64,000 nt of DNA from Anthoceros angustus (taxonomy: Eukaryota > Plantae > Anthocerotophyta): NCBI GenBank assembly GCA_010909165.1, contig MU008159.1, forward strand, positions 1,736,001-1,800,000. The letters run 5' to 3'. Below are positions 1 to 64,000 of the stretch, piece after piece. The notes under the pieces are model-generated. The model saw only the letters and a program-made list of their open reading frames with translations, had not been told where the DNA came from and did no database searches. Every line of letters begins with the position of its first letter. The stretch's first letter is position 1. The position numbers and the translations under genes were made by a program.

Positions 1-439
1 TTGGCACAGTTGGGGAAAGAGCATGGCCACATTGTCTCCCAAGCGTTACCAAACTTCCAAACTTCCCATCTTCACCTCATCTTCATGTTCATATGAAAGA
101 GAGTTGCCAGGCCTGCAACGGAGAGGTTTTGGACAGGATGTTGGGCAGAAGGGTAAACGGAGGAGGTTTGTTGTTTGTTGTTGTTGCTTTCCGACATGCA
201 TTAAAGGAGGATTTGGTTGGTGCGAAAGGTAGGGGCGGCGAGGCGCATGCTGCCAAAAACGGTATACGCAGGTAGATACATACATATGTAGGCGAAATCC
301 GAAGGAGAGGCGTATTGTAATGTGTAATGAAACAGGCAAACAGGCAGGGTGGCCCCACCGACTGAACGGACTGCAGCCCCTGCCAAACGCCTGGGGCGGC
401 GCGGTGCTGGAGTGATTGAGGCTCCATCTGGGAAGCCGC

Positions 440-850
440 AAGTGGGCCCGGGGCCGAGCCTGGCCAGGCCAGGCCAGGCCAGCCCGGTCCCGTGACCCGT
501 AAGTTGTAACCTGTCCGTCCCCCGTTCTCGATTCCCGACTCTCGACCCGCCGCCCCGCCGCATAAATAATTCCGTTTCCAGCTCCCACCCTTCCACCTTC
601 CACCGTGCGCATCATTCCTTCATTCCCCTTCTCACCCACGGAACGGGGTTCCCGCCAAAGCCAGCGCCCGGGCCCAGGCAATGAGCGCTGAATCCCTGGC
701 GAATCCGGCGAATCTTCACCGCCAGGCCTGGGCAGCGCGAGTCCCTGGGCCCCAGCTTCGGATCAACCCGGGCCTCGCAGGCCCGTTCTTTTGGAGACGC
801 GCGTCTCCATGAAAATGCCTCGTGTGGTTGCACACCAGAGATGGGCCCCC
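440..850. promoter_or_regulatory. GC-rich putative promoter region with clustered site II-like motifs (TGGGCC/GGCCCA)
   Basis: TGGGCC/GGCCCA words near 443, 671, 747 and 842, plus a GGCCA repeat at ~460-481. Site II motifs are known TCP-binding promoter elements in plants. The target gene is not established. Confidence 0.3.
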
Positions 851-2124
851 CTTCCCTCCCTCCTCGCCCCTTCGACGGCTCTCGTCGCTTCAAAAACCCG
901 GCGGCGCACAACACACTGCCGTATTCACCCACCGCCGTTTAATGCCAGGCATCACGGAAAGGTAAAGGCAAAGGGGTGGGTAAAGGCAAAGGCAAAGGCA
1001 AAAGGCCAAGGCCTTCTGTATGTATACAGGTAATTGTTCCTACATAATACATAATAATAGGCCTCACATGGCAAAAGACACTCACCTTGTTTTACCAATA
1101 CAATGGTAGTAACGTACATAGGCCTGGAGAAATTACGTGCCGGCAAATGCCGTGTAGGTATACGTGACAGGCTAAAGCCTTCTTTCACGTTTTACGAAAA
1201 CCTCTAGAGGGAAAGGAAGGTGGTTGCGGGATCCAGGCATGTTATTCTGGAGAGCCTGTACTGTCGGGGAATTTGGGCACGAATTTTCACCGGCTTTGGA
1301 ATTCTTCAATGTCGGGAAAATACACATGTCAACCACCGAGCCTCACACGAGAAAGGGGTGAAGGGGTGACGGAACGGGACGGGTCGGGACGGAACGGCAT
1401 TGGGTGACAGTGGTGAAATGCAGTGCCGCCAGCAGCCAGCTGGGGAGCGGTACTGTTTGTGGTGCGCGCCGTTCCGAGGTTCCTCTCGCTTGGCAGTTGG
1501 AGCATTAATATTCCGGCCCCGCCCCTTCCGATTAACTATTTCTTTTCCCTGCCTTCCTTAAACCGCCTTCACGCCCGGCCTCCCGCTTCATTGCTTCATT
1601 GCTGGCCTCTGATTCTCTGCTCCCGGCTGTGGCAACTTGGTAAGGCCTCGCAGGCCAATTTGCTGCTGCCGTGTTTGCTCCGCGCGTCTGCATCTCGCGT
1701 CTCTGTGCTGCTGCTGCTCTGCGGCCTGGAAGGCGTCAATTGATCGCGGCTTGGTGCGATTGTGTGTTGAATTGGCCGCGGCAGTGGGGGGGTAAGGTGG
1801 TCCAGGAGCTCAGCAGCTTGGCTCGGTAGGTGGTGAGGCTGCCCGGGGGGGAGAGTGACGGCGGTACGAATGGAGCTTCAATTTCCCGGGACCGAGAAGG
1901 CCCGGGTTTTGTGGAGGAGCTTGGTGATGAGGATTGCCAGGTTCACTCCTTGACGCGTGCGGTCCCGACAAGACAGATTTCCTTTGTGCTCTTGCTGTTC
2001 CTTCCTCAGGATAGAGTATCTCTAGGGCTGTTGCAAGGGCAAGAGCGGGCACGGCCCTTTTGCTGCTGCTGCGCCTGCTCCTGCTCCTGGTGCTTCTGCC
2101 GCACCTGTCACTCTGGGCTGTGAG

Positions 2125-2737
2125 ATGTCGAGTGAGGGCTCCCAGCCGCGTACGGAGAAGGATGTTTCCTACTCCTACATTCTCATGGTGAGCTCATTTT
2201 GTTGCGGGCCCGGGGGAAATCGATGAGGTGTGTTGAATTGTTGCTTCTTGCGGGAGTCGGGGCTTTTTTCTGCTACCATCTGATTTGTATCTGCTTCCTG
2301 AATTTCAGGTGCAACATCTGATTGAGAGGTGTTTGAAGCTCTACATGGACCGTGATGACTGTGTGGACGCGCTGGAGAAGTATGCTCATGTGAAGCCTGT
2401 CATAACTTTGACTGGTGCGTCACGTATCTCAGCTTGGACCTCTGTCCGTGTTTACATATCCGCGTTGCATCAATTGCACGCCTCATCATGTCTGTCAGCT
2501 CAATGCCGGGCTGCTTGTTTGTTTCCAGTTCTTAGGCTTGCTGCTTAAGTTTGATCGTTTGGCTCGCTATCAGTTTGGAAGGAGCTGGAGAAGGAGAACA
2601 AAGATTTCTTCTTGGCCTACTCGCAGCAACTTGCCGACACCGAGGCCAGAGCCTTCAACCAAGCGCTTGAGGAAGCAACCTCCAAGCTCTGTCAACAGAA
2701 GCTCGACGAGTGTGCAGAGATTCTCAAGGACCTGTGA
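2125..2737 (+). CDS. Plant-specific TIGR01589 / A_thal_3526 family protein, 110 aa, 3 exons (2125-2187, 2309-2414, 2574-2737)
   Basis: GT-AG introns join into one frame: MSSEGSQPRTEKDVSYSYILM|VQHLIERCLKLYMDRDDCVDALEKYAHVKPVITLT|VWKELEKENKDFFLAYSQQ...EILKDL*. This matches the family pattern SYIxMVQHLIExC...HAxIKPVITxTVWKELEKENKxFF. Confidence 0.9.
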
Positions 2738-3599
2738 CATCAGTGCTCAAGCCCGATGTCGACGCTGCTTCCGTTGTGTCTGTACCTGTATCCCGGAGGA
2801 GCATTCTAGCTGTTTCCAGACACGCATCTGTATGTGACCTGGATATAAGGTGTCGGTTGGTTTCCCTCACTTCGTCAAGCAGAGTCCCATGGAGTAGTTG
2901 TGGGGGTGAGCTACATTGTCACGGCACCTTCCGATGAGGGCCAGCGGTGTTACCCATACGCAGAGTATAGAGGAATCTTATTGAGCGGTCCTGGATCTGA
3001 TGGAACCTTGTCTGGCCATGTCTTTGTCGACACGGGGGTGGGAATATCTCTGCCTGTCCACCGTATCTCGCCAAGTTGCTCTTGGACAGAACATATCAAG
3101 TCTGCGGCCACTTACACTGTCATGTCGTCCCGTTCTGTCCAAGACCACTAGCGGTCCACAAAATGTCAAACCAAGTTAGCCAACGTATCTACAACTCTAG
3201 CCAATAAAACTGTTTGGTGTACAGAATCCAGATGGTGAAAACATCAGGCAACAGGTCGCATGCGCTCCCATACGCTTGGAACTATGTACGTATGTATCAT
3301 GTGTGAAATATTTGAAAGTAAGAAACGAAGTAATATGCAGTTTCATTTTGCATGAGATCATAAAGTGTGGGCAAAATGAGATATGCATAGTGAATCAAGT
3401 ATACTGTTGCGCACGCATTTGTCTTTCTATTCTTGGTTATGCATCTTTGTATGAGCTTTGTTTCCTCCTCTGCATCCATTTTTTCTTTCGCTTGAATTTC
3501 CAAGTTAATCATTCATTTCTTCATTGGGATATCGTGTTCTGCCTTGATATTGAAATATGCAACCAAGTTGTGCATATACAACGTAGTAAATTAGGTCCT

Positions 3600-5890
3600 A
3601 GTGACCTCTAAGAGAGGGCATCTCCAAAATCTGATGTGCAGCAGAAGAACTAGGGACCTAGGGACCTACGTATATAGTGCCGCAGAATCATGCAAGCAAA
3701 GTGCATGTTGGTAAGGATCTTTTGGCATATAGTGTGGAACGCAAAAGTTTGAGCCTCCCTACCATTATGGTGAAATTTGGTTTCATCTGGATTCGATTTT
3801 GATCCAAGATGAACTATAGCTCCATCGGCGGCACTTCAGCCCCCGCGTCGGGAGGCTAGGTACTCCCCATCAAGTCCCTCAACGCTTACGTGTCTGGTAT
3901 CTTCATACTTTGATGCCACATTTAGGACCAGCTTCAAGCGGTACTAATGCCTCAAAGAGTTCCACACTATCGTCTTCCAGGGTCACCTCTTGCACCATCC
4001 TCCATTGTACGCGCGGCTCATTGCTGCAGTCACCGACTCCTCCAGCTAACTTGAAGAACCTCTGTGAGGCAGCTTACAACTCACATCTTCATCCTCCTCC
4101 TTCGAAATCCTCCTTAGGTCGGCTCGGTTGTTAGACACACCCAAGAGGTTGAGGTATAGTGTTGCTCTTGACCCAAACACTTTGAATAGGCTATTAGCTT
4201 GTGGGGTTCTCATGATCCTTGCCATGCAGCTGCAGAGGGATGCGGACAATCCCTTCATCAGTGTTGCTCCAACTTCTCCAGCCCTATCGATAGTACATTG
4301 TCTCCATCCACAAATCCACCATGACTCGAGTTTGTGCTAAAGCGTCCACTATGCCCAAAGAAGACATCAAATGTGCGCGGTGACCAAGCAATATACCTCG
4401 ACAAAGGTAAAGTTAGCTGTTCTTGGTTTGAATGAAACCTTCAGCATGTACCTCGTCACCCTCAACACATGCTCAGTGGTCCCAGCTATGGTTTGATATC
4501 CTCCACTTGGTATACTTCAACCTGTCTTGGTGGAGATCCGATGCTTCCTTCACTCTTATTCTAACGATGATTGGCTGTGCTCCCGTGTCAATCAACACCC
4601 TCCTTGGCGCGAATCCATTGATTTCAATGTGTCTCTTCCGATTGTTGACCAAAGCCACCCCCACTTGTGCAGCATTCCGCTTCTCCACAGAGATGCTTGG
4701 CTTGGAGGTCAGCAATGACATCATTGCTACCTGCTGTGGCACATCATGGACACTTGCTTTGTGTTCAAGGGTTGTCGACATCTGCCGAGTCAAACCCCTG
4801 ACTTCCTTTACGCTCAGCCCCATGTCTTGTAGGCTGAAACATGGCATCTCCAGAAGCCTTTGCACCATCGTCTCCATCAGCAGTCTGCGCATGGGTTTCT
4901 CCACATCGCCCACTTCGGACTTTGATGTTGCTCCCACAGTTGCTCATGTTGGCAATGGCTCAAACGACTTTGGCATCTTGTCATAGGTTCGAGAAGAGGA
5001 TCCCGAAGCTTCCTTACGCGTCTTTTGCATTGCAACTGTCAAGACGTCCTCTTAACAACTTTAATATTCATTGCGACGGAATAAACAACGCCGGTTCTGA
5101 GAAAGTTGCCTCCGCTTGGTAGTTTTTGTCCAATCACTAATTCACATAAAACACGGCACTTCAAAAGCACCCGCCCCTGTGCTTGGCAATCCATCAGAGT
5201 GGGAAGTAACTTTTGTGTCCAAATCGTTTGAAATGATGGTGACAAGGCGCAGGAATGCTGGCGCCCAAGCGGAAATCCTTAGTTCTAATTAGGCTATCTC
5301 CGTTCCGATGTAATCAAAATAGGCCTAACGCCAAACACATAACAACTTAGTACTGGAAGATGCCGGCAACTCCAAAGACAGCAAACCTGAGACATACAAT
5401 CCATAGTAACATGAAAGTGTTTTGGCCAATATGGAGTTCGGATCCGGGGATCAGATTTAGCTGCCGTACAGTCTGCCACCTATCGGAACCAAGATCATAT
5501 TTCTAAGGCGTTCTTCATTTGGGTCTCCGAAAGTGTCAACATCCATCATCACCTGGTGTGGACAAGGAAAGAACTATAGACTCCCCTTTAGGAAGGTAAT
5601 AAGCGTGTTTTTTTTGTTTTCTTTAGTGTGTGGCGGGGAAAATAAGGCGGAAAAAGGGGAAATAAGGACGAATGGGCTGGATTACGACATACAAGAAGGG
5701 CTGAAGGAAGGGACGGGACAACGCTGAACTCCAAAGTAAGGTACAGGACTAGGAGTAAACTCGAGCGGACTACAAAATCCGCAAAGCCATGAATCAAGGG
5801 AGAAGGAGCGAGCCGAATCGGCAAGCCGGGACACGTGGGCCGGTCTTGAGTAGAAGAGCGATGACACGGACTAGGACCGCAGAGTTGTCA
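3600..5890 (-). mobile_element. Truncated Ty3/Gypsy remnant: degenerate gag, aspartic protease and start of a C5-DNMT domain
   Basis: ORF 4473-4937 contains RRVLIDTGAQPII (retropepsin DTG). At 3890-3970 a frameshifted VELF(G)GIST(G)LEA(V)LKCGIKV*RY is readable. Boundaries are approximate. Confidence 0.65.
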
Positions 5891-8031
5891 GCGACCATTA
5901 TAGGCAGTTAACCACAACCCAAGGACATGCGCCAAGAAGGTGGCGGGCGTGAAGTTGCAATACGATGTAGACTGGCCGATTATTACAGGCGTAAAGGACG
6001 CCTTCCTGCATCACTGATGCGCCAACGGTCTTTGGCCGAGAGAAGACCATTTTTCAGTTGACTTCTCAGCTTCTCGGTCGCCGCGCTTAGACACCCCGCT
6101 TTACGCTTTCCTAATGTTCGAAACGCGGCGTGTGACCTGCCTTCTTGCGGTGTGTCGATCCCTCCGGAGCTCAGGAGCCTCGCGGAGAGTATCATAGCCC
6201 TCCATACCTCAGCGGCAGAGCGAGTGGCGCGTGAACATGGGACCCAGAAGGCAAAGTCAGAGCCACGGCGCTGGTGGAGAAAAGACATTGTGACAAGGCG
6301 CTACCGGATTTTGGCCATGGCTTGTCAAGCGAGAGTCAGGCAGAGGTGGACTCGACATCTTTCAGCGGTATGGACTTTCTACAAGATGGCGCTTAGTCCT
6401 GAATCGCCCGAAGATGTTACAAGTAACAACCGTGCGCTCCAAGAGCTTATGGGAGGACCGAGGAGGTGGATGGTGGAGATCCTTCGAAATCACAGAGGAG
6501 GTAGGGGGCGTGGCTGGCCGGGCTACTCACGGAGGCGAGCATGGAGGTGAAGCCTTGCAGGACTAGGACACACCCGGTCCAAGGGCGCACCTGTGAGGAA
6601 GAAGGCTCATGAGGCATCCGGGATGCCATGCGGACCCCCTCCCCACCAAGGAAGTATGGGAAGAGATTCTTGCCTCCCTCCTCTTGGTTCTTCCAATGAG
6701 CAGAAGCCTGGTTGCTACGACGGAATGGAGTCTTCGCAGAGCACCAGCCTCCGAGGCTCGCCCGAACCAGGCCACGAAGCCCGACGGACTAGGAAATCAA
6801 GACAATGAAACAAGTCTGCACAAGGGTCATCTACTTCAACCAAATTGAGCTCAATCGGCACCGTTTCTACATTTTCCAAATCCGCCTTTCACCACCAAAG
6901 TCATCACCTTCAACTTTTGCAAAACAGAAAACGCGGAGCCTCGTTGTTCATGGTGTAGTGTGCCGTTTTCATCCCATATCGTCAATGCCAATTGGTCTTC
7001 AATCGGCCGGTCGTCCTGGGGTCTGCGGAGTCCTTCATTCGACCCTTCTTTCCAAGCAAGCTATACACTTGCATTTTTCCCACACGTTGCCTCATATGTA
7101 AGATCTCCTTTGCCCAAAACTTGCCAAGGCCCAGCTGAAACTTATCTCTGTTATTTCTTCGAACTTCGTCCCGGCAGCCGCCCATCGTCACTCGTTGTGA
7201 CATATACATTGAGTATCGCGCGCTCTTTGTCAATGGCCAACGCCTTTTCCGTTGAATCGGCCACCAAAAATGACCACGATCCTGCGCGCCAATCAATCGT
7301 CTTCGTTGGAGAACATGTTCACCAACATGCCTAATAAACAGTGTTTCGATATGGCGTCGACCATCTTATCACCGCAGGAAATCACCTTTTCACCATAGCT
7401 CCATGTCGGATAACTCTTGGGAGCACTGTTTGATGTCTTTGCTACAAAAGAGGAGCTTTTCCGCACCGGGACTCTGTCTTCACCTTCCCATCACAATATT
7501 CTCATTTCCAAGACCACCGCTTTATTTGGTCCGATGGGAGAAGTGCGAACTCGTGAAAGCGTGCAGAACAGACAATGTGACGACGGTTAAGCGAAAGCAA
7601 GCTAGACCTAACTACAATGGCAACAGGCCGGTCATCGATCCTCCTCGTCCAGGCTCCAATGCTCGGAAGGGCATGGAGAGCATTCAAGGAGTCCCGAGAA
7701 GACGAGAAGGGTGAGGAGATGTTGATAGTGTGACCTGAAGGTCATCCAAGGAAACTGCACTGAAAGATATGGATACCGATGTTGGCAACAGGAAGAAGAT
7801 TAACCTTATCGAGCATGCCTTCTGAAGGCTGGCGAAGCCACCTTATTTAGAAGTCGCCAAACAAGCTTTTCCCAAACATACCAAGGCCAAGGAATTGGCT
7901 TAAGTTTCAAACAATTTTTGCGAAAAGTATAGGATTTGAGGGTACGCTGTCACCGGGCGATATCACGATCAATAGTCAAGATTGAGTAACCAACACCTGG
8001 CGACTTCCTTCTTGTTTGTTTCCGTAGGCTG

Positions 8032-8071
8032 GGCGAGGGGAGTCGCTGGCCGACCGGCGACTCCCCTCGCC
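8032..8071. repeat. Perfect 15-bp GC-rich inverted repeat (hairpin) with a 10-nt loop
   Basis: GGCGAGGGGAGTCGC-tggccgaccg-GCGACTCCCCTCGCC. Confidence 0.85.
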
Positions 8072-8529
8072 ACCGGCTCATCAGGAGGGCGCATGACCTG
8101 CAGCTGCGCGTGACCGGCCAAGACATTGGGCCACCACCCCAGCGCACTCCACTGCTCAATTAGTTGTTTCGACCACACCGCTACATTGCAACCGGAGACA
8201 TTGAGGTTGAAGCTCGCCAAAACCATTCAAGATTTTGTTTATAAGCGCGCGAATCGGGAAACGGATGGAAGAAGAGCGAAAACAAATGGCCGATAAGGAC
8301 ATGGATGCGGGAGGCCAGGCCAGTCTGTGTTCGAACAAAGTGGCATGCATCGTGGCATCGAGACATTTTGGATATGAAAGGATTTTTGCCACCGAGGAGG
8401 TATACTCTTCTTTCCCCGCGACCTCTCGAGGTTTACTGCCAGCATGAGAATGACAAGGCTTTCGTTGAAGAAGAATTGAAAGAGATCATCGCTCTTTCGA
8501 GAAGACCACAAATATGTGTTCGGAATTCG

Positions 8530-10199
8530 ATGCATGGGGTGGATGGGGTGATTCAAGCGGGGAGGCTTTGAGGTCGGGCGAGAAAGGAGTCATACAAACC
8601 ACGGTATGGGAGAAGCCAACATCCTTTTAGGTTGTATAACGGCCGATCTTTAAGATGGGGCTGTATTTGCTGGAACGGAGGTACCTTCAACAAAGTGAGA
8701 CGGAGGTGGTAATAAAAGGGATGCAAGGGTCAAGGTGGACATTATCAGTCACCACCAAGAAAATCTTGAGGCTGGGTAATCGTACCCACCATGTATGGGG
8801 AAACACACCAATTTGTGAAGAGATGTGATGCTTGTCACCGGATCGGGAAGTCTCCCCACAACACAATGGCCGCTGGTGCCCATACTAGCACTAGCGCCTT
8901 TTGAGAAGTGATCATCGTCAGCCCATATAATTTCACGACAAGGCACACACAAAAGCGGTACATCTTGGTGGCAACGGACTCGCACAGTGGGTGGAGGTCT
9001 AGACCAGGACTCGACGGCACGGTGGCCAAATTCCTCACGAAACATCATCACAAGGTACGGGTGTCCATTGCGTTTGTAAGTGATAGGGGAACTCATTTCC
9101 TCAATGATGTGATAGCCGCAATGACGGACTATTTTGGCATCACACATCGCAAAACGCCCCTATAACCCAAAGGCCAACGGATTGACGAGAAGACCACCAG
9201 ATGTGTTAGGATAATTCGATGCATGGGGTGGATGGGGTGATTCAAGCGGGGAGGCTTTGAGGTCGTGGTGCAGAAAGGAGTCATACAAACCCTGGTATGG
9301 GAGAAAACCAACATCCTTTTAGGTTGTATAACGGCTGCATCTTTAAGATGGGGCCAGACGGCGTGGAACGGAGGTACCTTCAACAGGCGGAGACGGAGGT
9401 GGTAATAAAAGGGATGCACGAAGGGCTCAAGGTGGACATTATGCGGACAGTCACCACCAAGAAAATCTTAGAGGCTGGGTACTGGTGGCCCACCATGTAT
9501 GGGGAAACACACCAATTTGTGAAGAGATGTGATGCTTGTCAGCGGATCGGGAAGCCGACTCCCACAACACAATGGCCGTTGGTGCCCATACTGGCACTAG
9601 CGCCTTTTGAGAAGTGGGGCATCGACTTCGTCGGGCCTATACAGCCCATGACAAGGCACACACAAAAGCGGTACATCTTGGTGGCAACGGACCATCGCAC
9701 CGAGTGGGTGGAGTAGTCGCACTAGGGCCGGACTTGCAACACGGTTGGCCAAATTCCTCTCTGAAACATCATCACAAGGCACGGGTGTCCATTGGCTGGT
9801 GTTTATAGGACTCATTTCCTCAATGATGTGATAGGCAATGACGGACTATTTTGGCATCACATCGCAAAAGCACTATAACCCAACGGATTGTGGAAGACCA
9901 CGGCTTATCTGCCGCATCCTGAATAAGCTTACGGTCAATTATGCGCACGACTGGGATACAAAGCTACCATCAGCGCTATGGGCCTTCAGGATGGCAGAGA
10001 AGGTAACTACACAGAGAACTCCGTATTACCTAGCCTATGGGCACTTGCCCATTATGCCGGTAGAGTTTGAGGTGCCAACACTCCGCGTCATGATGGAGAG
10101 ACGCTTAACGGATGAGGAGAGCCAACTGGAACGCTTGCTAGGGTTTGTTCAGCATACGGAGGGTCGAGAAGAGGCGCAAAGCAGAGAATGCAACCTGCA
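8530..10199 (+). mobile_element. Ty3/Gypsy (non-chromovirus-like) integrase fragment, partly tandem-duplicated; continues at 16520-16830
   Basis: ORF 9297-9716 has the H2C2 region and core start (KILEAGYWWPTMY...VKRCDACQRIGKP...FEKWGIDFVGPI). ORF 9838-10199 has WDTKLPSALWAFR...TPYYLAYG. 8530-9160 is a noisier copy. Confidence 0.9.
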
Positions 10200-12899
10200 T
10201 GTAATCACAAGTTGTGGCAACGCAAGGCTCCACCAAGAGTATGTGAAGGAAGGAGTTTGGCCTTCTTTATGACATGGTGGTAGTGTATTCAAGTTTATAC
10301 ATCGAGGATGCTTGTGTATTTTGTCCCGTTGTTTATGTTGTTCTTTGCCTGTGCGTGATTGTTTATCTTTCTTAGGGAAAGACCTCAAGATGTTATCTGA
10401 TTTGTATGTCCCTAGTGCTTTTGTTTCTATTTGATTTCTCGTTGCTGTAGTTCAGCGTTCGTTGCTGATCTTGCTTGCTGTTACGGCAGCGTCGATGGTG
10501 TTACTTCCTCTCATGTAAACGACCAGCCGTAACTGTCTTCGCCTGGTGCTTTCGAGCTTCTGTGGTTGGCTAGGCTTACTTTTGTTCAGCCCTGTTGCAT
10601 GTGTGATACTTGTGTTCTTTCTCTTCTGCAAAATCTCGTATTGCTTGATTGTTTGTTTGTTGGAAGTGTCCCCTTTATCTGTCGCTCGTTGTCGTGGTTC
10701 CATGGTTTGGTATCAGTTCTTTTGTCTTGCCCGTCTTCTTGTCTCTATCACACGATCGCTTTTGTTATTTAGGTTTCGATCGTTTTGTTCGTAATTTTGT
10801 TTCGCTGGTTTAAAATGTCGCTTAAAAGCGCTTATGCAACTGCTCAAGTCTTTGTTCTGACAGCTTTCGCTTTGCTCGTGTTGTAACCCTCTCCTACCGT
10901 GTTTTGATGCGCAAGTTTTCGCTTTGAAGTGGCGGTCATAGATCGGGACCACTTTGGTAAGTCATCAAATGTCTTTTGTGTCAATCGGTTTCTCGCTTTA
11001 CATATGTTGTTGGAAAATGTATGTTATCTTCTCTTAGCTTTCATTGTTTATAATGTTGAGCGATTTTGTTCTTAATTGTCTTCTATTCCTTTTTGAAACG
11101 CAGGAGTAATCGGTGCAAGAGGTTGTTGGACGTAAGAAAGGTTGGTTACCTTTTTGTCGTGCGTTTACATTTGTCCGTCATGGTTCTCAGATCGTTTGTT
11201 TTGTTGTGTCACCGCAAAATCTTGCCTTCTCGTTCTTTCTCGGAGAGCGTCGCTTGTGTGATCTTACTCTCCCGCTTTTGATGCGTCAAGGTTTGATGTA
11301 GCGGACACATTTGGGACCTTGTTTGGTACGTCGAAACGCCTTTTGTTGTTACTCGCTTTACGTAATGTTGCGTTAAAATGCTATCATTATCTTGCTTTCA
11401 ATACCTTGCATTGTTCTTTATGTTGAGCACTTTTTAATTGTTTTGTATTTTTATTCCAGAAGTACCAAGATTTTTAATGTAAGAGAGTGTTGGTAAACAT
11501 GCGGCAAACCGTGACTTGAGTTACATTTGTCCTGGTTTATTTTTTCAGCTGCCGCATGACCACCATAATTGATCGTTTGTTCTTTTGTATTTGCAAAACG
11601 TGTTCCTCTTTCTTATTGGTTTTGGCCTTGGTGCAGACAAGCTTTTTTCTGGACAAGCTTTGTTCTGGACGGTTGAAGTTTTGTTTATGTTGTTATCCTT
11701 GATATGGTATGATTACTGTATGTATTGACCTGATGGTCTTTATCATTTTCGTCATTGTTTGGTTGCTGCTGTGGTAAGAGTTTGCTTTGGTACCACTTAT
11801 AAGTTATTTAATTCTATGTGTGTAGGCTTTATTGTTCATCGTGTGAAGGGTTGGCTCCAACGCTCGATTCGTCGTCTGAATCGTGATAACCTCTTCTTGC
11901 TTGATTAGTCACTATTGAATGTTCAGATGCTTGTCTTTTGTGTATCTCTTGGGCCACGCTTTTTTTGTGTTTCTTATTATTTGGCAAATAGGTCTAATTA
12001 CGTGAAATATGTGGTATTTTTTTGGGAAAGGAGTGCTCTTCTCTCACTAACATAAAGTGGAAAGGATCACTAAATTTAACAATGTGTAGATTCAATGAAT
12101 GTTCGCTCCATGTCCCCACACCCCTCTCTTTGTCTTGGATTGTTTATAATCATCTGTTAGACCCTTGAGAAGTTCGCTTTTTGGAAGTTCGAACACCACG
12201 TAAGTGTTTTTTTTTTTGATTTTGTTTTGTCAAGTTCTCCTTTAGGATGGTTGGTTTTGTCCACTCTAATTCTTTTTGGCTTTGCAGATGGCTCCTAAAA
12301 GAAACCCACCGGGCCTTCTCGACGGAAAAAAGGGTCCTTGGTCAAGTCATGGCTAAGCCGCATACAAGACAACAGTGTCAAATCCGATTCTTCATCACAA
12401 CCCATCCGCAGGATGATGGTAAAGTTGATGGTGTCTTGGTGCACGTGAAGGAACTTATTTAGTTCCCAAAAGACATTCCCAAAAGGCACTTCTCATCCAA
12501 GAAGGATGCTCGACGTGCGTGAGTTTGTTCAGAAGAGGAGAAGGGTGGACACTCGACCTGTGGCATTGGTTGAAGGTCCTCTTGCAGAGATTACTAACTA
12601 TGTCCCAAAGGTCTCGAGAGAGGGGTCCATTTGTGGGGAGAATGATTTCTTGATAAGCGATCCCATGGTTGTGAGTCTTGCCAAGCCGAGTCTAGAGATT
12701 TGTGCTGCCGTGAATGAATGCTTTGTGGCGCTTCCATGCCTGTGGTTCCCGACCGAGTCATCCCCGATCAAGAAGTGCTTGATATGTTTGAGAGGCTAAA
12801 GTGTGATGATCCAAGATGACTTTGCCATGGGTATGGAGGAAATTGATGATGAAGCAATTTTAGAGAGTGGATTTGACCCAATAGTCCCGAGGGAGCTGT

Positions 12900-14200
12900 G
12901 AATGATGCTTTGAGTGGTGGGAGGATAGGTCCAAACGAAATAACCGTGTCAAGTCGCCTGTGGCCTTTATGAAAGTGAGTGGGGTCGGGGATGGGATATC
13001 TGAGGATATCCTCACAAGGATCTAAATCTTATTCGATATCCTTTTTCCATCAAGTTCGAATCAAGGACAACAGGAGATTTTCTCGAAACGTAAGTAGTGA
13101 TGTTTTTGACTTGTTGATTTTGATAGTTCGACTTTCCTTCACATGACCGATTCTCTCTGTGCAGTTGATGTCTTTCTTCGTGGTTTTAACCGAATTTTAA
13201 CAAGGAAGTGCATCTTGAACCAAAGCCGGCTTGGTTACGATGTTCGTGATCAACATGTTTCATGGAATTTTCCATGGGTCCTGTGCGCTGGTTGCGTCCA
13301 TGAAAATCCAAGGACCTTGGGATTGTGTCATGTCGAAAAGAGGTGAAGTTGATTTAGATGATGACGATTCTTTCACGAGATCATCAATGCTCATTTGGGC
13401 GGGGGCTCAAAAAGGTAATATTGTTGGTTTAGGGGTGCACTTTGATTGTTCATTTATGGTTTTAAACCTGGAGGCCTTATGCCTCTATTGTTTGCAGGTG
13501 TGCATATTTTTGCATGACCAGGTTTGGAGTTCGAGGTGGTGAAGAGTTACATAACCGCTCATCGGGACTTCGTTCTCAGATTCAAAGTGGACCTTTTGTT
13601 CGATATGTTTTGGTTGTTTTGTTCATTGTATCTTTGACTTGGTATGTTTTGGTTGTTTTGATGTATTAAGCTCGCTTTTATTTGCGGTATCAAGAACGGC
13701 TTTAAAAATTAAAGTGGACATGAAGAATTACCAGAGTGAGCATTTCACAAAAGGTCAAGATTTACGAGGTGATGTTATCGAAACTTTTAGAGTCATGTTG
13801 AACACTCTCCCAAGTGGTCTCGCAAACGATAAAAATCATGTCAATTCGTGGGGTTTTGTTCAATTCAACGATTGATAACCCAAGATCAAATGTAAGTTTG
13901 TTGTTATTGGGCTTAAGTTTTGTGGTTTGTATTTACTAACTGCTTGTTTTTTTGGCTAGGCTTGGTATGCAAAACTCCGTGTTTCAAAAGGAATGTTGTC
14001 AAGGTTCATGAAGACCATGGTCAAGGGGCTCGTATTATTACACCAATAAGAGCTGCCGTAACAATGATTACACGTTGACGATGGCTCGTGCCTTCGGCCG
14101 GGAGAAGTGTGACCGCCATAAAGGATGCTGGATTCTCAAGGTAATATGTTTTGAAAGCTTGTGACATTTGAGTCCTTTGTATGTTCCTTCCTGATGTTCT
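12900..14200 (+). pseudogene. Spliced, frameshifted Crypton/DUF3504-type tyrosine recombinase
   Basis: CMTRFGVRGGEELH at 13511-13552, after an acceptor at 13497. Then KVDMKNYQ and DVIETFRVMLNTLP (~13710-13810). After an acceptor at 13959: AWYAKLRVSKGMLSRFMKTM, TNKSCR (14042-14059), MITR, and a frameshifted VT(G)HKDAGFSR(Y) at 14109-14145. Confidence 0.7.
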
Positions 14201-15599
14201 TATATGGTTTGCGATATGACCGTCCGTCAAGCAAAACAGTACCGCAGAAGAGTCCTTGTTCACGGTGAACGGCGATCCTATCGAGCTTTTGAACCAAGAA
14301 TCAATCGGATGCGGGATGATTTAAGGGTGTTCTTCCGTCAAGCCTCAATGTGACTGAAATTGTATTTTCTAGTCACCAAGATCGCACTTGCGAGTGAGTT
14401 AACAATGTAAGTGTTTGAGATTTGTTGCAAGTTTGTAGGGACTTATTTTTGACTAATCGTGTCTGACTTGTTTTTGTGTGTTAGGTCTGTAGCAACTCGT
14501 TGTTCATCATGAAAGCGACCTTTGAACAATGTCGACCGAATCGAGTTTTCCGCACCATTTGGTCCACGTGTTCAAGTTCGTTGGTATTGTCGTTGGTTGC
14601 TCGCCATGTTGGATCTTTTTAATCATACCGGTCTCTGTTACGGTGGGAGATCGTGGTGTTTTGGTTGCAAACATACCTCCGAAAGCGGCCAAGGCATCGG
14701 ATGGATAACGAGACCAACCGGGTGTTCTAGTGAAATTCCATATGTTGACAAGGTTGATTCTTTGTCTGTTTGTTTGTTTTCACTTCTTTTGGAGTTTCCT
14801 GATTATGTTTATCTTGGCAGGTTGTGAATCCTGCGACTAGTGGAAGCAGCCTTACTGTCCCTCATTTCAACATTGATACAGCTCTGAGGGAAGTGGATGC
14901 AGTGGTCCCTCCGTTGGAGGGCATTGTGCATAGTGAGTGTGATCACCATCCGGGTTAACCAGATGTAATGTGGCCGTGGTAGCACCTCGATATTGTAGCT
15001 GGATCGCAAATGGAAATGGAAGTGGCTTTGAGCGCTTGCCGAGATTGCGAGTACGGAATTGGAGTATGATAGAGAAACAGGAATTGGAGTTTCGGCAAAA
15101 GGATTTGGAGGCTCTTATAGAGGCGTAAAGCTTGAATTACGAGTCTCTAAGCAAGAGAGAAAGCCCTTGAGATCAGGCGGAGAAATGTGGAGAGGAGACA
15201 AGAGCACATTAAGCATCAAGAGAAATCAAGCGCAGATAGAGCAAGAGGTTCAAGACTGCGGTGGAAAAGAGACAGGCGAGAAGAATGTGCCTCGAGATAT
15301 TTGCTATCTGCGAAAATCCGTCGATTGGTAAGTTTTCTTATGCTCTTTATTAATCAGTACATTGAAAATCAATGGTTGTATTTTATTAGGTTGTCACCTT
15401 GCGTGAAGACAATTGCCCAAGTCCTCGCTTCATCAATTGGTTGCCAAGAATGATCTTTGTACAAGCGCCAATCAAGCCAAGTGGTCGTGAAAATTACGTT
15501 TTCAATCAGTATAATTGTACAATTTCCTAAATAAGGTGAGTATCATTTCTAAGTATTTGCTATGATTATTTCGGTTTTCTAGTATCACCTAATCACGGT

Positions 15600-16330
15600 T
15601 TGTGTCTTTGTTTTGTAGGTTCCATTGTTGTTGAAGTAGAGTTCAATCTAGCGAGTTCAATCTATTGGTATTTACTCTTCATTAGTTGAATTTGTATTTC
15701 ATGCCATTACGGATATACAGAAACTCGCAAAGAAAAGGTTTCTTTGTTGGTTTTTGTATATCACGGATCCGCATGAATATTATTTAATGAAAATGTTTTT
15801 GTCGATTAGCGATTTTGGTGGGATTTCTAGAATGAGCTTCTAGACCCAAATTGGTATTTACTCTTCATTAGTTGAATTTGTATTTCATGCCATTACGGAT
15901 ATCAGAAACTCGCAAAGAAAAGGTTTCTTTGTTGGTTTTTGTATATCACGGATCCGCATGAATATTATTTAAAATGTTTTGTCGATTAGCGATTTTGGTG
16001 GGATTTCTAGAATGAGCTTCTAGACCCAATGGTATTCACTTGGTCGTCATGTTTTCTAGTATCAGCCTAATCACGGTTTGTGTCTTTGTTTCGTTTTGTT
16101 TTGTAGGTTCCATTGTTGTTGAAGTAGAGTTCAATCTAGCGAGTTCAATCTATTGGTATTTACTCTTCATTAGTTGAATTTGTATTTCATGCCATTACGG
16201 ATATACAGAAACTCGCAAAGAAAAGGTTTCTTTGTTGGTTTTGTATATCACGGATCCGCATGAATATTATTTAACAGAAAATGTTTTGTCGATTAGCGAT
16301 TTTGGTGGGATTTCTAGAATGAGCTTCTAG
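15600..16330. repeat. About 3 imperfect tandem copies of a ~190-bp AT-rich unit; another copy at ~17345-17540
   Basis: Recurring TTGGTATTTACTCTTCATTAGTTGAATTTGTATTTCATGCCATTACGGATAT...GGATCCGCATGAATATTATTT...CTAGAATGAGCTTCTAGA. Confidence 0.85.
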
Positions 16331-16519
16331 AGGTGGTATTCACTTGGTCGTCATGTTTTCTCTAGTGCTCTATTTTCTACCTTGATGGTAGATGATTTTA
16401 CCCACTTGTATGGTTCGTTGTTTTGTACCTTGATGGTAGATGATTTTCTACTATCAGTAATGAATTTTACTCTGGGTAAAATAATGACCAAAGGTCAATT
16501 TTCTCTCTAAAAATTTACA

Positions 16520-19490
16520 CTACCAGAAAAAAACTAGTCGGCGCCGAGGCCCCACGAGGCCGCTGACTACGATATGTCTGAGGGGAGGGAAGAAATGAGG
16601 TCTTGGCGGTGGATCACAATGTATGCGAGAAAGAGGAAGAAGCTTGGTTTTATTGAACAAGTCCGCTGGCATACATGATGAGCTTGAGATTTGGCACGGA
16701 CACACTTCACAGGTGGAAAACCACGTGGCAGGGAAGTTCAATGTTTACAAGTTCTTGGGGATCTTTGGAGGCTGGAAACTCCAAGGACACGAATTGACGA
16801 TCAACCAAGTGAAGGATAAAGAAGCGTGAAGGCGGCCACCACAGTCCGGACCCATCTGGTGGTGCGGTGTGTCACCAACATGGGCACTCGAAGGCTAACG
16901 CCTCCGGACCCGTGAACCGTGGAGTGCGTTTCACGGGATGAGTGAGGAGGCAGTGGAGGACGATAATACCAAGAAGCACCACACGGGCGCGGTATCCCAA
17001 GGCGATGTACCCAGCGTCGGTGGGCCATCCGCATCGACCTCGATGCGATCGTGTGGAGCCCCTCGAGGAATTCTCTCGACGGCGGTAGTCTCACGAACCT
17101 GCTGGGCCCCGACACTACCCAACGCTGCGCCCATACCCCACTCGGCAAGGCAATGGGGACTTTGAGCACTGTGTGGAGATTATGTGAGGCGGCACATGGC
17201 CGGCATTACCTTGTGTCCGAATCCTCGTTCAAGGACGGCGCTATGCCACCCCGCTGAGCGCACCCACGCCTCCCTCCCTGTGCGCGCCTACAGTTGAAGA
17301 CGACACGGTGGCGGAGTGGGAAGAGTCAACGGAACTTGATTTGCAGGCGAGTTCAATCTATTGGTATTTACTCTTCATTAGTTGAATTTGTATTTCATGC
17401 CATTACGGATATCAGAAACTCGCAAAGAAAAGGTTTCTTTGTTGGTTTTTGTATATCACGGATCCGCATGAATATTATTTAAAATGTTTTGTCGATTAGC
17501 GATTTTGGTGGGATTTCTAGAATGAGCTTCTAGACCCAATGGTATTCACTTAGTCGTCATGTTTTCTCTAGTGCTCTATTTTCTACCTTGATGGTAGATG
17601 ATTTTACCCACTTGTATGGTTCGGTTGTTTTGTACCTTGATGGTAGATGATTTTCTACTATCTTGTAATGAATTTTACTCTCTGGGTAAAATAATGACCA
17701 AAGGTCAATTTTCTCTCTAAAAATTTACACTACCAGAAAAAAACCAATTTGGTAATGATCGAGGCCCCACGAGGCCGCGACTTTACGTATATCTGAGCTT
17801 GAGGAGGGAAGAAATGAGGGTGGCGGTGGATCACAATGTATGTCACGAAAGAGGAAGAAGCTTGGTTTTATTGAACAAGTCCGCTTACATACATGATGAG
17901 CTTGAGATTTGGCACGGACACACCCAGGTGGAAAACCACTGCATGCGTGGAAGTTCAATGTTTACAAGTTCTTGGGGATCTTTGGAGGCTGGAAACTCCA
18001 AGGACACGAATTGACGATCAACCAAGTGAAGGATAAAGAAGCGACGGGCGGCCTGCAGTCCGGACCCATCGTGGTGCGGTGTGTCACCAACATGGGCACT
18101 CGAAGGCTAACCGCCCCTCGGACCCGTGAACCGTGGAGTACGACTACGGGATGAGTCAGGAAGCGATGGGGGCATACCAAGTGCAGAAGCACCACACGAG
18201 CGCGGTATCCCAAGGCGATGTACCCAGCGTCGGTGGGCCATCAGGTGCATCGACCTCGATGCGATCGTGTGGAGCCCCTCGAGGAATTCTCGGGATGGTC
18301 TGCTTTGGGCCTTGAAACCCGGACACTACTCCAGCGTGCCCATACCCCACTCGGCAAGGCAATGGGGACTTTGAGCACCTGTGTGGAGATTGTAGCGGTA
18401 CGGGCACATGGCGGCATTACCTTGTGTCAGATCCTCGTTCAAGATGATGCGCTATGCCACCCGGCAGAGCGCGACACCTCGCCTCCCTCCCTAAGGTGCG
18501 CCCAGTGCTACAGTTGAAGGCGCGGTGGCGGAGTGGGAAGAGGTGCCGAAGGAACTTGAGCAGGTGGGTAAGGCGAGTTCGGCTAAGGAGGAAGGCGGAC
18601 TGGAGGTCTTGGAAGTGTCGGCCTTGAAAGGAGGCGAAAGGAGAAGACAATTGAAGAGGAAGAAAAATGGGGGCGATCCAGCGGATACGGAGGACGGGAC
18701 ACCGCGAGGAAGCGGCTCCGGCTAAGGAAGGCGAGTTCGGCTAAGGAAGGCGAGTTCGGCTAAGGAGGAAGCACAACCAAGCCCCAAGGGAGAAACGGAC
18801 TCACCCAGGTAACACCGCCCCACCCACGGATGTGGTTCGGGAAGTGGCGGAGATGCTTCAGAAAGAGATCCGACAGGACCCGGAGGTGGTCCGACCACCA
18901 CGGGGCGGTGGCGGATCGCTGGAAGAGTCAAGGCGGACACGCGATGCAGCAAAGGAGCCACCCACGCCTTTCAAGGTGGCCGACCTGATGATGGATCAAC
19001 AACACTTGGTGTCGCTTAGGCAGTTGTTAAAAGACAACCCAAAGTATCGGCAAGAAGTCCGGATGGCCATCAGGGAGACACAACCACGTCGAAACCCATT
19101 GGGTCGAAAGGTCAAAAACGTGGAGGTAAGAGTAGTATCTCATACGGATCCTGGGGCGCCAGTGGTTCAGGTAGAAATTGCTGGGTGCGTGATTAAGAAT
19201 GTACCCCTGGACACTGGGTCAGGAGTGAACCTCATCACGGAGGCCACTGCAAGGCGGTTGGGGTTCACCGCCTTTGAGCCATCCACCAAAACCCTCAGGA
19301 TGGCGGACATGTCACTGCCGCGCGGTAGGGAGCTGTCCGGGTCCAAGCCACGATAGCTGAGCACCCTATACATTGGACTTTTGCGGGTCATCGTGCCCGC
19401 GTCGGACCTGCGGGAGTCTTTGTTGGGGCGACCACTCGGCAATTTCGGGATAAAACTACACTCGGAAGGAAGGAGATACTTCAAGCCAGG
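16520..19490 (+). mobile_element. Gypsy integrase C-terminus followed by a degenerate Gypsy gag (Cys/His knuckle) and protease; ~16330-17290 is re-copied at ~17540-18520
   Basis: ORF 18832-19356 has VVQVEIAGCVIKNVPLDTGSGVNLITEATARRLG (retropepsin). Cys/His knuckle-like reads at ~18380-18510. No RT follows. Confidence 0.7.
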
Positions 19491-19499
19491 ATTGGGATC

Positions 19500-20330
19500 C
19501 CCCGCACTCGCAATCCTCCAGTGAGTCTTCTGCTATTCATCCACCCTCTTCATTACTGCTCAGATCTTCCTCAACCCCCGCTACTTCTTTCAAAGGAGCC
19601 GGGTCAGTGGAACCTCGCAGTGCGGGCATCATAACCTCCTTCTTCTCCACCTCCGCTTGACTACGGGCTTTTCTTCTTATTTCTTTCACAGGTTCTTCTT
19701 CCTCATCCTCGGATTCTTCTTCAGAGTCTTCTTCCTCTTCCTCCGATACAACCTCAGTCTCCTCATCCTCCTCTTAGGGTTCTTCATCTTGAGTCAGGCC
19801 CCTTCTTCTTTTCTTCTTCCTCCGGGCGTCCTCGGTCATCGTTGGTGCATCGATTCTTCGTAGTTCTCCGCCGCTCGGACCGCCTTGCTCACATCCTTCT
19901 CTGCCAACAGCAGCACGTGCTTAGCCATTGGCTTGGGTAAGCCAGCTGCGAACCAACGTACCGCCTGCATGGTGGTGTGGGTGGGGTGTCGATCTCAAGA
20001 GCGTAGAACCGTTCGATGTACGATCCCAATTTCTCCGTCTTGCCTCGCTTCAGGTTCTCGAGTTTGGACAAGACGTAGCCTTCTTGATCGATCCCGCGGA
20101 ATCTTTCCAAGAAGGCATCCTTCAATGCTTCGAAGGTCGGGGGCGTTAGGGCGGCGGTACTTTCTCGGTACCAGCGCCGTTCCCGCGGACCCCTTGGAGC
20201 ATTTGGATAAGCTGCGCATCCGAACCTTCTCCGTTGAAGTTGCCCGCGACGAAATCCTCCACGAAGGTTTCGGCGTCTCTCTCCTTCTTACCTCCAAGAG
20301 AGAATGCCTTGGTCGGCGTTGTTGCCATCG
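19500..20330 (-). mobile_element. Gypsy-type gag (Retrotrans_gag-like) with an acidic/basic tail
   Basis: DAETFVEDFVAGNF...DAQLIQMLQG and KDAFLERFRGIDQEGYVLSKLENLKRGKTEKLGSYIERF (ORFs 20146-20328 and 19889-20125). Confidence 0.75.
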
Positions 20331-21799
20331 CGCGGCAAGGTTGAGAACCGCTCCCTTACCGCTGACTTGGTGCTACTTCCTCCTCACGATCCGACAAGTC
20401 CACCGTGCTTTCTTGGTTTGAGTCTCGTTGAGCCGTCGCTTCTCACGTGCTGCGCTCAGGCGCTCTGGCGATCTGGCGTCCGACTCACTCAGCAACTCAT
20501 TCTTGACTACCTCTCGTCCTCCGCGCATCCACCCTTACCTTCCTACGCGATCTCATTCCCACAGCGCGCCAAAATGTGGCGCGACTTTTAGCGGCCGGTA
20601 GTAGCACAATCCGTGTCGTTGTAGTAAGTCCGTTCCCAAGGAATGATAAGCTCCGTTTGCAGCGTTTGGCCGATTCCTTCACGTCCGCTCAACTTTCACA
20701 CGCAATCGTCGTTTGCGTCTAACTACTCATAACGTTCACGAGCGGGCCGGTGTGGCCAAGCGTTTGAGACCCGTTTGCGTCCGTCGTTCGCCGTCACTCC
20801 CTTTAGTCCGTTCCTCTCATCACTCTCACTCGCTCATCAACCTTGGAAAGAGCATGAGTAGCTACGGTCCGGACCTCCTCCGTTGCTCAGCGGGCCTCTC
20901 GTCCGGGCTCTGCGCCCTCCGGAGTTCCTCCGGCTCACCGCGTTCGGTCCGTCGTCTTGGGCGGCTGCTCGGGCGAACACGGGTCCCGATCGCTCTTCCT
21001 GCACACACCACCACGTTAGGGTCCGTCACGGGACCTTGATCGATCTCTCGATCGTGCACCTTTCGATGACTCGGGACTCACGTTAGCGAAGACACACAAG
21101 GTGCAAGCAGCAGCATCAACACCAAGAGAAGATGATTTATTGGCGACCTCGGCCCTCTTATACTACGCCCAAGTCGGCGTCTTTATTACACCTATTACGG
21201 TGGCCAGCTCGATGCGCTAATCGGCCGCCTACCATCCTATTCCTCCCCTCCTATCTCCCGTCGTGGTGGGCACAGGAAGGTCACAGGTTCCGCCTCGGGA
21301 TTGGTGGTCAATCTCCCGTCGGCAGTTGCGCACCCAATCGGATGATCCGGTAGGGCCCTTCCTCTTCCGGAATCACATCGGGTTGGGCTCGGCGGCGGTC
21401 GGCGACGCCCGTTACCTACTCGTCCCCACAGCCCCGGTGGGTCCCCTCCGGTAGGGCCACCCATTGTCTGCTCCCCGGCGTAAGTCGGAGGGACTCCTCC
21501 TTCTGAGTCCGGACCTCGGTCGGTCTCGACTCCAGTCAACTTGAGTGCCTTATTCCTGAGTCCGGTCTGCGGGTCCGGTCTCATCTGGGTTCGGACCTCG
21601 GGGTCGAACTTATTCAGTCCGGTCCCCAAGCTCCGGACCCTTGTCTGACCTCTTGCTGGGTCCTCATCCCTTCCCCAGACCCTTGTCTTGGGTGGGTTGG
21701 CTTCCTCCTTCCGCCCCTTTCGGGGCCGCCTCTATCCTCCCGGCGGGTTGCGGTGGACTTACCAGGATTCGTTGTATTGGCGCGTCCTGCTCCTCTGAG

Positions 21800-24600
21800 G
21801 CTCTTCTCCCCGCTTCGTCGTCTCCAAGCAGGGGCCACTAGGGTCCCGTCATCCCCATGCCCTTCATCCCCTTGAGCCTTGAGTCCGTCATTGTGTGAGG
21901 CTTCAATGCCTTAAGGAGCTCGGCGTGGTAGTAGGCAAAATCCGAGTCAATTCTTTGGATTGCCTCTTCCACATGTGCGGGCACCGATACTCCCTTAGCC
22001 ATTGGTGCTCGGGAGGTGCGTCTTTGTCCGGCTTCTTGGACCATCCCTCCTGCCGGTTCGTTGGGGCCGGGCGGGCTCTCGCGAGGCCACAAGGGCCTCG
22101 GTCACCTCCTGCAACCCGCTTGTTGCTCACTTTGCTCCGGCTCCGTCGTTTCGCTCGCGCGCTTACCGCCATAGCGCGCTCCTTCCGCCTTCCTTGGACC
22201 AGCGGCTTCTTTTGCGTCCGGTGCTCTCGCTCCCGTTTATTACGGCGTTAGCTCCGCCATCTCCCTCTCCCGGTGGCAACTCTGCCCGGTGCGGCTTCGC
22301 CCAGTCCTTCTCCATTTGACGTCACGCTCCTGTTCCATCGCCTTACTCCTCCGTCCAGCAGTGGGCCGCTCTATTTCTCGTTCGTGATCGAGATCACGCC
22401 TGCAGTTACCATTCCTCTCAATGGTAACTTGGGCTGCGACTCGAGTCTCCTTGCGGTCTTCCATCTCACGCGCGCTCCACCTCACATGGCGGGGAGATCC
22501 TCCATCTCCTTGCGGCTTCCTTCTCCTCGGCATGGGCTGGCCCTTTGCTCCGCCTCCTTCTTGAGTTAGCCGACTATCCTGCCGTCTCCCTCCACGGTTC
22601 CGATCACGCCGATAGTGATCGCGGTCGATCTTAGCACTTCCGCCTCCTCGCCTTCACAGGCCGCCCGCTTGGCGCTGGTCGGGCGGGCCGCCTCCGCCCG
22701 GTCACGCCTTCTCCGCTTGCCGGGCCTCCTCTCGCCTCTGCTGCGCTACCCTCTCCGCTGCGGTCTTGACCCGTGCTTGGGCCTCCTGCACCTTGTTGCT
22801 CACCCGGTGAAGGAATTTAGTCAGTCTGTCGAATGGACGGACTTCCTCTCGGCCTCCGGCGTTTCCCTTCTTGATGCGGCCGAGGCTTGCCTTCCTCCTT
22901 GCCTCTGGGCCGCCTCCAGCTGCTCTGGAGGAGCACCATCGCCTCTGGTGGCTTCTACAGGTCTTCTCGGCTGTCCCGAGACCCCAAAACATAAATCCAT
23001 GGCGGTGGCAGGGGCCGCCGTGTCTCTTCCACGGCCGCCAGTGAGACCCCAAAAGTCCGTAGTGGGCGGGCATCTCACGGTCCGCAAGGACCTCCATGAT
23101 CGGAGTAAGTCGGTGGGTTCTCCGGACCTAATCGGGCCCCTTAGGTCACGATTGCGAGCGAGCTTCACCCTCCTTGGCCCTCTTGGCACAATTCCTTATT
23201 GCCCTCTTCGTCACAGGGCTCGGAGGGTGAGGGGTCGAGCGGCCTTGCCTCTCCCGGTCGGCAGCCGGGGCGGCTCAGTGGGGTTCCTGCTCCTTGGCGG
23301 CGTCCCTTTACGCTCTTCTTCGCCTCTTGACCTCTTGCCACTCCGTGGGCGGGTAGCTGAGCACGCACGGGAGTGCGTTGGCGGATGGCACCGTCTTCCG
23401 CCTCTTGATTGCCCGAGTTCGTCGGGGCTCCTCTGCTTCTTGTGGTGGTGGGCTGGTACGTCGGGCCGTCTCTGCTGCCTTTGGTTGCTCGGCGGAGGCA
23501 CCAAGAGGAGGAAGCGGGGATATCTTCCACACTTCCCTAGGTGGTGAGGGGTCCGTTCAGGCGTATGGAGTCGGTATCCCTTCGATCGTCCTCCTCCGGA
23601 CCCGTTTGGCCCTAGTGGGCCTCTCCTCGGCGCCCTTGCCGCTCACTTCAGTAGGGCCGCCAACCCTTCGGGCCGCTCGATCTCCCCATCCTTCAGGAGC
23701 TCGTAATGTCCCCATACATGGATCAGGTATGGGGATAGTCCAGACGGCGAGGGCTTCTCGCTCCTCAGCTTGCGGGCCTCCTGGCTGAACCGGGCGAAGA
23801 TGATCCTTCCCCAGTCCGCCCTCTTCCCCCGCTGCAACGCATGCAGGAACACCAGCAAATTATCACCAAGGTGATCCACCTTGGTGAGCAAGTTCCAGTG
23901 GACAATGATCCGGACTCTGCCCTCACTCACATCCGGTGGTCCGATATCAACCGGTAGTTGGTTGTCGCTGCGTTCGGGCCTCGCCATGCGCCCTTGCGCC
24001 TCTATCTTTCCCTCGCCTTGAGGGGCTGCGGGACTCGCCCCATCTTCCTCCTTGGGCGGTTGTAGGCGCCCTCGGGACCTCAAGGTCCATCGCCTAGGAT
24101 CCTCCGGAGGTTCTTGGACGAACCTCCTTGTTGGCCAGCCAACATCTTAGCGAACTCCGGACGGTGGTAACATCAAGCGTCGAACTGACTGGAACACGTC
24201 TAAGTGCCACTCTTCGACTAATCCTCCGCTTCCTCGGCCATGGCCCAAAGTCGGATAGCGCGGGTCACAATGTTGCGCTCTACCGGGTTCCATGGCTCCC
24301 GGACCTCCATGACCTTTTGGGTGCCATCGCCTTCTTCTCCCTTTCGGGTGCTTGCGGAGACGGCGGCGCGATCGCCCTCTTGCCGCGTTGTTGCTCCAAC
24401 TAGCGGTGAGCCGCGCAGATGCTGGCGTTCAAAGAGATAGCGCGAGAGCGGGTTGCGGGCGCAGAGGCTGCGGTGTCTCGGTGCGGAGAAATGACCCTCC
24501 TCGTCGGCCGCGTTGGAAATAACGGCGGGAAGGTGCCTCTTCCACTGTCCGTGGCAGTGCATGGCTTACTCGACCTTACGCGCGTACTGCGGCCTTACGC
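21800..24600 (-). pseudogene. Fragmented retroelement accessory ORF upstream of gag (Ogre/Tat-like extra ORF), with low-complexity and coiled-coil parts
   Basis: ORFs 24218-24562 and 23643-24083 (RADWGRIIFARFSQEARKLR...LSPYLIHVWGHYELL), 22702-23097 (EEVRPFDRLTKFLHRVSNKVQEAQARVKTAAERVAQQRREE) and 21838-22092, all on the same strand as the gag at 19.5-20.3 kb. Confidence 0.5.
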
Positions 24601-24949
24601 GCGTACTGCGGCCTTCTGCGCCGCGATCCGCGGGCGTGAATACACCTGCGGCCCGGCAGGCTCGGCTGCTGCATGCCGACCTCCACTCGGGGCCGTCCAC
24701 GTGGCGCCGCTTAGTCATCCTCACGACTCAACTTCCAAATTACTTTCCTGGCGTACTTATCTGTTTTGACCGGGTGGGGTCCGGACTTATCCGTGCGGTG
24801 CGTGTCGGAGCTCGTCATAGTGGTACGGGGTCCGTTACCTCAGGCCCGGTCAGGAGCACCATCGTGCTTATTCCTCCCTTTCCGCCTTATTTTACTATTC
24901 GAACCTACGAAAAAAACAAAACCCCACTTATTTCCTAACCCCCAAGGGA

Positions 24950-26750
24950 AGTCTATAGCCCACAACTAGCCTGGTGTCTAAGGGTACAAATGTTCAGTCT
25001 GTAAAGATCGTGATCTAGGGTGCCCTTGAATGCCAGCATAGAAGGCTCTGACCTCTTGTAGAAGAGACAAGTATCCTCGCTGGCTTTCATATCATATACT
25101 CGAAGTTGCATCGGTTCTTTGAGGAGACGATTCTTAGCCATTGGCCGGCAGCACAAAGGCTTCATCCAAAGTAATTGATCCATCGTGTAGAGTAAACTTG
25201 CATTACCAGCCAAGGAATCCTGGAGCTGGATTGGTTTCGTTCGTCTCCCAATAGCACTCTTTCAGCTATTCTGTTCGTCTGAAGCAAATAAACTTGTTCT
25301 TTACTTTTGCAGATGTGTGAAGTGGCACCAGAATCCAAGTACCAACCATCCTCATCACATATGGAGCGGGCAAGACAGACTGTAAGTATCTTCACCACTG
25401 GCTTGGCGTCACCTGATGTCTTCTCCTTAATTGCAACAATTGCAGAACCTTTAGGAGTCCGCTTAGTTCCCCTGCCTTTTTCTTCTTACATTCCCTGGCC
25501 CAATGTACAGCTATACCACACCAATTGCAGCTTCCTGGACGCTTAGATGAACTAGCAGAATCTGAATTTTGGCTAGGTTTACCTCCAGCTTTGCCTTTTC
25601 CTTTGAATGGTTTCTGACCTGCCACTAATGCCTTCTCCGTTCTACTCTTAGGAGTACCCGAAGAAAACATTCTGCTCTGTTCTTCCTGATACAAGGCACC
25701 TATCACCTCTTCCAAGGTGATGTTTCCAGTGCCTCCAGCAGCTACAGCAGCATTGGCAGCTCTCAAAGGGCCATTCTAACTTGTGATAAAGGACTGATAT
25801 GATGGAGGGAGTCTTGCAAGAAGTTCAGCTACAACATCGACCTCTTCCATCTTCGTTCCTGATAGAGAAGCCATCTGTGCTCTAAGGTGACGGAATTTAC
25901 TTGTGAATGCTGCCACCTTATCTCCCTCTTTCATTTTCAAAGCATAGAACTCATGCTTTACACCAACAAGGGTTAGAACATTGCTAACTTTGTATGTTTT
26001 CTCTAGCTTTGTCCAGATATCAGAGGCCTTATCAAGGAACTCCACCTCATCCTCCAATCAAGAGGGCTATTGCAATACTGTTCTGTTCGTCCCATTCAGC
26101 AATCTGATCTGCAGATGGTGGTGGAGTTGTGTTTGGATCTGGTTTTGGAGTAGTTCCATCTACCATCTTCGTTCACGATGAAGCCATGTGCTCTAAGGTG
26201 GCCGGAATTTGCTTGTGAATCTTACCTTATCTCCTCTTTCATTTTCAAAGCATAGAACTCATGCTTTACACCAACAAGGGTTAGAACATTGCTAACTTTG
26301 TATGTTTTCTCTAGCTTTGTCCAGATATCAGAGGCCTTATCAAGGAACTCCACCTCATCCTCCAATCAAGAGGGCTATTGCAATACTGTTCTGTTCGTCC
26401 CATTCAGCAATCTGATCTGCAGATGGTGGTGGAGTTGTGTTTGGATCTGGTTTTGGAGTAGTTCCATCTACCATCTTCCGCACACGTCGGGCTAACAAAG
26501 TTGACTTCATTTGGATACGCCATACGGCATATTCTGTGCCGCTGAACCGATCTTTTTCTTTCAGCTCTGACGTGTATGTGGGTTTTGTGACAGTTGTGGC
26601 CATGACTACAGGCGGATTCTGGTTTTGAATCAGGGTAGTCACTAACTGTCCGAGACTAAGTGCTTGAAGTAAGCCACTTAAAGCATCTATAGGCAAGCTA
26701 GACACTGCGGACATATAAGACTAACAAAGTAACTAGAGCTATGGCTCAAG
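24950..26750 (-). mobile_element. Truncated Ty1/Copia: gag, zinc knuckle and protease; pol largely missing
   Basis: DRFSGTEYAVWRIQMKSTL (26355-26714), LKMKEGDKVAAFTSKFRHL (25776-26057), CNWCGIAVHWAREC (25392-25766), GWYLDSGATSHIC (~25330). ~25850-26180 is duplicated at ~26180-26500. Confidence 0.88.
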
Positions 26751-29337
26751 CGACACAGGTCAGTCTAAAAATATGCCCTTTGATCCTACACTCTCTTAAT
26801 TATGTGCATAGATTAGTGTCTGACGTAATGTGTGTAAGAGGAGTGCCCACTCAGGGATGCACGGATAGAATACACATCTGTAGCTATGTGAGTCTGTCTA
26901 TGCTCACTGAGTGGTTCCTCTTCTAATACTCAAACACGTTAGCAAATAAAATAATCAAGGGGTCATTAGAGAACGAAACAGAAAACAGGTTAGTGTTTCA
27001 GTTCTTTACTTGACCTATTTTTACCAAAACTGACGGTTGGTTGGTGTTTCATGTTCAGCAGACGCGAAGGCGCCTCTTCAAAGCTCGCAGGAACATGATC
27101 AGATTGCAGCAGGCGTCGATCCTTGCTTGACGATCGCGAAGGGCATCGGACGTACACTGGCAGCGCGCCAAGTGAGATCGCGCGCTTCTGGTCGGTACTT
27201 CTCACGGTGCAGCGGATTCAGAAAATTGAGCGCCGGCAACCTCCTGGATTTGGAGATCTGGGTGGCGCGTCCTTGATTTGGTGTGCTCTAATCTTGGCTG
27301 TCATCTCAGCTATGCTCCGAAGGTGATTCTTGATTGTAATATCTCGTAGATGAATTGCCCTTAGAAAACGTTGATATTTGTAAACGATCTGGTATTTGGA
27401 AACTCCCTGTTGGATTGTGTCTTTGAGTGATTTTTTGTTTTTTTGCTAAGTTTGGTGTCAAGAAGAGCTAGGTTGTCAGCAGGAAGGAATATTTATAGTA
27501 GAAAGTGTCCTTGGCCTATGAGTTTTGGGGTTGTTTTCTGGGTTAAATAGTAATCGGTCCTTGGACTATGAACTCGATACTCCTTGGCCTTTGGTCTTGG
27601 AATATTTAATAAAAGGCCTATATATGGGGAGGGGTCCCCATATTTGGCGAGAGGAAGTCCATAGGCTGGTCGGGCGTGTAGTTGAGCGGTGTGTGGTGGT
27701 GTGTCGGGGACTATGTTTGAAGGCGGTTGGGCCCAGGCGGCGGTGGCGGAAGGAGAAGTGGTGGAGCCGGCCGTAGAGTTTTGGAAATATAACCCTAAGG
27801 GAACTCGGAAGGCAGGCAGCGGCGGTGGTAGCTCAGGCACGAGGCATGAGCTCGGCACGAGGCATGAGGCGAGGCCACAGTGGCGGCGGGAGCTGGTGGA
27901 AGAAACCACAGGGGGCCAAGTTGGAGATTAGGCGAGTTATCAGCAATTCAATGAGCGTAGGCGTGAGGTTTTGCGAGCATGGCGCCCAAGGCGTGAAATT
28001 TGGCGCCCAATGGCCAAATATGGACCATTGGAGGTCAGGTGGAGGATTGGTGAGGAGGCTGGGACTTGGGATCATGGAAAAGCGGTGGAGAGTTTATGGG
28101 AGGATTTTCCGGATCGAGGAAGGAGGACCCATAAATTCAGGACGAAGGGCAGGCGACCAAATCGGAGGCGGAGATAACATGGGCGGGGAGTAGTGGCATC
28201 CTAGGAATAGAACTTTGGATAGGATGCCATCTTGGACCTAAGGCCGTCCAAAGTGGCGCCTCTTGGCGTTGACCGTTTTAGGACTGGAAAGTCGGTGGCT
28301 ATGGCGCTGACAATTGTATAAAGGGGCTTGGTTGTGCCCCTCACATCGAGATAACTCTGGTTGAGATCCCCCTGCACAGTGGCTGGTTGGAGCGTCCAGG
28401 TTGGTGGTGTGCGAGGCGCTCCTAGGGGTGGTCGAGGCTTGCTCCATAACCAGGGGAGGAGGGTGATAGAGCAATCTTGACAAAGGAGGAAACCAAGGGA
28501 TTGGCGGGGCGGGTCTGGAGCTTCTTGCTTTCTTTGTGGCCGGTTCTTCTTTCCTTCACCCTTGTTCACTGTTGGTTGTGTTCGAAATTGAGAGAAGTGT
28601 TGTGTGGTGGGTGGGCACGAAGGAGGAGAGAGAGAGAGGTGAAGGTGGTGATGAACCTTGTCAGCGATCGAGGTGTAAGAGGAGTTGAGAAGGAGAACTA
28701 ATTGAGAGACTAACGGTGGAGATTTGTGTGGATCCAAAAATCAAACCGGTCTTGTTGGTGGAAGTGTGCACAAGAGAAGCGCATTCCTTGTGGAATTGTG
28801 TGAGTGTGGCGCCCTTTGTGTGTGTGTGAGCGGTTGAGGATGGAACTTTGGTCCCTAGGAATCGGTGTGTGTGTGCATGAAGTGTGGAGTGCAAAATAAA
28901 GTCGATCTGTGACGTGGTAGCCCGTGGCGAGATCCATGGCGCCGTCTTGAGAAATAAGTCGCTAGGGTTTGGCGTGGGACCCACCTCGGTCGTGCAACTA
29001 CCGTAGTGGTGAGAGCCACCGGTAGTAGCTCGGGAGCGGTTGTGGAATAAGATTGGTGGGGAATAAGATGCGGTAGTTGGACAAGTCGGGAGGTAGTAGT
29101 AGTTGAGTAGATAGGTAAGAGGGTGATAGGTAAGTCGACTTAGGCGAAGGTCGAGGCGATAGAAGTTAGCGTCTCTTGGCACAAACCATTCCCTTGGGTG
29201 AATCCTAAGCCTACAAGCGACATCGAGGGTGAATGTGGACCTCACGGTGTCCCTAGACACAAATCCACACTCCACAATATTGCTCTTCAAATAGAAGCCT
29301 AAGATGTCTCTGTGTTTCGAGAAGCTGATCAACTTGT

Positions 29338-32300
29338 AACATGATAATTTTGGTGAATAATCTGAAGGGTTTTCAAATAATCTCAAGGGGTTTGATGGGC
29401 CTAAACAGCGTTTGAAGGCATTGCGAAAAACAGCTCCGAAAAAGGTGTCACCATAAAGTTACTACTTTCCATCCGGCAATGTTTGGTCGAATGGTGGTCG
29501 AACTCGAACTTAGGAATAATGCAAAGTAGGAGCGTGAGGAAGGCGTTCTGCCGGAAGGATATGACTCTTTGGGAGGAAAATGTGGTTTTCTAATGACACC
29601 ACAAAAGCACGGACGTATTTCCCTGCCAGTAACATCGAATCGGACTTACAATGTTGCTTTCTGCGACCGAAAAACAGATTTGTTTACTCATTGAGTTCAA
29701 TCACCGTCATCACTTGGTCCGACTTCTTGTCATCACTATCTTCAAGTGAGTACCTCTACACTCAACCGACCCGATCTTTCGATTTAAGCATTGCTTCTAA
29801 GGTTAGCCTTCATTCCAAGTTGTTTCTAAGGTTAGCCTCTGAATTTTCGATGGAAGTGCCCTAGAGGTGCGTGGAAGGGAGCCTGAGCGCGGAGGCCGCC
29901 GGTCGGGGCGCCCTCGTTCGCGCTCCACCCATGGTGCCGCTAGTGGTGGGGAGGGAGGCCGGCCGACGCGCCCTCCTATGCACCACCCGTCGGGGTTTAC
30001 GGGTGGTGTCGGCGGATGGCCGTCCGTCCTCGTGATGCACCGTTGCCACCCTCACAGTGGTTCGCTTGTAGGGGCGATGAGCCGCGCAGCGGTGGTAGCG
30101 TGGAGGAGGCGCCGACGGCGGCGCCCTCCCGCTCTCACTCATGGGGCGGGCGGTGCCCTCCCCTAACACACCACCATGTGGCGGCGGTCGACGCCCCAAC
30201 GGCCACGCCCATGGGTGGCCGGCGATGCCCTCTAGCACCACCCATAGGCGGGGCCCTCCTCATAGGCTGTCTTTAAGAAAATTAATATTTAGCGACTCAA
30301 GAGACTTGTACCTTGGGACTGTTGGTTAAGTGTTTGGGAAAAAGGTGTAGTAATGAGTAGATTCCGTGTTCAAACCTCATATCTTGTCAATAATTCAACT
30401 TTGTTGATTTTAAGGATGCTTGCATGGGCGCATGGGCAACTAACTTTGTTCATTTTAAGGACGCTGGCATTGCCTTAAAGCCCAAGTGGTTGCATTGAGT
30501 GCCGGGAAGGTTGAAGACCACGGGCGACTGGATGAGGTCCATGGACCCTAGATGCTATGTCGACACCATCGGACCGGGCCCGTGATACTATTGAAGGCAG
30601 GCAAGCAATGGAGCGACAACCCGTAGAGACGATGGACCGCCTCGGAATATAAGCGGTTGTAAGGTATTAAAGCCCAATGTACTTAGACTAATACACTTAG
30701 TCTAAGTTAGGTGTCGATTAAGTATCATTAGTTTAGCTGAAGCTAATCACTAGGAAGCTTCTTGTGCTCCTTCCTAGGGGCTTCTTGTGGAGCTTCCTAG
30801 GGAGCCCTATTGGAGGTATAAATACCCTCCAAGCCTCATCTCAATGTGAGAGCTCTTGCCTCCTCCTCTCCTCTCCTCTTTCCACCATCATAGCCACCAC
30901 GATCCTTCAAGCGGTATCGAGCGGTTTGGTTGTGTTGTGATGCTAGAATTTTCTAAAGCGGTGCGTGGAATTCGGGTGATCGAGATGGGTGCGAGCGCCC
31001 GCGAGCCGTGGCGGGCGGGCCGCGAGCAGCCCCAGGCGAGCGTGCGGCCAGCGGGCCTGGCGCCCGGCAGCGAGGCCTTGGAGGCGGCGCACGCGAGCGT
31101 GGCGCCAGCAGGCGCCGGCGCCGCGGCGCGGCCCAGGCGCGTGGGGCCCGCGCGGGGCCAGCGCGGCCGCAGGCAGCGCCGCCGCGTAGCCGGTGGCGGC
31201 GGGCGCAGGAAGTGAGGTGAATGCGGCGTGGAGCAGCCGAGCGAGGCAGGCGGTGAGCGAAAAATCGTCGAATATTCGGCGGAATACTCAGTGGAATAGT
31301 CAGCGGCAAAATACATAGCGGTGGCTCTTCTTTGACTTTTTAACAAGGCGAGTCAGTGTTTTATCGTATCGATTTTTGAGTCATGATGTCTTCATCATCG
31401 AGAGCGTCATGTTCAATATCGAGAAGTTAGATGGTACTAACTTCCGTTACGGAAAGAACAAGTGTATAATGTTCTAGTGCGGAAAAGCGGATCAAGCCCA
31501 TAAAGTTGTTAGGCGTCAAACCGGATAGTATGACACGGGATGAGTGGCGGGACTGGATGAGCTTGCTAGATCTACTATCATGCTAACATTGTCAAAAGCG
31601 TGTACTTCAATGTGAAAGATAAGACCACGAGTTACTTGTGGCGGAAGTGTGACTGTGAGAAGCAAAGTGCGGCTTCTCGGTGTATTGGTTGAAACGGTGG
31701 TGGACTTGAAGATGAAGGAAGGACGAGGATGTCCGATCATCGAATGATTTCAATACCATTTTCAGCGACTCTCATCTCAAGGTATCACATTCCCAGTTAG
31801 TGAGGCTATGTTTCATGGTCACATTACGGAGTTGGGACACCTTTACTACGAGGTAGTGCACTTGCTAGTGGTCTTACCATTGTAAATGTAGAAGGTAGCA
31901 CATGGCGAGGAGGTGAGCAGGAAAACATGGAACCTTCCAAAGGTTCCGGTGCCCTCATAGTGAGAGGGAGGTCCCTGCGAAGGGAAGCAACCGGACGAAG
32001 CTTTCTCGTAGCAAATCTCGTAGTCGTAACAAGAATGTGGAGTGTCACTATTGTCACAAAGGGGTCACTTCAAAAGAGTGCGAGAAGGACCAAGGAAAGG
32101 CGACAGAAGCGACTTAAATGCATCGAGTTGGAAGAGTTAAACTACTGTTGAGGGCGGAGATGTCCTTATCTCTTCTTACTTGAATCTTGCACAATTATGT
32201 GGATAGTCATTTATTACGCAATTGGATAATTGACCGGTGCATCTTTCCATGTTACTCCTCATAGAGAGTGGTTTAGCGTATGATGCTACAAGGAAAGGAT

Positions 32301-35300
32301 CGTTAGGCTTGGAAATAACTACGCATGCGGATCGCGTGGGTGATGTGCAACTCAAGTTTGACAACGGATCTTCATTCATCTTTGAAGGGCGTTAGGCATG
32401 TTCGAAGTTGACAAAGAGCATGATTAGCGCGGGCGGTTGGATGATCTTTGGTTACCACTCTGGTTTGGGGATCACTCTTGGAAGATCTCCAAAGGTTCTC
32501 TTGTGTTAGCTCGTGGATCGAAGTGTGGCACTTTGTACTCACTTGGTAAACTCAAAGATCATGTGATCTGTGTGAGCGGCCAAATGTTTCCTTGTGGCAT
32601 TGCGGTTAGGACATATGTCTCGAGAAGGGAATGAAGGTTTTATCTCGATTACGGTTATATCCTGTTCTTAACTTCTCGATCTCTCGATGTGTGAGCCTTT
32701 ATATGGGAAGCAGACAAAATCATCACATCGAACAAGAGGTAAAGTAGAGTAAACCTCTTGAGTTGGTTCCGATGATGTATGTGGACCTATGCCTCTGCAT
32801 CATTAGGCGGTGCCTCCTATTTTGTCACTTTCATAGATGATTTCTCACGCAAGGTGTGGGTTTATCCTTTGAGGAAAAAGGATGAAGTTACGGTGTTTGA
32901 AATTTGTCACCCTTGTAGAGAATCGATCGCCCGATTGAAGTGTCTGGGCGGATAATGGTGGAAGTATGTTTGAAAGCTTTCGGTCATTACAGATTCCAAG
33001 GGAATCAAAAGAGAATTGCATATACTCCTCCACAAAATGGTGTGGTGGCGGATGAGCAGAACCATTCGAGGAGAGGATCGTGGTTTGTTGTCAAACTACG
33101 GATTGCCTAATGGGTTTTGGGCGGCGATCTCTGCAGTTCATCTTATTAACAGATCTCCTAATAAAATTGATGAGCGAGTTCGAGGAGCTATAGTGCGGAA
33201 GAAACCATCCTACAAGCATCTGCGAGTGTTTGGTATGAGGCATCTTGCCATGTTCCAAAAGAGTTTCGGGACAAGTTGGCACCTAAGTCCAAGAAATGTA
33301 TTTTTCTTGGCTATGGTGATTCTGGTGAGATGGGATACCGTTTGTGGGATCCGAGGCTAGAAAGGTTGTTCGTACTAACGTGTTCTTCAATGAGAACAAG
33401 ATGCAGGAAGCCTACTCCAAGCTGGAGGTGCGAAGGGTGATCTTCCAAGAAGATGGACATGATCATCATGGCGGTTGATACCAGTAATGTGCGGGAGCAC
33501 ATTCCTCCATAGATGAACCAAGAGTCGAACAAGCACCTATAGAGGTGCACATGCTTTAGGTCGAGGCGGATTACGACCTCTGGTATGATCCATCTCTGGA
33601 TTATGTTACAGATTGTGGGGAACCCTCTTCTTACAAAGAGGCCATGTCAATGAGTAACAAAGAGAAGTGGGAGAAGGCCATGCGATCGAAATGAATTATG
33701 CATAAGAACCAAACTTGGGAGTTGGTTCGGTTGCCTAGGATAAGAAGGCACTCTGGTGCAAATGGGTGTACAAGATGAAGGTCATGTCATGATGGCAAAC
33801 CAAAGTACAAGGCACGATTGGTTGCTAAGGGTTTCAAGCAACAACCGGCATTGACTTTGATGAGATTTTCTCACCGGTAGTCAAAATGACAACTTTGCGA
33901 TGTGTTCTTGCTTTGGTTGCGGAATGATATGGAACTTATGCGGATGGATGTCAAGAGCGGCATTCTTGCATGGTGACCTTCAAGAGGAAGTCTACATGCA
34001 ACGGAAGGTTTTGTTGAGAAGGGCAAAAAGCATCGGTGTGCGGGTTGAGGAAGAGCCTTTATGGTTTGAAACAGGCACCCGGTGGTATCACAAGTTCCAC
34101 TCATTTATGCTTTCTCAAGGCTACAAAAGCGTGGCGATGAGGATCATTGCCTCTATCTGAAGCAAGCTAAGGATCAAAGCTTGCTCATTTTGATCCTCTA
34201 TGTGGATGATATGCTAATTCTTTGGGAGCAGTCTTGATGATTTGTTGAAGTCAAAGTTGAATGCTCACTTTGAAATGAGACTTGGGAGGCGAGCCATATA
34301 CTTGGCATGCGTATTCGTCGGAGCAGACATAAGCGTCTTTATTTGTCTCGACGGAATACATTAAGTGCTTCAACGTTTCAACATGGAAGGGAAGCCATTG
34401 GGTACTCCATTGCCTCCATATGTGAAACTTTCAAGCGCGGATTGCCCAAGCTCGAGGAGGACAAAATGAAATGGAGAAGGTCCCATACTCATCAGTGTAG
34501 GGAGTTTGATGTATGCAATGATTGCTACGTCGACATTGCCTTTGCGGTGGGAGTGGTTAGCGAGTTTATGTCAAACCACGGCAAGAAGCATTGGGAGGCG
34601 ATAAAAAGGTTATGAGGTATCTGAATGGTACAAAAGCTTTGTGCATATGTTTTGGTAGTGAAGATGCATGTGTGGTTGGGTACACGGATCTGATTATCAC
34701 GAGGATATGGACAAAAGGAGGTCCACATCAGTTATGTCTTCATGTGCCTTTGGAGGCGATCTCATGGCGATCTCGTTTGCGATCGTGCATTCGCTATCTA
34801 CCACAGAGGCCGGTATGTTGCGAATCGAGGCTTGCAAGGAAGCCATATGGCTTGCTCGTTTAGTGGGAGACTTGGGGATCAAGGTTGAGCGCGGTGTTGC
34901 ATTGTGATAGCAGTGCTATCAATTGGCAAAGAATCCGATGTTTCATGCGAAGACTAAACATGTGGATGTGAGTATCACTTCATTCGAGAGGTGTTGGATG
35001 ACAAGAGGGTACAACTTGTCAAGGTTCACACCAGAACCTGAGATATTCTTACCAAGGGACTCTCTACAGCAATTTGCACAAGCTCGGACATGGGCATGAG
35101 ATAGTCCATTCTCCTCTGAAGGTAAATTGGCCTTTAAGTGGGAGGTTGTAAGGGTATTAAAGCCCAATGTACTTAGACTAATACACTTAGTCTAAGTTAG
35201 GTGTCGATTAAGTATCATTAGTTTATTAAGCTAATCACTAGGAAGCTTCTTGTGCTCCTTCTAGAGCTTCTTGTGGAGCTTCCTAGGGAGCCCTATTGGA

Positions 35301-35840
35301 GGTATAAATACCCTCCAAGCCTCATCTCAATGAGAGAGCTGCCTCCTCCTCTCCTCTCCTCTTTCCCCATCATATGCGCCACACGATCCTTCTGGTGATA
35401 CTTGACTCGGTTTGCCGAGGCATGGATGAGTCGCCGGGCCGCACTCTTCAATGACTATTATCGATCTTGATGACCACTTCCTCCTTTGATTGTTTGTTGC
35501 AATGTTCTCCGACCTTTGAAATGAGACTCCCGCTAGTACAGGATTGTTTTCATTGTGTTCCACCACTTGAAAGTAAAAGTTTTCGGTTGTAATAAACATA
35601 TGAAAATGGCAGCCCTCTATGCATTCTACTAAAACGCAAACGGGCCCACACCCTACATGCTCCAATTCCTGTGTAGACTTGAAAGTGCATCTTTTATCAA
35701 AGGTATGACCTCGTAAAGGGTAAAGCATTATCAAAGTAGGCAGGATATCTCGTTCTAGGAAAGGTGTTCTTCGTGACAAAGGGGTGTTGTCTCGACCGAA
35801 GGGGGTTACTATATTCCCCCCCTTAAAAAATTATCATGTT
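29338..35840. mobile_element. TIR DNA transposon copy 1 (AACATGATAATTTT...AAAATTATCATGTT) with 4-bp TSD TTGT; hosts a nested Copia
   Basis: TTGT at 29334-29337 and 35841-35844 flanks 14-bp inverted termini. The internal sequence is homologous to 50519-54462. Confidence 0.85.
30658..35392 (+). mobile_element. Full-length but frameshifted Ty1/Copia (Tnt1/Tork-like); LTRs 30658-30909 and 35147-~35392
   Basis: Near-identical LTRs starting TGTAAG. Degenerate Met PBS at 30910 (agcggtatcgagc) and PPT aagtgggaggt. Gag FNIEKLDGTNF (~31410), integrase ~32750-33360, RT YVDDML (~34200), RNaseH ~34660-35090. The empty site GCGGTGGTACTTGACT is seen in TIR copy 2 (~52955 and ~54035). Confidence 0.92.
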
Positions 35841-36277
35841 TTGTGCTTGGATTTGAGTAGGTGAGGAAGTAGAGGGGTCAGATCTGGGTATGTAGACTAG
35901 ATCAAGGTTCTGTCCTCTCCTTCCACAACGTTCTCTGTACAGCCCATCCACCTCCTGATTTTTTCTTGATCCAGGACGTGTGAACTTTCCAAGTGCAAAT
36001 GACATGCGTAGGCATGTTTGTGAATATGCTTTACATTGTTGATAGAGGACAAAAGAAAGTTAGAAGTACAGAAAGTAGGGGTCCCTTTTATAGGGGCCCA
36101 AGCACCCTTTCGGTAGGGGTGCGACCATTCGTAGTAGGCCTAGGGTTAGCCTAACTCAAGTAAATACTAACTAAGGTTATGGGTCGCTTATTCTAGAGGT
36201 TTATTCTTAACACTCCCTCTTAAGTGAGACATAACCTAAACTATGGCTCCCTTTGTCGGGAGAGTCTCTTCTTGCGG

Positions 36278-39055
36278 TCAGGCGGTAGGGAGGTGAGGGG
36301 CATAGTCAACTAGCCCCATTCTCTGCATGTGCTGATGATGTCGCAGCTTGGGCAGACCCTTCGTCAAGATGTCAGCCAAGTTGTCTTCGGTAGGCACATA
36401 GCTAGCTTGTACCACCTTACGTTCGACCACGTCGCGGATATAATGGTGTTGGATCTCAATATGTTTCGTCCTGGCATGAAACTTAGGGTTAGAGATCAAG
36501 GCCAGAGCCGACATGTTGTCGCAATAGAGGGATGTGGGTTGGTCTTGTCTCTGGCCAGTGTCGGCTAGGAAAGCCCTCTCCCACTCAGCTTCCTTGGAAG
36601 CATCTGTGAGGGACTTGTACTCAGCCTCCGTGGATGAGAGCGCTGTGGAGGTTTGCTTTTTACAGCTCCAGTTCACAGCGGCTGAAGATAAGAGGAAGCA
36701 GTGTGCGCTTAAGCTCTTCCTTGAATCTGGATCAGACGCCCAGTCAGCGTCTGTGTAGCCGCTGAGTAATAGCTTGCCTGCTCCTCCACTTTGGTACGCT
36801 AGGCCATATGTTAAGGTGCCCTTTAAGTAACGGAACACTCTCTTGACGGCGGCCCAATGTGCCTTGCCGGGTGTCTCCAGGAATTGAGAGACTGTGGAGA
36901 CAGAATAATGGATATCAGGCCTTGTCCAGCCGCTGACGAAAAGAAGGCTGCCTACGGCATGGCGGTAGGGGATTCCTTGCATTTCCTTTATCTCCTCTTC
37001 GGTCTGTGGGCACTGCTCTGAAGTGAGTTTGGTGCCCACTGCATAGGGTGTGGACACGGGCCTGGCTTGGTCTAATTTAAACTTGCGCAGTATCTCGTTG
37101 ATATACTTGAACTGGTGGATGACCAGTCTTCCCTCTGCTCTATTTCTTAGGATCTGTATCCCAAGACAGAAACGGAGCTCCCCTATGTCCTTCATTTCAA
37201 AGCGGGAGCTCAAAAGCTGTTTAACTTCCGCTAGCATGTTGAGGTTGTTTGCGAAGAGAATAAGATCGTCCACATATAAAGCAAGGATAACAAAGTGGGG
37301 GCCTCGGGTCAACTTGTACACGTTGCCGTCGGCTGTGCTCTAGGCGAAGGAAACACTCAGCAGGTAGGCGTGCATAGTAGTATACCACACTCGCTCGCTT
37401 TGTTTGAGTCCATAGATACACTTCCTCAGCCTAAGTACTTTGTTGGGATGTTCCTTGCTGATGTAGCCGTCCGGCTGATCCATATAGAACTCCTCGTCCA
37501 AATCGCCGTATAGATAGGCGGTTTTGACGTCCATTTGGTGAAGCTCTAGGTCAAGTTCAGCCTCAAGGGCAAGTAGGATCCGTATGGATTGAGCTCGTAC
37601 CACTGGGGAGAAGGTCTCTTGATAGTCAAGGCCTTCGACTTGGGAGAAACCACGAGCCACCAAGCGGGCCTTAAAGCGATCCACCTGTCCTTGGGCATTC
37701 AGCTTCAGTTTGAATGTCCACTTGCAGGAGATAGGCTTCCTTGCAGGGGACGGGTCGACAAGTTCCCAAGTTTTATTCTGAATTAAACTCTGGTACTCGT
37801 CCTCCACTGCGAGCCGCCACTGGGAGGACTCAGGTCCTGCAAAGGCTTGGGCAAGAGTGGTCGGTTCCTCTGGAAGGGCCGAAGAAGATAAGGCCGCAGA
37901 AAATGAGCTGAAAGCTGTTCGAAAGTCGATAGACCGGTAAGGTGGCTCAGTCCACTGAGAAGGCGGGGGTCGATGTCGAACACTGCGGCGGAGGCCAATA
38001 TTTGGTGCCGGGGCAGCCGGCATGGGCTCAACTTCAGCCAGCACAGGCTCCACGGGAGGCAGCTCCTCGAGGGTAGCCTGTGGCAAGTCTTGGCGGGAAC
38101 CACCAGCAGTGTTGTCAGGGAGAGGGTGATTATCGAGATGAGTACCACTGTAGTCTTCGTAAAGTATGCTGGGGGCGACAGGCTCGGTGTCCTTAGTGAC
38201 AATGCCGTCGTCCACTTGCTCCAAGTGGTCCAGGTCACCATCCTCCATAGGGAATGCGCACAGAGTGTCCATATGGTGAGAGTCGGGACTCTCGGCCGAT
38301 GCATTTCCCTCGGAAGCTGGCTTGGCTGGCTCCAAGAAGGTGACGGTGCGTGCCAAGGTTATGTTGTGCGTCTCTGGATCAAAGAGTTTGTAAGCCTTGG
38401 AAGTCTCGCTGTACCCCACAAAGATTAGCTTCTTTGCCCTGTCTTCTAGCTTGCGCCGCTTCTTTGCAGGGATGTGTGCAAAGGCGGGCGAGCCAAATAA
38501 TCGTAAGTGCTGGACGCTTGGTTTCCGCTGCCAATAGACCTCATATGGGGTACGTCCAGGAACTGAACTTGTAATGACCCGATTCAAGATATAGGTCGCA
38601 GCCACTATAGCCTCTGCCCAGAAACCTTGCGAAAGTCCAGACCATAACAACATACAACGAGTCATGGAAGGCGTTTGATTCTTTGGCTCCAACCCGCTCG
38701 CTGTAGGGGTGGGCGGGATGAGTCACCGGATTCTCGGCTCAAGGAGGAAAGCATCAAACTCATTGTTGACAAACTCTGTCCCGTTGTCGCTTCGCAAGAT
38801 CTTTAGCTTCCGTCCCATCTGGTGTTTAGCCACTGGCAGCCACTCCTTGAAGCATGTGAAAGTCTCACTCTTTAGATGCATGGGAAAAGTCCACGAGTAT
38901 CTGCTGAAATCATCTGTGATAGTCAGGTAATAGATGGCTCCGCCAAGTGAAGGTGTGTGGATCTTCCCTGATATGTCGGCATGGGCCAATGCCAGCACGG
39001 CCTCGGCCCTGTGTGCATTCTTCGGGAAAGGCAACTCCTTCTGTTTGGCAATCAC
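36278..39055 (-). CDS. Copia pol: integrase, RT and RNase H (ORFs 38723-39055, 37340-38692, 36278-37321)
   Basis: LAHADISG, ILRSDNGTEF, WAEAIVAATYILNR, RFKARLVARGFSQ, HQMDVKTAYLYG, LALYVDDLIL, GYTDADWASD, RTKHIEIQHHYIRD. Confidence 0.93.
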
Positions 39056-39429
39056 GCATGATTCGCAGACGGGAAGGTGTTGAAAGCATCTTGGGAGGGG
39101 CTCTTGGTAGAGGGCTGTGACAGAGATCGGCTTGTGGCATTTCGCTGGCTAGTCCGCATGCCAAAGGGTCGCCAGGTATTCGGAGTGGCCCCATCATTGT
39201 AAGCGGATGGTCCTTGTTGCATCCAGTGCTTTAACCAATCGTCTTGAGGATAGCCCTCGATCGTGCAGTCCCGGGGACTAGAGGGCTGTAAGCGAATCAC
39301 GTGAAATAGTTACTTCAAGGTACTATAAGTCGTAGTAGCTGAGGGGCAGATTCTTCCCCATTTGAGGCACATAGAGCACAGGCTCTAGGGTTAGTGTGGA
39401 TCCATCAGACATGGGCAACTCGCAGATCC

Positions 39430-40627
39430 CTTGCGAGGAATCGGCTATTTGGATTTAATATTTTCGTCTCCTAGAAGTACCTCTCTCGATTGGGCGTGTG
39501 AGTCAGCTTGGAGAACAGGTGGCTGGTCGTTGCGGATGTGGGCGGTGGCACATGTCAAGATACCACCCTGGTCTTCTGTGGCTGGGTCTTTGAAGCCGAG
39601 CAGCGGTAAGTATCTTCACTGTCTTGGCTTCCTCAGACTTGCCTTTACTTGACGCGCTTCATGATGCAGCGAAGGCTAGGCTTTTAAGGCTCCCCAGCTT
39701 TCTTCTTTCGGCACTCCCACGCCCAGTGGCCGGGAGTTCCGCACCAGTTACAGTTGCCCGTCCGGCGTGGGGGTGCAGAGGACGACTCACCCTTGGAGGT
39801 AGTGGCCTGCTTCCCTTTAGCTTTCCCGGGCTTGAACCGAGCTGCGAGCGCCTTATCCGCCTTGGGCTTGGACCCGCCTGCAGAATTAAGGCGACTTTGC
39901 TCATGTTGGTACAATGCTCCAATAATTTCCTCCACTGTCAGAGAGGAGGTGGAGCCGGTGGTGCCGCGAGTTGACATCAGCATCAGGCTGGTGACAAAAT
40001 GTTGATAAGAACCCGGGAGGCTCATAAGGAGTTGAGCGGCGGCGTCAGTCTCGGTCATCGTCGAGCCGAGAGAAGCTAGCTGCCCTCGCAGCTGTCGGAA
40101 TTTAGATGTATGTGCCGCCACCATGTCTGACTCCTTCATCTTCAGTGCATTGAATTCCTGCCTAACCTTTGTAGAGGTCAGGACATCAACATTATATGTC
40201 TTGGAGAGAGTTGGTTCGGATCGCGGAAGCTCTTCGAATTATGCTTGGATAGCGGAGTCGAGGCGATGAGGAGGGCGATGGCGATCCCATTTAGGTATTC
40301 CCACTTCTCGATACTCGGCCAGCGGTGGGGATAGAAGTGAGGCGGCGGGTGAGTCGCCATCCACCGACCTTCCGAACGCCTCTGTGATCGGCATGGACTT
40401 CATCCGGACCGCCATCTTGGATAGCGGCCCAGTTAGGCCGTTTGTTCCTTTATCTGATCGGTGAAGATGGGTATGGCGCCTGGGGTTGTGGTCGAGGTGC
40501 TACTGGCCATTGAGGTTGTCGTGTTCAAAGAGAGTGAGCTTAATTGCTGAATCAACTGGTCCACAAAGGAATTGTAGCCTGTGGTCATAAAAACGGGCCT
40601 GGGAGTCAACATTAGCTCCTTCCTCAA
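39430..40627 (-). CDS. Copia gag, CCHC knuckle and degenerate protease (frameshifted)
   Basis: ORF 39684-40139: MKESDMVAAHTSKFRQLRGQLASLG...CNWCGTPGHWAWEC. Confidence 0.85.
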
Positions 40628-42671
40628 TAATTATAAGCGAAGAGTTACAACCAGGAGGGAAACAATTGTCGTGAACGACCAGCTGGTGTCAGCGTGCTCC
40701 TAAGAGAACAAAGAAAACAGTCCCCAAAAGCGCTCAAAAGCATCCAAAGTCTTGCAGATTAGGGGCTTGAAGGCTGCCGGGCTCTGGGTCCACTAGTCGA
40801 CGTAGACGATAAACAAGATCCACGAGCTCGTCGGCCGTCCTCTCGAGCTGGGCCCACAAATCCAATTTGTAGTTTGTGGGAGCCGGCGTGTCATGTGATT
40901 CGTGCCTTCACGCGGTCTGCGTACTAATGTTGGTGGGAGTCCATGAACTCGTGAGCGAGGAAGCTCCTTTCTGCAGAGAGAACAAGTGTGGAGAGGGGGA
41001 GCCCAAAGTATTATAATAGTAAAAGGCCAGTTGTTGGGTCAAAACCCCCTCACACCGCACGAGGGCACTGTTGAACAGACCTGCGCACGGGCGCACCGCA
41101 CCTGCCCCGTCGCCAGCGTCGCGCCCGTAACCCTTATAAACAGCTTTGCCGCGCTTGCTGCGCCGCCAACGCCCGCTGCGGGTGGCCCATATCTCGAGGC
41201 CGCGGTCCCGGTGACGCATACTGCCCGTACTCGCGCGGTCGGATCCGGGATGCGCTTCCTCTCACGCCAGCTTCACGCTGCACGGCTACGCACGGATCTC
41301 TCCGATCTTGAAGAATGCCCTCGGCCCGCAGCAGTAGGCATTCGGGCCTCAAAATTGGAGGAGGGCGCTCGAATTCCGCCAACCAGGTGCTGGGATTGAG
41401 GATTCAGAGGGGGGCGCCTCCTGCCCATCAGCAAAATACTTCCGTCTTGAGGTGCCCTGTGCTCTTGCTTCTGGTGATCGCCTATGGGCATCTAGATCCT
41501 GTCTGGGGCTGGAGGCCGAGATGCACATGCGTTTGTGGGCTGAGCCCCGGTCCTCCTCGCAAGATGCACGTGGTTTCCTAATTGGCTGAAGTTGCTAGAT
41601 TGTTTGCAGCAAATGCCGCAGAAGGGAGGCCTCGGTTGGGGAATTCGTAGAGGGCCTCGCCTCGCCCGCCTCTTCCGGCCTTGGATGGCTGGGCTACGGA
41701 GACGGTGGCGGGCGGGCGCGCCGTCTTGCCGTGATGCCGCGATCGGGCACATGCAATTCTTGCTCACGGTGTAGATCTCCTAGCCATCTTGCGGTGATTT
41801 GGCCTTGACGGGCTCAGGGAAAAGAGAAGAGAGGGAGGCTGAATGCCTCTCCCTTACGTTTCTTTTTAAATCCATGCTTGCCCCGCCTCTACATATCTAA
41901 AAAACATAATTGCTATCCATTATATAGGGAGGTAGAGGGGGCCACAAGCGGAGTTCCCAATCGGAACTCCACGGTGAAGCGCCCCACCCTTGGATCAGTA
42001 CCCAGATGGGGGACCGAATCTAGCACATTTTTGTGTTTTTTTTTTTTGATCCTCTGAGCTACAGGGGATTGCCTGTCCTAGCCATTCTAGGGTGCGACTT
42101 GACTTAGGCTTGGACCTAATTGTCGGACTTGTGTGCAGGACTAGGAGAGGAAGATGCCGTGCATTCGCCATAACGTCTTCCCGGCCATAGTTCTAAACAC
42201 AATAGCTTAGGCTCTGATACCATGTGAACTTTCCAAGTGAAAATGACATGCGTAGGCATGTTTGTGAATATGCTTTACATTGTTGATAGAGGACAAAAGA
42301 AAGTTAGAAGTACAGAAAGTAGGGGTCCATTTTATAGGGGCCCGAGCACCCTTTCGGTAGGGGTGCGACCATTCGTAGTAGGCCTAGGGTTAGCTCGAGT
42401 AAATACTAACTAAGGTTATGGGTCGCTTATTCTAGAGGTTTATTCTTAACAGGACGTGAACTGCCTTGTGCTGCAAAACGCTTTAGCCAGAGGGTTGGGT
42501 AATCATGCTCGTAGAGATCCAGCAGTGTAGCTATTGGTACACCTGCCTGTTGTCGGGATGAGGCACCTCCTGTAGTTTGGTGTCTAGGAGGTCCCTGACG
42601 ACACCGTCCTCTACGCGAGCCACCCTGCCTCGGCATTTTCTAGCAATGTCAGCAAAGTGTAGAGCATTTCT

Positions 42672-42889
42672 GCTCTGATACCATGTAAATTATCGGAGCA
42701 CGATCATTTGACAAAAGCCAGAAGGCTTAGACACAACACACACTTGCGTAGCCAAAACAATGAATAATGAATTAATTAAAAAGTCTCATGTGTGTCCATT
42801 AAATACCACATTACCCTAATATGTCAAACGGTATATATATATCTAACTTAACTGGGTTAAGCGCATATAAACAACTTAACCCTTTGACA
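42672..42889 (-). mobile_element. tRNA-Met PBS (42672-42683) and a ~206-bp LTR (42684-42889) of an outer, older LTR element
   Basis: GCTCTGATACCA is directly followed by TGTAAA...TTTGACA. The partner LTR was not found. Confidence 0.7.
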
Positions 42890-44097
42890 AAGAGTCTTGA
42901 ACATGAGCAACGTGCCATCGCTGACAAGGATTTGAGAGAAGGACTGCATATGTTTACTATTCCAGGGTCGGAGAAAGAACGTTACTTTCAAGTGGAAAAA
43001 CGAAACATTCTGGAGATGCGGGGATTCCTTCGGACACGGGCTTATACCCTACTGGTTATGGATGTCCCAAGAGGCTTTGACATTGGTCCCATGGACAGAC
43101 GACTGGACGTAGGCATGATGAGCACAGTTTTCCAAAGCTTCCAAGAGCAGACGTCGGCAGACGAATTTAGGCTCATAGTCATGCTTGGAGTGGAAGAAGC
43201 TCACACGGTGAGAGAGTGCATGTGGGAGGAAGGAAGCTAAAAACCAAGGGCAGCTATGATGCCGAATGTTACGCAGGGGACTTTTAAAAATGGACGATCC
43301 GTCATTACACATGACATTGTGGTGAAAATATTGCCATAGAAGTTGACCTCCGCTGTGCTGGTTATATCCCACAACGCATCCATGGTTTCGAGGTTTTGCT
43401 AGACTGGAAAGAGGAGCTCATATTCGACGCCCACCGGAGAGGAGCAGCACAGTTCTGGGCCAAAGAGGTTTGTATTAGTGAAAAAAAAATGTATGAAGGC
43501 TCAGGTTGTTTCCCTTAGTGCAAGGAGGATGAAAACGCAAACAGGTGACTTGCTGGAGGAAGGACAACAAACCGTGGACAATGTATGGCAGTCTGCGAGT
43601 GGTGGGGATAAGGAGGAAGGAGACAACGAAGATGATGAAGACGCGAAGGCTTTGGTAGAAGCTGACAGCTTCGACGTAGTAGAATTGGAACGCATGCGCC
43701 ACCTGGCAGTTGTTTTAGACTCAGAAGCCACCCAAGCCCAATATGAGTCTCAGATCAGTCCGCATGAGGGATCTTTGTAGAGGGAAGACTTTTTTCTAAG
43801 GAACAGAAGAGGTTTTTGAAACTGTGAGATCTTGATTTCCTTTCAGTACTTGAGAAACCATAGCCGTGGGCAAGGAAGTTACTGGGCTGGCGCCGGCCAG
43901 CCGTCGCCAACAAAGACCTTTTTGTTTCATGCAATGTTGAATCTGTAGTTTTCCGCGAAGAAGGGTTTCTAGCATGGTGCAGTTGGTTATGGAATCACCA
44001 TAACGCACAATTCCGGAACGGTGTCTTTTTTGTGAAGGGGGTTTTAGAAGTGTGGAAGGGGGTTCGTATATTAACCCCCTTCTAGGATTATCATGTT
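42890..44097 (+). mobile_element. Right part of a relative of the AAC...GTT TIR family, with coding remnants
   Basis: Ends ...AAGGGGG...CCCCCTTCTAGGATTATCATGTT, like the copy 1 right end. ORF pieces at 42821-43240 and 43478-43780. Confidence 0.5.
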
Positions 44098-44883
44098 TCT
44101 TTCTATACCCTCATAGCCAAGATTCTCGTTGAGGATGGTAGTCTTGTCAATGTAGTTGGCAAGGGATTCGGAATCATCTTGGTAAAGGTCTAACAAGTGG
44201 TTGTTGTCACAATCCAGGCAGGCGGGCAGGCTCTTGGCTTGTGCAAGCTTGTGCAAGCCGTGTTCACACAGGACCTTACCCTACCAGTTATGTTCCCTAC
44301 TGGGGGAAACTTCTAAGTTTCTATTCATAATTCCTTGCATCACTACAGTTCATGTTGAATCGAAACGAAACCAAATTTGGTGTAGCTCCGGAGGCCCAAA
44401 CTTTTGGGTTCCAAACTTTTGGGTTCCATTTGTTGGTAAGGATCTTTTGGCACATGGCGAGATAGACTCTACGCAAGAGTGTCTTTTTCCCTCCGCACTT
44501 GTACCTCAATACAGATCTAACACAAGTACATACTTCAAGAGAGAACGCATCCCAAGGCTTCGGATAAGAACAGCGTCAACTGTACTAGCACACCCAGTAA
44601 AATTTTGGTGACAGGGAGAGAGGGGATGGGACGTCTTGTCTCCTAGGAAGCAAAGCTATTACTTCCTCAGACTTCCGGCCTCCCAGCTTAAGACTTAGTC
44701 CACTACCTTGATGCTTATCCCCTCTTTATTCAATCCTAAGACTTAGTCGACTATGTCGCGCTACTGGCTGCATAGCGTTCAAGACACACGGAAAAATTAT
44801 GTGGAGAGCGTTCATAATGATCCGCACCCAAAACAAACCCACACACGTGATGCTCATCTTAAGACTGTTCAAAACTGCCAATG

Positions 44884-45356
44884 GCAAAATTTCATTTCAG
44901 CTTGGATGTAGGATCCAACTCGCTCACCCACACTTCCCAAGAGCTGTCGCTGTCCAAGGAAACTTCGTTATGCTACGTTGGGATCCGTATGGCTGCTCCT
45001 AGAACAAACATAAGCAATCCGCCCGCTGCTCAGACTACTTGCTATCTTATACTGCCTAAGTGCTTGGCGCGCCTTCTCGCCGAATCACAGTTTCGCGCCG
45101 CCTTTGACACCCTCACGAAAAGGCGGCGATGCCTCCGAACGCTGGCTCTCAATTCAGCAATTACGGTGATCACGATTTTGACACCCGCCACCCACACGCG
45201 ATTTGTGGCCATCCTCGAACTCACGATGCATGTTCAGCATTGCATGCACATGCATGCATGCATGCCCACCATGCATGCATGTCCATAGCGGACATACATA
45301 CCACATTCATGCACATGCATGCACCCACATACCCTTCACGACACAACACGGTGTCA
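44884..45356 (-). repeat. 3' LTR (homologous span) with a CATGCA array
   Basis: Aligns by eye with 59668-60174. The left boundary is uncertain. Confidence 0.8.
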
Positions 45357-45624
45357 TGGCGGTTGTCGCTCGGGCGCATAGCGTTCAAGACACACGGAAA
45401 AATTATGTGGAGAGCGTTCATAATGATCCGCTACTTTGGCCCATTGGCGATTTTGAAAGTCTTAAGATGGCATCGGTGTAGCGGTTTGCCATTGCTGCTT
45501 GGGCATCATATCCCATAAAACCTTCTATAGAACGCGAAACATACTATCACGAAGTTGTGAGAAGGCGTTCATGCTCGTTCACAGCCAATAAAGCGCCACC
45601 GCCTCTCTTGAGGTCGATATTCGA

Positions 45625-46188
45625 TCACTTGTGCCTTTCCCACTGCCGTTCTGCGGCTCGGTGGCGAGCCATAAGTTCTTCTTCCTCATCACTGTCAAGC
45701 TCCGTCTTGACTCTGGCCATCTGTGGCCCATTCAAGCCATTCACGTAGTACTGCTTCTCGATACATTGGGTGCGTAAATAATCACCTACGTTGTTGTTGA
45801 GCAAGTACCAGCACTCGGTTGTAGGCTCATCCCATTCTAGAATTCCTGTCCGCAAGCAAGCAAACAGGCGGTAAAAAGCTCTGGGGTAGCCTATGGCGTA
45901 CCGTCCTGCTTTCTCCCGATGTAAATGACTAAGCCACACTTTCAAACTGCGCAAATCTGCAGGTTTCTCCTGTTGCTTATACACCAGAAACCCTTCCTTG
46001 GGCCAGTGATCAAACACCTGATGCATAAAGAGGTGATGCTCCAATTTGCGAAATGCCCCTTCACAGTAGCTAGTCCACACGAACGTTTGCCTATTCATTC
46101 CCCTCCCTGCAAGTTCAAACAAATCCTTGTGGTCATATGGAAAATTTTTGACCTTGCAAGTCTCATGATGAGACTCCACATACGACAA
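45625..46188 (-). CDS. Uncharacterised 187-aa extra ORF between the integrase/PHD and the 3' LTR
   Basis: Uninterrupted ORF with globular composition and an acidic tail (DSDEEEE). No family recognised. Confidence 0.55.
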   Translation of the reverse strand: MSYVESHHETCKVKNFPYDHKDLFELAGRGMNRQTFVWTSYCEGAFRKLEHHLFMHQVFDHWPKEGFLVYKQQEKPADLRSLKVWLSHLHREKAGRYAIGYPRAFYRLFACLRTGILEWDEPTTECWYLLNNNVGDYLRTQCIEKQYYVNGLNGPQMARVKTELDSDEEEELMARHRAAERQWERHK

Positions 46189-47002
46189 AATGCACCTGTA
46201 ATTCCGTGAATGTCTCGGCCGTTACGGTTTACGGTGATATTTGCGAACCAGAGGAGTACGCCACTTATCTTCCCATGGCCGCTCAGGAAATTGGGGCACA
46301 CTATGATGCATCCTGCGGAAGCAGGTCTTACATGTGTGATCTGCTTCCAGATCCATTGTCAAAGCTCTACACCACACCACAGTCTCCTGCCGTTAGTCGC
46401 GATGTCACAATTCCCACCCGCTCTGCCAGCATGCAGGTGAAGACTTCGTCAGTGGCTTTTTCTACGGCATCGCCAACCCGTTGGTGTCGGCCAACCTACA
46501 GTCACCCGGGAACAACCGTGCTCACAAGGGCGCGATTGTCGTGCGACAGAGGCTCTCAACTCCACCAGGGTTATGAGCTTGTCTTCTCATCAGAATCGGA
46601 AGCGCGACCTCAATCCACAGATGACCAGCAAATCACCTTGATGCAAGGATGCCACGCTTGCGATCAGTTCCTCACGATGCGGATGCCCGATCGCGGCGTT
46701 GTTGTGCCCACTGTCGACCTCCTATCGCCGCCCACCTTGTCTTTGTTGGCCCAATTCGCGATGCTTAGTTTGCGCTCCATCACGTGTGCCTCACCAGTGC
46801 CTTAGTGCGGAACCTCTCTGACTATTTCTACACTGATAACCTAACCCTTTGCCTGAACAAGTATGACCCCGTTTCTGCGGTAGGGCTTCAAACACTCATA
46901 TCTGTTGTATTGCCATCATCCAAAAACACCTTTGTTACTACCCCACTCATGCTCCTGTGCTGCCCGCGCGGCTTGCGAACGGGCTCTTTGCACAGGTAGA
47001 CC

Positions 47003-48200
47003 CTATTGGGTCGTGGTTGACGAACTTGCAACATTCATGAGGCACCCGCCTGGCCCCCCAGCCACTTGATTTGCTTGTGGATGAGCACACCGGTGGCAGA
47101 ACCATTCACCGTCTGGAATTGTTCTGAGTGGCGGTCGCAAGCAAAAAACGTGGTACCCTCCGTTGCATTTGTCACAAAGCAACATCACCGGGATCGATGC
47201 GTGACCGCAGAACTCACAAGGCGGATCAATCGGTGGTTTCCATGCTGCGGTTGCGTTCTTGTGTCGAGATTGGGCAAGTGGCACGGTGCCGGTGTCGCAT
47301 GTGCTCTTTGCACGAACAAGTATGACCCGTTTACTGCGGTAGGGCTTCAAACACTCATATCATTGTATTGCCATCATCCAAAACATCTTTGTTACTACCC
47401 CACTCATGCTCAGCTGCGGCTTGCGAACGGGTCTTCTGAGATAGACCCTATTGGGTCGTGGTTGGCGAACTTGCAGCATTCATGAGGCACCCACCTGGCC
47501 CCCCAGCCACTTGATTTGCTTGTGGATGAGCACACCGGTGGCAGAACCATTCACCGTCTGGAATAGTTCTGAGTGGCGGTCGCAAGCAAAAAACGTGATA
47601 CCCTCCGTTGCATTTGTCACAAAGCAACATCAGCTCAGGATCAGTAACGTGACCGCAGAACTCACAAGGCAGATCAATCGGTGGTTTCCATGCCTGCGGT
47701 TGCGTTCTTGTGTCGAGATTGGGCAAGTGGCACGGTGCCGGTGTCGCATGTGCTCTTTGCACGAACAAGTATGACCCGTTTACTGCGGTAGGGCTTCAAA
47801 CACTCATATCATTGTATTGCCATCATCCAAAACATCTTTGTTACTACCCCACTCATGCTCAGCTGCGGCTTGCGAACGGGTCTTCTGAGATAGACCCTAT
47901 TGGGTCGTGGTTGACGAACTTGCAACATTCATGAGGCACCCGCCTGGCCCCCCAGCCACTTGATTTGCTTGTGGATGAGCACACCGGTGGCAGAACCATT
48001 CACCGTCTGGAATTGTTCTGAGTGGCGGTCGCAAGCAAAAAACGTGGTACCCTCCGTTGCATTTGTCACAAAGCAACATCAGCTCAGGATCAGTAACGTG
48101 ACCGCAGAACTCACAAGGCGATCAATCGGTGGTTTCCATGCGGTTGCGTTCTTGTGTCGAGATTGGGCAAGTGGCACGCCGTGTGTCGCATGCTCTTGCA
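47003..48200 (-). CDS. PHD finger at the integrase C-terminus, three near-identical copies
   Basis: CEFCGHVTDPELMLLCDKCNGGYHVFCLRPPLRTIPDGEWFCHRC is a complete C4HC3 pattern (ORFs 47003-47350, 47448-47768, 47897-48079). Confidence 0.92.
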
Positions 48201-49374
48201 CCGACGCCCATCTTGCCCTTCCAACTCAATCACCCTTGCTCACCGACGTGGACTACTCGCAAGATCAAGCGTCCGGTGCTCACATCTAAAGTAGTTGAGG
48301 GTCGATCTGCGAGTAAACGAGTGCCGCCTCAAACTTCCTTGCTTTGGGTTTCAGATCCTCCACAGTGAATGCATATCAGTTGGTCCCGATGTTGGGCTAT
48401 AGCAAGATTATCCATGGCCATTGGCATCACACGTTGAACGACTTTGCTCTTGCTTGCAATTCGACAAACATCCCATAGGATCCTGTGCCCAGTCCACGGG
48501 CTTGGAGTAAGTGTCTGCTACTATGTTTGGCATGATTGCATTTCGGCCAAACATGATGTAGTAGGGACTGAAGTTACCAAGCGCGGCTTGCACACTGATT
48601 CGGTATCCTAGAGCTACATAAGGCAATAGCTCGTCCCAGCAACTGGGCTCTATCTCCATACAATATTTGCGCAGAGAGTCCTTGAAGGTCTGGACTAAAC
48701 GCTCCGCCAACCCATCAGCCTGCGGGTGATCCCGGGAGGTTCGTCTGTGATCTATCAGACTTCGATCCAGCAGTGCTTGAAACTCTCCTCGAAACTCATT
48801 GCCTTGGTCCGTCAACACCTCAGCACAGCTACCGTATCTGCTGAGAACACATTGCAAAAACGCCCGTGCGGTATATTGCGAACCGATTGGCGAAGGCCAA
48901 CTCCACCCGCCAATGTTCGATCATCAACATGCAATGTCTGTTGCCTGCAGTGGTAGTAGTTCGGCATTAGATCGGCAGACCATCGAAGAAAAGTCCACGA
49001 TGGGTAGCGAATGCAACACCACATCTTGGCTGGAGAATCTGGCCTTTACTGCATCACACGGCACATTTGGCCACCACCTTTTCAACGTCTGCATACATAC
49101 CCGACCAAAAGTACGCATTTTTCAACATATGATGAGTCCGCTTCACTCCAAAGTGGCCAAGCGTGACATGTACCTTGGTCACCAATTGCCTCCTCTCTCC
49201 TATGGGTGGTACTTCCTTGAGCACTCCACGATCCGTGACCCACACCTTACCGTTTTCATAAGTGTAACGAACGATTTTCCGTTGTAGTTTTTGCAGCGCT
49301 GAGGCATCCATACCAGTGACCTGTCCATCCGTGGCGTAGTAGCTCATTCTTCCATATGTCTCTTCCTCCCTCAT
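48200..49374 (-). CDS. Gypsy integrase (H2C2 zinc-binding domain and DDE core), frameshifted
   Basis: VHVTLGHFGVKRTHHML...FWSGMYADVEKVVAKC; EVLTDQGNEF...HPQADGLAERLVQTFK. Confidence 0.93.
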
Positions 49375-49437
49375 TGCCTTCCATCTTCCTTACGTAGACA
49401 TCAGGCCATGTAATAAGCGGGCATGCTTTGAATGAGT

Positions 49438-50515
49438 TTAAAGTCTGCCTTGCTCCATCCACATCTCCTTTGTCGCACATTGGGTTTCTCTCCCGTCGGC
49501 ATTGAGATGTACTTTACCCGCTCGATGCACAATCTGCATATCATACTCTGAAAGTAAAAGCACCCATCTGGCAAGTTTCCCACTCAATTTCATGTTTGTC
49601 ATCAGCCAGTGAAGGGGCTGATGATCTGTGATCAGTTGAAAGCTCCGACCAAACAAATACACTCTGAAATGTAAAACCGCCCAAACTGCAGCCAGGCATT
49701 CCCCTTCATACGATGAGTAGTTTGCTTCCGCAGCATTGTTGGACCTACTTGCATATGCGACAACTCGCTCCTTTCCTTCTTCACCTGTCTGGGCCAGCAC
49801 AGCTCCAAGACCAGCCGCACTCCAGTCCGTATATAAGACAAACGGCTTATCAAAATCAGGCCTTTTGAGCATTGGCCTTTCCGCTAGCTGGTTCTTCAAC
49901 TCCTGCCAAGCCTGTTCCTGTGCTTGTCCCCATCGCCAAGGCACTCCCTTCTTGAGCAATTCATACAGTACCTTGCATATGCTGCTCATGTTTCGGACAA
50001 ACCGGCGGTAGTAATTGACAAGTCCCAGAAATGCCCTTCAAGGCGGCAATGTCTCTAGGCCGGGGCATGAGATCAATTGCCCGCACCTTGGCCAGCTGAG
50101 GCAACACCCCACCTGGAACTATCTTATGTCCCAGGTATTCTATCTCCTTGTAAGCAAACTTGCACTTCTTTGGGTGTGCCTTCAACCCTGACTTGGCCAA
50201 TCTTTGCAGCAAAACCTCAAGGTGTTGGAGATGTTCTTCCAGGCTGTCACTGAACACTAAGATGTCGTCGATGTAACATCTTACAAACGATACCCCTCAG
50301 AATTCCAAATCACCACACGAAATAAATGGATGCGTTTTCAAACCAAATGGCATTGTTTCCCACTCCCATACCGGGTCCTTACCCCAAAACGCGGTCTTGC
50401 ACTTGTCTCTTTCTTCGATGACTATTTGATTGAATCGACCGAAATCCAATGTAGTGAAATACTTGGCTCATCAATGGCATCAAAGATTTCATCCGGCGTT
50501 GGCATGGGATATCGC
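49438..50515 (-). CDS. Gypsy RT (C-terminal part) and RNase H
   Basis: RYPMPTPDEIFDAID; YIDDILVFSDSLEEHLQHL; FVLYTDWSAAGLGAVL...YEGECLAAVW...LITDHQPL. Confidence 0.95.
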
Positions 50516-50518
50516 TCC

Positions 50519-53500
50519 AACACGATAATTTTGAAGGGGTGAATAATCAAGGGGTTTTGATGGGCCCTAAAATGCTTTTGAAGGCATTCGGAAAACAGCT
50601 CAAAAAAGGGTGTCACCCAGTTACTACTTTCCATCCAAAGAATGTTTGTGTCGAATGGTGGTCGCAACTCGAACCTAGGGAATGATGCAAAGTAGGAACG
50701 GTGAGGAAGGCCGCTCGCCGGCAAGACGATCAGAACTCGCTTTTGGGATGGAAATGTGGTTTTGTTATGACACCACAAAAGACATGGTATTTCCTAACAC
50801 GAAACATCAAGAACCGGACTTACAACATTAACTCGGGACCCCGAAAACGAGATTTCGCCACTCATCCCCGTAGTTCAATCCATCGTCATCACTTGGTCCA
50901 GGTCCTTCTCCTCCATTGTCATCACTATCTTCAGACACTTTCACTCGCAGTTGTATGAAGCCACGCAACTCGCAGAGCTTATCCCTTATCGCTTTTTGTC
51001 CACCGTGACATGATGTTTCCGCGCTCAACACGATAATTTTGAAGGGGTGAATAATCAAGGGGTTTTGATGGGCCCTAAAGCAGCGTTTTGAAGGCATTAT
51101 GGAAAAAATTCAAAAAAGGGTGTCACCAAGAAAGTTACTACTTTCCATCCAAAGAATGTTTGTGTCGAATGGTGGTCGCAACTCGAACCTAGGGAATGAT
51201 GCAAAGTAGGAACGGTGAGGAAGGCCGCTCACGCAGGACGATCAGAACTCGCTTTGGGAAATGTGGTTTTGTTATGACACCACAAAAGCCACTTGGTATT
51301 TCCTAACACGTAAACATCAACCTGGACTTACAACATTAACTCGGGACCCCGGAAAACGAGATTTCGCCACTCATCCCCGTAGTTCAATCCATCGTCATCA
51401 CTTGGTCCAAATTTTCCTCCATTGTCATCACTATCTTCAGACACTTTCACTCGCAGTTGTATGAAGCCACGCAACTCGCAGAGCTTATCCCTTATCGCTT
51501 TTTGTCCACCACAGATATGTATGCTCAACATAAAACCCATAATACAGATGACTGCTTCATCTACAAATACCTCTGTATGTTTTTAGGTAATGGATCTTAT
51601 TCCCTTTTTCCTCAAGATTGGACCGATGGGTTACCACTCTGGCGGACTATGTGTTCCCGCATATCTCCTTCATACGCATCTATGTGCTCGGTCCGATACT
51701 AGTGGATAAGAAAGTGAGGTCGTGGTGCGTTTAGCTTCACGCCAATGACCTCCCAATCCGAATGGCACATTATGCATGTCCGTATTGCACGGCACGTAAA
51801 CATCCCTCTCGGTTCCGTTATGTCCCCATTCATCCGCCATTTCCGCAGCTTGCCTTCCCGCATTTTGATATGCCCCAAATACATATCACGTGGAGGTCCC
51901 TCAATAATGCCTCATCTAGCAAAGCTTCATCCGCACTTGAAGTGGTCAGTCAGTATGATCCACTTCGCACGTGAAAACCACTTCCAAGGACGTAGCACTA
52001 GCCCAATGTTATTCTCCACAACGATAGCAATCTCCTTCCGTCCAACAAAGCTTCCCACCACTTATACTCTTCAACAACACCTATGGACGCAAATCTTTTA
52101 ACCCTTCCCCGCAAATGGGCCACACCTTCCATCGGTGATAGGATACCGCTGCCCTTCTTGTCCCCCTAGCTTCACCCAGATGCACCGTAGGATGGGCAGG
52201 AGGGCGCCGGCCGGCCCTCCCCCAAGATGCCTCGCTCGCGGCCGGCCGGCCGCCTCCCCTAGCACACTGCCCATGGCGCCGCCGGCGCCTCCCCTAGCAC
52301 ACCATGAGCCGGCCGGCCGCCCCCAGCACACGCCCATGGCGCCGGCCGGCCGCCTCCCCTAGCACACCGCCCATGGGCCGGCCGCCGCCTCCCCTAGCAC
52401 ACCGCCCATGGGCGCCGGCCGCCGCCGCCTCCCCTAGCACACTGCCCATGGGCCGGCCGCCGCCCCCAACACGCCTGCCGGCCGGCCGCCCCCAACACAT
52501 GCCTTGCCCATGGGCGCCGGCCGGCCGCCCCTAGCACACCGCCCATGGGCCGGCCGCCCTCCCTCCTAGGCTGTCTTCCAGAAAATAAATATTTAGCACC
52601 TCAAGATGGATTGTTGGTCTAGTGTTTGGGAAACAAGTGTAATAATGAATAGGTTTCGTGTTCAAACCTCGTGCCTCCACAATAGTTCAATTTTGTTGAT
52701 TTTAAGGATGCTTGCATGGGCGCATGGGCAACTAACTTTGTTCATTTTAAGGACGTTGGCATTGCCTTAAAGCCCAAGTGGTTGCATTGAGTGCCGAAGG
52801 TTGAAGACCACGACCGCGACCTTTTGGATGAGGGTCAGACCCTAGATCTTTGTGTGGCGACACCGCGGACCCAAGAATGATACTATTGAAGACGAGCAAG
52901 CAATGGAGGAGAACGACAACTTCGAGGCGAGGATATGGACCGCCTCGAATATGGCGGTGGTACTTGACTGCCAAGAAGGCATGGATGAGTCGCCAGCCGC
53001 ACTCTTGAATGGCTATTGTCGATGCCGATGACCACTTCCTCCTTCAGCTTGTTGCAATGTTCTCACGACCACTTAAATGAGACTCCGCTAGTACAGATTG
53101 TTTTCATTGTGTTCCACCACTTGAAAGTAAAAGTTTTCGGTTGTAATAAACATATGAAAATGGCAGCCTCTATGCATTCTACTAAACGAACGGGCCCACA
53201 CCCTCATGCTCCAGCCTCGGTGTAGACTTGAAAGTGCATCTTTATCAAAGATATGACCTCGTAAAGGGTGTGTGCATTATCAAAGTAGGGCACATATGTC
53301 GCTCTAGGTAAGGTGTTCTTCGTGACAAGGTCTTACCAAGGGGGCCGTGATATCCCCTTCAAAATTATCGTGTTCTCCATGGGTGTCACCTCATTCAAAG
53401 CACGATAGTCTCCACATCCTTCTCGTTCCATTCGCCATTCTCGCTAACGAATACTGCCGCAGATATTGAGGTAGACTTCGATTAGTCCACCCGCCTCCTT

Positions 53501-54462
53501 GCATCTCCTATCCACAATGTCCCACTCCATGGGACTCTTCGGCCCCAACATCGGTTCATTGGTGGTAGTGGTGATCTTGAACTTGATACGATCATACCGC
53601 CTCACCACCTCAAATTTAAACGCGAAGGTGTGCCGGTTACCGCAGATATCCCGAATCTTCGTTGATCGGCTTCTTCTAACTCTTCGCATCGCCACTCATG
53701 TGTTGAGTTTACTGCCTGCTTCTCTTGTGTCGTCACGGTCCACTGCGATGTTCGCCGTATGACCTCCTTTGTGCGTCAGATTGGAAACTCGCCTTCTTCA
53801 AGCACGATAGATGCATATCACCCGCCTTGCACATATCTATTTGTGTGGCGGACCCACGCTCAAGCCATTGCAGGTGGATCAAGCGCTTGACCCAAAGAAC
53901 TTGCATCGATATGTTTGAAATGCCCGCGTGATGGTCCCGTCCGTGATCAAACCCCATGGCCCTTTCGGCTCCATCACCGTGGGCTCACCTACCTCATTTC
54001 CGAGATCCACCACGGTGCCCCCGCCTCGAATATGGCGGTGGTACTTGACTCGGTTCGGCGCAAGGCATGGATGAGTCGCCGGGCACTCTTGAATGGCTAT
54101 TGATCATGACCACTTCCTCCTTGATTGTTTGTTGCAATGTTCTCACGACCACTTAAATGAGACTCCTAATGCAGAGTTGTTTCATTGTGTTCCACCACTT
54201 GAAAGTAAAAGTTTTCGGTTGTAATAAACATATGAAAATGGCAGCCCTCTATGCATTCTACTAAAGCATAAGCGGGCCCACACCCTCATGCTCCGGTTCT
54301 CGGTGTAGACTTGAAAGTGCATCTTTTATCAAAGATATGACCTCGGAAAGGGTGTGTGCATTATCAAAGTAGGGCACATATCTTTTGTTCTAGGTAAGGT
54401 GTTCTTCGTGACAAGGGGTGTTGTCTCGGCGAAGTCAGTTATCCCTTCAAAATTATCGTGTT
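50519..54462. mobile_element. TIR DNA transposon copy 2 (AACACGATAATTTTGAAGGG...CCCTTCAAAATTATCGTGTT) with 4-bp TSD CTCC, inserted in RT
   Basis: CTCC at 50515-50518 and 54463-54466. Removal restores RT ...VTPME-RYPMP. Both ends also appear re-copied (~51027 and ~53374). Confidence 0.85.
52230..52560. repeat. GC-rich minisatellite, unit ~38 bp (GCCGGCCGCCGCCTCCCCTAGCACACCGCCCATGGGC); related tract at 29860-30260
   Basis: Multiple imperfect units visible directly. Confidence 0.85.
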
Positions 54463-54469
54463 CTCCATG

Positions 54470-54790
54470 GGTGTCACCTCATTCAAAGCGATAGTCTCCA
54501 CATCACATCCGTCGTTCCATTCGCCATTCTCGTCCTTTTTAACACGATTGCCTTGCATAGACTTTACAGTTAGTCCATTCTTTGACTCCTTGCATCTCCT
54601 ATCCACAATGTCCCCTCCATGGGACTCGGCACATGCCTTCGTCTGAATCTTGGTTCATTGGTGGTAGTGGTGATCTTGAACTTGATACGATCATACCGCG
54701 GCTCGGCCCCTAAAGCGAAGGTGTGCGGTTCGGCACTGCATATCCGAATCTTGATCGTTGATCGGCTTCTTCTAACTCTTATATCCGCCA
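54470..54790 (-). CDS. Pre-RT linker and RT N-terminus
   Basis: RYDRIKFKITTTTNEP...SPMEWDIVDRRCKE (clearer in the duplicate at 53444-53695), then a degenerate KDENGE...CGDYR.LNEVTPME. Confidence 0.8.
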
Positions 54791-54939
54791 CTCATGTGTT
54801 GAGTTCTGCTGTCTGTTCTCTTGTCGTCCACGGTCCACTGCGATGTTGTGCGTATGACCTCCTTTGTGTATTTGTATATCGCCTTCTTCAAGCGATAGAT
54901 GCATATCACCTCCCGCCTTGCACATATCTATTTGTGTGG

Positions 54940-55860
54940 CCAGACCCACGTTCAACAGCCATTGCAGGCAGGTCAGATCAAACGCTTGACCCAGCAACTT
55001 GCATCGATATGTTTCAGAAATGCCCGTGATGGTCCCGTCCGCATCAAACCCCATGGCCCTTTCGCGCTCCATCACTGTGGGCTCACCTACCTCATTTCCA
55101 GCGAGATCCACCACGGTGCCGTCCCCGCCTCTCCGAAGGCATAAGATTGGGCGCCCCTACAGTGTGGGCCAGCCCTTCGGCTTCCCAACCTTATTTACGG
55201 AAATCGTGGAGGTTTGTCCATCTGACGCCGTGGAGCGCCCGCCTCTTCTAAGATGTCATCCACATATCGCTTTCTAGTTTGGTCAACTCACGGTGTTGCT
55301 CGAGAACCTCTACACCGGTCACGTTGTCCAAAACTTCGCACCGGTGGGCGTATGAGCCCGCTTATGCGCAAAGATCAATAATGAATTCCTCTCCTATCCA
55401 ACTTCTGAGCTGCTTGTAGCCCCTCCTCACATGTTCACGTTTATCGAATGCTCCGCACACATTCTCCAGCACGTACCAGCAAGTGGGATTGATTGATCAA
55501 CTTCCTTCTCCCGACATTGTGCCACTTCCACACCGTCACCCTTTCCACAACCGGCCCTGGAAAATGTCCTGCATTCCCATCCTGTAAGCAGCATATCGAC
55601 CGGGCACTGATCGCTTCCACCGCTGCTTCCTACCAATCGGCGTCGTGGGGTAACTGCTCGACATCCCTTCACCGCCTCCATGCTTAGTAATCCGGATACG
55701 CCTTTGCATCCCCGAGCATCCGGATTTGGCCACTGCACGCGTGCCTTCTCGCCCACTTCAACACACGTGTATTTCCTCACCGTATTCCACTCTTCAATAC
55801 CGCTCAAGCCCGCCATCGATCCTCGAACACGCCCATGAGGTGTATACTCCACGTTGCCAC
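54940..55860 (-). CDS. Cytosine-5 DNA methyltransferase catalytic domain, frameshifted
   Basis: Motifs in canonical order: I-like (HLMGVF..SMAGL..VLKSGI..RKY, ~55770-55850); IV (VDMLLTGWEC, Cys codon 55571-55573); VI (YVLENV, ENV at 55458-55466); VIII (GSYAHR..FWT, ~55327-55358); IX-X (EPTVMERERAMGF...RCKLLGQAFDLTCLQWL, ORF 54779-55114). Confidence 0.88.
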
Positions 55861-56329
55861 CGAATCACATCCGTATTGATCCTTAAAGCGGCGCTGTCTA
55901 AGGCTCCCAACCTGGGCAAACATTTTTCCGGACACACATCGGTGGCCTGCCACACCTTAGCCTGGCTTTGTCGGGTGAGCTCCGGGCCAAAGCTTTCGAC
56001 AGCAAGGGGGTTTTTTTTACATACATACACCCACTGCTTTGACGCTCCTCCTGCTCCTCTTCCCGCACGAGTTCCTGAGTTTCTTCCCACACCACTTGCC
56101 TGTGCACAATGTCAGCCGTACAGGCCGTGAATGCAATCATGCTATTTGATCTCTCAGCATGTCGCCTCATATCAAGCGGGATCCTGGCCACTTGTGTGAA
56201 GTCCCCATCCCGCCACCGCGGCCTATAAAACGCTTCTGAGTAAGTGCATTTCATTGTGGGCCGTGCGTGGCATCAGCCCCAAGTAGCACATCGTAATTCC
56301 TTGCGTTAGACACCAAGCAATGAACTTCG

Positions 56330-57900
56330 ATGATAGAGGCATCTTTTGTGCCTGGCTTGAACTCTATGCGTACTGGCTCACGAGTCATTCCCATCACCGC
56401 CTTGGTTCCCGCAGATGTGGTAATGTGCACTTCACATGGCTTAAGCTTATCCTCAGATAGCTGGAGAGCCTTCTATACCCGTGCCCGAGCAACACGGGTC
56501 CGCGTATCCACCAACACATGTTCGAGCAAAGCCGTTGACCGTTACCTCCGACCTTGATTATTGACCATGGCAATGCCTCCTTTGCCCCGGTGCCGGCTTG
56601 TGTGATCCCCACGAGGCCGACGATCCGGACACTGGTCGCGTCCTGCGAGACTCCTTTGTATCCAGCCTTCATGGCTCGCTTAAACGGCTTGACTCCCGTG
56701 ATCACGCAAGCTCATCACGGGCACATCCATCACCTTCTCGAGCATAAGTTCAAGATCGGGTGATTTCTCTGTATCTCCTCCGGTCTTCTTCATACGCCTA
56801 AAGGATTTGGGCATCTTGAGTGATTCCTTTCCTCACCCTTCTTTCTTCGCACCGCTCCACCCAGTCGACGCTAGTCCGTTCATCCTCAAAGCGACTTGTG
56901 GCCATTAGCGCATACACCGATCCGAATCATAATCCTGATAATCCGGATTTGGCCACCGCACTTCTCGCCCACTTCAACACACGTGTATTTCCTCACCGTA
57001 TTCCACTCTTCAATACCGCTCAAGCCCGCCATCGATCCTCGAACACGCCCATGAGGTGTATACTCGTCCGTTGCCACCGAATCACATCCAGATTGATCCT
57101 TAAAGCGCCGTCTAAGGCTCCCAACTGGCAAACATTTTTCCGGACACACATCGGTGGCTGCCACACCTTAGCCTGGCTTTGTCGGGTGAGCTCCCGGGCC
57201 AAAGCTTTCGACAGCAAGGGGGTTTTTTTCACATACATACACCCACTGCTTTGACGCTCCTCCTGCTCCTCTTCCCACACAAGTTCCTGAGTTTCTTCCC
57301 ACACCACTTGCCTGTGCACAATGTCAGCCGTACAGGCCGTGAATGCAATCATGCTATTTCGATCTCTCAAAGATGTCGCCTCATATCAAGCGGGATCGCC
57401 ACTTGTGTGAAGTCCCCATCCCGCCACCGCGCCTATAAACGCTCGAGTGCAACGGGTCTACCCCATTGTCAGCCGCATGTGGCATCGCCCCCAAGTAGCA
57501 CATCGTAATTCCTTGCGTTAGACACCAAGCAATGAACTTCATGGGAGGCATCTTTGTGCCCGGCTTGAACTCTATGCGCATCGGCTCACGAGTCATTCCC
57601 ATCACCGCCTTGGTTCCTGCGGATGTGGTAATGTGCACTTCACATGGCTTAAGCTTATCCCCGTATAGTGGAGAGCCTTCTATACCCGTGCCCGAGCAAC
57701 ACCGGGTCCGTATCCACCAACACATGTTCTCGAGCAAAGCCGCTGACCGTTACCTCCGACCTTGATTATTGACCATGGCAATGCCCCTTTCGTGCTGGCC
57801 GGGGTGTGATCCCCACGAGGCCGACGATCCGGACACTGGTCGCACCCAGACTTTTGTATCCAGGCCTTCATGGCTCGCTTAAACGGTTAAGGCTCTTGAC
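56330..57900 (-). CDS. Aspartic protease and linker, present as two tandem copies
   Basis: Frameshifted VLVDT(G)..PVLLG followed by KLKPCEVHITTSAGTKAVMGMTREP (ORF 57381-57737; copy at ~56330-56530). Confidence 0.7.
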
Positions 57901-58249
57901 TCCCGGATCACGCAAGCTCATCACGCACATCCATCACCTTCTCGAGCATAAGTTCAAGATCGGGTGATTTCTCTTCGACGTCCGCTCCTCCCGATCTTCT
58001 TCATCGCCTAAAGGATTTGGGCATCTTGAGTGATTCCTTTCCTCACCCTTCTTTCTTCGCACCGCTCCACCCAGTCGACGCTAGTCCGCTCATCCTCGAC
58101 TTGCGGCCATTAGCGCATACACCTCGGATCCGAATCATAATCCTCGTGATAGCAACCGAGCTCTGCTTACACTCATGGCTAGCTTTTCTTGCACTGCACC
58201 TCATCGAGCGCTTTCGGGTGTACCTCCGTTGATTTTGCCTTGGCGACAT

Positions 58250-59550
58250 CCGCTCCACAACCCCTTTGGCTTAAATTCGTGATGAGCTCGCCAACATGCC
58301 GCCCAGATGTCCGGTTTTGGCACACGCTCGCATTGCTCCTTCTCCTTCGCCCCCAACCCGATACTCACACTCAAGGCCTTGTGCCCCTCGCAGAAGACAT
58401 TTCACCGTGGCTTTGTTGGTGGCGGGCCGCGTGTCCTTGGGGAATTCGCGTGTTCACTGAGTGTGCTCAGCTGCGTGGTTCTTCCTTGAAACCTTGGGTT
58501 GTTCATGGCATGCGTCCCTCCTCACCGCATTGTGCTCCTCCCAGTAAGCACTTGTCACCGCGTCGCCCTTCATGACCCGTTCGGCCATCTCATAGGCTTG
58601 TTCTAGCTCGTAGTCGGCACCATGCATCATGTGCAGGAAATTGGCAATCACTCTTCTTTGTCTTCCCGGAAGGGCAGCTGTGTAGATCTGGGCGGCTTCT
58701 CGCATCGTCTTCACACGCGTGTCTTTCACCAGTTGCCTCAGCCTCAAATAGGCGGATCTGAGAGGTTCGTTGGGCTTGATGGTGAACTCGAGCCTCGAAT
58801 CTTCTCTATAGAGGCTACCGGAACATTTCACAATTTGGAGAACATTTCGCCACTGTACGTGATGGCATCGCCAGTGGAACCGGACGACTCCTCCATCCGC
58901 TTTCAACATCTTCTTGGCCATTCTTGCCACGGCGAGCCACGATCCCGCAAGATCGATCCTTGCAACACGGTAGCAAGTCGGCCTCTCCGCAAGAAACGTG
59001 CTCATCTTCCTTAGTGCCATTTCGGGCGTGAATTGGACTTGTACTTGAGCACCATCTCATCGATTGCCCACGAACTTTTCCTCAAAATCACCAATGACAT
59101 GCCATGTCCGCCGGAACACATCATTTTTACTAGGCGCTATCTCGTATTCCATTCCGACTCCACTACCACTCTCTTCAAATGCTATGGATCGGATGGGACT
59201 ATACACCCTCTCAATCTGACCACTTGGCTTATGGACTGAGGGATATTGTGTGACAGGACTGCGAGCTTCCTGAGTAGGAGTAAACTCGTTTGTCCACCCA
59301 GACCGCAGAAACACCATTACCTTACCAATCCCTTCCTCTGCGAGAAACTATGTATGGCATGTCATCAAAGTTAGTGTTGGCTCCCCCTTCCGTCCAATCA
59401 GCCAACCATGACAGTTTGTCAATCACTTCATCCCACAACCTCTGCCACAAATATGCGGGTTCTAGTTCTGCTAGGGCTAAATGCGTAATGGACCGACCCG
59501 CATAAAACAACACCGAGTAGTCTACAAAGACCTCATCACAGCTCACCATG
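58250..59550 (-). CDS. Gag, frameshifted
   Basis: ORF 58454-59020 (EFTIKPNEPLRSAYLRLRQLV...AAQIYTAALP...YELEQAYEMAERV) is a Retrotrans_gag-like helical region. Degenerate knuckle near 58350-58420. Position between the 5' LTR and the protease. Confidence 0.7.
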
Positions 59551-59667
59551 GACTTATCTCAGATGCTCCACCGTCCTTCCGTGATGTCCTTGAGTTCCCT
59601 TCAAGACACCGCTGTCAAGCACCTTTGTCAGACGCCGCCAGATCCAAATTTCTCAAGGGATTGGCGT

Positions 59668-60174
59668 GCAAAATTTCATTTCAGCTTGATGTAGGATCCA
59701 ACTCGCTCATCCACACTTCCCAAGAGCCGTCATGTCCAAGGAAACTTCGTTATGCTACGTTGGGATCCGTATGGTCGCCTCCTAGAACAAACATCGCAAT
59801 CCGCCCCGCTGCTCGCTTGCTATCTTATATCGCCTAAGTGCTTGGCGCCTTCTCTCGCCAATCACAGCCTCGCGCGCCGACACCCTCCCCGAAAGACGGG
59901 CGATGCCTCAGAACGCGGCTCAATAATTACGCAATTACGGTGATCACGATTTTGACACCGCCACCCACACGCGATTTGTGGCCATCCTCGAACTCACAGA
60001 TGCATGCCCACCATGCATGCACATGCATGCACATCCAGATGCATGTTCAGCATTGCATGCACATCCAGCATGCATGCCCACCATGCATGCATATCCATGT
60101 TTTACATACATACCACATTCATGCACATGCATGCACCCACATACCCCTTTACCGAACACAACACCAGGGTGTCA
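59668..60174 (-). repeat. 5' LTR (homologous span) with a CATGCA array
   Basis: Matches 44884-45356. On the minus strand it starts TGACAC. Confidence 0.8.
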
Positions 60175-60569
60175 TGACAACTACCTTTATGCTTATTCCC
60201 TCTTTATTCAATCCATGAAAGCAGTAATCCCTATGTGCTACATGCTAAAAAGTCACCTAAATGATGCACATGCAAGCTTCTTGCACGGCTTTGAATTTGC
60301 AGTCCGTCATCCGCCACCGGCATGTATATGCCACCGTATTATACAAAGGAGGTCAAGTGAATCTTCCCGTGTGCTCGGCATCAACCCGATCGGATGGCGG
60401 ATCGTCCCTTCTTCGGCGGAACTCGCCCGCCTACTTATATATAATAAACTCCGACTTCATCAAAGGAACCAAGGCAAACCAAGTCACCAGAGCGAAACCG
60501 CACACAGGAAGAACATGTTCACCTTGTCTCGCACAACAAGATGGAAGGCGAAAGTTTTTCACCTGATCC

Positions 60570-60728
60570 GTCCATCGCGGACAATAACACCGCCAAGCTC
60601 TTTGCGTGCCTGTTTGTCATCTTTGGTGTTGCCTTCTTGGACACCCTTTTGAGCGACCTCGTGACCTTTGTGTTGAATAAGCAAGAGACTCTTTTGCTGA
60701 GTGCTGTGGAGGGGGGGCACCATGAGAC
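60570..60728 (+). pseudogene. Fragment of a two-pore K+ channel (TPK family), interrupted by a Copia LTR
   Basis: TAKLFACLFVIFGVAFLDTLLSDLVTFVLNKQETLLLSAVEGGHHE resembles the helix after pore 1 in plant TPKs. The GYGD filter is absent. Confidence 0.7.
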
Positions 60729-63700
60729 TGTTAGAAAACAGTAATTCCCAGGTTCAGTACATTAGAAATGGTGTGCTATGCATACATATATAGCCTTTGG
60801 CCTTGTCATACTCTCGATAGTATGAAACCCTATCTCGCTCCTGGGATAATCCTATATACTTCTAGGACTTATACTCATAACTCTAATATGTGATGTGTTG
60901 CACCAATCCTATAGATTTCTAACACTCCCACTCAACACATCAGTGCTACTCTTTTAAGCCTAACATCTTGCTAAACTAAACGTGCTTCTCTAAAGTCAAC
61001 CCTTTGGTCAAAACATCTGCAGGCATGTCCATAGTGGGACAGTATGCTAGCTCTATCTCCTTGGATTGAACTTTCTCTCTGATGAAGTGATGCTTTACTT
61101 CAATGTGTTTCGTCCTCGTGAAAAGTAGCATTCTTTGCTAAGTAAATGCAACCTTGATTGTCGTTGAAGATGGTTGTTGCACCCTTCCGCTTAAATCCCA
61201 TTTCTTGAGCAATCGTCGTAGCCATATTGCTTCCATTGTTGCAGATATTGCCATGTACTCCGCTCAGAGGACAAAGCCACGAGGGTCGACGCCTACTACT
61301 CCATGAAATGGCTCCCCAAATAGCATAAACACATATCCTGTGGTAGACTTGCCATCGACATCTCCACAATCAATCAAAATCCAACCACCGGGCGTCTTCA
61401 TGTCGATCCTTTTGGTATTGCAACTTCCAATGTTTTGTGCCGCAAGTATCCGAATATCCTCTTGATCGCTTGATAATCTTGTCGGGTTGGCCAAGAATCG
61501 ACTCACAACTCCCACGCCCGCAATGTCGGGCCTTGTCCTGTTGCCAAATATGTAAGACAGCCAACGCACGTTGATAGAGAGTCTTATCTATCTTCTCTTT
61601 CTCCTTTTCGTTGTAGGGCTCATCTCCTGCGATAGCTTCTCATTGAAGATCATTGGCGTCTTCATGGGTTTGCAATCTTGCATGCCGAAACGCTCCAATA
61701 TGGTCTCCACATATGTTTGTTGGCTCAAAGAGATCTGTTTGTTAGCCCTATTCCTTTCCACCTTTATTCCTAGGAATAGTGGAGCTCACCCAAATCTCTC
61801 ATGTCAAAGCTTGCATTAAGGCTTTGCTTTACTGAGTCTAAGAGTTCCATGTCATTGCTAGCAATAATCAAATCGTCCACATAAACAGCAATGATAATTA
61901 TGGATTCTCCCACTCTCTTCACATAGATATTCCAATCGATTGGTTTTCTTGAAACCTCTAGACTGGAAAAACACATCAACCTTACGATACCAAGCAAGGC
62001 GGTTGCTTAAGACCATACAGAGCCTTTAGCAGCCTACATACCTCTCCCTCGCGTCACGGTATTTCGTATCCCTCGGCTGGTCCATGTAGATCTCTTCATC
62101 CGGATCTCCATTCAGAACGCAATGTAACATCCATATGATGTATCTCCATGTCGGCGGCTGCGATAGCTAGGAGAGCTCGGATAGATGCTATCTTAGCGGG
62201 GAGAAGGTATCGATAATCCACACACGGGACTTGTGTATATCCTTTCCCCACCTTGCCTTGTAGCGCTCTATGCTTCCATCACCTTGCGCTTAATCTTGAA
62301 TGTCCACTTTGATCCTATGCTCTTCCTTCCGTGAGGTAGAGGAGTGATTGCCCAAGTTTTGTTCTTGAGAAGAGAGTTATACTCACGCCCACGGCTTCTT
62401 TCCACTCCTTTGCCTTTTGGTCCTTCCAATGCTTCCTTAGGCTTTGTGGTTCGCACATCCGCCAACCATGCCTCCTCATACACATGCATTCATGGATTCC
62501 AAGATCTTCTGAAGGTTTCCATTGTCTCGTTGATCTTCTCAAGATTGGTTGTCTCTCTCGAATACTTGAGCTTCCTCTTCTTCGACAATGCTTTGATCTT
62601 CATCTACTTCTCCAATCGCGACATCGAATTTCCCTTTCTCCCCTCTATGTCGCATTGTTGAGAAGGTTCTGGGCTCGAGCGGTTGCTCAAGAGTGTCATC
62701 ATAGTAATCCTCATTAGGGTCGCCAACATACGCCGTCGGATCCTTCATGATAACCGGGGTTGGAGCTCCCACTCCTTTGATGGGTTCCACAACCTCATTA
62801 AATACAACATCCTCGCTAAAATGATCTTCTTCCTTGAAAGATCATACAACCGTAGCCCTTAATCTCGAGAGTATCCAAGCATAAGGCACTTCACGCCTTT
62901 TGGATCCCATTTTGTTCGGGTTTGCTTGAACGTGAGCATAAACCATCGAACCAAAGATCCTCAAATGGCTTATGTCGGGCTTGACGCTGCAGACGCTTCC
63001 TCCGGGTCATTCCAACAATAGCTTTGGTTGGAACTCGATTCAAAACATAGGTTGTCAGTAATGCCTCACCCCAAAACGTACTTCCAAGCCACTATGATGT
63101 AACATGCATTTAGCGCCAGACTCCTAAGTTTGCGCTCCGCCACTCCATTTTGCTCCGGTGTGTGAGGGATGGTTAGTTGCCTTCCAATTCCATGCTCCTT
63201 GCAAAAGCGTTGGAAGTCGTGGAGATGTATTCACCTCCGTTGTCACTACGCAAAGTCTTGACGTTGTCCACTTCATGCTTCTCCACCATGGCTTTCCATT
63301 CCTTGAAGAGTGTAAATACCGGGATTTCTCCTTCATAAGATATGTCCAGTCTTCCTAGTGAAATCATCCACAAACACGAATGTAGCGGGCTCCGCCATGA
63401 GTGGATTTTCATTGGACCACACACATCCGTGTGTACCAACTCTAGCGCCATCTTTGCTCGTGCAATCTTGGGAACTTAGTTCGGTGTAGCTTTCCCATTA
63501 TGCACCCTTGGCATAATTGCGCTCACCCACTTCTTTCAAATCCAAGCCCAGTAACCATATGTTGGTTCTTCATCAACTGATATTGTCCACACCAATGTGC
63601 CCTAGACGTTGATGCCATAAATCAATAGATCCAATGCTATTTTGAATCGTCCATAAAGGTGCAAGCTTGCCTTCCCACGAAGCACACAACTTGTACAAAT

Positions 63701-64000
63701 TTCCTACTCGGACGCCCTAGCAATCACTTTAGCATTCGATAACTCAGTGCTCGATTGGATCCAAATCCTTTGGAATTGAACACAACCTCATGACGATCGG
63801 CAATTTTGCGGAAAGAAGATTCCTCGCAAGATGAGGCACATGATGCACGCCCTTAATACTCAGATGTCCTCCGGAAGATGGACTCGTAACACTCCTCTTC
63901 CCTTGATGTCATGTGACCTATTGTCACCAAGCGCCACCGTATGCCCCTCCGCAATACCTCGTAGCTTGAGAACCAAGGAAGGTTATAATCGAAATGCTTT
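60729..64000 (-). mobile_element. Ty1/Copia running off the window: 3' LTR 60729-60924, then RNaseH, RT and integrase
   Basis: TGTTAG...CTAACA LTR followed by PPT CTCCCACTC. Motifs TKHIEVKHHFIRE, IAVYVDDLIIASN, LELVHTDVCGPM and LRSDNGGEY. Confidence 0.92.

Follow-up and report, generated by a model that had tools for sequence, protein, structure and literature searches.

The closest described system to the element reported here is KnitGypsy-Dnmt3 of the alga Klebsormidium nitens, in which a Dnmt3 sits within a Gypsy element whose repeats are called DIRS-like in the legend of Figure 4c (de Mendoza et al., 2018; PMC5890265). Here and below, statements on sources cited by PMC number or DOI refer to the portions of their text that were available. 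Elements of this kind are named “streptophyte Gypsy-DNMT3” in a preprint (bioRxiv 10.64898/2026.05.21.726589), whose available text does not detail these streptophytes, and the 2018 result is restated in PMC12344493. In yeast, KnitGypsy-Dnmt3 gave no methylation, in a test that its authors call inconclusive; SymbioDIRS-Dnmt3 methylates CG in yeast (PMC5890265). Since 2018, the question has stood of what DNA methyltransferases (DNMTs) borne by retrotransposons do; their Gypsy form had been recorded in one alga. Neither a methyltransferase nor a PHD finger appears in the available main text of the REXdb classification (Neumann et al., 2019; PMC6317226), and elements of the type described below go unmentioned in the available text of PMC11982613, PMC9033089, PMC10952607, PMC8557442, and 10.1101/2021.11.30.470311.

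We describe an element of the KnitGypsy-Dnmt3 kind in Anthoceros angustus (Anthocerotophyta). It lies in a stretch of 64,000 nucleotides of contig MU008159.1 (assembly GCA_010909165.1), the whole of which was analyzed and is referred to as the window. A preliminary description of this DNA had already related the locus to the retrotransposon-borne DNMTs that de Mendoza et al. (2018) described in dinoflagellates and charophyte algae, and our results place it with their Klebsormidium element (PMC5890265, available text); because the window element is of that kind, the fusion itself is already known. What goes beyond it is the range of the lineage, from chlorophytes to liverworts, and the anatomy of the element ends. 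We found no published description of land-plant or chlorophyte copies or of this junction anatomy, for which supplements, Repbase, or theses might be a source.

Element Architecture

Results for the individual parts of the element are summarized in Table 1. Read on the minus strand, the domains follow the order gag-PR-DNMT-RT-RH-INT-PHD, and we put the probability that this is a Gypsy element with a Dnmt3-like DNMT at roughly 0.95. The preliminary description had presented it as an LTR retrotransposon in which the DNMT is colinear with gag and protease upstream and with RT, RNase H, and integrase downstream. Its domain order holds, for an element that is of the Gypsy type. However, the RT is not unbroken, as an element with terminal inverted repeats (TIRs) and its own 4-bp duplication lies within it, and a canonical LTR pair is lacking: two complete direct LTRs were not found at the ends of the window element, where the repeats are instead split into blocks A and B. 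That description mentioned neither the split repeats nor the C-terminal PHD finger, nor did it recognize the insertion within RT. Since the nested insertion interrupts RT, the window copy is dead whatever the sequencing noise, and the activity that had been considered for the enzyme cannot be ascribed to this copy itself.

Table 1. Features of the window element, listed 5′ to 3′ on the minus strand with positions counted in the window.
Feature	Position	Strand	Support or remark
4-bp target-site duplication TAGT, 5′ side	60180..60183	-	identical to 44750-44753
Repeat A1, starts TGTCATG	59668..60179	-	81% identity to A2 amid indel noise
gag, broken	58277..59056	-	blastp E 1.4e-5 to L050 gag; weak profile match 58807-58277
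Second protease copy from tandem duplication of 55718-56936, probable assembly artefact	56941..58144	-	33 gap events in 1248 columns
Aspartic protease	56272..56622	-	gag-protease profile 47.6 bits, E 1.5e-16
Dnmt3-like C5 DNA methyltransferase	54932..55830	-	profile alignment; motif I ~55830-55800 by eye
Linker and RT N-terminus	54463..54750	-	duplicated at 53375-53671, matching P0010 residues 490-601
Nested element, 21-bp terminal inverted repeats, 4-bp duplication GGAG	50519..54462	.	interrupts RT
RT, C-terminal part	49961..50514	-	PF00078 E 5e-16
RNase H	49438..50037	-	PF17917 E 2e-38
Integrase (H2C2 finger, core, C-terminal part)	48141..49389	-	PF17921 E 6e-15, PF00665 E 0.004
C-terminal PHD finger, three tandem copies	47087..48181	-	PF00628 E 2.5e-12 and 4e-10
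198-aa open frame between pol and B1	45625..46221	-	ORF list
Repeat B1, ends CGACA	45364..45490	-	56-bp core identical to B2; start approximate
2-nt spacer of internal B1/A2 junction	45362..45363	-	2-nt spacing shared by 18 relatives
Repeat A2, first bases degenerate	44884..45361	-	81% identical to A1
Repeat B2, ends CGACA at element 3′ end	44754..44883	-	56-bp core identical to B1
4-bp target-site duplication TAGT, 3′ side	44750..44753	-	matches 5′ side

Within the coordinates given for the nested element there is also a 1.1-kb duplication that covers the end of the DNMT and the start of RT; sequence related to this TIR element also occurs at ~29376–35794, where it holds a Copia element itself. 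The three PHD copies probably represent one copy and its assembly duplicates. The 198-aa frame has no Pfam match and no relative among the loci and proteins compared. Its nearest Atlas clusters are mostly of SUKH/SMI1-KNR4 type (0.90–0.91; 147 shared features at 0.91), which is a weak lead, and its predicted model has a pLDDT of only 35. Over its first ~50 bp (44827–44883), B2 matches in reverse complement, at 82%, the sequence that precedes the core of B1 (45440–45490), perhaps as the result of an inversion at the joined end.

Self-comparison shows the window to be repeat-rich, with many adjacent duplications of 0.3–1.2 kb. Indel-rich examples are found at 8498–9886, 16139–18559, 46847–48201, and 55718–58144, and these probably inflate the assembly. 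Six adjacent-duplicate pairs have gap-rich differences and many transversions; differences between A1 and A2 in seven metagenome loci are transition-dominated. We infer that the duplications and most of the frameshifts are long-read assembly noise. Elsewhere in the window, two exons at 2309–2623 (plus strand) match the plant family PF09713, and an exon-like piece at 60420–60741 (plus strand), which we take to resemble a two-pore K+ channel, is without a clear pore motif; its portion at 60508–60741 has no Pfam match and no homolog. More decayed Copia/Gypsy sequences lie at 36278–40238 (minus), 31400–35100 (plus), 25000–26700 (minus), 61100–64000 (minus), 4400–10300, and 18700–20300, with some of their domains confirmed by Pfam and the rest recognized by eye. 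Judged from the window alone, the PF09713 exons show the host to be a green plant, and the appearance of the neighboring Copia and Gypsy elements makes a land plant plausible. No tRNA genes were found within the window.

The Methyltransferase Domain

A Dnmt3-type C5 methyltransferase domain spans positions 55803–54932 on the minus strand, between the protease and the start of RT. Its frameshift-aware profile alignment, which crosses 6 frame breaks and 2 stops, scores 152 bits over profile positions 19–329 of 332, compared to at most 19.4 bits for 12 shuffles, 16.6 for the plus strand, and 16.4 for the reversed sequence. Profile-profile comparison gives a probability of 99.4 (E = 1.4e-21), and motifs I, IV (GWEC), VI (ENV), VIII, IX, and X are ordered along the minus strand, although distributed over three frames. 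Searched singly, the broken frames have no match to PF00145 in Pfam, none in the PDB, and nothing in a word-index search. One frame, with its stops written as X, retrieved 89 relatives from 1.84 billion proteins. All 89 match the retro-DNMT profile, which was seeded on retro-DNMT domains, and PF00145 is present in 22 of the 40 that were scanned.

Against the PDB, the DNMT family profile matches DNMT3A (E = 1e-26) and DNMT3B (1e-22) ahead of DRM2 (1e-9) and HhaI (4e-9). Folds were compared using the GWEC relative P0128 in place of the broken window copy; the predicted model of P0128 (pLDDT 84) aligns to DNMT3B/A with a Z score of 28.6 and an rmsd of 2.8 over 278 residues. Motifs I–X are in unpermuted order, unlike those of DRM. 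The domain is closest to DNMT3A/B in sequence, judged by the family profile, and in fold, as predicted for P0128. Both the position of a C5 DNMT between protease and RT and the assignment of that enzyme class, as put forward in the preliminary description, are therefore borne out by the ordered motifs, the bit scores, the PF00145 matches in relatives, and the predicted fold.

The catalytic Cys is kept in 47 of 49 near-complete relative domains, the other two being gaps, and is preceded by Glu (25), Pro (21), or Ser (1). Conservation is similar for the ENV Glu (46/49) and the two Arg of RxR (45/49 and 44/49), where nearly all misses are gaps, and the Cys, the Glu, and both Arg are retained across chlorophyte and streptophyte members. 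Glu and Pro variants are interspersed on the DNMT tree, which makes GWEC one of the common variants rather than evidence of decay. The initial view that GWEC replaces the PC catalytic loop has to be withdrawn, since only the residue before the Cys differs. For the DNMT, dN/dS is 0.46 (91 pairs) vs. 0.39 for RT-RH (66 pairs), and 0.75 in three pairs of the other clade, values between the two clades being saturated; these sequence-level ratios lend the DNMT modest support.

Distribution and Phylogeny of Related Elements

Eight of the best 120 of 368 RNase H relatives contain PF00145 in frame with RT, in each case with the DNMT before RT in one open frame, and 36 contain a PHD finger. Among named sources, proteins with a DNMT were found in Closterium, Marchantia polymorpha (two), and Calypogeia fissa, and named RT/RH/INT relatives were also identified in Klebsormidium, Coleochaete, and Riccia. 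The earlier suggestion that this lineage could extend to land plants is borne out by the DNMT-carrying Marchantia and Calypogeia proteins. A metagenome scan yielded 573 loci, of which 80 were kept; 47 of these hold a DNMT, in many cases upstream of RT. Uninterrupted DNMT frames occur in relatives P0124, L040, and L050, and together with the copies in Marchantia, a genetic model, they make the role of the enzyme testable. Viral contigs gave three pattern matches, none confirmed as a related locus.

The DNMT tree, composed of retro-DNMTs without reference DNMT1, DNMT3, or DRM sequences and midpoint-rooted without an outgroup, has two groups (100/99) that match the position of the domain, either before RT or between RNase H and integrase. 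The window falls in the pre-RT group in both the DNMT and the RT trees. Monoraphidium and Cymbomonas proteins belong to the second group, the RTs of which form their own clade beside the first. This sister architecture, with the DNMT after RNase H and/or before integrase, was observed in P0122, P0155, P0165, P0175, P0178, P0180, P0181, P0206, P0209, P0145, and P0192; its named members are the chlorophytes Monoraphidium and Cymbomonas. The simplest reading would be a single ancient capture within the green lineage, after which the domain changed position, and transfer between hosts is possible. In the RT-RH tree, the window lies in a clade of 142 rows (SH-aLRT 92) with the K. nitens records P0029 and P0077, both of which are without a DNMT. 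A related Gypsy Pol, P0112, carries PF05869, an N6-adenine methyltransferase, ahead of RT as well as a PHD finger between RNase H and integrase, and fits the DAM-LTR elements of bioRxiv 10.64898/2026.05.21.726589 as described in its available text.

A window as indel-rich as this one, with its many adjacent duplications, could be thought to have joined a chance fragment of a host gene to the element, or to contain an assembly chimera. We give this explanation almost no weight, and at the level of the family it is already refuted: the same order recurs in one frame in the eight proteins among the best 120 RNase H relatives, and many of the 47 DNMT-holding loci, out of the 80 that were kept, have the DNMT upstream of RT. 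The length of the window element without its insertion and duplications, ~9.4 kb, also fits the 9–11 kb of complete relatives, and the DNMT and RT trees agree in placing the window in the pre-RT group.

Split Repeats at the Element Ends

The repeats of the window element are arranged as A1-ORFs-B1-nn-A2-B2, with TG/CA ends (TGTCATG...CGACA) and an exact 4-bp target duplication. The ABAB arrangement, or its 3′-terminal BAB part, was found repeatedly in related loci. Of 12 complete elements, 10 have a 4-bp target duplication within one mismatch (exact in 5), a level reached by 6 of 132 control pairs, none of them exactly; loci that repeat an insertion already counted (L001, L020, L021, L023, L054) were excluded from the counts. 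Most related loci come from one closely related clade, so the counts given here are not independent. A longer target duplication, suggested by a 35-bp repeat at both ends, was rejected because this sequence belongs to a tandem repeat that the target already contained; only 4 bp are truly duplicated.

The B1/A2 spacer measures 2 nt in all 18 loci, with CA present in 15 and CA plus TG in 11. At the A2/B2 joint, in contrast to this fixed spacer, the A side does not match the full-length end in 11 of 19. Of 29 related loci, 27 have a purine tract before B1. In 14 of 17 loci, the sequence after A1 forms at least 11 of 13 pairs with a site in A, a score reached by 1 of 280 control windows. For 12 of those 14 the complementary site lies about 33 nt (30–36 nt) behind a TATA-like box, using patterns picked after the sequences had been viewed. 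In L050 the self-priming sequence differs and the complementarity is kept; the duplex is absent in L014, L031, and L063, and neither it nor the purine tract was detected in the window copy. A tRNA primer-binding site was not found either, as no TGG start follows A1 in the window or in the 11 loci shown. Forms with the order A-internal-B and a target duplication also exist (L035, exact; L065, one mismatch), whereas the mirror form, AB-nn-A-internal-B, occurs in 0 of 19 loci with an upstream flank. A CG is found at a distance of 4 bases from the CA end, both in the window and in most relatives.

Proposed Integration Route and Role of the DNMT

As a rule, the integrase of an LTR element acts on the cDNA ends, and the split repeats point to a route that departs from it. 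In relatives, the polypurine tract before B, the self-priming site after A1, and the CA-nn-TG junction together make it likely that the integrase cuts the internal junction, and we favor insertion through that junction, and not through the cDNA ends, as the probable mode of integration. Transcription would begin inside A1 and stop inside A2, the RNA 5′ end would prime its own reverse transcription in the manner of Tf1, and ordinary strand transfers, following standard retrotransposon biology, would give a linear DNA, B-nn-A-internal-B-nn-A, with ends other than TG/CA. The integrase would act on the CA-nn-TG junction of the left repeat, while the two free ends would be joined either before integration, as a two-repeat circle, or afterwards by host repair. 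The product would be exactly A-internal-B-nn-A-B, and a one-repeat circle, or recombination between B1 and B2, would result in A-internal-B, as in L035 and L065. Cleavage of two-LTR circle junctions has been reported for foamy virus integrase (PMC1180852).

The ragged A2/B2 joint is as expected of an end-join and counts for integration through the internal junction. Equal use of both junctions should also give the mirror product, and its count of 0 in 19 means that an unexplained bias is needed. This fixed polarity follows directly if the element is copied in the style of DIRS and Ngaro, with a transcript running from A1 into B2 and the B1/A2 junction serving as template for the rebuilding of both outer ends, which the integrase would then use either like ordinary TG/CA ends or in the form of a single new circle junction; the order A1-B1-A2-B2 is indeed shared with Ngaro, PAT, and VIPER (PMC6681497). 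Such copying nonetheless leaves unexplained why B2 starts at the purine-tract boundary, why A1 ends at the self-priming site, and why the A2/B2 joint is ragged. Pfam searches of the element's ORFs also gave no match to a tyrosine recombinase, with integrase domains present, and we consider this mode of copying unlikely.

As to the DNMT, our best guess, held tentatively and at slightly under even odds, is that its main substrate is the element's own cDNA, because the domain sits in Pol and its catalytic residues are kept. The protease would cut the DNMT out of Pol, and the enzyme would travel in the particle and mark new DNA before its arrival at host chromatin, where the PHD finger would steer the choice of insertion site. 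In nine loci, elements are less depleted in CG (0.41–0.55) than their flanks (0.20–0.35); in the window, the element, at 0.86, is likewise less depleted than three neighboring elements (0.68–0.79), so heavy CG self-methylation is not favored. The dN/dS support, being modest, and the negative yeast result for the Klebsormidium enzyme also weigh against cDNA as the substrate. The lack of extra CG loss would suit a DNMT whose main role lies in DNA binding or in host chromatin, or a weak enzyme in need of host partners, either of which would leave the cDNA unmarked; such a role would also agree with the inactivity of KnitGypsy-Dnmt3 in yeast (PMC5890265) and with Glu in place of the usual Pro before the Cys (25/49). 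It is harder to reconcile with catalytic residues kept from chlorophytes to streptophytes and with a location inside Pol that puts the DNMT in the particle, and we think it rather improbable. The preferred pieces can be assembled into an ancient green-plant Gypsy lineage, present in chlorophytes, charophytes, and liverworts, with att sites in mid-repeat, which integrates through an internal CA-nn-TG junction and whose co-packaged Dnmt3 marks the cDNA, possibly choosing the junction to be cut. As a whole, this composite is speculative and doubtful.

Comparison with Known Systems

The window element shares with KnitGypsy-Dnmt3 an intron-less, non-rearranged Dnmt3 inside a Gypsy Pol, as well as split, DIRS-like repeats, for which the comparison is with the figure legend only (PMC5890265). 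It differs in its host and in belonging to a deep, separate sublineage (67% best identity), and the available account of KnitGypsy-Dnmt3 includes no target duplication, att junction, purine tract, or priming (PMC5890265). The relatives in Closterium, Marchantia, and Calypogeia, and the chlorophyte sister form with the DNMT after RNase H, were not found in print. Annotation tools that rely on LTR pairs would miss such elements, which may be counted as host DNMT3 genes.

SymbioDIRS-Dnmt3, DAM-LTRs, and EpiLTRs likewise place DNA methyltransferases on retrotransposons, with different host elements or enzyme families; the DNMT of EpiLTR, for instance, is sister to DNMT4 and located at the 3′ end of pol (bioRxiv 10.64898/2026.05.21.726589, available text). 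Ngaro, PAT, VIPER, and TATE have the repeat order A1-ORFs-B1-A2-B2, and some bear a methyltransferase (PMC6681497), whereas the window element combines a protease and a DDE integrase with TG/CA ends and a 4-bp duplication of its target. A PHD finger in a green-lineage Gypsy polyprotein is also found in Gypsy-7a_cRei of Chlamydomonas, which has two ordinary LTRs and for which the available text mentions no DNMT (10.1101/2022.06.16.496473). With canonical plant Ty3/Gypsy elements, the lineage has in common the gag-PR-RT-RH-INT order, the 4-bp duplication, and the purine tract, and with Tcn1 the predicted self-priming (PMC6317226). It is set apart from the canonical elements by having no full LTR pair, a DNMT inside Pol, and a PHD finger in place of the chromodomain.
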